Shown here: one piece after another, positions 1-64,000 of the stretch
Layout: each line of letters starts with the position of its first letter
How positions within the stretch are numbered: position 1 is the first letter of the stretch
Assembly: GCA_947630015.1 (NCBI GenBank)
Contig: CANRFY010000001.1
Location: 9,894 to 73,893 of the forward strand
Direction: 5' to 3'
From: an uncultured Clostridia bacterium
GTDB taxonomy: Bacteria; Bacillota; Clostridia; Oscillospirales; CAG-272
DNA: 64,000 nucleotides
The notes under the pieces: model-generated
Database searches by the model: none
Told to the model about the DNA's origin: nothing
The model's input: the letters and a program-made list of their open reading frames with translations, nothing else
Translations under genes and position numbers: made by a program

Positions 1-1204
1 GAGATGCGGCGACGATTTTATGTGGCTGCCGTATGCCGCGGCCGAATATGTGCTTTCGACCGGCGACGGCGAATTACTGACGGCGCGCGCGCCGTATCTG
101 CAATCGCCGCCGCTCAAAAGCGGAGAGGAAGACAGATATGAGACGGCGCTGCGTACGGAGGCGCGCGCGACTGTGCTTGAGCATTGTATCGCCGCGATCG
201 AGGCGTCGTTTGAGCGCGGAGCGCACAGACTGCCGCTGATCGGAAGCGGCGATTGGAACGACGGGATGAACGAGGTCGGCATACGCGGACGCGGCGAAAG
301 CGTATGGCTCGCATTCTTTTTCGCCGTCGTTTACAGGCGGTTTGCCGAGATGATGCGCGGGCTTTCGATCGACCCGGGTATGTCGGAGCGTCTGATGTAT
401 GAGGCCGACGCGCTCGTCGCCTCCGCGGAAGAAAACGCATGGGACGGCGGCTGGTATGTGCGCGCGTTCGACGACGACGGAGGCGTTATCGGCTCGTCGT
501 CGTGCGCGGAATGCAGGATCGATCTTATGCCGCAGGCGTTCGCCGTATTTGCCGACGCGGACAGATCGAGAACGTCAAAGGCTCTATCAGAGGTGAAAAA
601 GCGCCTTTACGACGGCACGCTCGGCATACTGCGCCTGTTTGAGCCGTCGTATTCGGAAACGACGCGTCACGGATATATTTGCCGATATCCTTCAGGCATA
701 CGTGAAAACGGCGGACAGTATACGCACGCCGCGATCTTCTGCGCGGCTGCGTATTTCGCCGCCGGCGATCGCGAGACGGGCGAGCTGATCATTTCGTCCG
801 TATCGCCGTCCGGAATTTACGGCGCGGGAAGAAAGAACGGGAAATATACGGCGGAGCCGTATTTCCTCGCCGCCGACGTTTACTACGGAGAGGGAATAAC
901 CGGCATGAGCGGATGGAGCGGCTATACCGGTTCGGCGTCGTGGTTTTACCGCGTCGCCATGAAATACTGCCTCGGCGTGACTCTGCGTAACGGATACGCC
1001 GTCGTGACCCCGCCCGCAAATATCAAAGACGGCTACGCCGTCTGCATCCGCGTCGGCGGATGCAGTATGAAGCTTTCGGTGCGTACGGACGACTGCGGCG
1101 CAGACGCCGACGCGGATGAGGTATACGCCGTCAGGGCCGGAGGCTCCGTGACGATACGCCCGCACGGGGAATCGGCAAAAATTTTAGTGAAAGTGGAAAA
1201 GTAA
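1..1204 (+). CDS. C-terminal part of a GH94-type glycan phosphorylase / cyclic beta-1,2-glucan synthase-like catalytic domain. The 5' end lies outside the window.
   Basis: The frame of ORF 20..1204 stays open back to nt 2. The GDWNDGMN motif is recalled from the cellobiose/chitobiose phosphorylase family. A hairpin terminator follows. Confidence 0.6.
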   Translation, partial: RCGDDFMWLPYAAAEYVLSTGDGELLTARAPYLQSPPLKSGEEDRYETALRTEARATVLEHCIAAIEASFERGAHRLPLIGSGDWNDGMNEVGIRGRGESVWLAFFFAVVYRRFAEMMRGLSIDPGMSERLMYEADALVASAEENAWDGGWYVRAFDDDGGVIGSSSCAECRIDLMPQAFAVFADADRSRTSKALSEVKKRLYDGTLGILRLFEPSYSETTRHGYICRYPSGIRENGGQYTHAAIFCAAAYFAAGDRETGELIISSVSPSGIYGAGRKNGKYTAEPYFLAADVYYGEGITGMSGWSGYTGSASWFYRVAMKYCLGVTLRNGYAVVTPPANIKDGYAVCIRVGGCSMKLSVRTDDCGADADADEVYAVRAGGSVTIRPHGESAKILVKVEK

Positions 1205-1223
1205 ATCGCAGATTCTATTGCAA

Positions 1224-1260
1224 AAGACGCCCGAATATTGTAAAATATATCGGGCGTCTT
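1224..1260 (+). terminator. Hairpin after the GH94-like gene
   Basis: 11-bp stem AAGACGCCCGA/TCGGGCGTCTT with a 15-nt loop, followed by a short T tract. Confidence 0.5.
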
Positions 1261-1287
1261 TCAGCGTCCGGCGAAAGGAGAGGTTAT

Positions 1288-2283
1288 ATGCTCGGAGCTT
1301 TGCTCGATGCGGAAGTAAACACATTGTCATTCCCCGGACTCGGGATCGGCGAATTTGACGTAAACAAGATAGCGTTTACTGTTTTCGGCAGAAGCGTCGC
1401 GTGGTACGGTATAATCGTGACGCTCGCGATCGTATCTGTGTGCGCGACCGTATATATAAAAGCGCCGTCGCGCGGCATAAAGCGCGACGATATACTCGAC
1501 TATTTCATCTTCTCGATCATATTCGGCATAATCGGAACGCGTCTTTACTACGTACTGTTCGACGGGATCGGCTCGTATATCAAAACCGACGGGAGCGTAC
1601 TCGAGAACATATGGGGGACGTTTGTAAATATAATCGCCATCTGGAACGGAGGACTCGCCATATACGGCGGAATAATAGCCGTCGTATTAACGGTGTTTTT
1701 CGTATCGAAAAAGAAGAAAATCTCGATGCTGAAGATCCTCGACATGGCGGGACACGGCGCGCTGCTCGGACAGGCGATCGGGCGCTGGGGCAATTTCATG
1801 AACGCCGAGGCGCACGGCGCCGAGACCGATATATTCTGCCGTATGGGGATAAAGGACAGTTTCGGAGTGACGCATTATTATCATCCGACGTTTCTTTATG
1901 AATCGCTCTGGAATCTGTGCGGATTCTTCGTTATTATGCTGCTTTTGAAATTCAAGCGGCAGAAATACGACGGACAGGTATTTTTGTGGTACGTGACGTG
2001 GTACGGCTTCGGTCGTATGTTCATCGAGGGACTCCGCACCGACAGCCTTTATATCGGATCGACGAATATCAGAGTTTCGCAGATGCTCGCGTTCATTCTG
2101 TTCCTGGTCGGCACGGCGCTGCTGATTGCGCTTAAAATAAAGAAATACGAGCGCACATCCGACGCCGTCGCGGCGGCGGAGGCGGAGTCGAACGATGCTG
2201 ACGAGGCGAATGCCGCAGAGGATACGTCGTCCGAGGAAGCGGCCGATGGAGAGGGGGAGACGACAGATGGCAAAGATAATTGA
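1288..2283 (+). CDS. lgt: Prolipoprotein diacylglyceryl transferase with an acidic C-terminal tail
   Basis: GRWGNFMNAEAHG signature and a multi-TM profile. RBS AGGAGAGG lies upstream of the ATG. Confidence 0.9.
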   Translation: MLGALLDAEVNTLSFPGLGIGEFDVNKIAFTVFGRSVAWYGIIVTLAIVSVCATVYIKAPSRGIKRDDILDYFIFSIIFGIIGTRLYYVLFDGIGSYIKTDGSVLENIWGTFVNIIAIWNGGLAIYGGIIAVVLTVFFVSKKKKISMLKILDMAGHGALLGQAIGRWGNFMNAEAHGAETDIFCRMGIKDSFGVTHYYHPTFLYESLWNLCGFFVIMLLLKFKRQKYDGQVFLWYVTWYGFGRMFIEGLRTDSLYIGSTNIRVSQMLAFILFLVGTALLIALKIKKYERTSDAVAAAEAESNDADEANAAEDTSSEEAADGEGETTDGKDN

Positions 2284-3130
2284 CGGGAAGAAAGTTTCCG
2301 CGTCGCTTCGCGAAAAAATTCGCGAGAAAACGGCGCTTATGGCGGTGAAACCCGGGCTTGCCGTCGTAATCGTCGGAGACGATCCGGCATCGCACGTATA
2401 CGTGAGAAATAAAAAGCGCGGCTGCGAGGAGGTCGGATTCAACTCATGGGTTTATGAGCTGCCCGAATCGACGACGCAGGACGAATTGCTCGCGCTGATC
2501 GATCGGCTTAACGCAGACGACGACGTTCACGGCATACTCGTGCAGCTCCCGCTGCCGAAACATATAGACGAATCGATCGTAACGGAGCGCATCGTGCCTG
2601 ACAAGGACGTCGACGCGTTCAACTCCGTAAACGCCGGACGCATATTCAAGGGCGGAGCCGTGCTTCTGCCGTGTACGCCGGCGGGGATAATGGAGCTTTT
2701 GAAATATTATGATATCGAGGTACGCGGCCGCCGATGTGTCGTCATAGGGCGCAGCAATATCGTAGGCAAGCCTATGGCGATGCTGCTTTTGGCGGCGGAC
2801 GGCACCGTGACCGTATGCCATTCGCGCACGCGCGAGCTTGCGTCGATCACAAAAGAAGCCGACATCCTCGTCGCCGCCGTCGGCAAGGCGGGATTCGTCA
2901 CGGCCGATATGGTCAAGGACGGCGCGGTTGTGATCGACGTCGGCATGAATCGTGACGAGAACGGAAAGCTCTGCGGCGACGTCGACTTTGCATCCGTCGA
3001 GCCGAAATGCTCCTACATCACGCCCGTCCCGGGCGGGGTAGGGCCAATGACGATAACGATGCTTCTGCGAAATACGCTCGCAGCGGCAAAGTATATAATC
3101 CAAAATGACAAAACTGAGGTGGAAAAATGA
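2267..3130 (+). CDS. folD: Bifunctional methylenetetrahydrofolate dehydrogenase/cyclohydrolase
   Basis: MAKIIDGKK start and VGDDPASHVYVRNK motif. ORF 2195.. has a basic, non-homologous N-extension, so the internal ATG at 2267 is preferred. That start overlaps the lgt end by 17 nt. Confidence 0.9.
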   Translation: MAKIIDGKKVSASLREKIREKTALMAVKPGLAVVIVGDDPASHVYVRNKKRGCEEVGFNSWVYELPESTTQDELLALIDRLNADDDVHGILVQLPLPKHIDESIVTERIVPDKDVDAFNSVNAGRIFKGGAVLLPCTPAGIMELLKYYDIEVRGRRCVVIGRSNIVGKPMAMLLLAADGTVTVCHSRTRELASITKEADILVAAVGKAGFVTADMVKDGAVVIDVGMNRDENGKLCGDVDFASVEPKCSYITPVPGGVGPMTITMLLRNTLAAAKYIIQNDKTEVEK

Positions 3131-4041
3131 CACTTGTCGTACTTGCAGCAGGAATGGGTTCGCGCTACGGCGGACTTAAACAGATCGACCCGATCACGAA
3201 GCATGGAAACTTCATCATCGACTTTTCGGTCTATGACGCGATACAAGCCGGATTCGACCGCGTTGTATTCATTATCAAGCCGGAGAACGAAGGAGATTTC
3301 GAGGAAACGATAGGCGCGCGCCTGCGCGGAAAGATCAACGTAGAATACGCTTATCAGACGTCTGACGTCTGCCCCGAGGGCATCGAGGTGCCGGCCGAAA
3401 GAACGAAGCCGTGGGGTACGTCGCACGCGCTTCTGTGCGCGGAAAAGGTCGTCGGCGACGACAAATTCGCCGTCATCAACGCGGACGATTTCTACGGACG
3501 CGAAATGTACATGAAGATCGCGGAATACCTTAAGGAAGACAAAAAGACGTCCGTGCCGACGTTCTGCATGGTCGGATACGTACTTAAAAACACAATGTCC
3601 CCGAACGGCACCGTCACGCGCGGCATATGCAAGACGAACGACGCCGGCAAGCTGACGTCCATCGTCGAGACGTTCAAGATTCAGCCGAACGCGAATATCC
3701 CCGAAGGCGCGGAATCGCTCGAGGACGGCGAATGGCGTCCGCTCGACGAGAACAGCATCGTTTCGATGAACTGCTGGGGAATGACGAAGGAAGTGTTCCC
3801 GTTCCTGCGTGAAAATATCGTTCGCACGTTCAACGCCCCGGGCGCTGACACGATGAAGTGCGAGGCGCTTCTTCCGACGGCTGTATATGAGATGATCGTC
3901 GCCGGCAAATGCGAGGTCGATATGCTCACGAGCAACGCTCACTGGTTCGGCGTCACCGTGCGCGAGGACAAACCGACAGTCGTCGCGGCTATCAACGAGC
4001 TTATCGACGCGGGCGTTTATCCGGACGATCTTTGGGCTTAA
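3127..4041 (+). CDS. Sugar-phosphate nucleotidyltransferase (NTP-transferase fold); substrate unknown
   Basis: N-terminal LAAGMGSRYGGLKQ glycine-rich loop typical of nucleotidyltransferases. Overlaps the folD stop by 4 nt. Confidence 0.65.
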   Translation: MTLVVLAAGMGSRYGGLKQIDPITKHGNFIIDFSVYDAIQAGFDRVVFIIKPENEGDFEETIGARLRGKINVEYAYQTSDVCPEGIEVPAERTKPWGTSHALLCAEKVVGDDKFAVINADDFYGREMYMKIAEYLKEDKKTSVPTFCMVGYVLKNTMSPNGTVTRGICKTNDAGKLTSIVETFKIQPNANIPEGAESLEDGEWRPLDENSIVSMNCWGMTKEVFPFLRENIVRTFNAPGADTMKCEALLPTAVYEMIVAGKCEVDMLTSNAHWFGVTVREDKPTVVAAINELIDAGVYPDDLWA

Positions 4042-4067
4042 ATTATAATTGAGAGGAGATCAAAAAA

Positions 4068-5084
4068 ATGACGATTCTCGTTACGGGCGGCGCGGGCTTT
4101 ATAGGATCGCACACCGTCGTTGAGCTGCTTTCGGCAGGGTACGACGTTGTCGTTTTCGATAATTTCTACAACAGCAAGCCGTGCGTCGTCGACAGAATAA
4201 AAAAGATCACTGGCAGGGATTTTAAATTCTACGAGGCCGATATGCTCGACCGCGCTGCGATCGATAAAATATTCGACGAAAACAAGATCGACGCCGTGAT
4301 CCATTTCGCCGGACTGAAAGCCGTCGGCGAATCGGTGAAAATCCCGCTCACGTATTATTACAACAACATCGCCGGAACGATCGTTTTGTGCGAATCGATG
4401 TCGGCTCACGGCTGCAAGCGCATCGTGTTCTCGTCGTCCGCGACAGTATACGGCGAGCCTGATCACGTTCCGATGCAGGAGGATTTCCCGATAACGCACG
4501 CGACGAATCCGTATGGCGAAACGAAGATACTGATCGAGCGCATACTGAAGGATCTCTGCGTATCCGATCCCGAATGGAGCGCGTGCTGCCTGCGTTATTT
4601 CAACCCCGTCGGCGCTCATAAGAGCGGACTTATCGGTGAGGACCCCATGGGTATCCCGAACAACATCATGCCGCGTATCCAGAAGGTCGCGACAGGCGAA
4701 TGGGATTCGATCACCGTATTCGGCAATGACTACAACACGCCGGACGGTACCTGCATCCGCGATTACATACACGTCACCGATCTCGCGCAGGCGCACATAG
4801 CGGCGCTCAAGCGCGCCGCGTCCGTCGTAGGCTGGGAGACGTACAATATCGGATGCGGCAGAGGATATTCGGTGCTTGAGATCATCGCCGCGTATGAGCG
4901 CGCGTGCGGCCATCAGATCAAGCGCGAGATGTGTCCTCGCCGCCCGGGCGACATTGCGGTTTCATACGCCGATCCGTCCCGCGCGCGCGACGTTCTCGGA
5001 TGGGAAGCGAAGCTGACGATCGACGATATGTGCCGCGATTCGTATAATTTCAGGATAAAGAATCCGAAGGGATACGAGGACTGA
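4068..5084 (+). CDS. galE: UDP-glucose 4-epimerase
   Basis: VTGGAGFIGSH Rossmann motif, NPYGETK (YxxxK), 338 aa. Confidence 0.92.
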   Translation: MTILVTGGAGFIGSHTVVELLSAGYDVVVFDNFYNSKPCVVDRIKKITGRDFKFYEADMLDRAAIDKIFDENKIDAVIHFAGLKAVGESVKIPLTYYYNNIAGTIVLCESMSAHGCKRIVFSSSATVYGEPDHVPMQEDFPITHATNPYGETKILIERILKDLCVSDPEWSACCLRYFNPVGAHKSGLIGEDPMGIPNNIMPRIQKVATGEWDSITVFGNDYNTPDGTCIRDYIHVTDLAQAHIAALKRAASVVGWETYNIGCGRGYSVLEIIAAYERACGHQIKREMCPRRPGDIAVSYADPSRARDVLGWEAKLTIDDMCRDSYNFRIKNPKGYED

Positions 5085-5086
5085 AG

Positions 5087-6142
5087 ATGAGCATTGAAAA
5101 ATCAAGCTTCGGTGTAACAAAAGACGGCGTTGCCGTCACATCGTATACGATGAGCAACGGCAAAATGAGCGTCCGCTTCATCGATCTCGGCGGCACCGTG
5201 ACAGATATAAACGTACCAGATAAAAACGGCGTTCTTGCAGACGTCGTTCTCGGTTACGACGATCCCGATCTTTATCTTACGTGCGGCGGCTACCCGGGCG
5301 CGATACTCGGACGCGTAGGGAACCGCATAGGCGGCGCGAAATTCACGCTCGACGGCGTGCTTTATAAGCTTTACGTGAACGATCACGGCAATCATCTGCA
5401 CGGAGGCAGGATCGGATTTGACCGCCGTATGTGGGACGTTAAGATCATAAGCGACGGCGACGAGCCGGAGGCGGAGCTGACATACGTATCGCCCGACGGT
5501 GAGGAGGGCTATCCCGGGACGCTCACCGTCCGCGTCACATACAAGCTCACAAAGGACTGCGAATTATCGATGCGCTACACTGCTGTCACGGACAAACGCA
5601 CCGTTCTGAATCTGACGAATCATTCGTATTTCAATCTCGCGGGAGCAGGCTCCGGCGACGTGCTTGATCATGAGCTGCTCGTCGCAGCAGATGAATTCGG
5701 CGAGGTCGATGGCGAATTGATCCCGACGGGACGGTCGATCCCCGTAGACGGAAGACCGCAGGATTTCAGAGTCAGAAAGCGCGTAGGGCAGGATATCGAC
5801 GCGGATGACGAACAGCTCCGTTACGGACAGGGTTACGATTTGACGTATATCCTTCATAACGGCGGCAGACTCGAGCTTGCCGCAAAGGTATGGGAACCCG
5901 TGTCGGGACGGACTATGACGGTCTACACCGATCAGCCCGCCGTACAGCTTTATACGGGCAACTGCCTTGACGAAAGCGAACCGCCGTTCAAAAACGGCGC
6001 GCGCAAGATAAAGCACGCGGGACTATGTCTTGAAACGCAGCATTATCCCGACAGCCCGAATCATCCGGAGTTCCCGTCCGTTGTGCTGTCGCCCGGCGAA
6101 GTATTCGATCACACGACTGTGTTCGCGTTCTCCGTTGAGTGA
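5087..6142 (+). CDS. galM: Aldose 1-epimerase (mutarotase)
   Basis: LTNHSYFNL motif, 351 aa, 2 nt after galE. Confidence 0.85.
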   Translation: MSIEKSSFGVTKDGVAVTSYTMSNGKMSVRFIDLGGTVTDINVPDKNGVLADVVLGYDDPDLYLTCGGYPGAILGRVGNRIGGAKFTLDGVLYKLYVNDHGNHLHGGRIGFDRRMWDVKIISDGDEPEAELTYVSPDGEEGYPGTLTVRVTYKLTKDCELSMRYTAVTDKRTVLNLTNHSYFNLAGAGSGDVLDHELLVAADEFGEVDGELIPTGRSIPVDGRPQDFRVRKRVGQDIDADDEQLRYGQGYDLTYILHNGGRLELAAKVWEPVSGRTMTVYTDQPAVQLYTGNCLDESEPPFKNGARKIKHAGLCLETQHYPDSPNHPEFPSVVLSPGEVFDHTTVFAFSVE

Positions 6143-7044
6143 AGATAGCGGTGCGGGACGCGCCGGACGGGAAAACAGTATACGCGGTTCTTCGCGAAAA
6201 CGGTTTGTCCGGCACGCTTATCAAGTTATGTAAATCGCGCCCGCACGGAATTACGGCTGCGGGCAATGACGTCACCGTGCGGGCTGTCGTCCGCACGGGT
6301 GACGTCATAATCATCGACGACAGCGATATGTTTGACGACGAGAACGAATACATTTTCCCGTCGGAGGACAAGGTCGATATCCTTTACGAGGACGACAACG
6401 TCTTCATTATAAATAAGCCGGCCGGTATGCCGACGCATACGTCCCACGGCCACCATCTCGACACGCTCGCGAACGCGCTCTGCGCCGAATACAGACGGCG
6501 CGGGATGCCGTTCGTTTTCCGTCCAGTCAACAGACTCGACGCCGATACGAGCGGCGCTGTAATGGCGGCAAAAGGGAAGGCGTCCGCAAATTCAATGTCA
6601 AAACAGCTCGCGCGCGGCTTAATAAAAAAGACGTATATCGCCGTCCTCGACGGCGAAATGGACGCCGAGATCGGCAAGCTGTCGACGGTGCGCTCATATA
6701 TACGCAGACGATCGGACACCATAATACTGCGCGAATCGTCGGACGATTCCGAAAGCGGCGACTATGCCGAGACCGATTTTGTGCCGCTCTATATCGGCGG
6801 CGGGATCACGGTCGTCCGCGCTATGCCTAAGACGGGACGGACGCATCAGCTTCGCGTTCATTTTTCATCTCTCGGGCATCCGATCACGGGCGACGAGCTG
6901 TACGGCGGAAAAAGAGAGCTGATATCGCGTCAGGCGCTTCATGCGTATTCGCTCGCATTTGAAACGGAAAACGGCGCCGTGACCGTCACGTCTCCGTTGC
7001 CGGACGATATGCGGTCGATTGTAGATGGGAAAATACATTTATAA
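6139..7044 (+). CDS. RluA/RluD-family pseudouridine synthase
   Basis: NRLDADTSG catalytic-Asp motif and HQLRVH...GHPITGDELYGG. GTG start overlaps the galM stop. Confidence 0.85.
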   Translation: MKIAVRDAPDGKTVYAVLRENGLSGTLIKLCKSRPHGITAAGNDVTVRAVVRTGDVIIIDDSDMFDDENEYIFPSEDKVDILYEDDNVFIINKPAGMPTHTSHGHHLDTLANALCAEYRRRGMPFVFRPVNRLDADTSGAVMAAKGKASANSMSKQLARGLIKKTYIAVLDGEMDAEIGKLSTVRSYIRRRSDTIILRESSDDSESGDYAETDFVPLYIGGGITVVRAMPKTGRTHQLRVHFSSLGHPITGDELYGGKRELISRQALHAYSLAFETENGAVTVTSPLPDDMRSIVDGKIHL

Positions 7045-7059
7045 GCGCGCCGCTTATAA

Positions 7060-8202
7060 ATGCTCGGGAAAGGATTTGGAAAGCTCCGCTTTATGCTGAA
7101 AAAGATACACAAATATGTGCCGTGGGCGCCGATGGTGCTGTTCGCCATTCTGCCGATCGCCGTGATCATACACGTAGTCGGCGCTTTTTCAACGCGCTTT
7201 GCGGACTTTTTCAATATACACATAGCGTCCTTATACCGCGCCGCCGCGTCGTATATTTCCGGCGTGATCCCGTTTTCGTTTGCCGAAACGATCATAATAT
7301 TCCTGCCCGCCGCGCTCATCATCGCCATATTCGGACTCGTGCCGAGGATCGCCGACGACAGAGTGAAGAGCATCCGATATATATTTTCGCTCTTGGCCGT
7401 GCTTGCGTTTATCTATATATCGTTCGTATTTACGCTCGCGACGGGATATCAGGGATCGTCCGTCACGGATAAGCTCGGCGTGGAACGCCGAGGCATATCG
7501 GCGGAGGAGCTTTACGACACGGCCGCCGCGCTGACGGATATGGTAAACGAGTTGTCGCGAGACGTGACGTTTTCGTCAAACGGTCAATCGGTGATGCCTT
7601 ACGATTTTGACGAGCTTAACCGGAAGCTGAACGACGCATATGTGCTTGCGGCACAGAAATACGATTTCATTATGCCGTTGCGCTCGAACGTCAAATCCGT
7701 CGCGCTGTCGGAGCCGATGACGTATACGCATATATCGGGCGTATACACGTTTTTCACCGGCGAGGCGAACGTCAATATCAACTTTCCTGATTACGTCATA
7801 GTTTATACAATGGCGCATGAAATGTCGCACCAGCGCGGTATCGCGCCGGAGGATGAGGCGAATTTCATGGCGTATCTCGTCTGCATGGAGAGTGACGATC
7901 CGTATATAAGATACGCGGCAGCTCAAAGTCTGCTCGAATATGTGTATTCGGCGCTGTCGAGCGCCGACCGCGACCTTTATCGGACGTGCTACCGTTCGCT
8001 TTCTCCGAAGGTAATAGATGAGATCCGCGCATACAACACGTTTTTCGACAAATATGAGGAAAACGTCGCCGCGACCGTTTCCGGCACAGTGAACAACACG
8101 TACCTCGTGCTTCAGGGAACGCCCGGCACACGGAGCTACGGACTTGTGGCCGATCTTGCCGTCATCTGCTATACGCAGGGGATGCTTCCCGTCGATCCGT
8201 AA
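7060..8202 (+). CDS. Membrane protein with an HExxH zinc-peptidase-like motif (DUF3810-like)
   Basis: N-terminal TM helices and HEMSHQRG motif. The DUF3810 name is from memory. Confidence 0.6.
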   Translation: MLGKGFGKLRFMLKKIHKYVPWAPMVLFAILPIAVIIHVVGAFSTRFADFFNIHIASLYRAAASYISGVIPFSFAETIIIFLPAALIIAIFGLVPRIADDRVKSIRYIFSLLAVLAFIYISFVFTLATGYQGSSVTDKLGVERRGISAEELYDTAAALTDMVNELSRDVTFSSNGQSVMPYDFDELNRKLNDAYVLAAQKYDFIMPLRSNVKSVALSEPMTYTHISGVYTFFTGEANVNINFPDYVIVYTMAHEMSHQRGIAPEDEANFMAYLVCMESDDPYIRYAAAQSLLEYVYSALSSADRDLYRTCYRSLSPKVIDEIRAYNTFFDKYEENVAATVSGTVNNTYLVLQGTPGTRSYGLVADLAVICYTQGMLPVDP

Positions 8203-8515
8203 CAGTTTCACCCGATGCGGAAACGACGCATATAATCTTTAATAGCTGCTGGAAATATTCACAATTGCGACCGGCTCGGCCGATTACAGACGTGTGTGTT
8301 ATACACAACAATCGGACGAACGCGGCCGCAAATATGTGCAAATCAAACGATTTTTCGATCAAAAGAAAAAACTTTCCGTTAACACTTTCTTTTTCCGTGC
8401 CGTTCTGTTATAATAAAATAGATATGCCCGTCGGCTGTCCGCCGACGGATCGCACGTTTGATAAAATCCACGCAGTATTGCGTTTTCTATATACCGTTAA
8501 GGAGTGATTCAACCT

Positions 8516-9790
8516 ATGGAAAAGCTCGTCATCGAGGGCGGCGTGCCGCTTCAGGGAAGCGTTGACGTAAGCGCGATGAAAAATGCCGCTTTGCCTATCA
8601 TATATGCAACGATACTTGTAGCGGGCAAATGCAGACTTGAAAATTTACCTAATATAAGCGACGTTACAACGTCATTTGAAATACTTCGCGGAATGGGCGC
8701 AAAAATCGAGCATCTCGGCAATTCGGTCGTGGAGATCGATACAACCGATCTTGTCGGATCGACGTCCGATCCCGAGCTTGTCGGAACGATAAGAGGCTCG
8801 TATTATCTGCTCGGAACGGAGCTTGGACGATTCGGAAAATCGCGCGTCGGATATCCGGGCGGGTGCGATTTCGGCGGACGTCCGATGGATCTTCATATAA
8901 AAGGATTTGAAGCGCTCGGCGGAGAGGTGATCTGCGACGATAAATACATAACGATCAACGCGCCGCTCGGCGTGCGCGGCAACGGAATCTACTTTGACGG
9001 AAACTCCGTCGGGGCGACGATAAATGTGATGCTCGCGGCCGTTCTGGCTAAGGGCATAACGACGATAGACAACCCCGCGAAGGAGCCTCATGTCGTCGAT
9101 CTTGCGAACTTTCTCAATACGTGCGGCGCGCGCATAACGGGTGCCGGCACCGATATGATAAAGATACGCGGCGTCGAAAAGCTTCACGGATGTACATACG
9201 CAATAATTCCGGACATGATCGAGGCCGGCACATATATGATCGCCGCCGCCGCGACCGGCGGCAGCATCAAGATCAACAACGTGATCCCGAAGCATCTTGA
9301 GGCGATAGCCGCAAAGCTCGAGGAGATCGGCGCGCAGGTCGAAATGCTCGACGATTCCGTCATTGTGATCGGACGAAACGAATACAAGCACACAAATATA
9401 AAAACGCTCCCGTACCCGGGATTTCCCACAGATATGCATCCGCAGATGGCTCCGCTTTTAGCCGTGGCAAAAGGGCAGAGCATCATCCGCGAAACGATCT
9501 GGCCGAAGCGCTTCCGCTATGTGGAGGAGCTGAAACGAATGGGTGCGGACATAACCGTAAACGAAGATACGGCTTCCGCCATAATAAACGGCGTAAAATC
9601 GCTGAAGCCGGCTAAAGTCAAAGCCGTAGACCTGCGCGCGGGACTCGCCGTTCTGATCGCGGGACTTATGACAGACGGCGTAACGGACATATACGACATC
9701 AAATACATCGAACGCGGCTATGAGAACATAGTCGAAAAGCTGTCGGGACTCGGCGCGAATATAAAAAGAGTTCCGATAGAGGATGAATAA
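8516..9790 (+). CDS. murA: UDP-N-acetylglucosamine 1-carboxyvinyltransferase
   Basis: MEKLVIEGG...KNAALPI N-terminus, about 424 aa. ATG at 8516 preferred over GTG at 8504 (RBS AAGGAG). Confidence 0.92.
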   Translation: MEKLVIEGGVPLQGSVDVSAMKNAALPIIYATILVAGKCRLENLPNISDVTTSFEILRGMGAKIEHLGNSVVEIDTTDLVGSTSDPELVGTIRGSYYLLGTELGRFGKSRVGYPGGCDFGGRPMDLHIKGFEALGGEVICDDKYITINAPLGVRGNGIYFDGNSVGATINVMLAAVLAKGITTIDNPAKEPHVVDLANFLNTCGARITGAGTDMIKIRGVEKLHGCTYAIIPDMIEAGTYMIAAAATGGSIKINNVIPKHLEAIAAKLEEIGAQVEMLDDSVIVIGRNEYKHTNIKTLPYPGFPTDMHPQMAPLLAVAKGQSIIRETIWPKRFRYVEELKRMGADITVNEDTASAIINGVKSLKPAKVKAVDLRAGLAVLIAGLMTDGVTDIYDIKYIERGYENIVEKLSGLGANIKRVPIEDE

Positions 9791-9840
9791 ACGAACGGAA
9801 AATCAATAAAATATTTAATATAAATCAGGAGGACTGAAAA

Positions 9841-10047
9841 ATGAAAGTAACGAAAGACATGATCATAACGGACGTACTCGCTATCGATCGCGAAACGGCA
9901 AGATTCTTCTTTGAGATCGGTATGCACTGCCTCGGATGCCCCGCATCCGCCGGCGAGACGATAGAAGAAGCCTGCGCTGTTCACGCGACCGACGCAGACG
10001 CGCTCGTCGACAAGATCAACGAATTTCTCAAGAGCAAGGGCGAATGA
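9841..10047 (+). CDS. DUF1858 / hybrid-cluster-protein-associated redox disulfide domain protein
   Basis: 68 aa with a GMHCLGCP motif. RBS AGGAGG; a terminator follows. Confidence 0.7.
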   Translation: MKVTKDMIITDVLAIDRETARFFFEIGMHCLGCPASAGETIEEACAVHATDADALVDKINEFLKSKGE

Positions 10048-10056
10048 AAAGACGAC

Positions 10057-10080
10057 GGGACGTTATAAAACGTCCCTTTT
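10057..10080 (+). terminator. Intrinsic terminator
   Basis: GGGACGTT/AACGTCCC stem, ATAA loop, then TTTT. Confidence 0.75.
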
Positions 10081-10099
10081 GTCATAGTGCTTAAATTAT

Positions 10100-10798
10100 A
10101 TGAAAGACATTGAAAACGGCGCGCCCTCGCTCGGGCCGAGACTGCGCGCCGCCGCCGGATTCATACGGCGGGACGCCGTATTCGCCGATATAGGCACCGA
10201 TCACGCGCTTTTGCCGATCTGGGCGGTAAAAACGGGAGCGGCGGGCAGAGCGATCGCGTCGGATATTAACACGGGGCCGCTTTTGAGGGCGCGCGAAAAC
10301 GTGCGGCAAAACGGATGCTCGGGATCGATCGAATGCGTATTGTCGTCGGGATTTGACGCGCTTGACAGCCGCGGCATAACGGACGCGGCCATATGCGGCA
10401 TGGGCGGCGAGCTGATCGCGAAGATAGTCGGCGAGGCGGACTTTATAAAGCGACGCGGATTTCGGCTAATAATCCAGCCTATGACGATGCAAAACGCGGC
10501 GCGGCGCGGATTGTGGCAGAACGGATTCGGCATTGAATCCGAGATAACCGTATTCGAGGACGGCAAATATTACACCGTGATCTGCGCCGATTACACGGGA
10601 CAAGCAGAGGATCATGATGAATTTTACGCGCTGTACGGAGATCTTGCGTCGCGAAAATTCGAGCCATTTGACATAAGGCACGGATATTTTAAGGGACAGA
10701 TCAGCAAATACGAACGCATTATAAAAGGGAAGGGCGGAGTCGGACTTGACGTATCGGTCGAAACCGATATCGTGAGGCGGCTTTCGGAGGTTATGTAA
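10100..10798 (+). CDS. trmK: tRNA (adenine22-N1)-methyltransferase
   Basis: DIGTDHALLP motif. Shows the classic trmK-nif3 gene pairing. Confidence 0.8.
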   Translation: MKDIENGAPSLGPRLRAAAGFIRRDAVFADIGTDHALLPIWAVKTGAAGRAIASDINTGPLLRARENVRQNGCSGSIECVLSSGFDALDSRGITDAAICGMGGELIAKIVGEADFIKRRGFRLIIQPMTMQNAARRGLWQNGFGIESEITVFEDGKYYTVICADYTGQAEDHDEFYALYGDLASRKFEPFDIRHGYFKGQISKYERIIKGKGGVGLDVSVETDIVRRLSEVM

Positions 10799-10799
10799 T

Positions 10800-11573
10800 A
10801 TGGCGGCGACAGTGCGCGGGCTTGCGCAATATCTCGATGAAAGAATACCGCGATCGCTCTCATGCGAATGGGATAACGACGGCGTCATGGTATGCGGCGG
10901 CGACGGTGAACTAAAGAAAATTCTGCTGACGCTCGACGTGACGGCGGACGCGCTCGAATTTGCGGCAAACTGCGGCTGCGAATGCATCATATCGCATCAT
11001 CCGCTCATTTTCAAGCCGCTCCGTTCGCTCGCAGGCGATACCGTGTCGTCGCGCGCGGCGATTTATGCGATCACGCATGGAATAACGGTCATGTCGTATC
11101 ATACGCGCCTCGACGCGCTCGACGATTACGGCGTCAACGATACGCTTTGCGGCATCCTCGGCGTTGAAAACGCCGTCCCGTTCGGACCCGCGGGCGAGGC
11201 GATCGGCCGCATCGGCGAGCTGCGAGAGCCGATCCAGTTTGACGCTTTCTGCGTCAATGTCAAGGATTCGCTCGGCTCGGGAGGTCTTGTCGTCGTTGAC
11301 GCAGGCAGGGAAGTGAAAAAAATTGCGCTGATCGGCGGAGACGGGAAGGACTATCTGATGCCGGCAATAGCGGCGGGAGCCGATACGTTCCTCACAGGAC
11401 GATGCGGATATAATCTCGACATCGACGCCGCAGGATATGGCATAAACGTGATCGAAGCCGGCCATTACAACACGGAAGCGCCCGTGCTGCAATTGCTGCA
11501 AAAGCTGATATCGGAGGAATTCGGCGGCATAGAGTTCGTGTACTATAACAGCGACAAAACGAAGATTGTGTAG
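10800..11573 (+). CDS. Nif3-like dinuclear metal centre protein
   Basis: HHPLIFKPL motif, 257 aa, starts 1 nt after trmK. Confidence 0.85.
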   Translation: MAATVRGLAQYLDERIPRSLSCEWDNDGVMVCGGDGELKKILLTLDVTADALEFAANCGCECIISHHPLIFKPLRSLAGDTVSSRAAIYAITHGITVMSYHTRLDALDDYGVNDTLCGILGVENAVPFGPAGEAIGRIGELREPIQFDAFCVNVKDSLGSGGLVVVDAGREVKKIALIGGDGKDYLMPAIAAGADTFLTGRCGYNLDIDAAGYGINVIEAGHYNTEAPVLQLLQKLISEEFGGIEFVYYNSDKTKIV

Positions 11574-11578
11574 CGGAG

Positions 11579-12076
11579 TTACGGTCGTGCGAAGCTTTCA
11601 ATATACGCATCCGCTTCGTCTCGGGATTTGAAGATAACGACATCCTTGTCCGCTTTATACTGCTCTATGAGTGAATATATTTTCGGCAGCGTGTCGCGCG
11701 GAAAATCTTCTATCCATTGTCTGAATTCGGGATCGAATTCATCCTCGACCCACGGCAGGTCGTCGTGCCGCTTACCGACTCGCGACATCGCGCCCGATAT
11801 ACAGACGTCGAGCGGCATATCGAGCAGGAACACGGTGTCGCAGCATTTCAGACGCGCCTCGATCGTCCGCGTATAATTGCCGTCGATGATCCATTCGCCG
11901 CGGTTGAGGATCTCTTGCAGACGCGCGTCAAATTCTTCGCGCGCCACATTTGTCTTATCGGGCAGGTGCCAGATAAGATCGAGATGGTAGAGCGGCAGTC
12001 CGATGACGTCGCGCAGCTTGCGCGCGAACGTGCTTTTGCCGGCGCCCGGGCTTCCTATGATTATAACTTTTTTCAT
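11579..12076 (-). CDS. P-loop NTPase, adenylate-kinase/topology-modulation (FlaR)-like
   Basis: MKKVIIIGSPGAGKST Walker A at the N-terminus, 165 aa. Confidence 0.7.
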   Translation of the reverse strand: MKKVIIIGSPGAGKSTFARKLRDVIGLPLYHLDLIWHLPDKTNVAREEFDARLQEILNRGEWIIDGNYTRTIEARLKCCDTVFLLDMPLDVCISGAMSRVGKRHDDLPWVEDEFDPEFRQWIEDFPRDTLPKIYSLIEQYKADKDVVIFKSRDEADAYIESFARP

Positions 12077-12096
12077 CGTTTTAAAAGAATATGAGC

Positions 12097-12120
12097 GGCG
12101 TCCCGCATTTGCGGGACGCC
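12097..12120 (-). terminator. Hairpin downstream of rnhA
   Basis: Perfect 10-bp GC-rich stem GGCGTCCCGC/GCGGGACGCC with a 4-nt loop. The U tract on the minus strand is weak. Confidence 0.5.
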
Positions 12121-12147
12121 GCCGCTTTGCTTATGAATTTATGCCGG

Positions 12148-12588
12148 TTATTCGCGGTATTTCTCCGCTTCAGCCTGCGCGATTTTGTCGCACCGCTCGT
12201 TGTATTCGTGTCCGGCATGGCCGCGCGTCCACTCAAAGCTGACATGATGAACATCGCACAGTGACAAAAGCCGCTCCCAAAGCTCCGGATTAAGCGCCGG
12301 CTTGCCGTCCGACTTTTTCCATCCGCGCGACCGCCAGCTCTCGGCCCAGCCCTTTGTAATGCCGTTTATGACATACTGCGAGTCGGAGACGAGCGAGACG
12401 TCGCACGGGGATTTGAGCGCGCCGAGCGCTTCGATCACGGCGGTCAGCTCCATTCGGTTGTTTGTAGTGGACGGCTCGCCGCCTGACAGCACCTTTTCGA
12501 CGCCGTCGCATACAAGAATTGCGCACCAGCCGCCTGGCCCGGGATTTGATTTACACGAACCGTCGGTGTATATGGAAACCTTCTTCAA
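12148..12588 (-). CDS. rnhA: Ribonuclease HI
   Basis: [16 protein letters not shown] and TNNRMEL motifs. Apparent TTG start 3 nt after the upstream stop. Confidence 0.9.
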
Positions 12589-12591
12589 TGC

Positions 12592-13026
12592 TTACTTTTG
12601 CAGCGAATTCTTCACGCCCTCGCACCAGTCGACGATCGCGCTGCGTTCCTCGACGGATATCTTTGACGCAAAGAGGCTGCCCGGGGCGACGAAATACGTA
12701 TCCTTTTCGAGTACGTTCGTTCCGGCAGATTTCGCCGTATCGATAAGCTGCTGCATTGAAGGCGTGACTGTCTTATCCTTGCTCTCGAATACGAACACTA
12801 CGTTCGCGGCTCTTGCGGGCGTAAGCTCGCCGATGAAGAGGCGGACGTTGTCCTCGACGCGTGCGCCGGCTGAGATCACAAGCACCACGAGGCGCTCGCG
12901 GTCGCAGGAATATGCCGGCGGGATAGTGTCAGCGATTGCGTGCTGATCGTTCTGAGCTTCGCCGAGCGCTGTGGCATAGCTTACGACCTTCTTATTTTTA
13001 GACGAATAGAGTACGCGCATTTTCAT
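12592..13026 (-). CDS. Hypothetical protein, possibly flavodoxin-like fold
   Basis: 144-aa ORF with a good RBS (GGAGGA). No diagnostic motif recognised. Confidence 0.5.
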   Translation of the reverse strand: MKMRVLYSSKNKKVVSYATALGEAQNDQHAIADTIPPAYSCDRERLVVLVISAGARVEDNVRLFIGELTPARAANVVFVFESKDKTVTPSMQQLIDTAKSAGTNVLEKDTYFVAPGSLFASKISVEERSAIVDWCEGVKNSLQK

Positions 13027-13152
13027 GGGTTTGAATCCTCCGAATATTGTTAATGTTATTATAACATAGGTCTATTATAACATACATTTGCGCAAATTTG
13101 AACAGGTTTTGTAAAATTTGATAAAAATTTTTTACAGTCGGACGGACAAAAT

Positions 13153-13180
13153 AAACGGCACGATCAAAATCGTGCCGTTT
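13153..13180 (-). terminator. Intrinsic terminator of the coaX/S-component unit
   Basis: 12-bp stem AAACGGCACGAT/ATCGTGCCGTTT with a CAAA loop. U-rich tail on the minus strand. Confidence 0.75.
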
Positions 13181-13198
13181 ATACTATTGACGCCTGTG

Positions 13199-13795
13199 TT
13201 AGTCTTTGTCGCGCTGCTTTTTGACGATATCGATGATACGAACGATTGCGGGATCAAGCACAAGGTTGATCGAAAGCTCGATGATGAAGTTTATACCGAC
13301 AAGGATGAATATGACATAAGCGGCGACGGACTGTCCTTCGCCTGCCGCCCACGACTTTATCGTCTCCCAGAAGAACAGACGGCATCCGATGAGGAATATG
13401 CCGGTATTCGTAACGGGGGAGAGTATGGACGCAGTTATGACGGCCGCATATCTGTTCTTTTTCTCAAGCAGTTTGTAGACTAATGCGGAGATCAGTCCGG
13501 CAAGCGTGCCTTTGGCAAGGACTGTGATGATCGTTCCGGCAATGTTGACCGCCAAAAACGTATCCGCGTCGTGAGTCAACAGAACTACTATGCCGAAAAC
13601 AAATCCGAGCCAAGCGCCGGTCCCGATGCCGTACAGCGCCGCGCCAAGCACGACGGGCATAAGTACGAGCGTGATCGAGAACTGAGTGAAGCGCAGATTC
13701 ATGCTTACGAATTGAAGAACGACTACAATTGCTGTAAGCAGCGCAGTTCCTACGAGCGCATTCGTGCGCTCACGGTTTTTCGTGACAGTATTCAT
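13199..13795 (-). CDS. ECF transporter S (substrate-capture) component, possibly pantothenate-specific (PanT-like) from context
   Basis: 198 aa, about 6 TM helices, typical S-component size. RBS GGAGGT. Lies downstream of coaX. Confidence 0.6.
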   Translation of the reverse strand: MNTVTKNRERTNALVGTALLTAIVVVLQFVSMNLRFTQFSITLVLMPVVLGAALYGIGTGAWLGFVFGIVVLLTHDADTFLAVNIAGTIITVLAKGTLAGLISALVYKLLEKKNRYAAVITASILSPVTNTGIFLIGCRLFFWETIKSWAAGEGQSVAAYVIFILVGINFIIELSINLVLDPAIVRIIDIVKKQRDKD

Positions 13796-13899
13796 TTTTA
13801 CCTCCGGGACTCAAACCCGTGCTGCCGCCCGAGAATACAACGGTGTGGCGCAGTGTGATTTATAATTACGGCCGGAGCCGGAATTATACAAAATATTTT

Positions 13900-14709
13900 T
13901 TATTGCCTGATATTCCTGAAATAGAGGGAAGCAATGCCTTTTACGGTCAGCGCTTCATCGTAGATGAATTTGTTCCTGCAATGAGCCGTGATCCGTTCGG
14001 CGAATTCTCCAGTGGCGATCAAGGCAAGCTTTTTGTCCGATCCCTTCGGGATTTCGGATTCGCGAATGCTTCTTACAAATCCGTCCAGCATCAGCGCGCT
14101 GCCGTTTATTATGCCCGAACGGACAGATTCAAACGTATCGCGTCCGATTATGGGAAGCTTGCCGTCGCCGAGCGCGACGGCGTCGAGCAGCTCAGCGTGT
14201 TCATGAAGCGCCGACGCTGAGATTCGCAGCCCGGGCGAAATTACGGTACCTCTGAACGTGCATGAATCGTCTACGTAAGTTATAGTATTTGCGGTACCCG
14301 CGTCAAATACGATGAGCGGCGGCTTGCAGATATCGAGCGCGGCAGCCGTGTTCGATACGATGTCGGAGCCGAGACAGGCGGGATCGTAAATGCCGATGCG
14401 AAAGCCTGTCTTTATGCCTGGCATTATGATATACGGTTTGGCGTGAGATATTATCGACGCAGCCTCGGCGACGGCAGGAAGCGCGCTCGGCACGACAGAC
14501 GAGATCGCGGCGCAGTCTATATCGGGATTGCTGCCGAGACGCAGCGACAGCACGCCGCTTATCAATGCGGCGTATTCGTCGGCGCTCACGTTTTTGCGAA
14601 CGGCGACGCGAGATATCATTACGGGATCAAACGGCGCAGATTGCGGCGCATCGGAAGAAAACAGCCCGAACGCAACGCTCGTATTGCCGATATCAATCGC
14701 TAAAAGCAT
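13900..14709 (-). CDS. coaX: Type III pantothenate kinase
   Basis: MLLAIDIGNT N-terminus. RBS AAAGGAG 7 nt before the ATG at 14709; the ORF-track start at 14742 is probably too long. Confidence 0.88.
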   Translation of the reverse strand: MLLAIDIGNTSVAFGLFSSDAPQSAPFDPVMISRVAVRKNVSADEYAALISGVLSLRLGSNPDIDCAAISSVVPSALPAVAEAASIISHAKPYIIMPGIKTGFRIGIYDPACLGSDIVSNTAAALDICKPPLIVFDAGTANTITYVDDSCTFRGTVISPGLRISASALHEHAELLDAVALGDGKLPIIGRDTFESVRSGIINGSALMLDGFVRSIRESEIPKGSDKKLALIATGEFAERITAHCRNKFIYDEALTVKGIASLYFRNIRQ

Positions 14710-14947
14710 CGTCCGGCTCCTTTCCGATTTCGCTTCCCTCAATTATACAAAATTTGCATTTTGTATAATTGGTTATATCGATCCGCGTATGGCTGAACAA
14801 GCCGTGCGTGCGGCTGTTCACGCGTCCCCTGCGGTTATCTTCGATATTATACAATAAATTCTCGGCGTTTGCAAGATTGATATTGTAAAAAAGTATCGGC
14901 GTATGGTACAATAAATCAGTTGAGATCATACTGTCACGCGGTGCTTT

Positions 14948-15640
14948 ATGTATAACGATTATTTTGCCGAGACTCATCTTCGTCTGTCCGACCCGAACGA
15001 TCACGATCAATTCAGGTTTATTCTTCGTTCATACTCAGAACGCAGGATCAAGCGAATCATACTCGCCGTCAACTACAGTGACTCCGAATCGTGCGCCATA
15101 CACAAAAGCGACCGCCGCGAGCTTTTGTATAACGCGCAAAAGCTTGCGTCACACACTAACGTCAAAATCAAAGCCGCGACCGTATTTGATCTCGATTACG
15201 GCATATCGCGTCTGCCTATGCTGCAAAGCCTCGCCTTCGACGGTCGATCCGGCAAATACGTATTTCTACGCATACTTCCTACGACCGATCCCGATATGAT
15301 CCCCGCCGAGCTGCACGGAATAATTTATCGGCAAAAGCTTATCCCCGTTATAACGTGCGCGGAACGCGCCGCCGCGTCCGTGCCTGATCGTTCGTACAAC
15401 TCCATTCTCAACATTCCGAACGCAGTTTATCAGATAAATATCTCGAGCCTGCAATCGACCGCCGCGCGCAAATTCGCACGCAGACTGATCATGCGCGGCA
15501 AAACCGTCGTATTCGGCAGCGGCGACAAATTCGATCAGTGCGTTTACGGCTCCGACTATTATACAAAATTTTTATCCGAGGTCGTCGGTTCAGATAAGCT
15601 CGGCTATTATGCGCTCCGTCACAACGCCGTTTTCGACTGA
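14948..15640 (+). CDS. Hypothetical protein; weak resemblance to a degenerate CpsB/YwqE-type PHP domain
   Basis: 230-aa ORF. The N-terminal ETHLRLSDPNDHD is only loosely like the HxHxLPGxDDG motif, with most metal ligands missing. Confidence 0.35.
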   Translation: MYNDYFAETHLRLSDPNDHDQFRFILRSYSERRIKRIILAVNYSDSESCAIHKSDRRELLYNAQKLASHTNVKIKAATVFDLDYGISRLPMLQSLAFDGRSGKYVFLRILPTTDPDMIPAELHGIIYRQKLIPVITCAERAAASVPDRSYNSILNIPNAVYQINISSLQSTAARKFARRLIMRGKTVVFGSGDKFDQCVYGSDYYTKFLSEVVGSDKLGYYALRHNAVFD

Positions 15641-15924
15641 TTCTGCGAATACTGTCTTCGTATCATGTACTTTCGCCGCGTCGCCTCTCCGCCTCGAATG
15701 TGGCGCTCCGCCTTATTCTTGTCCAATACCTCTTTAACGCGGACATAAAGCTCATGATCAGTTCGGCGCAGCCGCGACGACACGTCTTTATGCACGGTCG
15801 ATTTCGATATCCCGAAATATGCGGCGGCTCCGCGCACGGTGGCTCCATGCTCGAGTATGTATTCCCCTATCATCTCTTCCCTGTTTTTGCCGATCGGGGC
15901 GATATTAAGATTTATTGATTTCAA
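15619..15924 (-). CDS. spoIIID: Stage III sporulation transcriptional regulator SpoIIID
   Basis: ISKSTVHKDV HTH and RHIRGGEATRRKY motifs. TTG start at 15924 sits 7 nt after RBS GGGGAG. The longer ORF to 16002 overlaps the divergent gene. Confidence 0.85.
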   Translation of the reverse strand: MKSINLNIAPIGKNREEMIGEYILEHGATVRGAAAYFGISKSTVHKDVSSRLRRTDHELYVRVKEVLDKNKAERHIRGGEATRRKYMIRRQYSQNQSKTAL

Positions 15925-15987
15925 ATTACGGCTCCCCTTTTTTATTCGATCTTTACGAATACATTTTATGAGAGCCGCACCGTTTAT

Positions 15988-16782
15988 ATGAAAGGAACGC
16001 AAATGAAGAACGAGAGCGAAAAATATCTGCCGTCGAACGTATTCGAGGGGATGACGTCCGTCCGCGCCATCGTCAAAGCGCGCGACGACGGAGTATCCGA
16101 CAGGCGTATAAACGAGATATTATATGATAAATCGCGCGAGGCCAAGCTGTTCCGCGAGCTGTCATGGCTGTCGCGTATATCGGCGCGTCACGGCTTTGCG
16201 CTTACGCCGACGACATCCGATCGGATCGATGAACTCACGCTCGGCAAATCCCACGGCGGGATCGTTGCGCTGTGCGGCGAACGCACGATATCGACGCTCG
16301 ACGCCGAGAATATCGCTGACGGCGGGTTTTATGTAATGCTCGACGGGATCGAGGACCCGTACAATTTCGGCACTGCCGTAAGATCGGTATACGCATCCGG
16401 CGCTGACGGCATCATCCTCCCGCCGCGCAGCTGGATGAGCGCTGCCGGAATCGTATGCAGATCGTCGGCGGGCGCGTCCGAATTGTCCGCCATGTACGAA
16501 GATACGCCAGAATCTGCGATCGATAAATTCAAATCGCGCGGATATAAGATCGTCGCGTCCGATAAGCAGAGCGGATGCGCGATGTACGACGCCGATCTTT
16601 CGCTGCCGGTGTTCCTCATCGTAGGCGGCGAGCTGCGCGGCATATCGAAAAAGCTCATGCCGAAGACCGATATCACCGTGCGCATCGACTACGGGCGCGA
16701 ATTTCCCGCCGCGCTGTCGGCTCAATCGTCTGCGGCCGTGCTGGCGTTCGAGGTGTACAGACAAAATCACGTAAAAAAATAG
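15988..16782 (+). CDS. TrmH/SpoU-family RNA 2'-O-methyltransferase (RlmB-like)
   Basis: Typical SpoU C-terminal region (LIVGGELRGIS) following a substrate-binding N-domain. The start could be 15988 or 16003. Confidence 0.75.
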   Translation: MKGTQMKNESEKYLPSNVFEGMTSVRAIVKARDDGVSDRRINEILYDKSREAKLFRELSWLSRISARHGFALTPTTSDRIDELTLGKSHGGIVALCGERTISTLDAENIADGGFYVMLDGIEDPYNFGTAVRSVYASGADGIILPPRSWMSAAGIVCRSSAGASELSAMYEDTPESAIDKFKSRGYKIVASDKQSGCAMYDADLSLPVFLIVGGELRGISKKLMPKTDITVRIDYGREFPAALSAQSSAAVLAFEVYRQNHVKK

Positions 16783-16883
16783 CGACACATAAACAGTATC
16801 AAAAGACCGCCCGCACACCGGCAAGCCGGTGCGCGGGCGGTCTTGTTGCTGTGTTCAGCTGCGTTCTACCGCATAAAGGACCC

Positions 16884-17309
16884 TTAATTATTCCCTGCCA
16901 TTTGATTTTCGGCATATTTTACCTCATATGTTTCCATTTGCCCGCACAACATATTATAAAAGCCGAATCGCTCATAAAACGGCTTCAAGCGCTCTTCATA
17001 AACAACTGAGATCATGCAGATACGCTTTTCTTTCAGATATTCAATCATTTTATTCATCAGGTCTGTGCCGATCCCTTTGCCCTGGTAATCAGGACAAACC
17101 ATTAAATCCTGAATATATGCGTCCGTTACTCCGTTTGATACACAATCGATATACCCGATCAGTTTTTCATTTTCATAAACTGCAATATGGTAATAGGATG
17201 TCATCAAAGGGCTGTTATATTCTCTTTCCATCCTGCTCCAGCCCACAGATTCGCGCAAATCAGCCAATGCTTTTACAGATATTTTTTCGTTGAACTTGTA
17301 CACCAACAA
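16884..17309 (-). CDS. GNAT-family N-acetyltransferase
   Basis: PDYQGKGIGTDLM acetyl-CoA-binding motif, 141 aa. Confidence 0.8.
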   Translation of the reverse strand: MLVYKFNEKISVKALADLRESVGWSRMEREYNSPLMTSYYHIAVYENEKLIGYIDCVSNGVTDAYIQDLMVCPDYQGKGIGTDLMNKMIEYLKEKRICMISVVYEERLKPFYERFGFYNMLCGQMETYEVKYAENQMAGNN

Positions 17310-17328
17310 GTTTATCTCCCCCCGTTTA

Positions 17329-18069
17329 CTACGGATTGCAGCGTTTACACGGTGAATAGCCCTGTTCGATCAGCGTCTCGCGATCGCCCGTGTACTCTTC
17401 CCTGTTTGATTCCTTTATCTGTTTTACGGAGCTGCACGTCGGAAGATGAAACTTTTTGGAATTCGTATTCAGCACATATGTCCGTGTGCTGCTCGTATGC
17501 GGCGGCGTCGTATCCGGCGCCTGCTCTGTCCTGGGCGGCTCAGTTTCCGTCGGCTCTGTCGATGTATCAGGCGTCTCCGTATCAATCGGCTCGACCGGCG
17601 GCTCTATATCTGCGATAGTGTCGGGATCGTCTGCCGCGTCCGTATCGTCCCGAACCGGCGGCAGCTCTGTCGTATCCGGCGGCTCCGTCGACGGCGCGTC
17701 CGTGACGGCGTCGGCGTCATAATACACAATGTCGCCGTCTACGATCAGGACGACCTCGCCTCCGTCGAGATAAACGTCGCGCTTGCCGCTGTTCGTTCGG
17801 AACCTGTAATACGACGCGCCCGTATCGTGATCGTCCCACTTTCTGATATATTTAAGCTCGTCCGTCAATCCCGAATCGAGGATGAGCGCGTAAAGCTCCT
17901 CGGCGTCGCCGCGTTCGAGTCCCATTTGCTCGCAGATTATACTGATCGCGCCGTCATATTCGCCGTTTGCGACGGCGGCCGTTCCGCTCGAATTTGCCGA
18001 AACTCCGCATGATACCGCCGAGGCCGGCAAGATTATGATCAATAATAACGCTATGATCCGCTTTGTCAT
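17329..18069 (-). CDS. Predicted lipoprotein with an acidic Pro/Thr/Asp-rich linker and a C-terminal Cys-rich (Ada-like zinc) module
   Basis: MTKRIIALLLIIILPASAVSCG signal/lipobox. C-terminal HLPTCSSV...SPCKRCNP. The internal ATG at 18069 is preferred over 18156. Confidence 0.6.
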   Translation of the reverse strand: MTKRIIALLLIIILPASAVSCGVSANSSGTAAVANGEYDGAISIICEQMGLERGDAEELYALILDSGLTDELKYIRKWDDHDTGASYYRFRTNSGKRDVYLDGGEVVLIVDGDIVYYDADAVTDAPSTEPPDTTELPPVRDDTDAADDPDTIADIEPPVEPIDTETPDTSTEPTETEPPRTEQAPDTTPPHTSSTRTYVLNTNSKKFHLPTCSSVKQIKESNREEYTGDRETLIEQGYSPCKRCNP

Positions 18070-18175
18070 ATCGTTCCGCTTTCGAATGTTTACAGGCAAT
18101 AAAGAACTATATCCGCCCTCGCCTGTCGTTTTTTGTCGATATATAAAATATATCATAAAACGAATATGATGTCAA

Positions 18176-18208
18176 CGAAAAAGCTCCAATACGATCCGTA
18201 TCGGAGCT
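18176..18208 (-). terminator. Intrinsic terminator of the tRNA cluster
   Basis: 12-position stem with one mismatch, 3-nt loop, then UUUUU on the minus strand. Confidence 0.7.
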
Positions 18209-18220
18209 GCATATCACAAG

Positions 18221-18295
18221 GGTGAGTGATGGGACTCGAACCCACGGCCTTCAGGGCCACAACCTGACGCTCTAACCAACTGAGCTACACCCACC
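18221..18295 (-). tRNA. tRNA-His (GTG)
   Basis: Hand-folded cloverleaf: extra G-1 paired with C73, TAGCTCAGTTGGTTAGAGC D-arm, anticodon loop TTGTGGC, GGTTCGAGTCC T-arm. Confidence 0.9.
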
Positions 18296-18301
18296 GTATA
18301 C

Positions 18302-18375
18302 CGTACCTGGAGGGACTCGAACCCGCGACCTACTGCTTAGAAGGCAGTTGCTCTATCCGGCTGAGCTACAGGTAC
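18302..18375 (-). tRNA. tRNA-Arg (TCT)
   Basis: Acceptor GTACCTG/CAGGTAC, anticodon stem ACTGC/GCAGT, loop CTTCTAA, T-loop TTCGAGT. Confidence 0.88.
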
Positions 18376-18378
18376 ATA

Positions 18379-18450
18379 AGCGGGTGATGGGAATCGAACC
18401 CACGTATCCAGCTTGGAAGGCTGGCGTACTAACCATTGTACTACACCCGC
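18379..18450 (-). tRNA. tRNA-Gly (TCC)
   Basis: Acceptor GCGGGTG/CACCCGC, anticodon stem CCAGC/GCTGG, loop CTTCCAA, T-loop TTCGATT. Confidence 0.9.
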
Positions 18451-18477
18451 ATAGCACGGCTTTTTGCACGCTCAAAT

Positions 18478-18506
18478 ATAATATCATAATATTCGGGGCT
18501 TGTCAA
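18478..18506 (-). promoter_or_regulatory. Sigma-A-type promoter for the tRNA cluster
   Basis: Minus strand reads TTGACA-N17-TATTAT, about 28 nt upstream of tRNA-Gly. Confidence 0.65.
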
Positions 18507-18627
18507 GAGAAAAATCACAAGAAAAACGAAAGAATATCTTCAGGAATATTAAATGATTATATATTTACACACGCGCGGCCGTGTGGTAAAATAAAACCGA
18601 AATCAAGCGAGAAAAGGAGCATTTCGC

Positions 18628-19116
18628 ATGATCCGTTCGCGAAAAATCGCAATATTTGTTATTATCCCGCTCTGTCTCGTCCTCGCCGCCGCGGTCGCTG
18701 TGTTCTCCCCCTATTTATACAACAACAGCGTGATGCGCTCGATGAACAGCTGGTTATACGGCGAGATGTCGCGTCTGTCGGACGCCGGAGGCGGCGATAT
18801 CGTTGTCGTCGAGCAGCAAAGCGCGTGCGGAAAGCTGTGCGGCAACGGAAACGGGATGCAGTTCTTCTCCGCCGTGCTGCTCCACGCATCGTCAGACGTG
18901 AGGCTTGAAATTATCGATCAGGCGATCGACGCGCTTCAGCTCGAATTCGACGACGCAGGCGCGCTCGAGATAAACGACGCCTCGCCCGACATCCCGTGCG
19001 TCGATCATGCGTATATACAATTCGATCATTTCGGCGAGGACGACATGGGAAAATATATCGTCGTTTACATTTTTGATTCCGACAGCGGCAGCGATTTTGA
19101 CATTCGCGCGCATTAA
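18628..19116 (+). CDS. Hypothetical membrane-anchored protein
   Basis: RBS AAAGGAG, one N-terminal TM helix, no recognised domain. Confidence 0.55.
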   Translation: MIRSRKIAIFVIIPLCLVLAAAVAVFSPYLYNNSVMRSMNSWLYGEMSRLSDAGGGDIVVVEQQSACGKLCGNGNGMQFFSAVLLHASSDVRLEIIDQAIDALQLEFDDAGALEINDASPDIPCVDHAYIQFDHFGEDDMGKYIVVYIFDSDSGSDFDIRAH

Positions 19117-19152
19117 ATCTGTCAGATTATATTTTTAGGAGGATTTTCCGCT

Positions 19153-22100
19153 ATGCTTTACAAGAAGAACAATTCCGCGCATCTTGACGATGCGCTGTTC
19201 GCGTCGCCGACATCGGAATATCGCGGCGCGCCGTTCTGGAGCTGGAACTGCGAGCTTGACCGCGACGAGCTTCTGCGTCAGATTGACGTACTAAAAAAGA
19301 TGGGATTCGGCGGATTCCATATGCATTCGCGCACGGGAATGGCGACGCCGTACTTATCGGACGAATTCCTCGATCTTGTGTCCGCGTGCGTTGAAAAGGC
19401 TCGCGCCGAAGGGCTTTATGCGTGGCTTTACGACGAGGACAGATGGCCGTCCGGCTCATGCGGCGGCAAGGTCACGCGCGAGCATCCCGAGCTTCGTCAG
19501 CGCACATTGACGGCGGAGCTTCACGCGCCAGACGGCGCGCTCGATAAGGACAAGGCTGTTAAAAGCGGCGCACCGTACATCGTCGCCGTGTTCGACGTGA
19601 TACAGAACGATCGCGGCGAAATGATATCTTTTGAAGCCGCGGACACGGATAAAGACGCGAAGGACGGCGCTGTGCGCTGGTATTTCAACTCGTACTGTCA
19701 GGGGTTCTCCGAGTGGTACAACAATTCCGCCTACATTGACACGCTCAATCCCGACGCCGCAGCGTCGTTTCTGCGCCTGACTTACGACGTATACCGCGAC
19801 AGATTCGGCGGCGACTTCGGCGGCATTATCCCCGCGATATTCACCGACGAGCCTCAGTTTGCATCAAAGCGCACGCTTGCGCACAGCCGCGCATCAGGGC
19901 GCGACCGCGCCGGATTCCCGTGGACGCCGCGTCTGCCCGTATTTTTCCGCGATAAATACGGCTACGACATCATACCGCGTCTGCCCGAACTCATACTTGA
20001 ACTGCCCGACGGCGGCGTATCAAAGGCGCGCTACGATTTCCACGACTGCGCGGCGGAGATGTTCACGCGCGGATACAACGATATGTGCGGCAAATGGTGC
20101 GCCGAAAACGGCATTCTCTTTACCGGCCATCTGATGGAGGAGCCGACGCTCGAATCGCAGACGCACGCCGTCGGCGACGCGATGCGCGCGTACCGCAATA
20201 TGCAGCTGCCCGGCATCGATATGCTCTGCAACCGCGTGGAGCTTACGACTGCGAAGCAGGCGCAGTCGGCGGTGCATCAGTACGGCCGCGAGGGCATGAC
20301 GAGCGAGCTTTACGGCGTCACGAATTGGGATTTCGATTTTCGCGGACATAAATTTCAGGGCGACTGGCAGGCAGCGCTCGGCGTCACCGTGCGCGTTCAT
20401 CATCTGTCGTGGGTGTCGATGGAAGGCGACGCGAAGCGCGACTACCCCGCCTCGATCAATTATCAGTCGCCGTGGTACGACAAATATTCATATGTAGAGG
20501 ATCATTTCGCGCGCGTAAACACCGCTCTGACGCGCGGAAAACCGATCGTGCGCGTCGGCGTGATACATCCCGTCGAGAGCTACTGGCTGAGATTCGGTCC
20601 GAACGATCTTTGCTCGCAGTATAAATCGCAGCTCGAGGAAAATTTCTCAAATATAACGAGATGGCTTCTGACGGGTTCGATCGATTTTGATTTCATCTGC
20701 GAATCTACGCTTCCTGATCAATATGTGAAAACGGACGCCGGTCTCGGCGTCGGCGAGATGACATACGACGCCGTGATCGTTCCGGCCTGCGAGACGATCA
20801 GGAAAACGACGCTCGACATCCTTTCGGATTTCAAAAACAGAGGCGGAGACGTCATATTCGCCGGCGACTCGCCGCAATATGTCGACGCTATGCCGTCCGA
20901 GGACGCAAAGGCGCTTTATAACAGATGCCGCCGCGTCCAATTCTCGCGCACATCGATCCTGTCGGCGCTCGACGGATACAGAACGCTTACGATCCGCAAC
21001 GCTAACGGCTCCGCCGCCGACAATCTCGTATATCAGATGCGCCGCGACAACGACTGCGACTGGCTCTTTATCGCTCACGTCGATCAGCCGTCGTGTCCCG
21101 ACGTATCGCATCCGCAGCGCATCACGATCGAGCTTCCGTGCGAATACGTGCCGGTCGTATACGATACGCTCACGGGCGAGATGAAGCGCGCCGATTATCG
21201 CCGCCGCGGCGGGATCACATATATCGATCATGTGCTTTACGCAAACGATTCGCTGCTCATGCGCCTCGATCGCTGCCTTGACGACGCCGTCGTCGGCGAC
21301 GTCCCCGTTGTTCGCCGCGACGTCGTTGACACGATCGATTTCCGCGCGCCCGTGGAATACGAGCTGTCGGAGCCTAACGTGCTGCTGCTCGATACGGCGC
21401 GATTCTCCGTCGACGGCAATCCTCTGTCTGAGGCGGAGGAAGAAATTCTTCGCGCGGACAATATATGCCGTCTGCGTCTCGGCATGGGAAGACGGAATCC
21501 GCGGCCTGCGCAGCCTTGGACTATAATCAAAAAAGCGCCCGAGCATACGATAAATCTCGAATTCTCGTTCGATTCCGAAATCGAAGTCGAGGGTGCGATG
21601 CTCGCGATCGAGCATCCCGAGCTTGCATCCGTCGTCTGCAACGGCGAAAATGTCGACACGACGCCCGTCGGTTACTTCACCGATAAATCGATCAAAACGA
21701 TACGTCTGCCGCGCCTCCACGTCGGCGAAAACAAGATCGGCGTGACGCTGCCGCTCGGAGAGCGGACGGCGACTGAATGGTGCTATGTGATCGGCGACTT
21801 CGGCGTTCGGCTGCAAGGCTGCCGCAAGCGCATCGTCCAAAAGGAGCGTTTGCTCGGCTTCGGCACGGTGACGTCTCAAGGACTTCCCTTCTATTCCGGC
21901 AACGTGACGTACAACGTACCGTTTGACTCGCACGGCGGCGTTTGCGAGGTACGCGTCAACGCATATCGCGGAGCGTTAGTATCCGTATCCGTCGACGGCG
22001 GCGGCGAGCGCATCATCGCATATGAGCCGTATACGGCAAATCTCGGAAAGATCGATGCGGGCGCTCATATGCTTAAGGTCACGCTTTACGGCACTCGCCA

Positions 22101-22254
22101 CAACAGCTTCGGTTCGCTTCATGCGACAGATTTCGGCAACAACTGGTACGGTCCCGACAAGTGGCGCACCGGCGGCGAGGGCTGGATGTACGAATACGGC
22201 GTGCGCGATATGGGCGTTATGGCAAGTCCCGTAGTCACCGTGTATTCGACGTGA
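19153..22254 (+). CDS. Large (1033 aa) putative glycoside hydrolase; family not assignable by eye
   Basis: The N-terminal YRGAPFWSWN...GFGGFHMHSR pattern is recalled from uncharacterised glycosidase-like proteins with a C-terminal jelly-roll. RBS AGGAGG; no signal peptide. Confidence 0.55.
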   Translation: MLYKKNNSAHLDDALFASPTSEYRGAPFWSWNCELDRDELLRQIDVLKKMGFGGFHMHSRTGMATPYLSDEFLDLVSACVEKARAEGLYAWLYDEDRWPSGSCGGKVTREHPELRQRTLTAELHAPDGALDKDKAVKSGAPYIVAVFDVIQNDRGEMISFEAADTDKDAKDGAVRWYFNSYCQGFSEWYNNSAYIDTLNPDAAASFLRLTYDVYRDRFGGDFGGIIPAIFTDEPQFASKRTLAHSRASGRDRAGFPWTPRLPVFFRDKYGYDIIPRLPELILELPDGGVSKARYDFHDCAAEMFTRGYNDMCGKWCAENGILFTGHLMEEPTLESQTHAVGDAMRAYRNMQLPGIDMLCNRVELTTAKQAQSAVHQYGREGMTSELYGVTNWDFDFRGHKFQGDWQAALGVTVRVHHLSWVSMEGDAKRDYPASINYQSPWYDKYSYVEDHFARVNTALTRGKPIVRVGVIHPVESYWLRFGPNDLCSQYKSQLEENFSNITRWLLTGSIDFDFICESTLPDQYVKTDAGLGVGEMTYDAVIVPACETIRKTTLDILSDFKNRGGDVIFAGDSPQYVDAMPSEDAKALYNRCRRVQFSRTSILSALDGYRTLTIRNANGSAADNLVYQMRRDNDCDWLFIAHVDQPSCPDVSHPQRITIELPCEYVPVVYDTLTGEMKRADYRRRGGITYIDHVLYANDSLLMRLDRCLDDAVVGDVPVVRRDVVDTIDFRAPVEYELSEPNVLLLDTARFSVDGNPLSEAEEEILRADNICRLRLGMGRRNPRPAQPWTIIKKAPEHTINLEFSFDSEIEVEGAMLAIEHPELASVVCNGENVDTTPVGYFTDKSIKTIRLPRLHVGENKIGVTLPLGERTATEWCYVIGDFGVRLQGCRKRIVQKERLLGFGTVTSQGLPFYSGNVTYNVPFDSHGGVCEVRVNAYRGALVSVSVDGGGERIIAYEPYTANLGKIDAGAHMLKVTLYGTRHNSFGSLHATDFGNNWYGPDKWRTGGEGWMYEYGVRDMGVMASPVVTVYST

Positions 22255-22315
22255 TACAGTATCGACAGTATCTTACAGTTTTCTTACATATCTATATTTA
22301 ATATATCAATTGCTA

Positions 22316-22343
22316 TTGACAAAAGGATTTTACGTGGTAAAAT
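22316..22343 (+). promoter_or_regulatory. Sigma-A-type promoter upstream of the GT2 synthase
   Basis: TTGACA-N16-TAAAAT with TGG immediately upstream of the -10 element. Confidence 0.55.
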
Positions 22344-22423
22344 AGTCATTGGCGTGTGCGGCACCGTGCGCTTGCGCGATGCCGCACATATTTATGAATT
22401 GTTACATACGAGAGGTTCGCCAG

Positions 22424-23695
22424 ATGTTTGCTAAAGTCATCGGATGGCTGTCGATTGCCGTTTTGATACTGACTGCATACCGGATCTTTTATACAATAGT
22501 CGGCCTGTTTTCCCGTTCAAAAACTTTTCCGGAAACTGACAGAAGACATACTTTCGGCATCGTGATAGCGGCGCGGAACGAAGCCGCCGTGATCGGACGT
22601 CTGATTGAAAGTATTTACGAGCAGGATTACGACCGCTCGCTTTACAAGATATTTGTCGTCGCCGACAACTGCACCGACGATACTGCCGAACTGTGCCGCA
22701 GCCTCGGCGCGATCGTATACGAGCGAAACGATCCGAACCACGCAAGAAAGGGATACGCGCTTCAACATCTGTTTTCGATGATCGACCGCGATTTCGGGAT
22801 CGAATGCGTCGACGGATATCTGATCTTCGACGCGGACAACCTGTTGAGGCCGAATTATCTGACTGAGATAAACAAGGCGTTCGATACGGGCGCCGAGGTA
22901 TGCATCGGCTATCGCAACGCCAAAAATATCGGCGAAAACGCCGTTTCCGCCGCATACGGCATACATTTCATGCGCGCAAGCTCGACATGGCACAGACCGC
23001 GTTCTCTGTTCGGTTTGTCGACGCACATCGCAGGCACGGGATGGGCCGTCAGAAGCAGTCTGATCCGCGACGGATGGAGCTGCACGTTTTTGACCGAGGA
23101 CACGGAATTCACGATGAAAAACGTCGCGGAGGGTCATACGATCGAATATTGCGAGGCCGCCGAATTCTACGACGAGCAGCCGCACGAGCTTTCAACAGCG
23201 CTCCGTCAGCGGACGCGCTGGATCAAAGGGCGTCTGTCGTGCTTTCTGCGATACGCGAGTTCCCTTGTTTTGGGGATGTTCTCGTTTAAATCGAAGGCAA
23301 AGACCCGCGTCAGCTGCTACGATATGTTTTTCTATCTGTTCCCGGGCGGACTATTCACCGCGCTGTTTTCGACGATGCCCGCCGTCGTACAGATCATATA
23401 CGACGCGATAGTTCAGGATTCGGTCGGCGAATCGTTTTTATCGGTCATGAAAACAGTCGCGATCTCGCTATCGCTCTACTGGATAGGCACCGTAATAACG
23501 GGCGTGCTGATCGTCATACGCGAACGCCGCCATATACACTGCTCGACGCCGCGTATTGCACTGCATCTTTTATTGTGGCCGTGGTTCGATCTTGTCGAGG
23601 TGCCGCTGTCGATACTGTCGCTGCTCCATCACGTCGAATGGACGCCTATAAAGCACGACAGACCCGTATCCGTCGAGGACATCGAATCACAGTGA
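22424..23695 (+). CDS. Membrane-embedded processive family-2 glycosyltransferase (beta-glycan synthase-like)
   Basis: N-terminal TM, FDADN (DxD), TEDTEF, QRTRW (QxxRW) motif and a C-terminal multi-TM region. ATG at 22424 follows RBS AGAGG. Confidence 0.8.
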   Translation: MFAKVIGWLSIAVLILTAYRIFYTIVGLFSRSKTFPETDRRHTFGIVIAARNEAAVIGRLIESIYEQDYDRSLYKIFVVADNCTDDTAELCRSLGAIVYERNDPNHARKGYALQHLFSMIDRDFGIECVDGYLIFDADNLLRPNYLTEINKAFDTGAEVCIGYRNAKNIGENAVSAAYGIHFMRASSTWHRPRSLFGLSTHIAGTGWAVRSSLIRDGWSCTFLTEDTEFTMKNVAEGHTIEYCEAAEFYDEQPHELSTALRQRTRWIKGRLSCFLRYASSLVLGMFSFKSKAKTRVSCYDMFFYLFPGGLFTALFSTMPAVVQIIYDAIVQDSVGESFLSVMKTVAISLSLYWIGTVITGVLIVIRERRHIHCSTPRIALHLLLWPWFDLVEVPLSILSLLHHVEWTPIKHDRPVSVEDIESQ

Positions 23696-23828
23696 TGCCC
23701 GTATAAAAGCATCATATAAAAACGCTCCGATCGCATCAGCTCGGAGCGTTTTCCGTTTCACAGGCGCGGCAGGCGCGGCATATAATGGAGCAATGACGAA
23801 TCGCGAAAAGAAAAAAGGAAGTATAGAC

Positions 23829-24047
23829 ATGAGATGTATTCTGCCTTTTATTTCGATGACGGCCGCGCAGAAAGGCAGCCGCATTTTAACAAGTGTAAAT
23901 ATTCCGCATAAAATCGTCGGCATCGACGCGAGTTTGACACGAAGAGGATGCGCGTATGGCATCGAGATCGCCTGCATATATGCCGACGCGGCCGAGACGG
24001 CGCTCAAGCACCGTCATATCCAGTATGGGGATCTTTTGACGATATGA
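23829..24047 (+). CDS. DUF3343-like small protein (putative S/Se carrier-like)
   Basis: About 72 aa. Size and position directly upstream of a class-V PLP enzyme match the DUF3343 context recalled from other Firmicutes. ATGA overlap with the next gene. Confidence 0.5.
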   Translation: MRCILPFISMTAAQKGSRILTSVNIPHKIVGIDASLTRRGCAYGIEIACIYADAAETALKHRHIQYGDLLTI

Positions 24048-25204
24048 AAAAGCTCATTTATTTTGACAATGCGGCGACGACGTTTCCGAAGCCCGAAAGC
24101 GTATACCGCGCAGTCGACGAATACGAGCGGAACAGATGCGGTAATCCGAGCCGCGGCGCGCATTCGCTGGCTATATCTGCGGCGGACGCCGTATACGGCG
24201 CGCGCGAGGCGCTTGCGGAATTTTACGGCGCGTCGCCAGAAAACGTCGTGTTTACGATGAATACGACATATGCGCTCAATATCGCAATCAAAGGCGCTGT
24301 AAAGTCCGGCGATCATATCCTCATAAGCGATCTTGAACACAACAGCGTGCTTCGTCCCGTCTGTGCTATATGCCGACGTCTCGGCGCGTCGTTTGATATA
24401 TTCCACGGCATCGGAAGCGAGGACGAAATTATCGCGGATATAGATAAAAAGCGCACCGATAAGACAAGGCTTCTCGTCTGTACGCATCAATCGAATATAC
24501 TTCCGATAACGCTGCCAGTCAAGGCAATTGCCGATTATTGCCGTGAGCATGGAATTTTTACAATCGTAGATTGTGCGCAGTCTTCAGGAATTGCCAAAAT
24601 CGACATGAGTCTAACGAAAATCGACGCGATCTGCGTCCCGTCGCATAAGGGATTTTACGGGATCCAAGGGAGCGGCGCGATCATTTTCGGCGACGGCGCG
24701 TGCGAAGATATCGGCACGCTGATCGAGGGCGGCAGCGGAAGCGAATCAATCCCTGTCGAGATGCCGTCTCATCTGCCGGATCGATTCGAGGCGGGGACGC
24801 TTCCCTCGCCTTCGATATATTCTCTTTCAAAGGGGATAGAATTTGTAAACGCGCGCGGCGTCGACAATATACGCGAACATGAGCGCGCCATCTGCGAATA
24901 TATAATGCGCGGGATGCGCGATATACGCGGCGTCACCGTATATAATAATGAAGCGGGTTCGACTCTGCTCTATAATATCGACGGGATAACGCCGAGCGAC
25001 GCGGCGTCCGCGCTCGACGGATACGGCGTATGCGTGCGAGCGGGGCTTCACTGCGCGCCGCTCGCGCACCGAACGATCGGCACATTCCCGACCGGCGCCG
25101 TCAGAGCATCATTCGGGGTGTTCAACACGATGAAAGAAGCCGCGCGGTTCCTCGATATCGTCGAGCATATCGCAGGTGGCGCGCGGCAAAAAAGGCTTCC
25201 GTAA
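24044..25204 (+). CDS. Aminotransferase class V / cysteine desulfurase-selenocysteine lyase-like PLP enzyme
   Basis: MKKLIYFDNAATTFPKP N-terminus and SHKGFYGIQGSG PLP-lysine region. Confidence 0.8.
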   Translation: MKKLIYFDNAATTFPKPESVYRAVDEYERNRCGNPSRGAHSLAISAADAVYGAREALAEFYGASPENVVFTMNTTYALNIAIKGAVKSGDHILISDLEHNSVLRPVCAICRRLGASFDIFHGIGSEDEIIADIDKKRTDKTRLLVCTHQSNILPITLPVKAIADYCREHGIFTIVDCAQSSGIAKIDMSLTKIDAICVPSHKGFYGIQGSGAIIFGDGACEDIGTLIEGGSGSESIPVEMPSHLPDRFEAGTLPSPSIYSLSKGIEFVNARGVDNIREHERAICEYIMRGMRDIRGVTVYNNEAGSTLLYNIDGITPSDAASALDGYGVCVRAGLHCAPLAHRTIGTFPTGAVRASFGVFNTMKEAARFLDIVEHIAGGARQKRLP

Positions 25205-25252
25205 CGAAAGCCTTTTAATTTTTATGCAGATGCAGAATATGTGCGCCGGAAG

Positions 25253-26014
25253 CTATAATATGCATTTGTATAAGAAGCTGTTGCCGCGCTTGCCGCATTT
25301 TTCCACAACTCCCTCGGCAGCAAGCACCGTCAGCGCGCAGTATGCGGAATTCTTATCTTTTAGAGCGGCCGCCGCATATTCCGCCGTCGTGAATTCGATC
25401 TCGCGGAGCTTATCCGGCAAAAACGTGAGAAAATCTTCTTTCTCGTCGAGGCAAATGATATCGAAAAGCCTGATCGGAATGCGGTCGTATCTGTGAGAGC
25501 CGCGTCTGCCGTCGCGGCTCCAACCGTCGCGATAGCGGTATTCGTCGATCTCCATCATCGGGAACCTGATGTGCAGATTCGGATCACCTATGCAGCTTCT
25601 TATATTGTAAAGCTCGCAAAGGCCGTCAAACGGCGTCATTTTTCGGGGCGAATTGCGCCTTTGCGATATGTCGCCAGTCTTGGGATCGATCCATGAAACG
25701 CTCTTTTTTGCGAAAAGCGGGTGAACGAGCGTCACCCTGCATTCGGGAAGAAACGCCTTCAGCTTGGCGAAAAGCGGGTTGAGTGCGCCGGTCTGTATCT
25801 CGATTATGCCGAAATCGTTCTTTATATCGGCGACGTAGCCGAGAAAAGGTATCTCCTGATGCGTCTTATCGGGATCGAAATAGTCCTTAAGCACCGTATG
25901 GATTCGTTTTTCATTGAGCGTTCCGATGCCCTCGCCCGAATCCTTTGCCTTATTATGCAGGTAGCATATGTTGAGAAAACGCGCCTGATTTGTTACTGTC
26001 GTCGGATCGAGCAT
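25253..26014 (-). CDS. Hypothetical protein with a PD-(D/E)xK-nuclease-like core and a C-terminal winged-helix-like segment
   Basis: E..(x)..VADI-x9-EIQT arrangement resembles a restriction-endonuclease-like fold. Its ATG directly abuts the BlaI-family stop (TAAATG). Confidence 0.4.
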   Translation of the reverse strand: MLDPTTVTNQARFLNICYLHNKAKDSGEGIGTLNEKRIHTVLKDYFDPDKTHQEIPFLGYVADIKNDFGIIEIQTGALNPLFAKLKAFLPECRVTLVHPLFAKKSVSWIDPKTGDISQRRNSPRKMTPFDGLCELYNIRSCIGDPNLHIRFPMMEIDEYRYRDGWSRDGRRGSHRYDRIPIRLFDIICLDEKEDFLTFLPDKLREIEFTTAEYAAAALKDKNSAYCALTVLAAEGVVEKCGKRGNSFLYKCIL

Positions 26015-26395
26015 TTATACGCGCGCCTGCAGCCAGCCGAGAAGCTCGTCGAAATGCTCCGCAGAAAGGCTTTCGTCGCCCGCGAGCGTATCGAGAAATG
26101 ACGTGATAGAATTGTTGTGGTACTGGCGGAGGAAGCGGCGCGTGAATTCCGTCATATACGGACGCTTTTCCACGACCGGAAAATAATGGCGCTCTTTGCC
26201 CGTTTTTTCGGATCGGATGAAGCCGCGCTCCTCAAGGCGGACAAGAAACGAAATTAGCGTCGGCGCGCGCCATCCCTTATCGTTGCCGAGAACCTTCATC
26301 AATACAGGCGTCGTGACCGGAGTCGGCAATTCCCATATCGCGCACATTACGTCAAATTCTGACTCAGGCAATTTTTTGAAAGTGTCGATTTCCAT
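26015..26395 (-). CDS. BlaI/MecI/CopY-family transcriptional repressor
   Basis: SEFDVMCAIWELPTPVTT...WRAPTLISFLVRLEERGFI winged-helix pattern. ATG at 26395 has RBS AGAGGA; the alternative start is 26434. Confidence 0.8.
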   Translation of the reverse strand: MEIDTFKKLPESEFDVMCAIWELPTPVTTPVLMKVLGNDKGWRAPTLISFLVRLEERGFIRSEKTGKERHYFPVVEKRPYMTEFTRRFLRQYHNNSITSFLDTLAGDESLSAEHFDELLGWLQARV

Positions 26396-26570
26396 TAGAC
26401 ATTCCTCTAAAATTTCATTTTCTATTTTAGGCATGAGTATATTATACGCTCGTCTAAAAACAATGTCAATAGAAAATTGTAAATTTTAGGGACTTATATC
26501 CGACATCTTATAGGGATTATATGGCAATATTGTTAAATTTGAGCATATACGGCAGAATTGCGCCGACAGA

Positions 26571-27344
26571 TCAAAGCCTGTCGAGCAGGCATTGTTTTAC
26601 GACCGCGAGGCACTCGCGCAGTACGTTCGGCGCGAACAGATACCACGTCGACATTCCGTGACAATGCGCCGCATCGTCGAATCCGGCAGATTCCGCGATG
26701 AAGCAAGCCCTGAAAACGTGATAATCGCTCGTCGCGACGACGATCCTGCATTCCCTGCCGAACCGTTCGTCAAGCAAAAGCTTCGCATACTCGAAATTTT
26801 CATACGTACTCGTCGACATCGTTTCTTTGATTATAACGCTCTCGTCAACGCCTTTTTCTATCAAATACCGCTCCATGGCGACGCTTTCGGGGATCGTCTC
26901 GCCTCTGCCCTGCCCGCCGGTCAAAACGATCACGGCATCGGGATTCTGCTTGTGATAATTCACCGCGGCGTCGAGACGGCGCTTCAGCGTCTCCGTAGGT
27001 GTGTCGCCGCGAAGCCCCGCGCCAAGCACGATAACGGCGTCTTCATCATACGACGCGTTGTCAAACGAGCCGTATATCACAAGAAACGACGCGAAGGCGA
27101 TCCCGCTAATGATGCAGATCAAAACGGCCGCGCGGCACCATTTCGTGACTTTTTGCCTGATGAAATCCCTGAAAACGCCGCATAATATCGAGAAAAACCC
27201 GAGGAAAATCACGACCGCGACGCCCGCGTTCATGCTCGACACGCACAGCACGAACGCCGCGTATGCGAGTATAGCGGCGCCGACCGCTACGGGAATATCG
27301 CGGCCGAGGTCTGCGCGCTTTTTGCGCTCGGCGGCAGGATTCAT
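26571..27344 (-). CDS. YdcF/SanA-like DUF218 membrane protein
   Basis: N-terminal TM helices, then VIVLGAGL and LTGGQG motifs. Confidence 0.75.
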   Translation of the reverse strand: MNPAAERKKRADLGRDIPVAVGAAILAYAAFVLCVSSMNAGVAVVIFLGFFSILCGVFRDFIRQKVTKWCRAAVLICIISGIAFASFLVIYGSFDNASYDEDAVIVLGAGLRGDTPTETLKRRLDAAVNYHKQNPDAVIVLTGGQGRGETIPESVAMERYLIEKGVDESVIIKETMSTSTYENFEYAKLLLDERFGRECRIVVATSDYHVFRACFIAESAGFDDAAHCHGMSTWYLFAPNVLRECLAVVKQCLLDRL

Positions 27345-27916
27345 AATATAAACTCGACGCTTCCGAGTTCCGTATCGTATATCGCGCCGATAACGGCGGC
27401 CCCGCCGCCGTTGATGTCGGCGGACAGTCCGAGCGATTCCGCCGCAGACTTAACGCCGCAGGCGACGTTTTGCCTGCACACCTCCGATTCGTCTTTTACA
27501 CCGCAGGCGGCGTCGGCGATCATTTTCGTTATCGATCCGACATAGCCGTGCGGCTCGTCGTTCACGGCTGAATGCACCGCGCCGCAATGAGTGTGTCCCA
27601 TAATGACGACGAGACTGCACCCGAGATGGGAAACTGCGTATTCTATGCTCCCAAGCTCGTGATCCCCGACTACGTTTCCTGCCGCGCGTATTACGAACAG
27701 CTCGCCGATGCCGGCGGAAAATATTGCCTCGGGAATAACGCGCGAATCCGAACATGAGACGATCACCGCATACGGCGACTGCCCGTTTTTTACAGTTTCT
27801 GCTCTTATATTCGGCGATACGTCGCCTCTCATAACGCCGGATGCGACAAATTCGGCGTTTCCGCGTCTCAATCTTTCAACGGCCTCGCCGGCGGTCATTT
27901 TATTTAGTTCGGTCAA
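27341..27916 (-). CDS. Beta-class carbonic anhydrase
   Basis: SCSDSRV and HTHCGA zinc-ligand motifs. Confidence 0.88.
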   Translation of the reverse strand: MTELNKMTAGEAVERLRRGNAEFVASGVMRGDVSPNIRAETVKNGQSPYAVIVSCSDSRVIPEAIFSAGIGELFVIRAAGNVVGDHELGSIEYAVSHLGCSLVVIMGHTHCGAVHSAVNDEPHGYVGSITKMIADAACGVKDESEVCRQNVACGVKSAAESLGLSADINGGGAAVIGAIYDTELGSVEFIL

Positions 27917-27943
27917 TGTGCAAATCCTCCTTTTATATATGTG

Positions 27944-29953
27944 TCAGAACGCTATCATCGGTATCGACTTCGGCCGTCTGCCGCCGCGCGGCTCGATCCC
28001 GTCCGCGATCTTATAGACTCTGCCGCTGCATTCGCGCACCTTTTTCATCATCTCGGGGTAGACGCGCGAGCATATATCAAACAGCCCGATATTGTAATTT
28101 TCGCCGTCGAATCTGCCGAGCGTGAACTGATCGTAGCACTGGAAATAGTGACATCCGACGCCATACGGATGAGAAGCGACCGATTCGACGTAATATTGAT
28201 ACGCGACGCCGCGTTCCGTCTGGTTTTCGACGGCCTCAAGACCCGTCGACGGCAATCCCGCGTCGAGCGCGCCGAAGTGGAATTCTCCTATCATCACGGG
28301 CAGATCGACTCCGAGATCGACCACGCGCTGTATCGCTCCGGTCGGATCGACCGCATAGCAATTGATCGAAAACACGTCGAAATTTTCCCATCCCGTCACA
28401 AGATCGGGATCGGATATCCAAGCCCATCTCATGCCGAGTATCATGTGATTCGTATCGACCCTGCGGCATTCGCGCGACGGTATGCCGACATATGCTCGGA
28501 GCATTTCTTTTGAAAATTCATGCATATCGCGCGAGGCGGCGTCAGACAGCCGCGATACGCCGCGCTGCCGCTCGTTAAGCTCGTCGAAGCCGCCAAATGA
28601 GCTTCCCCACGCCGCGTTTAAATTCTCGATTGTACCGTATTTGCCGCGCAATGTTTCGATAAGGCGGCGCTTGCAGGCAGTCGGGGCCGGATTATAAAGC
28701 ACCTCGTCCGCGAGAACGAGATTGTCGACGAACGCCCATGCCGGTTCGTTGCGCAGAAAATACCCGATCATATACGGGTCATCCTTCCGCGCCGCGAGCG
28801 ACATGGCGCATTCTTTTGCGTTATCGGCATATTCATCGCTGAAAACGTCAGGAAAATCGCGGAAAATATTGATCTTCGTCGACGGGAAGCGCGACAGCGA
28901 GGTGACATAGGGGATCCCCGTCGTGCCGAGCAGATCGCCGTCCGTCCAGTTGCCGAGCGTATTCATGCCGTGCAGCTTCAACTGCCCCGTCAGCATCGAG
29001 CGCCATGTGCCGTACCATCCGTCGCCGAGCGCGCGATAAAGATTCGCGCGGAAGAACGAAAATGTTTTGAGCCGTCTTCCGCTCGATCGGCGTCTTTCGG
29101 GACGCTCAAAATACAGGGAGCCGTATACGGGATCGTCTCTGTCGGGCAGCCATTCAAGCCAGTTTTCAACTCCGTCGATGCGGCAGTCGCCGCCGAGACC
29201 GACGCAGTCGGGCCCCATGCTGAAAAACGCGTAGCCCGACGGATCGACGAGCCACCATCTGCCGTTATCCTTGCATTTTGTAAAATACCCAGTGCCGACG
29301 CCGAGTCGTTTGCTTTTCCATCCGCCGTACTCAGTCCAATCGTCGAACGGATATGCGCCGTCAGCCTCGTCTGCCTGGCGCAGAAGACAGTCTCTCAGCT
29401 GCTCGACGTCCGTCGTCTTGCCGTCCCAGCTTTTCCAGCTGCTCTGGCCGAACCGATCGACGAGCTTCACATCCGGCAGCGCCTCAGACACCGGCGGCGT
29501 GTCAGAGAGCATTATATCGCTGAATCTGATCTTGATGTCGTGAAACGAAGCCATCGACGACAAAACGACGCGCTCGATCTCGCTCCTGTCGACGCGGTGG
29601 CCGTGGCATACTATCTTAAGCGTCCCGGGAAGCGCTTCCGGAAACAGCTCTCCCGCCTCGAGCCACGACATATCGATCTTCACCGAGGCGTCAACGCTCG
29701 GCAAAAGTCCGAATCTGACCGTAAACGCGGGCGCGCGCTCGCCGCGCGCATACACGAGCAGATTCAGCGGCACGCTGTGAGTTTCAAGCACAGCGGCGCG
29801 GAACGAAAGATACCGCTCAGTGCGCGATGCTATCTCGGTCAGATCAAATCCCGCGCCGTTTTTCGACAGCGAAAGCGTATACGACCCGCCGTCGGACGAT
29901 ATGAGCGACGCGCCGGCAGTCAGATTTGACTCGTCAATTGCGATCCTTTTCAT
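27944..29953 (-). CDS. Clan GH-A (TIM-barrel) glycoside hydrolase, GH42/GH50-like; cytoplasmic
   Basis: LRNEPAW (acid/base NEP) and IGEFHFGA (nucleophile Glu) spaced as in clan GH-A. No signal peptide. Confidence 0.55.
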   Translation of the reverse strand: MKRIAIDESNLTAGASLISSDGGSYTLSLSKNGAGFDLTEIASRTERYLSFRAAVLETHSVPLNLLVYARGERAPAFTVRFGLLPSVDASVKIDMSWLEAGELFPEALPGTLKIVCHGHRVDRSEIERVVLSSMASFHDIKIRFSDIMLSDTPPVSEALPDVKLVDRFGQSSWKSWDGKTTDVEQLRDCLLRQADEADGAYPFDDWTEYGGWKSKRLGVGTGYFTKCKDNGRWWLVDPSGYAFFSMGPDCVGLGGDCRIDGVENWLEWLPDRDDPVYGSLYFERPERRRSSGRRLKTFSFFRANLYRALGDGWYGTWRSMLTGQLKLHGMNTLGNWTDGDLLGTTGIPYVTSLSRFPSTKINIFRDFPDVFSDEYADNAKECAMSLAARKDDPYMIGYFLRNEPAWAFVDNLVLADEVLYNPAPTACKRRLIETLRGKYGTIENLNAAWGSSFGGFDELNERQRGVSRLSDAASRDMHEFSKEMLRAYVGIPSRECRRVDTNHMILGMRWAWISDPDLVTGWENFDVFSINCYAVDPTGAIQRVVDLGVDLPVMIGEFHFGALDAGLPSTGLEAVENQTERGVAYQYYVESVASHPYGVGCHYFQCYDQFTLGRFDGENYNIGLFDICSRVYPEMMKKVRECSGRVYKIADGIEPRGGRRPKSIPMIAF

Positions 29954-29997
29954 ATTTTTATTCTCCCCGTTTTTGATTTATTGCGCCGCGGGCGCTG

Positions 29998-31119
29998 TCA
30001 ATCGAATCTCTCCGAACACTTTTTCAGCTGCTTTATAACGTCTATATGCTGCGGGCAGGCGCGCTCGCACTGGCCGCATTCGATGCAGTCGGACGCCTTT
30101 CCCTTTCCCGTCGTCGCGATCGTATACTCGCGTTTCGCGCGGAATTCGGCGTTGCCGCGCTGATGATTCGCCACATGGAATATCTCGGGTATCGGGATGT
30201 TCATGGGACAGCCTGCCGTGCAGTAACGGCAAGCCGTACACGGGATCGACGAGTCGCCGTTGAGCGCGCGTCTGGCGCGGTCAATAACGGCTCTTTCCGA
30301 CTCGTCGAGCGGGCGGAACTGCTTCATAAATGAGATATTGTCGCGCATCTGCTCGACGTTCGACATCCCCGAAAGCACCGTGATTATGCCGTCGAGCGAC
30401 GCCGCGAATCTGATCGCCCACGATGCCGGTGACGCGTCGGGGTCGGCGGATTTAAGCACGTCCACGACGTCCTTTATCGGGTCCGCCAGCGCGCCGCCCT
30501 TGACCGGCTCCATGATTGTCACGGATTTGCCGTGCTTTCGCGCGATCTCCCAGCATTCGCGCGCTCTGACGCCCGGATTCTCCCAATCGGCGTAGTTTAT
30601 CTGGAGCTGGACAAAATCAACGTCAGGATGAGCGTTCAAAATCTCTTCCAAAAGCTGCGGGTCGGCGTGGAATGAAAAACCGTAATGCCTGATAAGTCCC
30701 GCTGATTTCTTTTCGCGCACAAAATCCCAAAGATGGTATTTGTCGTATAATTTGTAATTTCCGCGCTGAAGCGCGTGCAGCAGATAATAGTCGAAATAGC
30801 CGGCTCCCGTCCGTTCAAGACTCGTTTCAAACTGCATCTTGGCGTCCACCTCGCTTTTGGCCACCGACGCGTTCAGCTTAGTCGCGATCGTATAGCTTTC
30901 ACGCGGATAACGGTCGACGAGCGCGGCCTTCGCCGCTTTCTCGGACTCGCCGCCGTCGTATACATACGCCGTATCAAAATATGTAAATCCGGCGTCCATG
31001 AACAGATCGACCATCGTTTTTACCTGCTCGACGTCGATCCTGCCGTCGGACAGCTTCGGCAGTCTCATTAAACCGAATCCGAGATTCGGTACGCTTTCGC
31101 CAAAATATTTTTCCATCAT
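29998..31119 (-). CDS. Aldo/keto reductase fused to a C-terminal 4Fe-4S ferredoxin-type domain
   Basis: AKR N-terminal pattern (GFGLMRLP, DTAYVY) and C-terminal CTACRYCTAGCP...CIECGQCERACP. Confidence 0.8.
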   Translation of the reverse strand: MMEKYFGESVPNLGFGLMRLPKLSDGRIDVEQVKTMVDLFMDAGFTYFDTAYVYDGGESEKAAKAALVDRYPRESYTIATKLNASVAKSEVDAKMQFETSLERTGAGYFDYYLLHALQRGNYKLYDKYHLWDFVREKKSAGLIRHYGFSFHADPQLLEEILNAHPDVDFVQLQINYADWENPGVRARECWEIARKHGKSVTIMEPVKGGALADPIKDVVDVLKSADPDASPASWAIRFAASLDGIITVLSGMSNVEQMRDNISFMKQFRPLDESERAVIDRARRALNGDSSIPCTACRYCTAGCPMNIPIPEIFHVANHQRGNAEFRAKREYTIATTGKGKASDCIECGQCERACPQHIDVIKQLKKCSERFD

Positions 31120-31359
31120 GATCTCCTTATTGTTGATAAGACCGCTCGGTCTTTATAAATATTGTACATTTTTTCCGAGCAAAAAGCAATATGATTTTCC
31201 GTATTTATAAAATTTGCTCCATTTCAGACGCGGCAAAAGGAAAAAAAGCGGAATGAATTTTAATCGTCCGCAAAACGGACGCTATGCTTATTCACTATTG
31301 CGTATTGCTTTTTGCTTTCCAAAAATCGGCTGTTTATATTTAGCGAAGAGTAAAGAAGT

Positions 31360-31393
31360 AAAAATCGGCAAGCGACTTTCGCCGCTTGCCGAT
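31360..31393 (-). terminator. Intrinsic terminator directly after tRNA-Leu
   Basis: 11-bp stem ATCGGCAAGCG/CGCTTGCCGAT with an 8-nt loop, flanked by A5/T5 runs. Confidence 0.75.
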
Positions 31394-31399
31394 TTTTAC

Positions 31400-31479
31400 T
31401 GCGGGTAACAGGAATTGAACCTGCACGGTTGCCCATCGGTTCCTAAGACCGACGCGTCTGCCTATTCCGCCATACCCGC
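31400..31479 (-). tRNA. tRNA-Leu (TAG), class II with long variable arm
   Basis: Acceptor GCGGGTA/TACCCGC, anticodon stem TCGGT/ACCGA, loop CTTAGGA, variable arm TGGGCAACCGTG, T-loop TTCAATT. Confidence 0.88.
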
Positions 31480-31734
31480 GAATGGTAATGAGCGGTATGG
31501 CGGAATTCTCACGCACATACCCGCGTAGTGAAACGGAGCGGGAATGGCGAAATCCTCACATGGCTGCGTCAGCAGACATTCCATACCCGCGAACGTATTA
31601 TTTTTATCACAAAAGACGGCAAATGTCAAGTACAAATACGGCGCTGTGTCGCACGCCGCGCGGACGCCATATCATGTTATTAAGCCGTCGACAGAAAATA
31701 AGACGGCGGCTGCAACAAGCGCAAGGAAAAACAT

Positions 31735-31986
31735 ATGACCGCAAACGCAAACGAAGTGCATAAGCTGTGCGATATTGACCCGGGCGAATACGCCGTTATA
31801 AAGGCGCTTACGACAAAGGGCGCCATGCGCCGACGGTTCATCGACATCGGTCTGACCGAGAACACGCGCGTCAAATGCGTCGGACGATCGCCGTGCGGCG
31901 ATCCGTCCGCATATATGATACGCGGCGCCGTGATCGCGATACGGCGCGACGACGCGGAGGGGATCGTCATATTCGATCGGGAATGA
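31735..31986 (+). CDS. FeoA-family small protein; no feoB nearby
   Basis: 83-aa SH3-like FeoA pattern (GEYAVIKAL...RRRFIDIGL...G..V). Confidence 0.7.
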   Translation: MTANANEVHKLCDIDPGEYAVIKALTTKGAMRRRFIDIGLTENTRVKCVGRSPCGDPSAYMIRGAVIAIRRDDAEGIVIFDRE

Positions 31987-32024
31987 GCAAAGAAGGGGCT
32001 GACGCCCCTTCTTTTCGTTTCGCG

Positions 32025-33686
32025 TTACTTTGCCTTATAGCTGTCCTTGAGGCTGACGATGCGGTTATACGTGTTCGGCTTTTTCGTGTCGCGGATGAAG
32101 TAGCCGAGGCGGACGAACTGATAGTGTACGCCGTCCGCGTCCTCTGCGATCGACGGCTCTAATTTGCAGTTTTTGTACGTCACGGCGGAGTTGGGATTCA
32201 GATATTTGTCGTACTCGTCGGACGGGACGTCGTTCATGTTCGGCTCGGTGAAGAGCTTGTCATAGTAAATTACGTCTGCGTCGTGAGCGAATTTCGCCGA
32301 TACCCAGTGTATGGTTCCCTTGACTTTTCTGCCGTCTGCGGGCATTCCGCTGCCCGTCTCGATATCAGCCGTGCAGTGTATCGCCGAAACGTCGCCGTTT
32401 TCGTCCGTGTCGACGCCGACGTATTTGACGATGTACGCGCCCATCAGACGCACCTCGCCGTCCGGCTTGAGGCGGAAGAACTTGGGCGGCGGCACGAGCG
32501 CAAAGTCGTCGCGCTCAATGTAGACCTCGCGTGTGAACGGCACCTTGCGCACACCGGCATCGGGATCGGACGGATTGTTCGGCAGCTCAAAGTATTCGAC
32601 CGCGTCCTCGGGTATGTTGTCGATTATGACCTTTATCGGGTCGACGACGGCGACGCGTCTCGGCGACGACGCGCCGAGATCCTCGCGGACGCAATGCTCG
32701 AGCAGCTCCATCTCCGCCATCGAATCTGTTTTTGCTACGCCTACGCGTCCGAGGAAATCCTTTATCGACGCGGCCGTATAGCCGCGTCTGCGCATCCCGC
32801 AGAGTGTCGGCATACGCGGGTCGTCCCAGCCGTCGACGAGCTTATCCTCGACGAGGCGGCGCAGATACCGCTTCGACATGACCGTATACGTGAGGTTGAG
32901 GCGCGCGAACTCGATCTGGCGCGGCATCACCTTCATATCCATATGCGGCGCGACGTGGTCGCGTACCCAGTCGTAGAGCGGACGGTGTATTTCGTATTCG
33001 AGCGAGCAGAGCGAGTGCGTGATGCCCTCGATGCAGTCCTGTATCGGATGCGCGAGGTCGTACATCGGGAAGATGCACCATTTCGTCCCCTGCCTGTGAT
33101 GCTCGATGTAGCGGATGCGGTAAAGCACGGGATCGCGCATATTGAAGTTGCCGGACGCAAGATCGATCTTCGCGCGGAGCGTGTATTTTCCCTCGGGGAA
33201 CTCTCCCTCCTTCATGCGGCGGAACAGATCGAGGCTTTCCTCGATCGGTCTGTCTCGGTACGGCGAGATCGCCGGATGCGAAAGATCGCCTCGATATTCG
33301 CTGAACTGCTCGGGCGAAAGCTCGCACACGTATGCGTCGCCAGACTTTATAAGCTCGCACGCGAGGCGGTACGTCTCCTCAAAGTAGTCGGAGCCGTAGT
33401 AGAATCTGTCGTCCCAGTCAAAGCCGAGCCAGTGTATATCCTCTTTGATCGCGTCGACGTATTCTGTATCCTCCTTGGCGGGGTTTGTGTCGTCCATGCG
33501 GAGATTGCACCTGCCGCCGTACTTTTCGGCGGTGCCAAAGTCGATCATCAGCGCCTTGCAGTGACCGATGTGGAGATATCCGTTCGGTTCGGGAGGAAAA
33601 CGTGTGTGTATCTCGTCCGGACGGTATTTACCGGACGCTATCTCGCCGTCAATTATCTCGTGAATGAAGTTCGTGCTTTCAGCCAT
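32025..33686 (-). CDS. glnS: Glutamine--tRNA ligase
   Basis: RFPPEPNGYLHIGH (HIGH) and VMSKR (KMSKS) motifs, 553 aa. Confidence 0.92.
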   Translation of the reverse strand: MAESTNFIHEIIDGEIASGKYRPDEIHTRFPPEPNGYLHIGHCKALMIDFGTAEKYGGRCNLRMDDTNPAKEDTEYVDAIKEDIHWLGFDWDDRFYYGSDYFEETYRLACELIKSGDAYVCELSPEQFSEYRGDLSHPAISPYRDRPIEESLDLFRRMKEGEFPEGKYTLRAKIDLASGNFNMRDPVLYRIRYIEHHRQGTKWCIFPMYDLAHPIQDCIEGITHSLCSLEYEIHRPLYDWVRDHVAPHMDMKVMPRQIEFARLNLTYTVMSKRYLRRLVEDKLVDGWDDPRMPTLCGMRRRGYTAASIKDFLGRVGVAKTDSMAEMELLEHCVREDLGASSPRRVAVVDPIKVIIDNIPEDAVEYFELPNNPSDPDAGVRKVPFTREVYIERDDFALVPPPKFFRLKPDGEVRLMGAYIVKYVGVDTDENGDVSAIHCTADIETGSGMPADGRKVKGTIHWVSAKFAHDADVIYYDKLFTEPNMNDVPSDEYDKYLNPNSAVTYKNCKLEPSIAEDADGVHYQFVRLGYFIRDTKKPNTYNRIVSLKDSYKAK

Positions 33687-33704
33687 TGTATTTTTTCCTC
33701 CGAA

Positions 33705-35378
33705 TCAGAGTTTGTTTATCATGGCGCTCACGCGTGATAACGTGCGCTCCGCGCCGATTATGTGCATCACGGTATAGAGGTCGGGCGAGTTGAGTCTGCC
33801 CGTGACGGCGACGCGTATCATCATGCTGATGTCGGCGACGCTGCCGCGATATGCGTCCGCGTTCGATTTGTATTCCTTCATGTCGGCGCAGTAGCCGAGC
33901 GGCGCGCAAATCGCCTTTATCTTTTCAAACCATGCGCCCGCGTCGTCGCCGTCGTCGTATGTCTCGGCAAACATTTCAAGCGCCGATTTGATGTCGTGCA
34001 GATCGGTGTTTTCTGGGTAATCGTCCTCGACCTGGAACGTCTCGTCGTAAAACGGCTTCATGAAGCTTTGCAGCTCGACCCATGTGCCGTAGTCGCGGCG
34101 CGGCTTCTTGCCGCCGCGTCCGATACTGATTATCGACTTGGCGTAATCCTCGCCCATAGTGTCCACGACGGACGCGAAATCGGGCGCGTACTCCTTCGCC
34201 CACGCGTAAAACTGCTTGTACACATCATCCGCCGTCATGCGCGAGACGACATTTTTCGCGACGTCGTCGAGCTTATGCAGATCGAACAGGCACCCGGACG
34301 CGCTCATCTTCTTGACGTTGAACGGGAAATCCGTGTACGGTTTGTCGGGATTCTGCGCGCGCCATTCCTCGTAGTTTGAGTTGAGCAGCGTCATCACGTA
34401 CTCGGTCACGGCGAGCGGGCAGTAGCCGAGGCGGCTGTAATCGTCAAGGTTCGCGCCCATGTCGCGCTTCGACAGCTTTTTCTTCGAGCCGCCCTCGTCA
34501 AGCCGCATTATCTGCGAGATGTGGATATACTTCGGCGGCTTCCATCCCATGTAGGAGAAAAGCTGCAAATGCTTCGGCAGGCTCGGCAGCCATTCTTCGC
34601 CGCGTATGACGTGCGTCGTGCGCATCAAATGATCGTCGACGACGTGTGCGAAGTGATATGTCGGTATGCCGTCCGATTTTAAAAGCACGATGTCCTCGTC
34701 GTTCTCGGGCAGCTCGAGCGCGCCGCGCACAAGGTCGTTAACCTTGCGCTTGCGCGTGCCGTCGCCCTCCGCTATCGCGAACAGCGCGAATTTGTGACCC
34801 GCCGCAAGCTCTTGTTCAACCTGTTCTATCGTGAAATTGCGCCGCGCCAGCATCGCCTCGCGGCGAGCGCCGGCATCTGCTTCCCAGTCGACGCTTTTAA
34901 GCTCCGCCTTCTTGTCCGCTGTCTTTATTTCTTCGAGTTCCTCGTCAGTCGAGAAAACGGGGTAAGCCCTTCCCTCCTCGACAAGTCTCTTTGCGAATAC
35001 GTGATATATCTTGGCGCGCTTCGATTGCGTGTACGGACCGTATGCGCCGACCTCGCCTGTCTCGGTCACGCCCTCGTCAAATTTTATGCCGTAATGCGCG
35101 AGCGTTTTAACGAGCGCCTCTGCCGCGCCCTTGACCTCGCGGCGCGAGTCCGTGTCCTCGATACGCAGATAGCACACGCCTCCCGATTGATGCGCAAGGC
35201 GTTCGTCGACCGTCGTCGGAAACAGCCCGCCAAAATGCACGTATCCTGTCGGACTCGGCGCGAAACGCGTGACTGCTGCGCCCTCGGGCAGGCTGCGCGG
35301 CGGATATTTTGCCTCTATTTCGTCCGCCGACGGAAGCGGCTGCGGAAACAGGAGCGACGCGAGATATTTATAGTCCAT
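33705..35378 (-). CDS. gltX: Glutamate--tRNA ligase (long 557-aa form)
   Basis: RFAPSPTGYVHFGG, LRIEDTD and KLSKRD motifs. Confidence 0.85.
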   Translation of the reverse strand: MDYKYLASLLFPQPLPSADEIEAKYPPRSLPEGAAVTRFAPSPTGYVHFGGLFPTTVDERLAHQSGGVCYLRIEDTDSRREVKGAAEALVKTLAHYGIKFDEGVTETGEVGAYGPYTQSKRAKIYHVFAKRLVEEGRAYPVFSTDEELEEIKTADKKAELKSVDWEADAGARREAMLARRNFTIEQVEQELAAGHKFALFAIAEGDGTRKRKVNDLVRGALELPENDEDIVLLKSDGIPTYHFAHVVDDHLMRTTHVIRGEEWLPSLPKHLQLFSYMGWKPPKYIHISQIMRLDEGGSKKKLSKRDMGANLDDYSRLGYCPLAVTEYVMTLLNSNYEEWRAQNPDKPYTDFPFNVKKMSASGCLFDLHKLDDVAKNVVSRMTADDVYKQFYAWAKEYAPDFASVVDTMGEDYAKSIISIGRGGKKPRRDYGTWVELQSFMKPFYDETFQVEDDYPENTDLHDIKSALEMFAETYDDGDDAGAWFEKIKAICAPLGYCADMKEYKSNADAYRGSVADISMMIRVAVTGRLNSPDLYTVMHIIGAERTLSRVSAMINKL

Positions 35379-35524
35379 AGCTGCGATCCTCTCAAATAAA
35401 TGAATCTAACATAGTATACCACCATAAATATCATTTTTCAAGCGATAAATCGTGTCGCCGCTATTGAAAATACGCAGTCTTTGTGGTACAATTTTATCAA
35501 AAATAAACTATGCGGAGGCGTGAT

Positions 35525-36748
35525 ATGAACTATAAGATCATCGCTCTGATACTTTTTACAGTCGCGTTCGCGTATGACTTGTTCCTTCACATCGTCGAAT
35601 ACAGCTCCAAGAACAATAAGATACCCGAAAACCTGCGCGATATATACGACGAGGAAAAGTACAAAAAGTGGAAGGCGTACCACACCGAGACGTGCGGCAT
35701 CACCATAATATCCACGGTCGTTTCGTTCGTCGTTTACTTTGCGCTTATCGCGTTCGACGTGTTCCCGCGCTTCGTATTTTCCGATAATGTATACGCGTCG
35801 GCGATAACGGTGCTTTTGTTCGGGCTGACGCTCGACGCCGTGGCGGGCGGAATTTTCAATTACATATATTCGATGAAGATCGATGAAAAATACGGCTTCA
35901 ACAAAATGACGTTCAAAACGTTCATCCTCGACACGATAAAATCATATGTGATATCGACCGCCCTCATGATCGGCCTTTTGTCGCTCTTCATCCTCATCTA
36001 CGAGAGCATCGGCGATCTTATCATCGTCATTTTCTCGGCGATACTGTTCACGGTGCTTTTGGCAATATCGTTTCTTCATCCGATATTTTCAAAGATTTTC
36101 AACAAATTCACGCCTCTTGAGGAGGGCGAGCTGCGCGATCGGCTGACGGCGCTTCTTGAAAAGCACGGCTATCACGTCCGCGAGATACAGGTCATGGACG
36201 CATCAAAGCGCTCGACGAAGGCGAACGCGTATTTCGCCGGCTTCGGCAAGATGAAAACGATTGTGCTGTACGATACGCTGATCGAAACGCTTTCGACCGA
36301 CGAGATCGTCGCCGTGTTCGCGCATGAGCTTGGTCACGGTCTGCACCGCGACGTGCTGAAGAACAGCATATTGTCGCTCTTGCAGGTCGTCATCCTCGTC
36401 GTCATGGCATGGCTGACCGTCAGAACAACGGCGATATATCCCGATTTCGGATTTGAGACGCGCAATTACGCGCTCGCGCTTCTCCTTGTGATGCAGTTCG
36501 AGTTCCCCATCATCTCGCCGCTGATCGGATTTATCGCAAGCGCGCATTCGAGGCGCGCCGAATACAGAGCCGACGAGGCCGCCGTGGAAGAGGGCTGCGG
36601 CGAGGCGCTTATCACCTCGCTTAAAAAGATGTCGGGCGACAGTCTGTCCGATCTTTCCCCGTCGAAGATCGAGGTCGCGCTCACGTATTCGCATCCGCCG
36701 CTTTCTGCGCGCATCGCCGCAATCGAAGCAAAAATGGCAGAAAAATAA
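35525..36748 (+). CDS. M48-family (Ste24/HtpX-like) membrane zinc metalloprotease
   Basis: HELGHGLH motif and multiple TM helices. ATG at 35525 follows RBS GGAGG. Confidence 0.85.
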   Translation: MNYKIIALILFTVAFAYDLFLHIVEYSSKNNKIPENLRDIYDEEKYKKWKAYHTETCGITIISTVVSFVVYFALIAFDVFPRFVFSDNVYASAITVLLFGLTLDAVAGGIFNYIYSMKIDEKYGFNKMTFKTFILDTIKSYVISTALMIGLLSLFILIYESIGDLIIVIFSAILFTVLLAISFLHPIFSKIFNKFTPLEEGELRDRLTALLEKHGYHVREIQVMDASKRSTKANAYFAGFGKMKTIVLYDTLIETLSTDEIVAVFAHELGHGLHRDVLKNSILSLLQVVILVVMAWLTVRTTAIYPDFGFETRNYALALLLVMQFEFPIISPLIGFIASAHSRRAEYRADEAAVEEGCGEALITSLKKMSGDSLSDLSPSKIEVALTYSHPPLSARIAAIEAKMAEK

Positions 36749-36866
36749 CGATTTGATCCGATCCGGACGCGTTTTGCGTCTGGATCGTTATTTTTTTCTT
36801 GCATTTTGTCGCCGAGCGTGGTATCATACAGATATGTAAATCACATTTACCGAAACGGAGAAAACG

Positions 36867-37310
36867 ATGCCGATAACGATATTCAAGCGCTCCATACACG
36901 GCTACGACAGGGATCAGGTCGACGAATATATCGCCGGACTGAACCGCGCGTACACGCATTCCCAGCGCGAATATGAAAAAAAGATAGAATCGCTCGAGGC
37001 CGAGATCAGACGGCTACGCCGCGACGAGGCGCCGGCGGCGCCTGTGCGCGAGCAGGAAAGCGACGATCATAAGGCTAAATCGCGCCGCTACGACGAGATC
37101 AGCCAGCGCCTCGGCGAGATACTCATCAACGCGAACGCGGAGGCGTCCGCGATGATGCGCGAGGCCGACGAGCGCGTATCCTCTACCCTGTCGGAAACGC
37201 TTGCCGCGATCGAATCCGAGCTTGGCGCGCTGTCCGACAAGCTGCGCGCGCTGTCCGCATCCGCGCATGAGCGGCTGTCCTGCGATGCGAAGGACGGTTC
37301 GGAAAATTGA
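36867..37310 (+). CDS. DivIVA-domain protein
   Basis: N-terminal FKRSIHGYDRDQVDEYI motif followed by a coiled coil. Confidence 0.75.
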   Translation: MPITIFKRSIHGYDRDQVDEYIAGLNRAYTHSQREYEKKIESLEAEIRRLRRDEAPAAPVREQESDDHKAKSRRYDEISQRLGEILINANAEASAMMREADERVSSTLSETLAAIESELGALSDKLRALSASAHERLSCDAKDGSEN

Positions 37311-38137
37311 GACTCGGTGAAAAAATACGCGCGCTGCGCCTGCGGCGCGGGATGACGCAGGCGGAGCTTGCCGGCGACTGCATCACGCGCAATATGCTGT
37401 CGCGGATCGAAAACGGCGCCGCGCTGCCGTCGATCGGCTCGCTTCTTCACATAGCGGAGGCGCTCGAGGTATCGCCTGCTTATTTCTTCGACGATTCGGA
37501 GCGGCCGCAGAGCGAAACCGAAAGCACGCTCTGTTCGCTCTACAACGAAGGCGAATATGAAAAATGCATCTCGGTCGGGTCGGCGCTTCCGGCGTCGGTG
37601 TCCGGATCGATACTCGCGCAGTGCTGTCTCAATCTCGCGGTGAGCGATCTTCTTGCGCGACGTCAGAAAAGCGCGCGCGAATCGCTGCTTATGGCAAAGG
37701 AATACTGCGAATCGTCGACCGATATAACGGACGCCGTTTACAATATCGTTCTTTGTCTTTTGCGAATGCTCGGCGAATCGTTCGACACCGGGCTTGACGA
37801 GCTGTCGTCCGCCACGCTGCCGCTGTACCGCTCGATGGCGTCGAATTTTTATATGTTCCTGATCGCAAACGCGACGGCGTGCCGCGACGAAAACGTACTG
37901 CATGAAAACGTGCTGTACGGACTTCATCTCGCGGCCCGCTCCGAAATGTCGTCGGGCGATCTCGAAGCGGCGAAGCAGATACTTCTCACCGCGATGGAAA
38001 AGCTTGACAACGACACGGCGCCGGCGCTGTCGTACATGATCTGCGACGATATCGAGAAATGCGCCGCCGCGGACGGCGACTACCGCCTCGCCTACGAGGC
38101 GTCTCGCCGCAAGCAGCAGATTTCACCTGCGACGTGA
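37307..38137 (+). CDS. XRE-family HTH regulator with a helical (TPR-like) C-terminal domain
   Basis: LGEKIRALRLRRGMTQAELA...ISRIENG HTH. TTG start overlaps the DivIVA-domain gene stop. Confidence 0.75.
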   Translation: MRLGEKIRALRLRRGMTQAELAGDCITRNMLSRIENGAALPSIGSLLHIAEALEVSPAYFFDDSERPQSETESTLCSLYNEGEYEKCISVGSALPASVSGSILAQCCLNLAVSDLLARRQKSARESLLMAKEYCESSTDITDAVYNIVLCLLRMLGESFDTGLDELSSATLPLYRSMASNFYMFLIANATACRDENVLHENVLYGLHLAARSEMSSGDLEAAKQILLTAMEKLDNDTAPALSYMICDDIEKCAAADGDYRLAYEASRRKQQISPAT

Positions 38138-38154
38138 ATATTTCGTGTTATATA

Positions 38155-38197
38155 GCGCGGGGGACGGACTTATTCCGAAACAGTCCGTCCCCCGCGC
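38155..38197 (+). terminator. Strong hairpin after the XRE regulator
   Basis: 16-bp perfect stem GCGCGGGGGACGGACT/AGTCCGTCCCCCGCGC with an 11-nt loop. The T-rich run begins about 13 nt later. Confidence 0.6.
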
Positions 38198-38308
38198 CCG
38201 TCTTCAAAAATTTTTTACATTTTTTTATTTTGGCGCTGACATTGCGTCTTTTGCGCCGACTATACGGATGAAAGCGCCGATCGACCGCAATCAATAAGGA
38301 AAACCAAA

Positions 38309-39973
38309 ATGAGAAAGTCCCAACTCACAAATTTACTTGACCAAAAGCTGCTCGATTCCCTCTACGGATGGTGCTATTCGCGAACGAGCGGAAGCGCGGA
38401 GGCGCAGGAGCTTTGCTCCGACATCACGTTCGCAATCGTAAAATCGGCGAATCGCGCCCCTGACGCGGAGATCGAAAACGCGTTCGCGTTCATCTGGCAG
38501 ACGGCGCGCCGCGTTTACGCGGATTTCGCCGAGAAAAAGCGCCTCACATCAGGCCGCACGTATCACGGCGACGCCGATCTTGCGATGGCGAACATTGCTG
38601 ACGAGGGCGACGACCGCACTGACGAAGATGACGGCGAGGCGCTGTCGCTCATCCTGCACAGGATCGCGTTTCTGTCGCGTATCTACCGCGAGGTGATGAT
38701 CGCGTTTTATCTCGACGGGCTGCCTGTCGCGGAGATAGCGAAGCAGCAGAACACGAGCGAGGGCGCGATACGCGAGCGGTTGCGGGCGGCAAGGGGCAAG
38801 ATCAGGGACGAGGTAAAGGAGATCATGGAAATGGAAGAAAAGAACACGAAAACGATGGACAAACCGACGGCTCTGCGCAGGATCGATCTTTCCCTGTGGG
38901 GTACGGGAAACCCGATGTGGAGCGATCCGAGAATTGAGCTTGAAAGGCAGCTGTCGGTCCATGTCCTCTGGCTGTGCCGCAAAAAGCCGCGCACGCCGAA
39001 GGAGATATCGGACGAACTCGGCGTGCCGATGATGTACGTCGAGGAGGAATGCGAAAGACAGGTATACGGCAATAACGGCGAGTACGGCGCGCTGCGCCGC
39101 GTCGACGGCGGAAAGTATGTGATCAATTTCCCGCTTCTCGACAAAGACGAATTCGGGCGCGGCTGCGGCGTCTACGGCGAGGTGATCCCGAACGCCGTCG
39201 AGGCGATAAAAGCATATGTCGCCGAGCATGAGAGCGAATATTTGGCGTTCCCGTACAAGAACAGGACCGTGACGCTGCCGCTCGTAATGTGGCGTCAGGT
39301 GCATCATATCGGATATCTACTCGGCCGCGAGGTAGAAAAGATACTCGACGAAAAATATTTTTCCGACGTGGAAATGCCCGACCGCCAGTTCTCGATATAC
39401 GGATATGAATTCACGGGAAATCTCACCGGCTGGGGGAACGACACAGCGCACGTTAAGAATTTCTGCGGTTACAGACGCGTAGCAATTTCAACTATATACC
39501 ATAATCCGGACATCAAGCCGAATTTCTACTGCGGCTACAACATTGCAAACGACGAGGCGCTTACACTCGCGGTGCGCGCCGTCGACGGCATAGACGTGAA
39601 CTCGCTCGGCGAGGACGAACGCGAGCAGGCCGCCCGCGCCATTGAAGAAGGCTACATATACCGCGACGGCGACAAGCTTTACACAAAATTCCTCGTCGTC
39701 GACAGCGAGGATCAGTCGAAGCTGTGGGACATATCTGACGGGCTGTCCGCCATCATCCGCCCGTTCGCGGAGACGATCGCCGAGAAGACGGCGAAGCTTC
39801 TGCGTTCGGCGCTGATGCCGCATCTTTACGGCGAGTACCGTTTTGCAAATTCCCTCTTTTCGGGCTTTGCGTGCGACGCCGTCATAAACGCTCTCATCGA
39901 CTGCGGCACGCTGCCGCCGCCGAACGACGGCAAGCTCGGCGAGTACGCGTACATCATGGTGCTGGACAGATAA
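38309..39973 (+). CDS. Sigma-70/ECF-like sigma factor fused to a roughly 370-aa soluble C-terminal domain
   Basis: Region 2-like N-terminus and region 4 HTH (LPVAEIAKQQNTSEGAIRERLRAARGKI). No TM segment. The C-terminal part contains a second wHTH-like stretch. Confidence 0.75.
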   Translation: MRKSQLTNLLDQKLLDSLYGWCYSRTSGSAEAQELCSDITFAIVKSANRAPDAEIENAFAFIWQTARRVYADFAEKKRLTSGRTYHGDADLAMANIADEGDDRTDEDDGEALSLILHRIAFLSRIYREVMIAFYLDGLPVAEIAKQQNTSEGAIRERLRAARGKIRDEVKEIMEMEEKNTKTMDKPTALRRIDLSLWGTGNPMWSDPRIELERQLSVHVLWLCRKKPRTPKEISDELGVPMMYVEEECERQVYGNNGEYGALRRVDGGKYVINFPLLDKDEFGRGCGVYGEVIPNAVEAIKAYVAEHESEYLAFPYKNRTVTLPLVMWRQVHHIGYLLGREVEKILDEKYFSDVEMPDRQFSIYGYEFTGNLTGWGNDTAHVKNFCGYRRVAISTIYHNPDIKPNFYCGYNIANDEALTLAVRAVDGIDVNSLGEDEREQAARAIEEGYIYRDGDKLYTKFLVVDSEDQSKLWDISDGLSAIIRPFAETIAEKTAKLLRSALMPHLYGEYRFANSLFSGFACDAVINALIDCGTLPPPNDGKLGEYAYIMVLDR

Positions 39974-40001
39974 ACAGAAGCGATCCTGCAAATAAAAAAG
40001 A

Positions 40002-40033
40002 GCCTCGGAGACATACGTCCCCGAGGCACTTTT
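40002..40033 (+). terminator. Intrinsic terminator after the sigma gene
   Basis: GCCTCGG/CCGAGGC stem with an inner GAC/GTC extension, then ACTTTTT. Confidence 0.6.
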
Positions 40034-40150
40034 TATACATAATGTTGTCGGCCAAAATATAAAATATACCGTATTTTGTAGGCCGTTATTCGCGCCGTTA
40101 TCACATTTGACGAAATTTCACGCAATCGCGCGAAACTATCAAAAATGCCC

Positions 40151-40179
40151 TTGCAATATTTATCTTAAATTAGTATAAT
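40151..40179 (+). promoter_or_regulatory. Near-consensus sigma-A promoter of the decarboxylase operon
   Basis: TTGCAA-N17-TATAAT, about 130 nt upstream of the first ATG. Confidence 0.7.
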
Positions 40180-40310
40180 GAGTTAGAATGGGTTTAAATG
40201 GGTTAGAATGATCCGCCGATCCAGTCGATTGCTTTTATCTAAGGAATGTCGGAGCTGATCGGCCGCACAGGCTCGTTCCGACGTCCCCTAATATGAAACC
40301 GGAGGTTTTT

Positions 40311-41804
40311 ATGCAGAAAAAAGATTTCGAGACGGTTCTTGAAGCGCTTAAACGCGCCAAGCTCAAGAGTACCGCCGCGATCAAAGACTTTCTTTCCGAG
40401 CTTGACGAGAAGTCCGAACTGTCAGCGCTCAAGGGAAAGCGGCTGACCGCAAGAGCGCGCCTCAAAGCGCTGTTTGACGAAGGCACGTTCGTCGAGACGG
40501 GAGCGTTCATCAAGCGCCGTCCGACAGAATTTGACGCCGGCGCTGCCGCCGTCGATGATTTCGAGGGCGTTATCACAGGCTACGGCGCAGTCGATGGCAG
40601 ACTCGTGTTCGCGTTTGCCGAGGATTATTACCGCGCACACGGCGCTATGGGCGAAGCTCACGCGAAGAAGATCTGCGAGCTTTACGATATGGCGGTCAAA
40701 AACGGCGCGCCCGTCGTCGGCATATTCGACAGCTGCGGCGCTTACGTGATGGAGGGCGTCACCGCCCTTGCCGGCTACGGCCAGATCATGTCCGCAGTTT
40801 CCTCTGCGTCCGGCGTGATCCCGCAGATCGCCGTTATCGCAGGTACGTGCGCGGGCAGCGCCGCTGTCGCCGCGTCCATGTTCGACATTACGATAGTTTC
40901 CGAGGCTGACGGCAAATATTACGTCAACTCCGACAATAAAGAAACTCCCGTCGCGTCCGTAACGGCCGAGGATGAAATAACCGCGATCGCAAAGGCTAAA
41001 GAGCTTCTATCGCTTCTGCCCTCCAACAACTGCGAAGGCTCGGTGCGCGTCGACGCGCCGTCGAAGCTCATCTGCGACCTCTCCTTTATCGAGAACGGCG
41101 GCTACACGGCCGGCAACGTCATAGGCAAACTCATCGACAGCAATTCCTATCAGGCGCTTTCCGCAGGCTACGGCGACGAGATCGTCGTGACGCTTGCCCC
41201 GATCGGCGGCATCGTATCGATGATTGTTGCAACCGATCCGAGCGTGAACGGCGGCGCTCTGACGCCCGCCGCAGCCCGCAAGGCCGCGCACTATATTTCG
41301 TTCGCCGACAGCTTCAATATTCCCGTTGTAACGCTCGTCGATACTGTCGGTCTTCCGACGTCAGACAGCGGCGAAACGCAGTACGCGTCCGAGCTTGCGA
41401 AGCTTGCCGCCTCTTACGCGTCCGCGTCATGCCCGAAGGTCACCGTCGTGACAGGTCAGGCATACGGCACCGCATACACCGTACTCGGCAGCAAATCCGT
41501 CGGTGCCGACATCGCGCTCGCGCTTTCGACAGCCAAGATAGGCGCTATGAACGCCGAATCTGCCGTCGCGCTTCTGTGGGACGATAAATTCGACGGCGCG
41601 GACGATCCAGCCGCGCGCCGCGCGGAGCTTGTCGCCGAATGGAACGCATCGTTCGGATCGGCGGTCGAGGCCGCATACAAGGGTCAGATCGACGACGTCA
41701 TTCCCGAGGAAGAAACGCGCGCCCGCATCGCGTCGTGCCTTGAAATGCTTTCGATGAAAAACGCCGGCGAGGCCGGCAGGCGTCACGCAAATCTCCCGCT
41801 GTAA
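40311..41804 (+). CDS. Acyl-CoA carboxyltransferase (MmdA/12S/PccB-like alpha subunit), divergent
   Basis: Two-domain carboxyltransferase length and pattern (GVITGYGAVDGRLVF, IPVVTLVDTVG). ATG at 40311 follows RBS GGAGG. Confidence 0.8.
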   Translation: MQKKDFETVLEALKRAKLKSTAAIKDFLSELDEKSELSALKGKRLTARARLKALFDEGTFVETGAFIKRRPTEFDAGAAAVDDFEGVITGYGAVDGRLVFAFAEDYYRAHGAMGEAHAKKICELYDMAVKNGAPVVGIFDSCGAYVMEGVTALAGYGQIMSAVSSASGVIPQIAVIAGTCAGSAAVAASMFDITIVSEADGKYYVNSDNKETPVASVTAEDEITAIAKAKELLSLLPSNNCEGSVRVDAPSKLICDLSFIENGGYTAGNVIGKLIDSNSYQALSAGYGDEIVVTLAPIGGIVSMIVATDPSVNGGALTPAAARKAAHYISFADSFNIPVVTLVDTVGLPTSDSGETQYASELAKLAASYASASCPKVTVVTGQAYGTAYTVLGSKSVGADIALALSTAKIGAMNAESAVALLWDDKFDGADDPAARRAELVAEWNASFGSAVEAAYKGQIDDVIPEEETRARIASCLEMLSMKNAGEAGRRHANLPL

Positions 41805-41819
41805 TCGAAAGGAGATTTT

Positions 41820-42239
41820 ATGTTCAGAATATTTCTTAACGCAAACGCTGACGGTCTTCGCGAGCTTACGACAGTAAGCGACAAGCTCTCGACGGGCTTT
41901 ACCGTGATGGCGCTCGGTCTTGCGACTGTTTTCGCGGTGCTGGCGATACTGATGATAGTTCTGTATCTGTTCCGCCTCGTGTTCTATCATGAAAAGAGCG
42001 CCGAGCAGAAAACGACGCCCGCTCCCGCTCCGAAGCAGCACCTGACGACGCCGTCTCATACTGTTTCCCTCAAGGAAACGCACGCGCCCGCGGCAGCTGT
42101 CGATAACGGCGCGCTGATCGCGGCGATCACGGCGGCGATAGCCGCATATACGTCCGGCGACGACGAGTTCGCATCCGGATTCAAAGTTGTATCATTCAGA
42201 CGCGCGGAGCATTCCTCCCCGTGGAACAAATCCAAATAA
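41820..42239 (+). CDS. OadG/MmdD-like small membrane subunit of a Na+-translocating decarboxylase
   Basis: Single TM (GFTVMALGLATVFAVLAILMIVLYLF) followed by an Ala/Pro-rich tail. Position matches mmdADCB order. Confidence 0.7.
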   Translation: MFRIFLNANADGLRELTTVSDKLSTGFTVMALGLATVFAVLAILMIVLYLFRLVFYHEKSAEQKTTPAPAPKQHLTTPSHTVSLKETHAPAAAVDNGALIAAITAAIAAYTSGDDEFASGFKVVSFRRAEHSSPWNKSK

Positions 42240-42259
42240 GCGAAAGGACGAAACCCATC

Positions 42260-42640
42260 ATGAAAAAGTATAATGTAACAGTAAACGGCACAGTTTACGA
42301 AGTAATCGTTGAAGAAGCAGGCGCCGTATCCGCTCCCGCCGCTGTCGCGGCGCCGACGCCGACGGCGGCTCCCACACCTGCTCCCGCGCAGGCGGCAAAG
42401 CCGGCTCCAGCACAGGCTCCGGCAGGCTCGACGGAGGTCAAGGCTCCGATGCCCGGCACGATCCTCAAGGTCAACGTAAAGGCCGGCGAGGCCGTCAAGA
42501 AGGGCGCTTGCCTGTGCGTACTTGAAGCAATGAAGATGGAAAACGAGATCCTCGCTCCCGTCGACGGCACAGTCGCCACTGTCAGCGTATCGAACGGCGC
42601 GTCCGTTTCGACAGGTGATCTTCTCATCGCCCTTTCGTAA
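42260..42640 (+). CDS. Biotin carboxyl carrier protein (MmdC-like)
   Basis: Ala/Pro linker and CVLEAMKMENEI biotinyl-lysine motif. ATG at 42260 follows RBS AAAGGA. Confidence 0.88.
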   Translation: MKKYNVTVNGTVYEVIVEEAGAVSAPAAVAAPTPTAAPTPAPAQAAKPAPAQAPAGSTEVKAPMPGTILKVNVKAGEAVKKGACLCVLEAMKMENEILAPVDGTVATVSVSNGASVSTGDLLIALS

Positions 42641-42693
42641 GTTTACGGTTATATCATCACTGTAAATCACTATGAAAGGAGTGTGACCACGAC

Positions 42694-43887
42694 TTGGAAT
42701 TTGTAATAAACTTTCTGAATGAAACGGGATTTTCAAAGCTGATCGCAGAACCGGATTTCTATAAGACGCTGATAATGTACGTTATCATCGGAGTGCTGTT
42801 CTATCTCGGCGTCGTGAAGCAGTTTGAACCGCTTCTGCTCGTTCCGATCGCATTCGGTATGCTCCTTGCGAATCTGCCGGGCGCAAACCTCATGCATATG
42901 GAATTTTTCGTCAACGAAGACCCGAACCACACTCTCGTTGAAACGCTCAAGGACGTCATCAACAACGGAGGCCTTGTCGACATCCTGTATCTCGGCGTCA
43001 AGCTCGGCATCTATCCGTCGCTCATCTTCATGGGCGTCGGCGCAATGACAGACTTCTCGCCCCTGATCTCGAATCCGATATCGCTCATGATGGGCGCGGG
43101 TGCGCAGTTCGGCGTATTCTTCGCGTTCTTCGGCGCGCTGTTCCTCGGCTTTATGCCGGCGGAAGCCGCAGCTATCGGCATCATCGGCGGCGCGGACGGA
43201 CCGACGGCGATACTCGTCACAAAGACGCTCGCCCCTGCCCTTCTCGGCGCTATCGCGATCGCGGCATACAGCTATATGGCGCTGATACCGTTTATTCAGC
43301 CGCCGTTCATGAAGCTTTTGACGACGAAGAAAGAGCGTGCGATAAAAATGTCGACGCTCCGTCCCGTCTCGAAGGTCGAGCTTGTCGTATTCCCGATAGT
43401 CGTCACGCTCGTCGTAACGATGGTCGTTCCCGACGCCGCTCCGCTGATCGGCTTCCTCATGCTCGGCAACCTGTTTAAGGTCACGGGCGTGACTGACCGC
43501 CTCTCCAAGACTGCGCAGAACGAGCTTATTAACATATGCACGATATTCCTCGGCGTCTCCGTCGGCGCGACAGCTAACGCCGCCGACTTCTTAAAGCCGG
43601 AGACTCTCGGCATTATCCTGCTCGGGCTCATCGCGTTCTGCTTCTCCACGATAGGCGGACTTCTGACGGGCAAGCTGCTCTGCTTCATCACGCACGGAAA
43701 GATCAATCCGCTGATCGGTTCGGCGGGCGTTTCCGCCGTTCCTATGGCTGCCCGCGTCTCGCAGACGGTCGGACAGAAGGAGGATCCCTCCAACTTCCTT
43801 CTCATGCACGCAATGGGACCAAATGTGGCGGGCGTTATCGGCTCCGCCGTCGCGGCAGGCGTTCTGCTCTCGCTCTACGCCGGCTAA
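42694..43887 (+). CDS. Na+-translocating decarboxylase beta subunit (OadB/MmdB/GcdB family)
   Basis: About 397 aa and polytopic. Conserved MLLANLPG and GGADGPT stretches. TTG start. Confidence 0.85.
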   Translation: MEFVINFLNETGFSKLIAEPDFYKTLIMYVIIGVLFYLGVVKQFEPLLLVPIAFGMLLANLPGANLMHMEFFVNEDPNHTLVETLKDVINNGGLVDILYLGVKLGIYPSLIFMGVGAMTDFSPLISNPISLMMGAGAQFGVFFAFFGALFLGFMPAEAAAIGIIGGADGPTAILVTKTLAPALLGAIAIAAYSYMALIPFIQPPFMKLLTTKKERAIKMSTLRPVSKVELVVFPIVVTLVVTMVVPDAAPLIGFLMLGNLFKVTGVTDRLSKTAQNELINICTIFLGVSVGATANAADFLKPETLGIILLGLIAFCFSTIGGLLTGKLLCFITHGKINPLIGSAGVSAVPMAARVSQTVGQKEDPSNFLLMHAMGPNVAGVIGSAVAAGVLLSLYAG

Positions 43888-43911
43888 TTTGCAGAAAGGA
43901 CATCTTATAAT

Positions 43912-45309
43912 ATGGCAAAGGTAAAAATAACCGAAACCGTCCTGCGCGACTCGCATCAGTCGCTGATCGCGACGCGTATGACGACGGAAGAAATGCTGCC
44001 GATACTGCCCGAGCTGGACAAGGTCGGTTATAATGCGCTCGAAGCATGGGGCGGCGCGACGTTCGATTCGTGCCTGCGCTATCTCGACGAGGACCCGTGG
44101 GACAGACTGCGCAAGATTCGCGCGCAGGTCAAGAACACAAAGCTTCAAATGCTCTTCCGCGGACAGAACATCCTCGGCTACCGTCACTACGCCGACGACG
44201 TCGTCGAATACTTCGTGCAGAAGTCCATCGCGAACGGCATCGACATAATCCGTATATTTGACGCGCTCAACGATCCGCGCAATCTTAAGACTGCGATCGA
44301 CGCGACGAAGAAGGAGGGCGGCCACGTTCAGGCGGCGATAAGCTACACGACAAGCCCCGTTCACAACAACGAATACTTCGCCAACTATGCGAAGGAGCTT
44401 GAGGAGATGGGCGCAGATTCGATCTGCATCAAGGACATGGCGGGTCTGCTCCTTCCCTATGACGCATACGATCTCATCAAGGCGATAAAGGGCCGCTGCT
44501 CGCTCCCCGTCGAGCTGCACACGCACTACACGTCTGGCGTCGCGTCCATGACGGTGCTTAAGGCAGTCGAGGCCGGCGTCGACATCGTCGACTGCGCGAT
44601 CTCGCCTATGGCTCTCGGCACGTCCCAGCCGGCGACGGAGCCTATCGTCGCGGCTCTCGCGGGTACCGAATACGACACGGGACTCGATCTGAATCAGCTC
44701 GACAAGATCAACCGCTACTTCACGCCTCTGCGCGAGAAGTACCTCAAATCGGGACTCATGGACCCGAAGGTCCTCAAAGTCAACGTGAACACGCTGCTTT
44801 ATCAGATTCCGGGCGGAATGTACTCGAATCTGATCTCGCAGCTCAAGAACGCCGGCAAGTCCGAGCTTCTCAACGAGGTTCTCGAGGAAGTGCCGCGCGT
44901 CCGAGCAGACGCGGGCTACATCCCGCTCGTCACGCCGACGTCGCAGATCGTCGGCACGCAGGCAGTTATGAACGTGTTGACCGGCGAACGCTACAAGATG
45001 TGTACGAACGAGTTCAAGGGCATCCTCAAGGGCGACTACGGCAAGACGCCGGCTCCGATCGATCCCGAGTTCCGTAAGTCCATTATCGGCGACGTCGAGC
45101 CAAAGACTTACCGTCCCGCAGACGATCTCGAACCCGAGCTTGACAAGCTCCGCGCTGAGATTCCGCAGTACATCGAGCAGGACGAGGACGTCCTCTCGTA
45201 TGCGCTGTTCGGTCAGGTCGCAACGAAGTTCTTTGAATCGCGCAAGGCGAAGAAGTACCACCTCGACGCCGACAACGCCGACAAAGAGCTTAAGGTTCAT
45301 CCGGTATAA
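43912..45309 (+). CDS. Oxaloacetate decarboxylase alpha / transcarboxylase 5S-type carboxyltransferase without a biotinyl domain
   Basis: ITETVLRDSHQS HMGL-like TIM-barrel N-terminus. At 465 aa it ends before any AMKM motif. Confidence 0.85.
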   Translation: MAKVKITETVLRDSHQSLIATRMTTEEMLPILPELDKVGYNALEAWGGATFDSCLRYLDEDPWDRLRKIRAQVKNTKLQMLFRGQNILGYRHYADDVVEYFVQKSIANGIDIIRIFDALNDPRNLKTAIDATKKEGGHVQAAISYTTSPVHNNEYFANYAKELEEMGADSICIKDMAGLLLPYDAYDLIKAIKGRCSLPVELHTHYTSGVASMTVLKAVEAGVDIVDCAISPMALGTSQPATEPIVAALAGTEYDTGLDLNQLDKINRYFTPLREKYLKSGLMDPKVLKVNVNTLLYQIPGGMYSNLISQLKNAGKSELLNEVLEEVPRVRADAGYIPLVTPTSQIVGTQAVMNVLTGERYKMCTNEFKGILKGDYGKTPAPIDPEFRKSIIGDVEPKTYRPADDLEPELDKLRAEIPQYIEQDEDVLSYALFGQVATKFFESRKAKKYHLDADNADKELKVHPV

Positions 45310-45322
45310 TGGTATAAGTTTT

Positions 45323-45366
45323 GTGGGGGAGGAAAAACTTTTCGAGAAAAGTTTTTCCTCCCCCAC
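45323..45366 (+). terminator. Perfect 20-bp hairpin terminating the decarboxylase operon
   Basis: GTGGGGGAGGAAAAACTTTT-cgag-AAAAGTTTTTCCTCCCCCAC. A T-rich stretch follows. Confidence 0.75.
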
Positions 45367-45432
45367 ACCCCCTCTTTTTCAAAAGCTTTTATTAAATGTC
45401 ATACCCCTTTTGAAATAACTGCACATTAAAAT

Positions 45433-45462
45433 AAAGAAGCCGCCGGAGCGGCTTCTTTTTTT
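45433..45462. terminator. Bidirectional terminator between convergent operons
   Basis: AGAAGCCGC-cgga-GCGGCTTCT with an A run before and a T7 run after. Confidence 0.75.
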
Positions 45463-45472
45463 ATTCGATTCA

Positions 45473-46033
45473 TCATCCGTATGTGTCGTAATCCATGCTG
45501 ACGATGCCGTAGATGACCTCGTCCTCGTAGCGGCCGTTTTTGAAAAACTGATCGCGCAGAACGCCCTCCTGCTTCATCCCCGCCTTCTGCATGACGCGCC
45601 CGGAGGGGATATTTGAACCGAAATGCTGGGCATAAACGCGGTGAAGCATGAGCTCCGAAAACGCGTATTCGATCATCGCGCGCGCCGCCTCCGTCGCAAA
45701 GCCTCGGTTCCAGTATCTCTCGCCGATCCAATAGCCAAGCTCCGCCGTCGGCGAGTCTTTGACACGAAGCACAAGCGAGGTCGAGCCGTAAAGCGTCCCC
45801 GTTTCCCTGTCGGTCACGGCAAAATCATAACAGCTCCTCGATCGGCGCCGCTCCTCGTGCTTTGATATCCATTCCGCTGCGTCCTCTTTCGTATACGGAT
45901 ACGGCAGTGAAAGCACGGTTCTCTGTATCACGCCGGTACCGCACATCGCGGCGACGTCGTCCGCGTCGTCGAGCGTGAACGGGCGCAGAATGAGCCGATC
46001 CGTCGTAATTATGCCGTCTTTATATTCGTACAT
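45473..46033 (-). CDS. GNAT-family (RimJ/RimL-like) N-acetyltransferase
   Basis: 186 aa with WNRGFATEAARAMIEYAF motif. Starts 1 nt after the upstream stop. Confidence 0.8.
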   Translation of the reverse strand: MYEYKDGIITTDRLILRPFTLDDADDVAAMCGTGVIQRTVLSLPYPYTKEDAAEWISKHEERRRSRSCYDFAVTDRETGTLYGSTSLVLRVKDSPTAELGYWIGERYWNRGFATEAARAMIEYAFSELMLHRVYAQHFGSNIPSGRVMQKAGMKQEGVLRDQFFKNGRYEDEVIYGIVSMDYDTYG

Positions 46034-47800
46034 TTATTTCCCCTCCCTGTCGGCGTCCTCGTCGGGAGCCGCCGCAAACGCGACGCCGCCCGAGTATGTT
46101 TCCTCAAATGTCTTTTGCGCGGGCTTGTCGGCGGCGACGTCCGCGCTCTTTTCGCGGATTTCAAAATCGCTGCCGCCCGTGATGCCTTCCGCCTTCATCA
46201 TCTGTTCGAGTACGTTTATATCTGTCGCGACGTCGAGCGTATCCGATTCAAACAGCTTATCGAGCTGATTTTTATATCCGTCGATCAGCATATCGAGCGT
46301 TTCCTCGATATTGCGCATACCGGCGTCGATGTTCTCGCCGTGGATGCCCTGATCCTCGAAATATGCGTATGAATTGAGCAGCTTGAGCGTCGTCGGCAGA
46401 TAATACGACAAAAACGATCCGAGCTGCGGTTCCATCTCCGGCTTTTCCTCGACGAGCTTGAAAATTTTGCGCGTCAGCTCCTCGATCTTGTCGATCTTCT
46501 CCGATACGGAGACGTTGTCGATGTCGTCGTTGAGTTCGCGTATGCGGCGAAGGATTTTTTCATGCTCCGACATCTCCGCCGCCGCCTCGTCGGGCGATTT
46601 CGGCTCGCGGCTGACTGCAGTCGGTCTGATGAATCCGGCGTCGGCCTCGGCCTCCGCCCATGCGTCCTTAAACAGTATCACATATCCGAGTCTGCGGTCG
46701 ATCACGGACTCCGCTCCGAGAAGTCCCTTTGACTGCATATACTGCAAATCCTTCACGACGCGCGACGTCGACGTATCCGCCATATCGGCGAGCTTTTTGA
46801 TCGAACAGAACCGTTCGCCGCGCAGCGCGGACAAATAGCTCATGATGCGGTAATCGCGCGTGCGCGAGAAGCGGCGGAACAAATATATGAGCGCCGTTAT
46901 GCTCGACGAGACGGAAGCGGTGATGATCGAATCCATCGTCGAGGCGGCAATACCGCTGTTAACGACATCGGTGACGGCGCCTGTCAGGACAAGCAGCGAG
47001 AAGATCAGCGACAGCGCGAATGCAAGCGTCGAGAAAACGGTCGCCGCCGACATGAATTTCTGATCCGACGGGATGAACGTCATTTTGCGTATCTGCTTTA
47101 TTTCCTGCTTTTCCCGCTTTTCCTGTTTCTGCTCTCCCGCAGCGGATGAAGCGCCTGATTTCTTCTCCGCCTCTGGCTTAACAGTGTCGACTGCGTTCTG
47201 CGGGCTGCCGTAATTGCGTCCCGCAAGGCGGGTAAGCGTTTTCTGACCGAGGAACGGCGCAAGCGACGTTATAACATACGTATTGAGTCCGTCCGCCTTT
47301 TCGACAAGGATGTCGAGCGTCTCTTCGGATAAAAACGGCGCAAGCTGGATGAGATCGACCGCTTTTATATTCGACGCGCGAACGGCAAGTCTGCCGAGCG
47401 TATCGCGCGAGATATACGGCGCGATCGTTATAAGCTGGCTGAATTCGACGCGCGTGATACGATCCGCCATCGCGTCGAGATCGGCGCGGCTCGTATACGG
47501 CGCGCGCTGTCTGATCGCATTGATCTCGGTGTTCGCGCGCCTGTTCATATTGCGCGCGCCGACGATCGGATCGCTCGTAAACGGCGGCGGGTCCATGCTG
47601 GGCGCGCTGTAATTCGATACTCTTCCCGTGTTATTGAATCCCGTGCCGTTCATGAACTGCGTCTGATTTTGATCGCGGTTTTCCTTTTCCTTCTGCGATT
47701 CCGCGATCACGCGCAGTATTATCAGAAAAACGCCGATCGGCCATGCGCCGAAGACGAACATCATAATTATTACCGGTATCGGGATCTTAAAATCTTTCAT
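46034..47800 (-). CDS. Multidomain membrane protein: N-terminal TM, three LAPF(L/I)S repeats, central TM pair, wHTH-like segment and a C-terminal XpaC-like domain (5-bromo-4-chloroindolyl phosphate hydrolysis family)
   Basis: The repeats and TM segments are visible in the translation. The C-terminal LSYYLPTTLKLLNSY pattern is recalled from the XpaC family. Confidence 0.5.
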   Translation of the reverse strand: MKDFKIPIPVIIMMFVFGAWPIGVFLIILRVIAESQKEKENRDQNQTQFMNGTGFNNTGRVSNYSAPSMDPPPFTSDPIVGARNMNRRANTEINAIRQRAPYTSRADLDAMADRITRVEFSQLITIAPYISRDTLGRLAVRASNIKAVDLIQLAPFLSEETLDILVEKADGLNTYVITSLAPFLGQKTLTRLAGRNYGSPQNAVDTVKPEAEKKSGASSAAGEQKQEKREKQEIKQIRKMTFIPSDQKFMSAATVFSTLAFALSLIFSLLVLTGAVTDVVNSGIAASTMDSIITASVSSSITALIYLFRRFSRTRDYRIMSYLSALRGERFCSIKKLADMADTSTSRVVKDLQYMQSKGLLGAESVIDRRLGYVILFKDAWAEAEADAGFIRPTAVSREPKSPDEAAAEMSEHEKILRRIRELNDDIDNVSVSEKIDKIEELTRKIFKLVEEKPEMEPQLGSFLSYYLPTTLKLLNSYAYFEDQGIHGENIDAGMRNIEETLDMLIDGYKNQLDKLFESDTLDVATDINVLEQMMKAEGITGGSDFEIREKSADVAADKPAQKTFEETYSGGVAFAAAPDEDADREGK

Positions 47801-47852
47801 TTCAGGGCAGCTCCCTCGTTTAATTTCTGATTTTATGCGCGCCGCGCATCAA

Positions 47853-49295
47853 CTACGGCTCAAGATGCGAGCTTATGACGGCGCACATCGATTCTATCGC
47901 ATCCTGTCCGCGACCCTCCCCGACAGACTGATCTGCGTAATCGACTGTCTCAAGCACATCCGTTATCTCGCCGATCATATGATCCGACGTCCGCGAGCTG
48001 ATCACGGCGCTCGTCTGACGCGGCGTATCGGTCTTTTTGACCGTCAATCCCTGCGCGCGGTACGCCTCGCACATCGTCACATACGCATACTGTATCTGCT
48101 TTTTCATATTCGGCTGCGAATTGAGCGCCGACAAAAACTCGCGATAGCTTCGCGTCCGTTCGGCGCGCGTCTCGAATTCATGGATCGACGCCCGCTGCAA
48201 GCTGATCTCCTCGTCCTTGTAATTCGTGAATTCGTATTCCATCTCGCGCTGTCCGTAGTAAAACGAGAACAGATCCATTATATACATAAACAGCTCTCGG
48301 AACCATTCCTTTACGGCGGCGACGGCACGCCTCACATAATCTGTGCCGCGCAGGATCAAAAATACTATGCTGCCGATGAAAAGTATAACGAACAGAACGA
48401 TGAAAAACCGCTCGCCGATCGTCTGTCCTTCAAATACGAGGCGGCCAAGACTTCCCTCTCCGTCGTCCGAAACGTCGACGTCATACGAATCTCCGGCGCG
48501 TCGTCTCAAATATGCGCCGAGAATGACCGAGAATATGAGCCGCGCGAAGAACGATACGCCGAACAAAACGGACGCTGCGACGATCAACAGCACGATAACG
48601 CCGAGCATCATTACCGCGATCAGCCGGACGTTATACAGCCTTGCGCCGTTCGATATCGCCGACAGCGTGTCGGCGGCGCGCCGCTGTATGTGCGTCTGAT
48701 TCAAAACGATCACTGACGTTATTGTGAATACGGACAGATATATTATCATGCCGTCAGTGCCGAGTCCTATGACCGAGCAAAGCAGAAACGACAGCAAGAA
48801 CAGAGTAAAATACGTCAGCATCGTGCGCAGCGAAATGACGCGGTGCGCGGGATAGAACCATAAAACGACGCCGGAGGCGAGTGATACAAACACATATATC
48901 GCAAATAAAAACGGTATCACGGACTGATCGTTATATACCAATATCGCGCCGATTTTGAGAAGCATCCGCATAAGCGCAGGTCCCGAGAAAAACGCGCCAA
49001 CGGCGGCCGCCGCGCACAGCGTCAGCGGCAGCGCCGCTTTGATCGGTGCGAACGCCGATTTCGCGGATTCGTATCCGGTCTCAACGGAATAATCCTCTCT
49101 CGAATGCGCGCGAGGCTCCGTGACACGCCCGTATAGCGCCTGAAGTCCGTATCCAGCCGCCATCAATAAAAGCGTCGGAATCCAGGCGGCAAACGACGCC
49201 TTTTGAATGAATACGTACAAAATCTGCATCATAACGGCGCTGACGGCGACGCACGTTATCAGCTTATATATTTTATTGATCTGCTTATGCGTCAT
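47853..49295 (-). CDS. Polytopic membrane protein with a DUF4129-like C-terminus, third gene of the MoxR/DUF58 module
   Basis: Many TM helices. ATG at 49295 follows RBS GGGAGGAG. Context is MoxR-DUF58. Confidence 0.6.
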   Translation of the reverse strand: MTHKQINKIYKLITCVAVSAVMMQILYVFIQKASFAAWIPTLLLMAAGYGLQALYGRVTEPRAHSREDYSVETGYESAKSAFAPIKAALPLTLCAAAAVGAFFSGPALMRMLLKIGAILVYNDQSVIPFLFAIYVFVSLASGVVLWFYPAHRVISLRTMLTYFTLFLLSFLLCSVIGLGTDGMIIYLSVFTITSVIVLNQTHIQRRAADTLSAISNGARLYNVRLIAVMMLGVIVLLIVAASVLFGVSFFARLIFSVILGAYLRRRAGDSYDVDVSDDGEGSLGRLVFEGQTIGERFFIVLFVILFIGSIVFLILRGTDYVRRAVAAVKEWFRELFMYIMDLFSFYYGQREMEYEFTNYKDEEISLQRASIHEFETRAERTRSYREFLSALNSQPNMKKQIQYAYVTMCEAYRAQGLTVKKTDTPRQTSAVISSRTSDHMIGEITDVLETVDYADQSVGEGRGQDAIESMCAVISSHLEP

Positions 49296-49311
49296 CGTCC
49301 GCTCCTCCCGT

Positions 49312-50511
49312 TTATTCAAAATGCGTTTTGTAATATACCTCGACATTGGGCGGTATTATCTGCGCGTTGCGGTTTGTAGACGTTATATAGAACGTGACCT
49401 TTACGCCGTCGCGTTCCATCTCGTCGTGGAATATTATCATGCGTTCGCTTATATACGACGATACGACGACGAGATTTCCCGAATCGGCGAACGCCTCCTT
49501 ATGCTCAAGCACGAAATCGAGCATCCGCTCGATCGGACACGATATTTCAAGCTTCAGCGCCGCGAGCAGGCGAAGGGCGAGTATCATATCGCGCTTGCCC
49601 TCATACGCCGGCGTCATCATGATCTTGCTGCCTACGCCCGATTCGTCCGCGCGGAATTCATCCGACAGCGATTCCGGCGGAGTGTTTGCTATAATGCGCA
49701 CCGGCACATTCTCGCTCGATATTAAATCGAGAATTGACGCGACGACGGTGACGCAATGCTCGATATCGACGGGACTTTCGGGGCGCTGCGGATCGCGCTC
49801 TATATCGCGCGAATTCATGTTCAGCATTATATTGAATCTGTGGCGGCGCGTGTATTCCTCGCAGTTTACCATAAGCTTGCCGTGTACTGCCGTCTGCTTC
49901 CAGTTGATCTTATTCATCGGATCAAACGACGTGTAATCGCGCGCGCCCGCGATCCGCAAGGGATCGGTAAGCAGACTCGATTCGGCGCGCACGTCGCCAA
50001 GCTGATAATGCGACGCCGTAAATCGTCCGTCAAGCTCGACCGGCTTCGGCAGCACGACGACAGTGTTTGCCTTCTTAGGCTCGCATTCGTATCCCTTCGA
50101 TATCGGATTCATGCCGAACATATCGTTGGACACGATCACGGCTCCGCCGATCGAATATATGCCGCGCGTCATGCAGTTGACGCGCCATCGCCTGCGTATC
50201 TTTTCGCGGCTCTTAAGCACGAATACGCTCTGGACGTGCGAGCGGAGCGAGTCGCGCGGCGTCCCATGCTCGTATGTCGTTATGCGGAAACGAAGTCCGT
50301 CCGGCAGCGTCGTGTCGACCTTCGCATACGGGACCGGCATCGTCTTCCCGTTCGTGATCTCTTCATAAATGAAGATGTCCTCGCCCTCGAACGTCTCCTC
50401 GGCGCTGACTTTAACGTCATAATCTATATCGTCAAACGAATGCTTTCCGAATGCGCGCGACTGTATAAGATATACGGCGATTATCGCTATGAACAGCGCA
50501 AGAAAATACAT
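49312..50511 (-). CDS. DUF58 (vWA-related) protein
   Basis: N-terminal TM, RDYTSFDPMNKINWKQTAVHGKLMV motif, classic position after MoxR. Confidence 0.75.
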   Translation of the reverse strand: MYFLALFIAIIAVYLIQSRAFGKHSFDDIDYDVKVSAEETFEGEDIFIYEEITNGKTMPVPYAKVDTTLPDGLRFRITTYEHGTPRDSLRSHVQSVFVLKSREKIRRRWRVNCMTRGIYSIGGAVIVSNDMFGMNPISKGYECEPKKANTVVVLPKPVELDGRFTASHYQLGDVRAESSLLTDPLRIAGARDYTSFDPMNKINWKQTAVHGKLMVNCEEYTRRHRFNIMLNMNSRDIERDPQRPESPVDIEHCVTVVASILDLISSENVPVRIIANTPPESLSDEFRADESGVGSKIMMTPAYEGKRDMILALRLLAALKLEISCPIERMLDFVLEHKEAFADSGNLVVVSSYISERMIIFHDEMERDGVKVTFYITSTNRNAQIIPPNVEVYYKTHFE

Positions 50512-50515
50512 ACTC

Positions 50516-51463
50516 TTATGCCACAGGCACCGGAACGGCGTCGATAATATATTCGATTATGTTGGCGTTTGACTCCGACAGGCGGATCGTTCCCTGCGAA
50601 CGCGATATTATCCTGTGCGCGAGTACAGGCACGGCGACGTCCTTTACATCGTCGGGAAGCACATGATCGCGCCCGTCGATCGCGGCCCATGCCTGCGCCG
50701 CTCTCATCAGTGAAAGCGTGCCGCGCGGGCTGACGCCGAGACGCACGCGCTCAGACGCGCGCGTCATCGATACAATATCGACGATATAGCGCTTTATAAG
50801 CTCGCTCACATGGACGCGTCTGACCGCATCTTGCGCCGCGACAATGTCGCCGCGCGTGCATACGGCGCCGATCGAATCGAGCGGCGACGATTCCATATAT
50901 TCGTCGAGAACGGCAATTTCGGCGTTCTTTTCGGGATATCCGAGCGCTAATTTCATGAGAAATCTGTCCGTCTGTGCCTCCGGCAGCGGAAACGTCCCCT
51001 GCGATTCGATCGGATTCTGCGTCGCGATCACGAAAAACGGAGGTTCGAGCTTATATGTGACACCGTCGATCGTAGCCTGCGATTCGCCCATGCATTCGAG
51101 CAGCGCGGACTGCGTTCGCGGCGTCGTTCTGTTGATCTCGTCGGCGAGCAGTATATTTGTAAACACGGGACCGCGGCGGAAGATGAATTCGTTCTCCTTC
51201 TGCGAATAGAAGTTGATGCCCGTTATATCGGACGGCAAAAGATCGGGCGTGAACTGCACGCGCTTGAATTCGGCGTCTATCGATTTGGCAAGCGCCTTTG
51301 ACAGCGTCGTTTTGCCCGTGCCGGGGATATCGTCGAGCAGAACATGACCCGACGACAAAAGCGCCGCCGTTATATATTTTATCTCTTTGCGCTTGCCGAA
51401 TATGACTTTTTCGACGTTGTCGATCACATTTTTCGACATCAATGCAACATCTCTTGTCTCCAT
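50516..51463 (-). CDS. MoxR-family AAA+ ATPase
   Basis: DIPGTGKTT Walker A, LLADEINR Walker B, 315 aa. Confidence 0.9.
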   Translation of the reverse strand: METRDVALMSKNVIDNVEKVIFGKRKEIKYITAALLSSGHVLLDDIPGTGKTTLSKALAKSIDAEFKRVQFTPDLLPSDITGINFYSQKENEFIFRRGPVFTNILLADEINRTTPRTQSALLECMGESQATIDGVTYKLEPPFFVIATQNPIESQGTFPLPEAQTDRFLMKLALGYPEKNAEIAVLDEYMESSPLDSIGAVCTRGDIVAAQDAVRRVHVSELIKRYIVDIVSMTRASERVRLGVSPRGTLSLMRAAQAWAAIDGRDHVLPDDVKDVAVPVLAHRIISRSQGTIRLSESNANIIEYIIDAVPVPVA

Positions 51464-51569
51464 TCCGTACCTCCGGCAGAATATATTATAATTTAAATTA
51501 TACGGCGTTCAGCATCCTCGACGTCAACTTCCCCGCAGCGCATTCACATCGCGCATCGATCCAGTGATG

Positions 51570-51980
51570 ATATTAAACAGAAGTTACTACCTAAATTTTC
51601 TCGTCGTCCGTAGGACGACTTTGACATTTACAGCGTTTATTAAAACAGAAATTTCTTCCCATTCTTTCGTCGTCAGTATGACGACATTGACATAAGTGTT
51701 TTTATTAAAACAGAAATTTCTACCTTAATTTTCTCGTCGTCCGAAGGACGACATATAACTATTGAAATTTATGTTTCAATAAACGCTTCCTTATACTGTC
51801 GTCGCCGCTCTGCGGCGACATTGACATTCACAGCGTTTATTAAAACAGAAATTTCTACATTATTTTCTCGTCGTCCGTAGGACGACATTAAATCAATGAA
51901 ATTTATGTTTCAATAAAAACTACCTTAATCTGTCGTCGCCACGCAAGTGGCGACTTTGACATTATTGTTTTTATTATACC
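51570..51980. repeat. Tandem array of six GC-stem hairpins within nested 65-nt and 134-nt AT-rich direct repeats
   Basis: Hairpins lie at 51603-19, 51669-85, 51736-52, 51801-19, 51870-86 and 51935-54. TTATTAAAACAGAAATTTCT occurs at 51637, 51702 and 51837, with a degenerate copy at 51571. TGAAATTTATGTTTCAATAAA occurs at 51763 and 51897. Confidence 0.9.
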
Positions 51981-52169
51981 ACAGCGATCGTACAAATGCA
52001 ATATTTCCAAAATATACATCCGCACCTCTTAGCGATCGGCGCTTTTACGCCTGTCGTTTCGCCGCAGATCGATCACGTTGATATAATATTATCACACGTT
52101 CATTAGATTGTCAATAGCGTACATAAAAATATTTGCCGCTGACGCTTGTTTTTCCGTGAAAATTTGTGA

Positions 52170-52190
52170 ACGAATTATGAACAAATTCGT
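52170..52190. promoter_or_regulatory. Candidate operator: perfect 7-bp inverted repeat upstream of the ABC promoter
   Basis: ACGAATT-N7-AATTCGT ends 22 nt before the -35 element. It sits in a run of (A/G)TGAA repeats spaced about 10 nt apart. Confidence 0.4.
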
Positions 52191-52211
52191 CAAATATGAA
52201 TTTCTATTCGC

Positions 52212-52240
52212 TTGACTTTTACAAATCGCGCAACTATAAT
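52212..52240 (+). promoter_or_regulatory. Near-consensus sigma-A promoter of the ABC operon
   Basis: TTGACT-N17-TATAAT, 34 nt upstream of the ATG at 52274. Confidence 0.75.
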
Positions 52241-52273
52241 TATACTTGTTGCGACATCGCTTTCGGAGGAACT

Positions 52274-54604
52274 ATGACCGAGCTGTTTGATATACCCGCC
52301 GGCGTTAAATCGGCGTTTGAGACGCGCGGCGTCCCATACGATAATGTTGTAATCGCCGCTGCGACGGATCAGTCGCGAGACTGCGTGCCGTCCGACAACT
52401 ACATATTTTTGACGGATACTGATCTTATCGTCATGGCAGGCTCCATGACGGGCGTATCCGATTCGAGATCGATCGCGCGCCGCGCGCGCACTCCGCGCAC
52501 GTTCGAGGTTCTGTCATATGACAGCTGGGAGCTGTCGCGCATCGATTCGTTCGCCGTGGAGGAGATGATCTCATCCGCGCGCATCGTTGCGCGCATGAAG
52601 CCCGACGCTGACTCGCTGCCCTATACGGTACTTGTCGCGAATCTTTCAAATACGTACAAGAGCGAAGCATATAAATTCGTGCGCCTCTCCAACGTCGCGC
52701 TCGCAGGAGACGATCCCGCGTCGCATCCAGATGCGCATATTTATGAGGACGACGACAAAAAGGAAGAGCTGTTCTGCCCCAAATGCGGCAGGCGTTACGC
52801 CGATCCGGAACGCAAAATATGCCCGCACTGCATGGATAAGGTCCACATCCTCAAGCGTTTCTCGGGATTCTTCCTCAGATATAAGGTCCATCTGTTGATG
52901 ATATTCCTGACGCTTGTCCTGACGAGCGGACTCGGCGTTCTTTCGCCGTACATCTCGAGCGGATTTTACTACGACGAGGTCCTCTCCGAGGACGGAAAAT
53001 TCGCGGGACAAATTCTGCTCGTGATCGGCATCATCTTCGCGACAAGGCTCATCTCGATGTTCGTCACGATGCTGAACAACTATATAACGTCCGTCATCGC
53101 CGCGAAGGTCACATACGACTTGAAAAAGGAAATATTCCATTCGATCGAACGACTCTCGATCAGCTATTTTACGAACAGGCAGACGGGCGGTCTTATGACG
53201 CAGGTCAACCGCGACGCGAACAATATTTACCGCTTCTTCTGCGATACTGTCCCGTATTTTCTCGTCAATATATTCCAGGTCATCGGCGTATTCATCATAA
53301 TGATGATGTTCAACTGGAAGCTGACGCTGATTTCGTTTATCACGGTGCCGCTCATGGCACTCTGCATGAAAAAACTGTTCGAGAAAATGGACAAGATGCA
53401 CGCGAAACGATTCTCGACGGCGCGCTCGATGAGTTCGCTTTTGTCGGACGTTCTGACCGGCATCCGCGTCGTTAAGGCGTTTTCCAAGGAGGACGAGGAA
53501 AGCGAGCGCTTCGAGGGACGGAGCAGACGCGTCGCCGAGGCAGATAAAAAGGCGTCAATCTACAACACGACCGCCTTCCCTATCGTCAATTTTCTGCTCT
53601 ATATCGGAAATATCATCGTCTGGGGCGTCGGCGGCTGGATGGTAATGACGAGTCCCGACGGCTCGTTCAAATACGGTATGCTCGCGACGTTCGTGGCGTA
53701 CATGAATATGATATACAGCCCGATGGGATTCTTCATCGACGTCGTCTATACGATGACGGACAGCCTTAATTCGATGAACCGCCTGTCCGAGATCATGGAT
53801 GCGATCCCCGACGTCGTCGAAAGCGATCATCCCGTATCGATCGGCGAGGCTAAAGGCCACGTCGAGTTCCGAAACGTCGAATTCTCGTATGAAAAGAACC
53901 GCAAGATCATCGACGGCGTCTCGTTCGACATCGAACCTGGGAAGATAATCGGCATCGTCGGGCATACCGGCGCGGGCAAATCGACGCTCGCGAATCTTCT
54001 CATCCGCCTCTACGATACGATCGCGGGCGAGATTTTGATCGACGGCGTCAACGTGCGCGATATCCCGTTTGCCGAGCTGCGCCGCAATATCGCGATCGTC
54101 TCGCAGGAGACGTATCTGTTCATGGGTACGATCAAGGAAAACATCTGCTACGCAAAGCCAGACGCGACCGATCTTGAGATATTAACTGCGGCCAAACTGG
54201 CGGGCGCTCACGATTTCATCGTAAAGCTGCCGGACGGCTACGATACGATGATAGGCTTCGGCTATAAGGATCTGTCGGGCGGCGAGCGCCAGCGCATATC
54301 GATCGCGCGCGCGATACTGCTGAATCCGCGCATCCTCATCATGGACGAGGCCACGGCCGCCATGGATACGCAGACCGAGCGCCAGATACAGACCGCGCTC
54401 GAGCAGCTCATAAAAGGGCGCACAACGATAATGATCGCGCACCGTCTGTCGACTCTTCGCGACGCGGATCATCTGATCGTCATCGAAAACGGCAAAATGC
54501 CCGAGTTCGGGACGCATACGGAGCTTTTGAAGAAAAAAGGCATTTACTACGGCTTATATAAGATGCAGCTTGAAGCGCTGCGCAACATCGGCATCGAAGG
54601 ATAA
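52274..54604 (+). CDS. ABC exporter (TMD-NBD half transporter) with a roughly 190-aa N-terminal cytoplasmic domain ending in a zinc ribbon
   Basis: GHTGAGKST, LSGGERQR, ILIMDEAT. CPKCGRRYADPERKICPHC at aa 168-186. ATG at 52274 follows RBS GGAGGA. Confidence 0.88.
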   Translation: MTELFDIPAGVKSAFETRGVPYDNVVIAAATDQSRDCVPSDNYIFLTDTDLIVMAGSMTGVSDSRSIARRARTPRTFEVLSYDSWELSRIDSFAVEEMISSARIVARMKPDADSLPYTVLVANLSNTYKSEAYKFVRLSNVALAGDDPASHPDAHIYEDDDKKEELFCPKCGRRYADPERKICPHCMDKVHILKRFSGFFLRYKVHLLMIFLTLVLTSGLGVLSPYISSGFYYDEVLSEDGKFAGQILLVIGIIFATRLISMFVTMLNNYITSVIAAKVTYDLKKEIFHSIERLSISYFTNRQTGGLMTQVNRDANNIYRFFCDTVPYFLVNIFQVIGVFIIMMMFNWKLTLISFITVPLMALCMKKLFEKMDKMHAKRFSTARSMSSLLSDVLTGIRVVKAFSKEDEESERFEGRSRRVAEADKKASIYNTTAFPIVNFLLYIGNIIVWGVGGWMVMTSPDGSFKYGMLATFVAYMNMIYSPMGFFIDVVYTMTDSLNSMNRLSEIMDAIPDVVESDHPVSIGEAKGHVEFRNVEFSYEKNRKIIDGVSFDIEPGKIIGIVGHTGAGKSTLANLLIRLYDTIAGEILIDGVNVRDIPFAELRRNIAIVSQETYLFMGTIKENICYAKPDATDLEILTAAKLAGAHDFIVKLPDGYDTMIGFGYKDLSGGERQRISIARAILLNPRILIMDEATAAMDTQTERQIQTALEQLIKGRTTIMIAHRLSTLRDADHLIVIENGKMPEFGTHTELLKKKGIYYGLYKMQLEALRNIGIEG

Positions 54605-54621
54605 AGGAGGATCACGTTATT

Positions 54622-55182
54622 ATGTCTGAACTGAAAAAGACGGCGCTTTCCGACGTCGTTTCAATAACGTATATAACGAGAGACAACGCCGAGTTCCGGC
54701 GCGAGGGCGATTTTCTGTCGCTCCGCGTGACGCTCCCCGTCGGGGTGGGGCCTGACGGCGAGCCGACAGGCGGCGAAAAATATTACGAGCGCATTTATCT
54801 GCACCGTTCGTTCCCGTATGAGCATCCATACGAGTATATATCTGTGCTTGACCGCGACAGCGCCGAGATCGGCATCATATCGGATATAAACGATTTCCCC
54901 GAAAATATCGCCGATATGCTGAAATCGGAGCTTGATCGGAAATATTACGCGCCCGTGATCGATAAGATTTTGTCCGTAAAGGAGAGATACGGATATTCGT
55001 ATTGGGAGGTGATCTCCGACGGGCGAAAGCTGTCGTTCAATATGCGCGACACGTTCCGCAATATTTTAAAGGTCACGCCCGAACACGTATTTCTCAACGA
55101 CAGCGATTCAAACAGATACGAAATCAAGGATACGGAAAAGCTCGACAGAAAGAGCTATAAGCGGATCGAGCTTTATCTCTGA
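54622..55182 (+). CDS. Small soluble protein between the two ABC genes (DUF1854-like)
   Basis: 186 aa, RBS AAAGGAGGA, no TM. The family name is recalled from the conserved ABC-X-ABC context and is not verified. Confidence 0.55.
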   Translation: MSELKKTALSDVVSITYITRDNAEFRREGDFLSLRVTLPVGVGPDGEPTGGEKYYERIYLHRSFPYEHPYEYISVLDRDSAEIGIISDINDFPENIADMLKSELDRKYYAPVIDKILSVKERYGYSYWEVISDGRKLSFNMRDTFRNILKVTPEHVFLNDSDSNRYEIKDTEKLDRKSYKRIELYL

Positions 55183-55220
55183 CCGCGCGCCGCGCATTCT
55201 AACGAAAGGATTATTCGCAA

Positions 55221-57437
55221 ATGGGTGAAAGACTCGCGCTCACTTCCCGTCTGTGCCGCATAAACAGCGACGTTTGCGCCGACGACGTTATCGTCGCCTT
55301 CGCATACGATCTGCCGCGCGAGGGTTACGGCACCGTCGACGGCTTCGTCGCGGTCACGACGGATCGCGTCTATGTATACGAGGACGACCGTCTGCTCGCC
55401 GATTACAACGCCGCGGATGTGACGGAATACATATTCACAAACGGCGTCGGATGCGTATTTGCCGAATGCGTTGCGGACGGCGTTCACGTCATGCTGTGCC
55501 GCGCGTCGATGTCGCATAAGGATACGATATCGTCGATAATATGGCAGCTTTCGCGCCGCCTCGAGCGCGGCACGTACAGCTACGCGTATGAGGAGGACAC
55601 GGACGTCAAATGCCCCACCTGCGGCCGCAGGTATCCGCCGGGATCGCACGTATGCCCGCACTGCACGGCAAAGAAGGGCTATTTCAAACGGATCTGGGAG
55701 ATCGCAAAGCCGTATAAAATGTTCATATTCTGCTCGGTGCTGCTCTATATCGTTTCCGCCGCGTTGCAGCTGCTGCCCGCATATCTGAACAAGATAATGA
55801 TCGACGACTACATCAAAGCCGAGGGTGCGCTCGAGCTGTCGAAATCGGCCGATTTCATAATCGGATTCGTCGGCGTCGTGCTGTCGCTGCTCGGAGTAAA
55901 CATCATAACGCGCGCCGTCGGTATGCTGCGCGGCGTCACGCTTATCGAGGCAGGCACGCGGATGATGGTATCGCTCCGATCGTTGGTGTTCGGCAAGATT
56001 CAGCAGTTGTCCGTTGCAAAGATATCGAAGCGCACGGCGGGCGAGCTTATGAACCGCGTGACAGACGATACAAACCAGCTTCAAAACTTCATCATGAACG
56101 ATATCGGCGGATTCTTCGAACAGATTCTGATCTTCTTCGCCGTATCGATCATCATAATCCGCTATGACTGGCGGCTCGCCGCGCTCATACTGATTCCGGT
56201 GCCGCTCGTCCTCGTCGCAAACAGGCTGTTCCATCAGTATATGCACCGCATATTCCACCGTCAGTGGGTGATGAATTCGCGCGCGAATACGATACTGCAC
56301 GACATTTTCAGCGGTATCCGCGTCGTCAAGGCGTTCGGTATGGAGCGCCGCGAGATGGAGCGCTACGACAAGGCGACGCTCGACGAATGCAACGCCCAGA
56401 TCAAGGCCGAGACGTTCTTCGCCAAATTCTCGCCTCCGATGAGCTTTCTGATGGGGCTTGGCGAATTCTTCCTTCTGTTCTATGTCGGGACAAAGATATT
56501 GAACAAGGAAATGACGCTCGGCGATATGCAGCTGTTCACGACGTATGTTTCGATCATATACGGGCCATTGCGCTGGCTGTCTAATTTCCCGCGCCGATAT
56601 GAGCGCACGATGACGAGCGTCGTCAAGATATTCGATATCATCGACGAGGACGTCGACGTCGCCGATAAGGACAACGCGCGCGAGCTTGACATTGTAGGCA
56701 AGATCGAATTCGAGGACGTTTCGTTCGGCTACGACAGCGGCAGCAACGTGCTGCACAACATCAATCTTACAGTCGAACCCGGCGATTTCGTCGGCATCGT
56801 CGGACGCTCCGGCGTCGGCAAATCGACGCTCATAAACCTTGTGATGCGCCTCTACGACGTCGACGACGGCACGATCAAGATCGACGGCGTCGATATCCGC
56901 GATATTTCACAGTCTTCCCTGCGCTCGCAGATAGGCGTCGTGCTTCAGGAGACGTTCCTGTTCTCCGGCACCGTATACGAGAACATCGCATACGCAAAGC
57001 CGTCGGCGACGCGCGACGAGGTACTCGCCGCCGCGAAACTGGCGGGCGCGCATTCGTTCATAATGAAAATGCCCGACGCATACAACACGCGAGTCGGCGA
57101 ACGCGGACATACGCTTTCGGGCGGCGAACGCCAGCGCATAGCGATAGCGCGCGCGCTGCTGCACGATCCGCGGATCCTGATACTCGACGAGGCGACGGCG
57201 TCGCTCGACACCGAGACCGAAAAGCAGATACAGGACGCGCTTCAGATTTTGTCCCGCAACAGAACGACGCTCGCCATCGCGCACCGTCTGTCGACGCTGC
57301 GCAATGCGACGAAGCTCATAGTCCTCGACAAAGGCACCGTCGCCGAGGTCGGCACTCACGACGAGCTGATGCGCCGCCGCGGAATTTATTACGGACTCGT
57401 CATGGCGCAGCGCCAGATGTCAAAAATGAGCCGGTGA
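55221..57437 (+). CDS. ABC exporter (TMD-NBD half transporter) with a roughly 150-aa N-terminal cytoplasmic domain ending in a zinc ribbon
   Basis: GRSGVGKST, LSGGERQR, ILILDEAT. CPTCGRRYPPGSHVCPHC at aa 131-148. Confidence 0.88.
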   Translation: MGERLALTSRLCRINSDVCADDVIVAFAYDLPREGYGTVDGFVAVTTDRVYVYEDDRLLADYNAADVTEYIFTNGVGCVFAECVADGVHVMLCRASMSHKDTISSIIWQLSRRLERGTYSYAYEEDTDVKCPTCGRRYPPGSHVCPHCTAKKGYFKRIWEIAKPYKMFIFCSVLLYIVSAALQLLPAYLNKIMIDDYIKAEGALELSKSADFIIGFVGVVLSLLGVNIITRAVGMLRGVTLIEAGTRMMVSLRSLVFGKIQQLSVAKISKRTAGELMNRVTDDTNQLQNFIMNDIGGFFEQILIFFAVSIIIIRYDWRLAALILIPVPLVLVANRLFHQYMHRIFHRQWVMNSRANTILHDIFSGIRVVKAFGMERREMERYDKATLDECNAQIKAETFFAKFSPPMSFLMGLGEFFLLFYVGTKILNKEMTLGDMQLFTTYVSIIYGPLRWLSNFPRRYERTMTSVVKIFDIIDEDVDVADKDNARELDIVGKIEFEDVSFGYDSGSNVLHNINLTVEPGDFVGIVGRSGVGKSTLINLVMRLYDVDDGTIKIDGVDIRDISQSSLRSQIGVVLQETFLFSGTVYENIAYAKPSATRDEVLAAAKLAGAHSFIMKMPDAYNTRVGERGHTLSGGERQRIAIARALLHDPRILILDEATASLDTETEKQIQDALQILSRNRTTLAIAHRLSTLRNATKLIVLDKGTVAEVGTHDELMRRRGIYYGLVMAQRQMSKMSR

Positions 57438-57459
57438 TGTCGCAAATTATAATAAACCA

Positions 57460-57501
57460 GCGCGGGATGAGCCGATTTGCGGCTCATCCCGCGCCGTTTT
57501 T
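57460..57501 (+). terminator. Intrinsic terminator of the ABC operon
   Basis: 14-bp stem GCGCGGGATGAGCC/GGCTCATCCCGCGC with a 7-nt loop, then CGTTTTTTG. Confidence 0.85.
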
Positions 57502-57564
57502 GTCCATATGCGCGCGAATTTGCGGGCGCGCGTCTAAAAAGTTGCCCCATAATCGTCCGAAACC

Positions 57565-57593
57565 TTGATTTTCGCACGGATAGATGATATACT
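57565..57593 (+). promoter_or_regulatory. Sigma-A-type promoter of the aminotransferase-trpS unit
   Basis: TTGATT-N17-TATACT, about 40 nt upstream of the ATG at 57636. Confidence 0.6.
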
Positions 57594-57635
57594 TGTCCTA
57601 TACGGTTTTGCGAATTTTTTGTAAGGAGAATATGC

Positions 57636-58826
57636 ATGGAATACAGAATTTCAGATAAAATGCGGAGCCTCAAGCCGTCCGCGATACGTGAAATATTCAA
57701 AAGCCTTTCCGATCCGTCGATAATATCGTTCTCCGGCGGCAATCCCGCGCCCGAGACGTTTCCCATCGACGATATCGCCGCGATATCCGCCGACATATAT
57801 GCAAGCGACGGCGCCGCCGCGCTCCAGTACAACATAACGGAGGGATATCCGCCGCTCCGCGGCGCGCTTACGGCCCGTATGCACGATAAATTCGGGATCG
57901 GCGGCAACGACGATTCGCTTATCGTCGTGACGGGCGGCACGCAGGGCATCGAGCTTGCGGCAAAGGTCCTCTGCGACGAGGGCGACGCCGTGATCTGCGA
58001 GGATCCGACTTTCATCGGCGCGCTGAACGCATTCCGCACAATCGGCGCAAAACCGATCGGCGTTCCCGCCGCCGGCGGCATCGATCCAGACGCGCTCGAA
58101 GCCGCCATCATCGCGCATCCCGAGGCGAAGATGGTTTATCTGATCCCCAACTTCCACAATCCTATGGGAACGACGATGTCGATGGAAAAACGCACCGCCG
58201 TCTACGACGTCTGCCGCCGTCACGGCATGATCATATTCGAGGATAATCCCTACGGCGAGCTGCGGTTTGCGGGCGAGGACGTCCCGTCAATAAAATCGAT
58301 CGACCGCGACGGGATTGTCATCTACTGCTCGACGTTTTCAAAGATACTCTCCGCCGGAATGCGCGTCGGCTACGTCTGCGCGCCGTCCGAGCTTACGCAG
58401 AAAATGGTCGTCGCCAAGCAGGTCGAGGACGTCCACACGAACACGTTTTTCCAGATGGTTTGCTATCGCTATATGACCGAGCGCGACATGGACGCCCATA
58501 TCCGCGATATACGCGAGATTTACCGTCATAAATGCTCGCTCATGCTGTCGTGCCTTGACGAGATGATGCCGCGCTGCGTATCGTATACGCGTCCGGAGGG
58601 CGGTCTTTTCATCTGGTGTACGCTGCCGGACAACATCCCCTGCGACGGCGTCGTAAAGGCGGCGCTCGAACGCAAGGTCGCCGTCGTCCCCGGCACGGCG
58701 TTCAACTGCGACGAAAGCGCGCCGTCCCCGTCGTTCCGTCTCAATTATTCGATGCCGTCCGACGAGCAGATCAAGCTCGGCGTCGCGGCGCTCGCCGACG
58801 CCGTTCGCGCGGAGCTGAAGCTTTAA
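57636..58826 (+). CDS. PLP-dependent aminotransferase, class I/II (aminoadipate/aromatic aminotransferase-like)
   Basis: STFSKILSAGMRVGY PLP-lysine motif, 396 aa, RBS AAGGAG. Confidence 0.8.
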   Translation: MEYRISDKMRSLKPSAIREIFKSLSDPSIISFSGGNPAPETFPIDDIAAISADIYASDGAAALQYNITEGYPPLRGALTARMHDKFGIGGNDDSLIVVTGGTQGIELAAKVLCDEGDAVICEDPTFIGALNAFRTIGAKPIGVPAAGGIDPDALEAAIIAHPEAKMVYLIPNFHNPMGTTMSMEKRTAVYDVCRRHGMIIFEDNPYGELRFAGEDVPSIKSIDRDGIVIYCSTFSKILSAGMRVGYVCAPSELTQKMVVAKQVEDVHTNTFFQMVCYRYMTERDMDAHIRDIREIYRHKCSLMLSCLDEMMPRCVSYTRPEGGLFIWCTLPDNIPCDGVVKAALERKVAVVPGTAFNCDESAPSPSFRLNYSMPSDEQIKLGVAALADAVRAELKL

Positions 58827-58838
58827 AGGAGTATTCTC

Positions 58839-59849
58839 ATGGCTGTGGAAACTGAAGCAAAGAAAAAAGTCGCCCTCTCGGGCATTCAGCCGAGCGGCAA
58901 TTTGACGATCGGCAATTATCTCGGCGCGCTGTCCAATTTCGGGCCGTTCACCGACGAATTCGACTGCTACTACTGCGTCGCGAATCTCCATTCGATTACG
59001 GTGCGTCAGGTGCCGGCCGAATTGCGCCGCCGCACATATGAGGTGCTTGCGCTCTATATCGCGTGCGGACTCGATCCCGAAAAATGCACGCTGTTCGTCC
59101 AGAGCCACGTTCACGAACACGCGGAGCTTTCATGGATGCTGTCGTGCTTCACCATGTTCGGTGAGCTGTCGCGGATGACGCAGTTCAAGGACAAAAGCGC
59201 GAAGCACGCCGACAATATCAACGCGGGACTGTTCACGTATCCCGTGCTGATGGCGGCCGATATCCTTCTCTATCAGACCGACGTCGTACCGATCGGTCAG
59301 GATCAGAAGCAGCATCTTGAACTGGCGCGCAATATCGCCGAACGCTTCAACGGCGTATTTTCGCCTACGTTCACGGTGCCGGAGCCGTATATACCGAAGG
59401 TCGGCGCGAATATAATGTCGCTGGCGGAGCCGACGAAAAAGATGAGCAAATCAGACCCGAACGAGAACGCTGTCGTGCGCATACTCGATCCGCGAGACGT
59501 AATAATCAAAAAATTCAAGCGCGCTGTGACAGATTCCGACTCCTGCATCAGCTATAATAACGGCAGCGACGGCGTGCGCAACCTTATGACGATATATTCC
59601 TGCTTCACTCACAAGAGCTACGACGAGATCGAACGCGAATTCGACGGACGCGGCTACGGCGAATTCAAGGCCGCGGTCGGCGAGGCGTGCGCCGACGGAC
59701 TCTCCGGCGTTCAGGCTCGGTTTGCCGAGCTTATGGCGGACAAGGCGTATCTCGAATCCGTGATGAAGAACGGCGCTGTTAAAGCGTCGCATACGGCGTC
59801 AAAGACGATATCGAAGGTTGCGCGCAAGCTCGGATTCGTACAAACCTAA
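58839..59849 (+). CDS. trpS: Tryptophan--tRNA ligase
   Basis: SGIQPSGNLTIGNYLGA and KMSKS motifs, 336 aa. Confidence 0.92.
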   Translation: MAVETEAKKKVALSGIQPSGNLTIGNYLGALSNFGPFTDEFDCYYCVANLHSITVRQVPAELRRRTYEVLALYIACGLDPEKCTLFVQSHVHEHAELSWMLSCFTMFGELSRMTQFKDKSAKHADNINAGLFTYPVLMAADILLYQTDVVPIGQDQKQHLELARNIAERFNGVFSPTFTVPEPYIPKVGANIMSLAEPTKKMSKSDPNENAVVRILDPRDVIIKKFKRAVTDSDSCISYNNGSDGVRNLMTIYSCFTHKSYDEIEREFDGRGYGEFKAAVGEACADGLSGVQARFAELMADKAYLESVMKNGAVKASHTASKTISKVARKLGFVQT

Positions 59850-59870
59850 CGCAAATCACGGGAGCTTATC

Positions 59871-61064
59871 ATGCTCGAACCTACAATCGTTTACGGCGTT
59901 GCAGCCGTCTTCTGCGCATTTTTGCTGACGTATCTGTTGACGCCGGCAGTCCGCGCTCTGTCGTTTAAGATCGGAGCCATCGACGTCCCGCACGACGACA
60001 GACGTATGCACGACAGACCGATCCCGCAGGCCGGCGGCCTCGCCGTGTTCATCAGTTTCATCATCACGACGTTCGTGTTTTCCCCGCTCACATCCGAGAT
60101 GATCGCGATCTGGACTGGCGGCGCGATATTGATCGTCGTCGGCGTGCTGGATGATATCTACGATCTGAACGCATGGATAAAGCTTGTCGTCCAGATCGCG
60201 GCGGCAGTCACCGTGATCCTTCAGGGCGTTATCATCGACGGCATCTACCTTTTTGACAGGTACATCGACTTCGGCATATTCGCGTATCCGTTGACGGTAC
60301 TTTGGATAGTGGTGCTTGTCAACGCGTTCAATCTGATTGACGGCCTCGACGGCCTTTCGTCAGGAATGTGCGCGATCTCGTGCATCACGCTCATATGCGT
60401 CGCGCTCATGTACGGCAATTGGACGCAGGCGCTGATCGCCGCCGTTTTGTTCGGGACGTGCTGCGGCTTTCTCCCCTACAATTTCCATCCCGCGCGCATT
60501 TTCATCGGCGACACGGGCGCGTATTTTCTCGGATTCGTGCTGGCGGTCATTTCGATCGAGGGCGTATTCAAGATCAGCGCCGTCATATCGTTTCTGCTGC
60601 CGGTGATGATATTCGCGCTCCCGCTGCTCGACGTTGTGCTGTCGTTCTTCCGCAGGATAATCAGCGGCAAAGCGCCGTTTTCATCAGATAAAAAGCATCT
60701 TCATCACCGGCTGATCGCACTCGGACTGTCCCAGCGCCACGCCGTGCTTGTAATGTACGCCGTGAGCGGACTGTTCGGCCTGATCGCCATCATCTACACC
60801 GATCGCGTTATAGTCGGCGAACGCATAATCAAGGCCATCGTGCTGTTCGCCGCCGTCGCCGTGATCTGCATAATCGATTATATTCTGCTCCAGCGCCACG
60901 AGGGCGTCGCGTCGCAGCTCAACGAGCAATTGACGCGCGGAGCAGATAAGGACGCCGGAGGCGTCGCCGGCAGCGGAGAGGGCGAGAATGGTACATCGTC
61001 CGATCCGAATACAGAGGGCGGCGGTCCCGATCAGGACGGAGGTTCCGAATGTTCAAATTCGTAA
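59871..61064 (+). CDS. Polyprenyl-phosphate N-acetylhexosamine-1-phosphate transferase (WecA/TagO, GT4/MraY family) with a Gly/Asp/Glu-rich C-terminal tail
   Basis: NAFNLIDGLDGL motif and about 10 TM helices. Confidence 0.85.
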   Translation: MLEPTIVYGVAAVFCAFLLTYLLTPAVRALSFKIGAIDVPHDDRRMHDRPIPQAGGLAVFISFIITTFVFSPLTSEMIAIWTGGAILIVVGVLDDIYDLNAWIKLVVQIAAAVTVILQGVIIDGIYLFDRYIDFGIFAYPLTVLWIVVLVNAFNLIDGLDGLSSGMCAISCITLICVALMYGNWTQALIAAVLFGTCCGFLPYNFHPARIFIGDTGAYFLGFVLAVISIEGVFKISAVISFLLPVMIFALPLLDVVLSFFRRIISGKAPFSSDKKHLHHRLIALGLSQRHAVLVMYAVSGLFGLIAIIYTDRVIVGERIIKAIVLFAAVAVICIIDYILLQRHEGVASQLNEQLTRGADKDAGGVAGSGEGENGTSSDPNTEGGGPDQDGGSECSNS

Positions 61065-61393
61065 AAGTATGGACTAAAAGCAAAAACGCGGACAGTCCGC
61101 GATACAGACGCGATTTCGCGCGCGAGCTTGACGGGATGTCGATCAAATATGTGACCGAACGCCACGGCGACAACGACGACGTGATCGGACGCGGCGGCGC
61201 GCTGATCGTCAAGCCCGACGAGGATCAATTTCTCGTCTACTCCGGCTCCGAGGTGCTGTTCAGATGCAATATTCCCGATCTGAAGGCGTGGCAGCTTTTG
61301 TCCGGCGACGGCGTGACGCTGACGGGTCCCGACATCGAGCACGGAGGCGTCGAGCGCACCATCATCGCGTTTTACACGTATTACAGGAAATAA
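61049..61393 (+). CDS. Hypothetical small protein, possibly a bacterial PH-like fold
   Basis: 114 aa. RBS GGAGG lies inside the end of the preceding gene. No diagnostic motif. Confidence 0.45.
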   Translation: MFKFVKVWTKSKNADSPRYRRDFARELDGMSIKYVTERHGDNDDVIGRGGALIVKPDEDQFLVYSGSEVLFRCNIPDLKAWQLLSGDGVTLTGPDIEHGGVERTIIAFYTYYRK

Positions 61394-61399
61394 AACTGC

Positions 61400-62263
61400 A
61401 TGAAAAAGCCAAAGATCAAATATATCGCGCTTATCGTCGCGGCTGTCGTGATCATATCCGCGGCGGCGCTGATAATAAACAAGCATTTCATTTTTATTGC
61501 GGGCGAATACATCGGCGTCAACTGCGATAAGATCGAGCTTGCCGGCGTGTCGCCCGACGGCGTCGAGCGCCGCACGCTTGACGAGCTGCGCGCCGACAGC
61601 CGCGTGACGTTCGACGAATGCATGATGCTCGTCAATACCGAGTATGTTTTGAAGGACGATTTCACGCCGGCGATATCGGAATATAACGATACGGGCGTTT
61701 TTATGAACGACTGCATGAAGGACGCGTATGCGTCGCTGTCCTCCGCCGTTTCGGACAAATTCGGCGTGCGTCTGCTCGTATCGAGCGATTACAGGACCGC
61801 CGAAGAACAGGCGGACGAATATGACGAGGCTCCCGCCGTGGCGACAGTCCCGGGCGCGAGCGAGCATCAGACGGGACTCGCGCTCGACATTTACGTTCCG
61901 TACTACGCGAGCTACGGATTTATCAAGACGGACGCGGGACAATTCGTCAACCGCGAATGCTGGAAATACGGCTTCATCATACGCTACCCCGTTTACGGCA
62001 AATCGTCGACGGGGATCCCCTATGAGCCGTGGCACATCAGATACGTCGGCGAACCGCACGCAAAGATCATCTACAATAACCGCGTCACGCTCGAGGAATA
62101 TATAAAGTCGCTCGAGATCGGCAAATGGTACGACGTCGACGGGTACATGATCTCGCGTCAGACGCTCGACGGGGACGCGGGACTTGATCTGCCGGACGAT
62201 TTTGCGAGCGCCGTCATATCGCCGGACAATACGGGATGCTGCATTATAACGGTTAAAAAATAA
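61400..62263 (+). CDS. VanY/M15B-family D-alanyl-D-alanine carboxypeptidase, membrane anchored
   Basis: SEHQTGLALD and EPWHIRYVG motifs, N-terminal TM. Confidence 0.85.
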   Translation: MKKPKIKYIALIVAAVVIISAAALIINKHFIFIAGEYIGVNCDKIELAGVSPDGVERRTLDELRADSRVTFDECMMLVNTEYVLKDDFTPAISEYNDTGVFMNDCMKDAYASLSSAVSDKFGVRLLVSSDYRTAEEQADEYDEAPAVATVPGASEHQTGLALDIYVPYYASYGFIKTDAGQFVNRECWKYGFIIRYPVYGKSSTGIPYEPWHIRYVGEPHAKIIYNNRVTLEEYIKSLEIGKWYDVDGYMISRQTLDGDAGLDLPDDFASAVISPDNTGCCIITVKK

Positions 62264-62268
62264 AGATA

Positions 62269-62299
62269 ACGGGTGAGGATTCAGAGGAATCTCACCCGT
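62269..62299. terminator. Hairpin between convergent genes
   Basis: ACGGGTGAG(G)ATT / AATCTCACCCGT stem with one bulge, followed by TTCATTTT. Confidence 0.6.
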
Positions 62300-62327
62300 T
62301 TCATTTTCCGATCAAAGTCCCGATCAG

Positions 62328-63179
62328 TTATATTCCCGTCATGTTTAATGCGTTTCTGTACATGGCAGGCACAGACGGCATTTTACTTGTAAATATGTGC
62401 GCCAAACGCAGAATGGCGAGTACATATATAAAATCATGTGTATAAAGTCCCGAATATTCCCTTTTGAATCCGCCGCGCTCGATCTTCTCACTTTCATCAA
62501 GCAGCTGCACGTGTCGAAGCCGAGCGGCCGCCTCCGCCGTCTCATCCTCCGTCAGCCCCGAAGCCTCTGCAAGCTCGGAAAGCGAAACAAACGCCGTTTC
62601 CCCGCCCGATATCAGTCGTTGATAAATCGCCTTCAGCACGCGGCGGCAGTTTCTGTTTCCGAGTACGGACAGCGCCTCTCCCGCCATGTCCGCGTCAAAC
62701 AGAAGCGCGGATTGCTCGCCGCCATAGCTTCGGTCGATAAACGTAAAATCGTCGGAGACGAACACCGCGCCGTGTTCGGGATTTCCCTCGTCGATCATAT
62801 ATCCGCACTTTGATCTGCCGACGGCGAATTCTTTTTTCAGCTCACGCACTTTTTCGGATATGAGCGCGTCAATGTCAGGCGCTTTTTTGCCGTAAAAATC
62901 ATAGAGCGCCTTTACATAAAACGACAATACACCATCACAGCACAGCTCGGGCAGCTCCGTATAGCGCACCGCTTTCGATTTGCCCGCATCTTCCGCGAAC
63001 AGCGCGTTTATGTCGACGCCGAGCGACGCGGCAAGCTGCGGCAGTATCGCGACGTCGGGACTCGATATGCTGTTCTCCCACTTCGACACCGTCTGCCCCG
63101 TGACGCCGAGCCGCTCCGCGAGCTGCTCCTGTGTCAGCCCGTTCGCTTTTCTGTAAAATGCAATATTTTGATTTAACAT
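62328..63179 (-). CDS. XRE-family HTH transcriptional regulator with a C-terminal domain of unknown function
   Basis: NIAFYRKANGLTQEQLAERLGVTGQTVSKWEN HTH. ATG at 63179 follows RBS GGGAGG; the ORF-track start at 63272 is too long. Confidence 0.8.
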   Translation of the reverse strand: MLNQNIAFYRKANGLTQEQLAERLGVTGQTVSKWENSISSPDVAILPQLAASLGVDINALFAEDAGKSKAVRYTELPELCCDGVLSFYVKALYDFYGKKAPDIDALISEKVRELKKEFAVGRSKCGYMIDEGNPEHGAVFVSDDFTFIDRSYGGEQSALLFDADMAGEALSVLGNRNCRRVLKAIYQRLISGGETAFVSLSELAEASGLTEDETAEAAARLRHVQLLDESEKIERGGFKREYSGLYTHDFIYVLAILRLAHIFTSKMPSVPAMYRNALNMTGI

Positions 63180-63354
63180 ATTCCGAACCTCCCTTCCGTT
63201 CGATATTATTGTAGCATATCCGAAAACGATAATAAAGATACCGTTTTTCGATTTGCTTAAAATAATATTCAACGTGCGGTTGGGAAGTCAGCGGCATCGG
63301 TGGTTCATTATATCCGAAATAGCGGAAAGCGGGGACATACCGGCAAGCGAACGA

Positions 63355-63771
63355 TCACATATTCGCGGGGCCGAATCCGTGCGGCAAAAGCTCGCCGAGC
63401 GTATAAACGGAATATTCGTCGGGCGTGCCGAGTATTATTTTAAAATCGGGGCGACAGAACTCCGCCATAACCTGACGGCACACGCCGCACGGCGGGCATT
63501 CGCCATGCAGCTCGCCCCTCGCGACGTCGTCCGCCCTGCCGCCTACTATCGCGATCGCGGAAAAGCTGCGCTCCCCGTCCCTGACCGCATCGAATATTGC
63601 GACGCGTTCCGCGCATACCGTCGCGGGGTATGACGCGTTTTCGATATTGCAGCCCGTATAGACTTTTCCGTCTGCGGTCAAAAGCGCCGCGCCGACGTGG
63701 AAATGCGAATACGGCGCATAAGCGCGCCTCGCCGCGTCGAGCGCATATTCCAAAAGCTCGCGTTCGGTCAT
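63355..63771 (-). CDS. cdd: Cytidine deaminase
   Basis: CAERVAIF and CPPCGVCRQ zinc motifs. ATG at 63771 preferred. Confidence 0.9.
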   Translation of the reverse strand: MTERELLEYALDAARRAYAPYSHFHVGAALLTADGKVYTGCNIENASYPATVCAERVAIFDAVRDGERSFSAIAIVGGRADDVARGELHGECPPCGVCRQVMAEFCRPDFKIILGTPDEYSVYTLGELLPHGFGPANM

Positions 63772-63773
63772 GA

Positions 63774-64000
63774 TCACGCGCGATCCGCCGCCGCGACGCC
63801 GAGCGCGATCTTCATCATCGTCGTGAACGAACTCTGCCGCTCCTCGACCGTCGTATCCTCGCCCGTGACAAGATGATCCGATATCGTGCATATCGCGAGC
63901 GCGTGCTTCCCCGCGCGCGCCGCGTTCATGTAGAGCGCCGCCGCCTCCATTTCGACCGCAAGCACTCCCATTTTCGCCCAGTCGAGCGAGTTTTCGACGT
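63774..64000 (-). CDS. deoD: Purine nucleoside phosphorylase DeoD-type, C-terminal part; the gene continues beyond the window
   Basis: [11 protein letters not shown] and ICTISDH motifs. The frame is open to the window edge. Confidence 0.8.

Follow-up and report, generated by a model that had tools for sequence, protein, structure and literature searches.

A strain-variable palindromic array in the moxR promoter region of an uncultured rabbit-gut Clostridia bacterium, most likely built from copies of a small, probably mobile element

The spacer separating moxR from a divergently oriented ABC exporter operon in an uncultured Clostridia bacterium contains a 401-nt AT-rich array with six perfect GC-rich hairpins. 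Most likely, the hairpins are copies of a tiny non-coding and probably mobile palindromic element that has multiplied locally in the moxR promoter. The account that we favour, with somewhat better than even confidence, is a new low-copy family of MITE/REP-like palindromic insertions, forming here a BIME-like, strain-variable cluster that would be co-transcribed into the moxR leader. The array is most probably an ordinary kind of selfish repeat whose insertion site is unusually neat, and not a new regulatory RNA.

Anatomy of the array

The moxR-to-ABC spacer measures 810 nt (51464-52273; GC 0.38), and the array within it has a GC content of 0.35, against 0.545 for the window, the whole 64,000-nt stretch of DNA analysed here. 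A preliminary description had listed six hairpins in this AT-rich spacer, and all six were recovered with the same positions and sequences (Table 1). Perfect GC-rich hairpins with a stem of at least 7 bp number 36 across the window, five of them inside 350 nt at the array. The heptamer TTGACAT follows H1, H2, H4 and H6, as had been reported; plus-strand promoter activity of these boxes was considered and rejected, there being no -10 at a workable spacing.

The array resolves into two related subtypes of unit, each ~62-69 nt long, with the GC hairpin in the centre and AT-rich inverted arms outside. Every unit is bordered by TA or CA, in the order ta-U1-ta-U2-ta-U3-ca-U4-ta-U5-ca-U6-ta, and the array edges are partial copies of the repeat motif. 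Stem, loop and stem lengths vary within the array (7+3+7, 8+3+8 and 8+4+8). No ORF is conserved across the units, and the ORFs that cross them are short and non-conserved. Small minus-strand ORFs starting from ATGTCAA (peptide MSMSPQSGDDSIRKRLLKHKFQ, compared with MSKSPHGDDKIRKRFLYENSRTG in the homologous element of contig L248, described below) were rejected as coding candidates: they have no Shine-Dalgarno sequence, their frames differ between units, and 80% DNA identity would yield the likeness of the two peptides anyway.

The hairpins had also been described as sitting in nested direct repeats, which is correct in part. TRF detects a period of 134 nt in the array (2.2 copies, score 409), and the AT-rich 20-mer TTATTAAAACAGAAATTTCT is present in three exact copies, with none expected from shuffled sequences. 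However, the second AT-rich repeat, TGAAATTTATGTTTCAATAAA, is the reverse complement of TTATTAAAACAGAAATTTCT with three mismatches, so that the two motifs are a single motif in opposite orientations, and the AT-rich motifs are inverted-repeat arms surrounding the hairpins and not only nested direct repeats. The repeat originally recognised (motif a) is simply the place where a type-1 arm, a TA and a type-2 arm meet. The a and a' arms are 24 nt long and 92% complementary, and the AT-rich motif includes a perfect 10-bp palindrome, AGAAATTTCT.

Table 1. Positions in the window of the array, its units and hairpins, and the surrounding features
Feature	Position	Strand	Hairpin	Description
Whole array	51576..51976	.		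Six units of ~62-69 nt; splits the -10 hexamer of moxR promoter P1
U1	51576..51640	-	H1, 51603-19, GTCGTCC gta GGACGAC	Chimera: type-2 left arm (ATAAACGC...ATGTCAAA) + type-1 right arm
U2	51643..51705	-	H2, 51669-85, GTCGTCA gta TGACGAC	Chimera like U1; top pair compensated, C:G to A:T
U3	51708..51776	-	H3, 51736-52	Type 1; 13-nt inverted arms AAACAKAAATTTC ... GAAATTTCTGTTT
U4	51779..51840	-	H4, 51801-19	Type 2; perfect 8-nt terminal inverted repeats ATAAACGC...GCGTTTAT; TGTC-AAT-stem-GACA extension
U5	51843..51910	-	H5, 51870-86	Type 1; 13-nt arms AAACAKAAATTTC/GAAATTTCTGTTT; U5 and U6 together are the single 134-nt copy of strain B
U6	51913..51974	-	H6, 51935-54	Type 2; begins immediately after the rebuilt -10 of P1
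moxR	50516..51463	-		AAA_3 / AAA_lid_2 ATPase; first gene of the operon with the array in its predicted leader
Native moxR leader (predicted)	51464..51575	-		Downstream of the array; RBS GGAGG and a 16-nt palindrome
moxR promoter P1 (putative)	51973..52001	-		Extended -10 TGgTATAAT, 51981-51973; -35 TTGCAT, 52001-51996; 17-nt spacer
moxR promoter P2 (putative)	52086..52114	-		TTGACA-17-TGaTAATAT; conserved in every related spacer
ABC promoter (putative)	52212-52240	+		Among the promoter boxes common to related spacers

The moxR promoters and the gene neighbourhood

The statement in the preliminary description that no standard promoter geometry explains the region does not hold, as conserved moxR promoters, P1 and P2, flank the array on its right. 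Since both promoters lie on that side, the array is predicted to fall inside the moxR 5' leader, and any role at the RNA level would be one of the minus strand. P1, whose -35 matches just three of six positions, was not listed by the promoter scan. Transcripts from P2 would also traverse the array, and the promoter motifs together with their conservation suggest that the array is transcribed. A possible extra promoter (TTGACG-19-TATAAT) may lie inside the native moxR leader. The plus strand has, from 52274, a DUF1854 gene that separates two ABC exporter genes.

As read from the sequence, the -10 of P1 is both split and rebuilt by the array. The minus strand at the site reads gctgTGGTA-TA-[array]-TA-ATATCATC, and removal of the array leaves TGGTATAATATCATC (TGGTA-TA-ATATCATC), a sequence similar to TGATATAATATTAC, the unbroken site of the relatives L012 and L014.

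The neighbourhood is that of an ordinary chromosome. Pfam scans of the ORFs in ~1-59 kb of the window returned housekeeping genes and no transposase, cas, plasmid or phage genes; no RAYT gene was found among the same ORFs, and no regulator gene adjoins the array.

Orthologous spacers and strain variation

The relatives are uncultured rabbit-gut Clostridia with MoxR proteins ~76-83% identical to that of the window. Eight related genomes keep the divergent moxR/ABC order and the same promoters, with spacers of 246-401 nt, and have none of the hairpins. The loss of the hairpins from orthologous spacers had been named in advance as part of the grounds for refuting the notion of a folded RNA or ssDNA element, and this is what the related genomes display. 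The orthologous intergenic DNA of these species is unalignable except for the promoter boxes, among them a minus-strand TTGACA-17-TGnTAWAAT promoter, the counterpart of P2, which is found in all related spacers. Homologues of P1 in L012-L015 have the form TTGCAT-17-TGnTAYAAT (TGaTAYAAT) on the minus strand, and at this site the window is filled and L012-L015 are empty.

The array shows neither conservation nor stability: within the species, strains have two units or six, and some of these are decayed. Four haplotypes were distinguished among contigs of one ENA study with identical or near-identical MoxR; the contigs are short-read assemblies at ~2-4x coverage, and haplotypes A, B and C are each backed by independent samples. 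Haplotype A (the window, L091, L092 and L095) has six units. Haplotype B (L093, L094, L232 and L235) has one 134-nt copy with two hairpins, and its length is exactly 268 nt (2 x 134) below that of A; at its junction, the repeat copies at 51571 and 51837 are joined into a hybrid, a sign of recombination between repeats. Haplotype C (L233 and L234) has six units, of which the two nearest to moxR are mismatched chimeras, with a type-1 5' arm joined to a type-2 3' arm, and its H5 (ATCGTCC gta GGACGAT) carries a new compensated pair. In haplotype D (L236, partial), both H1 and H2 read GTCGTCA gta GGACGAC, a one-sided intermediate of the compensated H2 of the window. In strains C and D, U1 has acquired mismatches or decayed in part.

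A homologous insertion at a second locus

A single homologous unit was found at positions 5516-5584 of L248, a contig of the same MAG as the relative L016. It belongs to a different species and lies at a non-orthologous locus, upstream of genes for a LytTR response regulator and a histidine kinase. Its closest relative in the window is U4, with ~80% identity over ~70 nt (L248 5518-5579); of 39 flanking positions not covered by the search pattern, 30 are identical, and the stem, loop and stem measure 6+4+6. From the -10 onwards, L248 reads TGgTACAAT-aaacgcagatt-ATGTCAAA-GTCGCCG ca CGGCGAC-GACAAAATAAGGAAACGTTTTTTAT, and the minus strand of the window, aligned to it, TGgTATAAT-aaaaacaata-ATGTCAAA-GTCGCCAC ttgc GTGGCGAC-GACAGATTAAGGTAG... 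The second half of the L248 insert has weak similarity to the type-1 unit of the window, in the arms only.

Filled and empty sites can be compared directly at this locus. L248 and L332 contain a single clean block of 125 nt that the sister contig L333 is without; the regulator of L333 is at least 90% identical and its spacer alignable throughout. The filled sites of L248 and L332 read ttttgTGGTA[125 nt]TATACTcgt and the empty site of L333 ttttgTGGTATACTcat, the junctions being TGGTATACT in L333 versus TGGTA[CAATAAACGC ... GAATTTACGG]TATACT in L248. L329, L330 and L331 are further empty sites. Regulator orthologues in four other genomes, of which L333 is the closest, have an uninterrupted promoter (e.g. 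ttttgTGGTATACTcat) and short leaders.

Both insertions thus lie inside the -10 hexamer of a TGnTATAAT promoter. The hexamer is rebuilt as TATAAT in the window and as TACAAT in L248, where the first bases of the insert restore it. The inserts are flanked by TA in the window and by GGTA or TA in L248, matches of 2-4 nt in an AT-rich -10 that are too short to prove duplication.

Further copies were sought by several routes. Searches with nhmmer, using the units, turned up nothing further in the other 63 kb of the window, in ~1.8 Mb of fetched loci or in ~280 kb from relatives. Exact scans of 185,579 genomes with the AT-rich 20-mer or with the type-1 hairpin plus flank returned single chance matches only, although such patterns would miss most copies at 80% identity; the match in L010, inside a histidine-kinase gene, was rejected as one of chance. 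When the pattern was loosened to hairpin plus TTGACAT, 91 stretches of the genome collection matched, and L248 is the one true relative among them. A metagenome scan with a degenerate a/a' pattern produced single chance matches among the matches listed. Viral contigs, plasmids and phages yielded no homologue, and the sole viral pattern match (L328) was dismissed as chance. The known loci are two in two species, one per genome, a tally to be read with the insensitivity of exact-pattern genome scans at 80% identity. The unit was to be downgraded to a generic REP-like element if it proved to be a common dispersed repeat; the two loci in two species speak weakly for this, but high-copy dispersal was not seen.

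The Rfam scan proposed at the outset gave nothing for the spacer at gathering level in Rfam 15, the best candidate being MIR821 with 31.5 bits versus a gathering score of 249. A permissive E-value scan of the spacer and a gathering-threshold scan of the whole window returned chance hits, and tRNAs elsewhere, only. Nor, we presume, does the array contain a convincing match to a CsrA-type GGA sponge, TRAP-like repeats, LytTR boxes (ACAGTTAAG-like) or cre, Rex or CodY boxes.

Pairing, covariation and folding

The differences between hairpins had been described as compensatory and as preserving pairing over sequence, against a dsDNA-binding palindrome. Both points are borne out when strain variants are included. 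Among 14 distinct hairpin units (window plus strain variants), 93% of cells are paired, three of the eight stem pairs have double changes, and controls slid out of register drop to 18-63% paired. The covariation score is 0.214 versus 0.108 in shuffles and was reached by none of 500 shuffles, with the caveats that the units are paralogous copies, kin by duplication and gene conversion, and that template switching can homogenise palindromes without any selection. These data support the view that the stems preserve pairing, not sequence, and therefore disfavour a simple dimer-binding dsDNA operator.

The folding energy of the array RNA is -147.9 kcal/mol for the minus strand versus -127.4 kcal/mol for the plus strand. 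Relative to shuffles, either strand is much more stable (z-scores near -12), a property that any inverted-repeat array would have.

Origin of the array and alternative explanations

In the sequence of events that we propose, a two-hairpin copy of ~134 nt would have entered at TA within the -10 hexamer of moxR P1, and strain B would have kept that state. The element end (YAAT) would restore the -10, so that transcription would run through the element, and the hairpins would thereby join the moxR 5' UTR on the minus strand. The copy would afterwards have grown and shrunk as its repeats, the two homologous hairpin modules, recombined, giving rise to the 66-nt chimeric units, the 134-nt periodicity and the six-hairpin allele. 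On this view the element would depend on its stem-loop, whose pairing may have been kept by recognition or processing of a folded strand, by template switching that homogenises palindromes, or by both. The element would presumably have spread by transposition, though the scanned ORFs (~1-59 kb of the window) revealed neither a transposase nor an autonomous IS that matches, which counts against the insertion-element reading, as do the tally of two loci, the shortness of the flanking repeats and the weak similarity of the second half of the L248 insert. By analogy, a cis effect on moxR is plausible, by way of a 5' UTR lengthened by 134-401 nt and carrying 2-6 stable stem-loops, and might act on mRNA stability or translation. 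That the array is present in some genomes and absent from others, and that copies have decayed, makes a strongly selected function less likely.

Of the three options put forward in the preliminary description, the REP/BIME-like element comes closest, whereas a tandem structured RNA family and an iteron-like regulatory array are unsupported. The latter two fail because the array is absent from the orthologous spacers of related species, because strains differ between 2 and 6 units with decayed copies, because there is no Rfam match, and because the sole relative elsewhere has inserted into a non-orthologous promoter whose site is cleanly empty in a sister genome.

The hairpins could instead form a functional cis RNA module, in which 5'-proximal stem-loops of the leader bind an RNA-binding regulator or block 5'-end-dependent decay, their position at a set distance behind the transcription start of several operons being selected and their number multiplied here to tune moxR. 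The hairpin is equally far from the -10 (10-12 nt) in the leaders of moxR and of the LytTR regulator, and the covarying stems also fit such a module, as do the greater stability of the minus-strand RNA, though z is near -12 for both strands, and one a/a' mismatch that, on the letters of the sequence, becomes a G.U pair on the minus strand. However, presence and absence vary between very close genomes at both loci, the strain C copies are decayed, and all other orthologous leaders are without the unit. Moreover, no Rfam family matches, and the T.G pairs of strain C belong to the plus strand, corresponding to A.C in moxR-sense RNA. We consider this explanation unlikely.

Slightly less probable still is a purely local minisatellite: a hairpin stretch of the leader, immobile and functionless, would have been duplicated by slippage or unequal crossing-over, and pairing would be maintained through quasipalindrome template-switch repair. 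Several observations agree with it, namely the 134-nt tandem array detected by TRF, the partial motif copies at the array ends, the hybrid junction of strain B, which points to homologous recombination, the absence of other copies nearby, and the occurrence of one-sided intermediates alongside compensated states. It leaves unexplained the ~80% identical unit at a non-orthologous promoter of another species, the precise 125-nt filled/empty difference at that second locus, and the shared interruption point in two -10 hexamers, all of which the insertion of a palindromic element accommodates.

A far-reaching extension of the insertion account is comparably doubtful. Gut Clostridia might harbour mobile palindromes of ~65-130 nt that target the TGnTATAAT -10, restore it with their tip and graft stem-loops on the 5' end of the mRNA, with array size tuning operon expression strain by strain, and so constitute a mobile 5'-UTR module.

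An operator or iteron array in double-stranded DNA, where the GC palindromes, or the AGAAATTTCT or TGAAA-N6-TTTCA motifs, just downstream of the moxR promoters would serve a dimeric regulator as binding sites, is very improbable. Repressors typically sit where these palindromes are, at +5 to +25 of P1, and the AT-rich motif does contain its perfect 10-bp palindrome, but symmetric stem changes and variable arm spacing would be intolerable to a half-site reader, and the array has no regulator gene beside it, varies in copy number and is missing from the relatives. A degenerate or orphan CRISPR-like array with 28-33-nt hairpin repeats and a 66-68-nt period has a negligible chance of being correct, even though the D1 family comprises five copies of 33 nt spaced 66-68 nt apart, whose stem-loop and 8-nt tail we take to resemble type I repeats: it is rejected on the homology among the "spacers", which occur in both orientations, and there are moreover no cas genes in the scanned ORFs (~1-59 kb of the window), and the L248 relative is a lone unit.

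Relation to known repeat families

Bacterial MITEs are recognised by a length below 200 bp, terminal inverted repeats (TIRs), TA at the termini, filled and empty sites, and stable stem-loop transcripts (PMC2229807). By the standard of that work for size (under ~200-300 bp) and lack of coding (PMC2229807), the units of 62-69 nt, their pairs of 134 nt and the 125-nt insert of L248 all qualify. TIRs are present in U4 and in U3 and U5 (Table 1), and filled and empty sites are represented by L248/L332 versus L333 and by the window versus L012-L015 at P1. Membership of the MITE class is therefore supported on size, TIRs and filled/empty sites. The array works like a MITE/REP-type palindromic repeat and is not classed as a REP.

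The Correia (NEMIS) elements of Neisseria insert at TA, have TIRs and promoter-like ends through which an insertion can make or restore a promoter, are co-transcribed with adjacent genes as stable stem-loops that can alter mRNA processing, and were defined from filled and empty sites (PMC2229807). The element described here appears similar in being small and non-coding, with TIRs, a TA site, a promoter-rebuilding end and putative leader stem-loops. Correia elements, however, are 105-155 bp long with TIRs of 24-26 bp and occur in hundreds of copies per genome of a proteobacterium, whereas the present units measure 62-69 nt (134 nt when paired), have arms of 8-13 nt around a GC hairpin, and are known from two loci in uncultured gut Clostridia.

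REPs and BIMEs of E. coli and Pseudomonas, tagged with GTAG or CGTC, are GC palindromes with conserved pairing for which transcription into RNA hairpins is plausible (PMC3733652). Like BIMEs, the array has two alternating palindrome types, specific linkers, tandem clustering and strain-variable copy number (PMC3733652). CGTC REPs have stems of 8-9 bp starting with A/T pairs, loops of 4-5 nt and a CCA tail (PMC3733652). In contrast, the array has no unpaired GTAG or CGTC tag (GTAG occurs solely across the loop and stem of type-1 hairpins), its stems are 7-8 bp long and start with G:C, and there is no CCA tail. Further, REPs number from tens to thousands per genome and mostly lie downstream of genes, while here one cluster is found in 64 kb, in a promoter and leader. 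The array thus falls outside the REP definitions, because tag, geometry, copy number and location all differ. Firmicutes and Clostridia are not mentioned in the text of that survey (PMC3733652).

Small intergenic repeats of the RUP and BOX kind provide a Firmicute precedent to which the array may be likened. BOX elements are modular, and the number of their internal modules is variable. RUP of Streptococcus pneumoniae, whose insertion site is TA, is believed to move with the help of an IS630 transposase acting in trans (PMC2229807). Unlike RUP, which is 107 bp long and present in ~100 copies, the array has no identified IS630-like partner.

Significance

To our knowledge, few such elements have been characterised in gut Clostridia. 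If the favoured reading is true, the array adds an undescribed family of small palindromic repeats from uncultured rabbit-gut Clostridia, and would provide a tidy natural case of a -10 box that is split yet rebuilt, with the element turned into an mRNA leader. It reveals no new kind of regulatory RNA, and it carries a general lesson, that stem covariation among paralogous repeat copies alone does not prove a functional RNA. Its interest lies mainly in the repeated, promoter-rebuilding insertion into -10 boxes and in the natural two- and six-unit alleles. If the interpretation holds, the presence of both alleles in one cohort would amount to a natural experiment on how the hairpin load of a leader relates to expression of the MoxR operon.

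Candidate regulatory sites flanking the array

A perfect palindrome, TATAATTTAAATTATA, lies between the array (six GC-rich hairpin units in the moxR 5' leader) and the moxR RBS, and overlaps a possible additional promoter with a 19-nt spacer between TTGACG and TATAAT (Table). This candidate promoter could maintain array-independent expression of moxR.

Coordinates of the features in the window
Feature	Position	Strand	Location
Direct repeats TGTGAAC-N4-TATGAAC and TATGAAT	52165-52201	+	Upstream of ABC promoter (52212-52240)
Palindrome, 16 nt	51487-51502
Candidate promoter	TTGACG 51527-51522; TATAAT 51502-51497	-
First gene after moxR, 399 aa	49312-50511	-	Downstream of moxR
Second gene after moxR, about 480-497 aa	47853-49346	-	Downstream of moxR
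ABC exporters	52274-54604; 55221-57437	+
Long hairpin	45322-45367		End of a 591-aa ORF
Second terminator-like hairpin	45433
Tandem repeat AATGGGTTAG	40177-40210		Immediately 5' of carboxyl-transferase gene

Other repeats and hairpins

The long hairpin has an unusually long, perfect 21-bp stem (TGTGGGGGAGGAAAAACTTTT cgag AAAAGTTTTTCCTCCCCCACA); it is probably a bidirectional terminator. Another terminator-like hairpin lies at 45433. The tandem repeat has a 10-nt unit present in 3.4 copies. In L248, a contig of a related rabbit-gut Clostridia genome, a second palindromic block (5583-5645; 15-bp arms AAATTCCCGCACCGG / CCGGTGCGGGAATTT, 24-nt loop), unrelated to the hairpin unit, directly adjoins it in the 125-nt insert, and no further copy of the block occurs in any locus retrieved for analysis.

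Flanking operons

MoxR operons usually include a DUF58/vWA-type partner. Neither of the two genes downstream of moxR has a Pfam match; they are followed by genes for a Halogen_Hydrol (XpaC-like) protein and a GNAT protein. On the other side, a DUF1854 protein gene sits between those of the two ABC exporters, both of which carry N-terminal extensions of ~170-200 aa ahead of the membrane domain, that of the first containing a zinc-ribbon-like CPKCGRRYADPERKICPHC. This arrangement is kept in relatives. In front of this operon, the direct repeats TGTGAAC and TATGAAC have a period of 11 nt, and TATGAAT is a third copy. Most of the related moxR-to-ABC spacers keep the TGTGAAC/TATGAAC pair, 5' of the -35 box of the ABC promoter (for example TATGAACtaaaTATGAAC in L016, from the same MAG as L248). 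These repeats look like a binding site through which an OmpR/PhoB-type response regulator would control the ABC/DUF1854/ABC operon.

Follow-up and report, generated by a model that had tools for sequence, protein, structure and literature searches.

The window analysed here, a stretch of 64,000 nucleotides, carries at positions 52274-57437 of the + strand a self-contained operon of three genes. Two of these encode paired halves of ABC export pumps, ABC1 (776 aa) and ABC2 (738 aa), and the one between them encodes a small DUF1854 partner protein (186 aa). We are highly confident of this architecture and of the partnership of the three proteins. The reading of the whole that we favor, with the balance leaning modestly toward it, is a heterodimeric ABCB-type exporter in which PH-like domains and DUF1854 would form a cargo or gating module, acting on a peptide- or polymer-like cargo.

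The ORF calls (52196/52274-54604, 54622-55182 and 55221-57437, all +) leave intergenic gaps of 17 nt between ABC1 and DUF1854 and 38 nt between DUF1854 and ABC2. Although the mechanical call puts the ABC1 start at 52196, the promoter-like site at 52212-52240 falls within that longer ORF, so the ATG at 52274, with a GGAGG ribosome-binding site just 5′ of it, is the better start. The sequence-only reading had described a unit with these gaps, its own promoter and a strong terminator, and all of them are present. The features are as follows.

52212..52240, +, sigma-70-like promoter TTGACT-17-TATAAT (11/12 consensus positions; 34 nt 5′ of the ABC1 start codon)
52274..54604, +, ABC1 half-transporter, 776 aa: N-domain, predicted zinc ribbon, 6-TM domain, NBD (ORF and Pfam)
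52274..52774, +, N-terminal cytoplasmic domain of ABC1, a homolog of the ABC2 PH-like domain with insertions (hhalign)
52775..52831, +, putative ABC1 zinc ribbon CPKC-N11-CPHC, CPKCGRRYADPERKICPHC, ~20 residues before TM1 (motif and conservation)
52892..53725, +, ABC1 transmembrane domain PF00664, residues 207-484 (Pfam, E=3.4e-43)
53912..54358, +, ABC1 nucleotide-binding domain PF00005, residues 547-695, with GHTGAGKS, LSGGERQR, ILIMDEATA and IAHRLS (Pfam)
54622..55182, +, DUF1854 protein, 186 aa, soluble, acidic, two beta-strand-then-helix halves in the model (Pfam PF08909, AlphaFold2)
55221..57437, +, ABC2 half-transporter, 738 aa: PH-like domain, predicted zinc ribbon, 6-TM domain, NBD (ORF and Pfam)
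55221..55571, +, ABC2 domain modelled as PH-like: helix, 7 strands, long C-terminal helix (AlphaFold2, Foldseek)
55611..55664, +, putative ABC2 zinc ribbon CPTC-N10-CPHC, CPTCGRRYPPGSHVCPHC, ~20 residues before TM1 (motif and conservation)
55725..56570, +, ABC2 transmembrane domain PF00664, from residue 169 (Pfam, E=7e-46)
56751..57200, +, ABC2 nucleotide-binding domain PF00005, with GRSGVGKS, LSGGERQR, ILILDEATA and IAHRLS (Pfam)
57460..57504, +, intrinsic terminator: 15-bp stem (57460-57494) with 12 GC pairs, then a T-run

By domain and motif criteria ABC1 and ABC2 are ABCB-type half-transporters with the type I exporter fold, as had been read from the sequence: both contain ABC_membrane (PF00664, E of 1e-43 or better) followed by ABC_tran (PF00005, 1e-32 or better), and each NBD has intact Walker A, signature, Walker B (with its Glu) and H-loop motifs, as do those of 72 ABC1 and 70 ABC2 orthologs. 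The two proteins are 37% identical from the ribbon to the C-terminus. Outside the TMD neither protein has a hydrophobic segment; none lies ahead of residue 198 in ABC1 or 167 in ABC2. Among solved structures, the core is closest to the multidrug and lipid ABCB exporters ABCB1, ABCB4, Sav1866, TM287/288 and MsbA, with sequence matches to PDB chains of E=1e-90 to 1e-106. The arrangement of a 6-TM ABC_membrane domain and then an NBD is shared with heterodimers (TM287/288, TmrAB) and homodimers (Sav1866, MsbA), and the adjacency of the half-transporter genes with the former two. In the solved relatives the match sets in no earlier than query residue 139, close to the zinc ribbon or past it.

These N-terminal extensions are folded, homologous and conserved domains and not low-complexity tails, and the earlier suggestion that they might be PH-like is supported. 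In its AlphaFold2 model (pLDDT 88.8, and 93-97 across residues 11-120) the ABC2 N-domain is a seven-stranded beta-sandwich, with strands within residues 23-96, capped by a C-terminal helix (97-116), which is what we take as PH-like. The PDB matches listed by Foldseek are mostly of the PH superfold, with probabilities of 0.92-1.00 and only modest E-values (3.5e-3 to 2.8e-2); TFIIH p62 PH, talin F3, GRK2 PH, Sin1 PH and Rtt106 are among the top ones. The ABC1 N-domain (residues 18-198) aligns to the ABC2 N-domain profile with an hhalign probability of 99.7% (E=2.7e-25), and through this homology it can be assigned, provisionally, to the same fold. It contains inserts whose length differs from ortholog to ortholog, and it lacks Cys78 and Cys93, which are conserved in the ABC2 N-domain. 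Neither N-domain matched a Pfam PH family in the Pfam scan, and a PDB profile search with the N-domain returned nothing significant.

Between the N-domain and TM1 of each transporter, two conserved CxxC knuckles 10-11 residues apart form a putative zinc ribbon. The earlier reading gave CxxC-N11-CxxC for both; positions and sequences were correct, but the ABC2 spacer is 10 residues, not 11. We found the motif in 71/76 upstream ABC ORFs (ABC1 orthologs); two of the five others (L048, L070) have it outside the scanned span, and the remaining three are N-terminally truncated (435-589 aa). It is also present in 70/71 ABC2 orthologs, the exception (L071) retaining the PH-like part, and in 52/52 full-length ABC genes that neighbor DUF1854 in a broader sampling of metagenomes. 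The Pfam zinc-ribbon matches are weak, below the gathering score, and the ribbon is modelled with a pLDDT of 60-79.

A cytoplasmic cargo-handling domain just ahead of TM1 of an ABCB-type exporter is, in concept, also found in PCATs, which carry an N-terminal C39 peptidase, and in HlyB, which has a C39-like domain. PCAT/HlyB-type NCBIfam families match our core strongly, but only from residue 156 or later, past the N-domain, which is predicted to be a PH-like sandwich with a zinc ribbon and not a papain-like C39 fold. We did not class the proteins as exporters of the PCAT or HlyB type, the Pfam scan having given no C39 match. PH-type domains acting with an ABC transporter that exports a cytoplasmically made peptide are known from DdE and DdF, which are required for the ABC-dependent export of the leaderless bacteriocin enterocin DD14 (PMC8657885); unlike the domains described here, these are separate proteins in a bacteriocin gene cluster, and we draw the comparison as an analogy.

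The middle gene, named in the sequence-only reading as DUF1854, belongs to that family (PF08909, E=1.3e-33; 116.1 bits, the cut-off being 26.8; positions 1-128 of the 130 in the profile aligned). Its product has a median pI of 5.1 over 81 orthologs, shows no TM segment in a hydrophobicity check and is modelled with a pLDDT of 87; neither a structural search with the model nor a PDB profile search gave a significant match. Several observations bear out the idea that it is a dedicated partner of this type of ABC protein. In some natural fusions DUF1854 stands at the C-terminus of the ABC protein, as in the Pfam-confirmed N-domain-ribbon-TMD-NBD-DUF1854 protein P0379, and a 1016-aa protein (L132) has BLAST matches to ABC proteins as well as to DUF1854. 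Searched exhaustively with the N-domain profile, 1.84 billion representatives yielded only 386 clusters, and in all listed rows, bar three multi-ribbon proteins, the match begins near the N-terminus. The full-length matches (24/24) have the size of an ABC protein (712-930 aa), possess the ribbon and resemble ABC1/ABC2 in sequence, and the three that were Pfam-scanned all have ABC_membrane and ABC_tran. Every representative whose contig was looked up (5/5) lies beside or is fused with DUF1854; in the contexts examined, this N-domain type co-occurs exclusively with DUF1854. In one high-GC lineage DUF1854 is found without a neighboring ABC exporter.

The proposed conservation of the ABC-X-ABC order holds well beyond this window. 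ABC1 and ABC2 are adjacent, co-oriented, paralogous genes conserved as a pair: the order ABC1-DUF1854-ABC2 is kept in 80/80 related loci from Clostridia genomes, wherever the contig allows, with the upstream gene always best matching ABC1 and the downstream gene ABC2, and with median gaps of 17.5 and 29 nt in the ortholog loci. A Paenibacillaceae-type contig has the same arrangement, as do many contigs from metagenomes. ABC1 and ABC2 most likely pair as a heterodimer whose two ATP sites are both catalytically competent; the motif check found no degenerate site in the window or in the 72 and 70 orthologs. In the best-studied heterodimeric exporters of bacteria one ATP site is degenerate, and because both sites are consensus here there is room for two independent homodimeric exporters, one of ABC1 and one of ABC2, that share DUF1854 as an accessory or regulator. 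A homodimeric version does exist, judging from single-ABC plus DUF1854 operons, which make up 10 of the 33 loci where both flanks could be seen, and from fused single-gene forms. Nevertheless, we regard two homodimers as unlikely in this operon, given that the two genes are strictly paired, in one order and in separate orthology groups, throughout the 80 genome loci, that the genes are closely spaced and that the two N-domains have diverged.

About as unlikely, in our judgment, is an importer with an exporter fold, whose N-domains and DUF1854 would accept or process the cargo brought in, or else a generic multidrug pump, in which they would only regulate broad-specificity efflux. For an importer of this kind the model is IrtAB, where a cytoplasmic siderophore-interaction domain receives or processes the imported cargo. 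The closest solved relatives of the core agree with a multidrug role, orthologs are publicly annotated as "multidrug" or generic ABC transporters, and the operon promoter has no evident regulatory element, nor did a search find a riboswitch. However, Pfam and NCBIfam scans of the N-domains and of DUF1854 detected neither a reductase nor any other enzyme domain. The accessory modules are elaborate and strictly conserved and are restricted to the N-domain ABC clade, all of which argues for a dedicated cargo. In addition, the genetics of relatives point to a polymer synthetase: DUF1854 and its ABC protein are cofit with cphA/cphA′ in two beta-proteobacteria, from which DUF1854 was proposed to be a subunit of an amino-acid polymer exporter (bioRxiv 10.1101/072470). 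The earlier statement that the family has no assigned function or substrate is thus not fully right, since this proposal exists and NCBIfam has named a sister family.

That sister family, the "cyanophycin metabolism-associated" ABC transporter and DUF1854 (NF052233/NF052234), gives the best NCBIfam matches for all three proteins and shares with them an ABCB-type exporter, an N-extension to which the ABC2 N-domain aligns even by itself, and a DUF1854 partner encoded alongside. Yet the scores are well under the equivalog cut-offs (526 and 555 bits against 880 for the ABC proteins, 71 against 150 for DUF1854), as are those of ten distant N-domain ABCs with NF052233 as top match. The DUF1854 alignment starts at residue 54 (model position 20), and therefore the protein has ~35 extra N-terminal residues here. 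Two paralogous ABC genes flank DUF1854 in our operon, unlike the single ABC gene of the published system (bioRxiv 10.1101/072470). No cphA-like ORF was found among the Pfam-scanned large ORFs of the window, where the unscanned ones are of 428 aa or less, and no cphA-type domains appeared in annotated or scanned ORFs of related loci. With scores below cut-off and no cphA/cphA′ nearby in the scanned ORFs, we did not assign the operon to these equivalogs. The flanks, in the annotated or scanned contexts, are varied housekeeping genes with no recurring biosynthetic or precursor gene; only MoxR/DUF58-type genes, an unannotated protein and a GH106-like gene are common to at least 20 of the 80 Clostridia loci. 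In the annotated flanks we saw neither a precursor peptide gene nor a partner for type I secretion, and no bacteriocin genes were evident. Despite the family matches and the cofitness of the relatives, these scores and contexts make it the least probable of the alternatives that the operon is a Firmicute version of the cphA-associated exporter, handling cyanophycin or a cyanophycin-like polymer of Asp/Arg made by a cphA elsewhere in the genome.

Returning to the heterodimeric exporter, ABC1 and ABC2 would pair, with DUF1854 as a third, soluble subunit, and each half-transporter would begin with a cytoplasmic PH-like beta-sandwich. The 4-Cys ribbon would link this sandwich directly to TM1 and to the stretch before it, which is basic and amphipathic and probably the elbow helix, so that two PH-like modules would lie where membrane and cytoplasm meet. 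Since DUF1854 follows the NBD C-terminus in the fusion proteins of some relatives, its docking site may be close to the NBDs, on the cytoplasmic face. It is possible, though short of an even chance, that the PH-like domains and DUF1854 act jointly in cargo recognition or gating, coupling the binding of a hydrophilic, cytoplasmically made cargo to the ATPase cycle. Transport would be in the direction of export, to the envelope or the medium. A peptide or an amino-acid-polymer-like cargo is a rather doubtful suggestion by analogy, drawn only from the distant cphA-linked sister family since the scanned or annotated flanks contain no cphA-like or recurrent biosynthetic gene. This widely conserved operon most likely puts three cytoplasmic accessory modules on one heterodimeric exporter.

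The sequence-only reading had proposed three co-oriented genes with a promoter of their own, a terminator, and intergenic gaps of 17 and 38 nt, and all of these elements are present in the window where that reading had placed them:

52212-52240, promoter-like site TTGACT-17-TATAAT, agreeing with the consensus at 11 of 12 positions
52196/52274-54604, plus strand, ORF call for ABC1, the upstream half-transporter
54622-55182, plus strand, ORF call for the DUF1854 protein
55221-57437, plus strand, ORF call for ABC2, the downstream half-transporter
57460-57494, terminator hairpin, 15-bp stem with 12 GC pairs, followed by a T-run

The promoter-like site falls within the longer mechanical ORF call for ABC1, so 52274 is the better start; its ATG is preceded by a GGAGG ribosome-binding site, and purine-rich sites likewise precede the starts of the DUF1854 and ABC2 genes. 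A Pfam scan detected ABC_membrane and ABC_tran in both transporters, with the membrane domain beginning at residue 207 in ABC1 and 169 in ABC2, and identified the middle protein, earlier proposed to be DUF1854, as a member of that family (PF08909, E=1.3e-33). The first hydrophobic segment lies no earlier than residue 198 in ABC1 and 167 in ABC2, and no hydrophobic segments were found in the DUF1854 protein, which places the N-terminal extensions, like the middle protein, in the cytoplasm. Rfam returned nothing credible for a riboswitch or leader RNA upstream of the operon, and the long antisense ORFs within the ABC genes, whose lengths range from 80 to 916 aa between loci, were set aside as shadow ORFs.

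The window comes from an uncultured Clostridia bacterium of the rabbit gut. In a scan of one genome per species, 389 places encode a close DUF1854 relative, and 80 of these loci, almost all from uncultured gut Clostridia, were kept for gene-order comparison. ABC-DUF1854-ABC lies on one strand in 80/80, wherever the contig allows, and by best match the upstream gene is always ABC1 and the downstream gene always ABC2. Median intergenic gaps across related loci are 17.5 and 29 nt. A search for RNA-seq data bearing on co-transcription brought up gut metagenome runs of DNA type and not a single RNA run. The flanking genes vary, and outside the closer clade they are housekeeping genes (for example SecA, MetH, DNA polymerase III alpha subunit, UvrA, ParAB); the cassette is therefore autonomous. 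ABC1 and ABC2 share 37% identity from the ribbon to the C-terminus, and both retain canonical Walker A, signature, Walker B-glutamate and H-loop motifs across 72 ABC1 and 70 ABC2 orthologs. Given the invariant pairing and order of the two genes, two separate homodimers seem unlikely to us, and an ABC1-ABC2 heterodimer is the most likely assembly.

Both extensions are real domains, as had been claimed. Their profiles align in hhalign with a probability of 99.7% (E=2.7e-25) over the beta-rich part and the ribbon, inserts of variable length being present in the ABC1 N-domain. ABC2 residues 1-160 were modelled with AlphaFold2 from 23 orthologs (pLDDT 88.8); an initial helix leads into seven strands, a long C-terminal helix comes next, and the ribbon follows. 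When this model was compared with the PDB using Foldseek, PH-superfold domains dominated the listed matches (TFIIH p62 PH, talin F3, GRK2 PH, kindlin, Sin1 PH, CARMIL and Rtt106), with probabilities of 0.92-1.00 and E-values of only 3.5e-3 to 2.8e-2. No Pfam family covering the PH-like domain was matched, PDB chains gave no significant match to the ABC1 N-domain sequence or the ABC2 N-domain profile, and a word-index homolog search with the ABC1 N-domain yielded only 4 matches, which were uninformative. The two putative zinc ribbons (CxxC...CxxC) lie exactly at the positions first assigned to them, but the second has a spacer of 10 residues rather than 11. A motif search recovered the ABC1 ribbon in 71/76 upstream ABC ORFs; among the five misses, two carry the motif beyond the scanned span and three are N-terminally truncated ORFs. 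The ABC2 ribbon is present in 70/71 orthologs. The exception, at 10522-12705 of locus L071 from an Acutalibacteraceae MAG, has lost the whole ribbon and keeps the PH-like domain, a natural ribbon-less variant. Directly after the ribbon comes a basic amphipathic stretch, probably an elbow helix, and then TM1.

Further features distinguish individual N-domains. The PH-like domain of ABC2 carries extra conserved cysteines, C78 in 54/70 and C93 in 63/70 orthologs (window 55452-55499), which have no counterparts in ABC1; they are predicted to sit on adjacent strands (78-85 and 88-96, by our reading of the strand boundaries) and are a possible redox or metal site. In two related loci, L048 (4554-7391) and L070 (7143-9941), the ABC1 N-domain is enlarged by a far longer Glu-, Lys-, Ala- and Pro-rich insert, with the ribbon at ORF residue 327-340, compared with about 168, a shift that overlong ORF starts may explain in part.

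The DUF1854 protein is uniformly acidic (median pI 5.1), and its model (pLDDT 87) has two beta-strand stretches, each followed by a helix. Foldseek against the PDB gave no fold assignment for this model (best E=0.059, TM no higher than 0.26), and neither its sequence nor its profile had a significant match among PDB chains. Aligned with each N-domain in hhalign, DUF1854 shows no relationship to either, and we abandoned the view that it might be an N-domain occurring as a separate protein. In some Oscillospiraceae DUF1854 proteins (P0056, P0084) there is an E/K-rich insertion about 40-50 residues long.

The N-domain is closely tied to DUF1854. When 1.84 billion representative proteins were searched exhaustively with its profile, it turned up in only 386 clusters at an E-value of 1e-3 or better, the match beginning near the N-terminus in all listed rows except three, which have several matched stretches and were discarded as unrelated multi-ribbon proteins. 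All 24 full-length matches are ABC-sized (712-930 aa), match ABC1/ABC2 and have the 4-Cys motif; the three scanned with Pfam contain ABC_membrane and ABC_tran, and for ten the top NCBIfam match is NF052233, an ABC transporter family. DUF1854 is linked in all five full-length cases whose genomic context was retrieved: ABC-DUF-ABC occurs in a 90%-identity cluster to which an ABC protein of the cultured Insulibacter thermoxylanivorax (Paenibacillaceae) belongs and on two metagenome or MAG contigs, one context has a single ABC followed by DUF1854, and a 930-aa protein, standing alone, fuses N-domain, ribbon, TMD, NBD and DUF1854. Moreover, when metagenomes were scanned with distant DUF1854 sequences, both flanks could be seen at 33 loci, distributed as ABC-DUF-ABC (14), ABC-DUF (10), DUF1854 whose sole adjacent ABC lies downstream (2), fused ABC/DUF1854 (1) and DUF1854 without an adjacent ABC (6), and the 4-Cys motif is present in 52/52 full-length DUF1854-adjacent ABCs. 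The fusion of DUF1854 to the C-terminus of the NBD argues for a physical role of DUF1854 on the cytoplasmic side of the exporter.

GC content is 0.54-0.69 at the six loci that lack an adjacent ABC, and 0.60 or higher at five of them. In the two high-GC metagenome loci examined closely, L118 (9902-11202) and L123 (9896-11208), DUF1854 overlaps by 4 nt with a downstream ComF-like gene, which in L123 scores for a double zinc ribbon and a phosphoribosyltransferase, and is preceded by two Opp/Dpp-type ABC ATPase genes (Pfam-confirmed in L123).

The closest solved cores are ABCB1/ABCB4, Sav1866, TM287/288, TmrAB and MsbA, and the matches to them start no earlier than query residue 139, close to the ribbon or past it. 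We regard an importer built on the exporter fold, or a multidrug pump under regulation, as improbable. A link between DUF1854 and ABC transporters is already on record in Pfam notes (quoted in bioRxiv 10.1101/072470), in fitness data and in NCBIfam. In Acidovorax and Cupriavidus, DUF1854 and its ABC are cofit with the cyanophycin synthetase genes cphA/cphA' (bioRxiv 10.1101/072470), and these beta-proteobacterial data are the sole functional clue for the ABC/DUF1854 clade. The top NCBIfam matches of our three proteins are the corresponding 'cyanophycin metabolism-associated' families, NF052233 (ABC; scores 526 and 555, cut-off 880) and NF052234 (DUF1854; score 71, cut-off 150). No cphA-like ORF was found among the large domain-scanned ORFs of the window and related loci, the remaining window ORFs being at most 428 aa. 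In a plasmid collection, where we sought a proteobacterial cphA-linked case, DUF1854 had no match; ABC2 matched generic exporter cores only, and the inspected Rhizobium match was an ordinary ABC pair. The family names and fitness data favour a true cyanophycin link of this operon, but with scores well below the cut-offs and no cphA-like ORF among those scanned we hold it quite doubtful. The ABC2 N-domain alone matches the N-terminal part of NF052233 (E=1.2e-4), and those of two distant relatives match it too (E=3.4e-10 and 4.3e-4), which suggests that the module is common to the entire DUF1854-linked superfamily. A role in anti-phage defence was rejected, PADLOC showing generic NBD similarity only.

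Several neighbouring features of the window were also recorded:

18221-18450, cluster of three tRNA genes
32025-35378, minus strand, neighbouring genes for two class I Glx-tRNA synthetases, of which one is GluRS-like and the other bears GlnRS-type C-terminal domains
47853-51463, minus strand, divergent gene run: a MoxR-type AAA ATPase (AAA_3), then 399-aa and 497-aa proteins without a Pfam match
51575-51980, repeat array, about six units of 66-67 nt each, part of them in inverted orientation
58839-59849, TrpRS

Of the 81 loci compared, roughly 30-35, all from closer relatives, have the MoxR run beside the ABC operon, sometimes with a GH106-like gene inserted in between. As it is absent from more distant loci, we rejected the divergent MoxR/DUF58 genes as functional partners, and their position looks like clade synteny. 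The repeat array lies in the long stretch between genes that precedes the operon promoter, and its unit consists of a short GC hairpin (CGTCGTCC-GNAG-GGACGACG) together with TTGACATT and TTTATTAAAACAGAAATTTCT. The array is not CRISPR-like and has no credible Rfam match, the unit is absent from the rest of the window, and a 17-nt core of it has no exact match in the 87 loci compared.

On the best-supported interpretation, the operon encodes a dedicated exporter of the ABCB type that has three accessory modules in the cytoplasm, the two PH-like/ribbon N-domains and DUF1854, which would recognize or gate an endogenous cargo made in the cytoplasm. We infer the docking site and the transport direction of the system, and by analogy a cargo that may be a peptide or an amino-acid polymer, because of the distant cphA-linked sister family, the C39/CLD-bearing exporters and the PH-domain proteins needed to export a leaderless bacteriocin (PMC8657885). 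In a limited literature search we found no description of the PH-like/zinc-ribbon N-domain as a clade hallmark, of its strict coupling to DUF1854, or of the heterodimeric ABC-DUF-ABC form that dominates in Bacillota. We tentatively propose, as a possibility rather than a probability, that PH-like domain, zinc ribbon and DUF1854 define an undescribed class of ABC exporters (heterodimeric, homodimeric or fused) whose three cytoplasmic modules may together make up a device dedicated to loading or gating a chromosomally unlinked endogenous cargo, and which would serve core housekeeping in gut Oscillospirales-type Clostridia and some Bacilli, not drug efflux or cyanophycin handling. ABC exporters with dedicated cytoplasmic cargo-handling domains, such as PCATs and HlyB, are few and mechanistically informative, and here, throughout a clade, the ABCB core is accompanied by a PH-like domain, by a putative zinc ribbon close to the membrane and by DUF1854 as a separate soluble subunit or a fused one. 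The system is experimentally approachable, since the cultured relative I. thermoxylanivorax has it; its cargo, once defined, would give DUF1854 a function and might show a leader-less export route for cytoplasmically made polymers or peptides.
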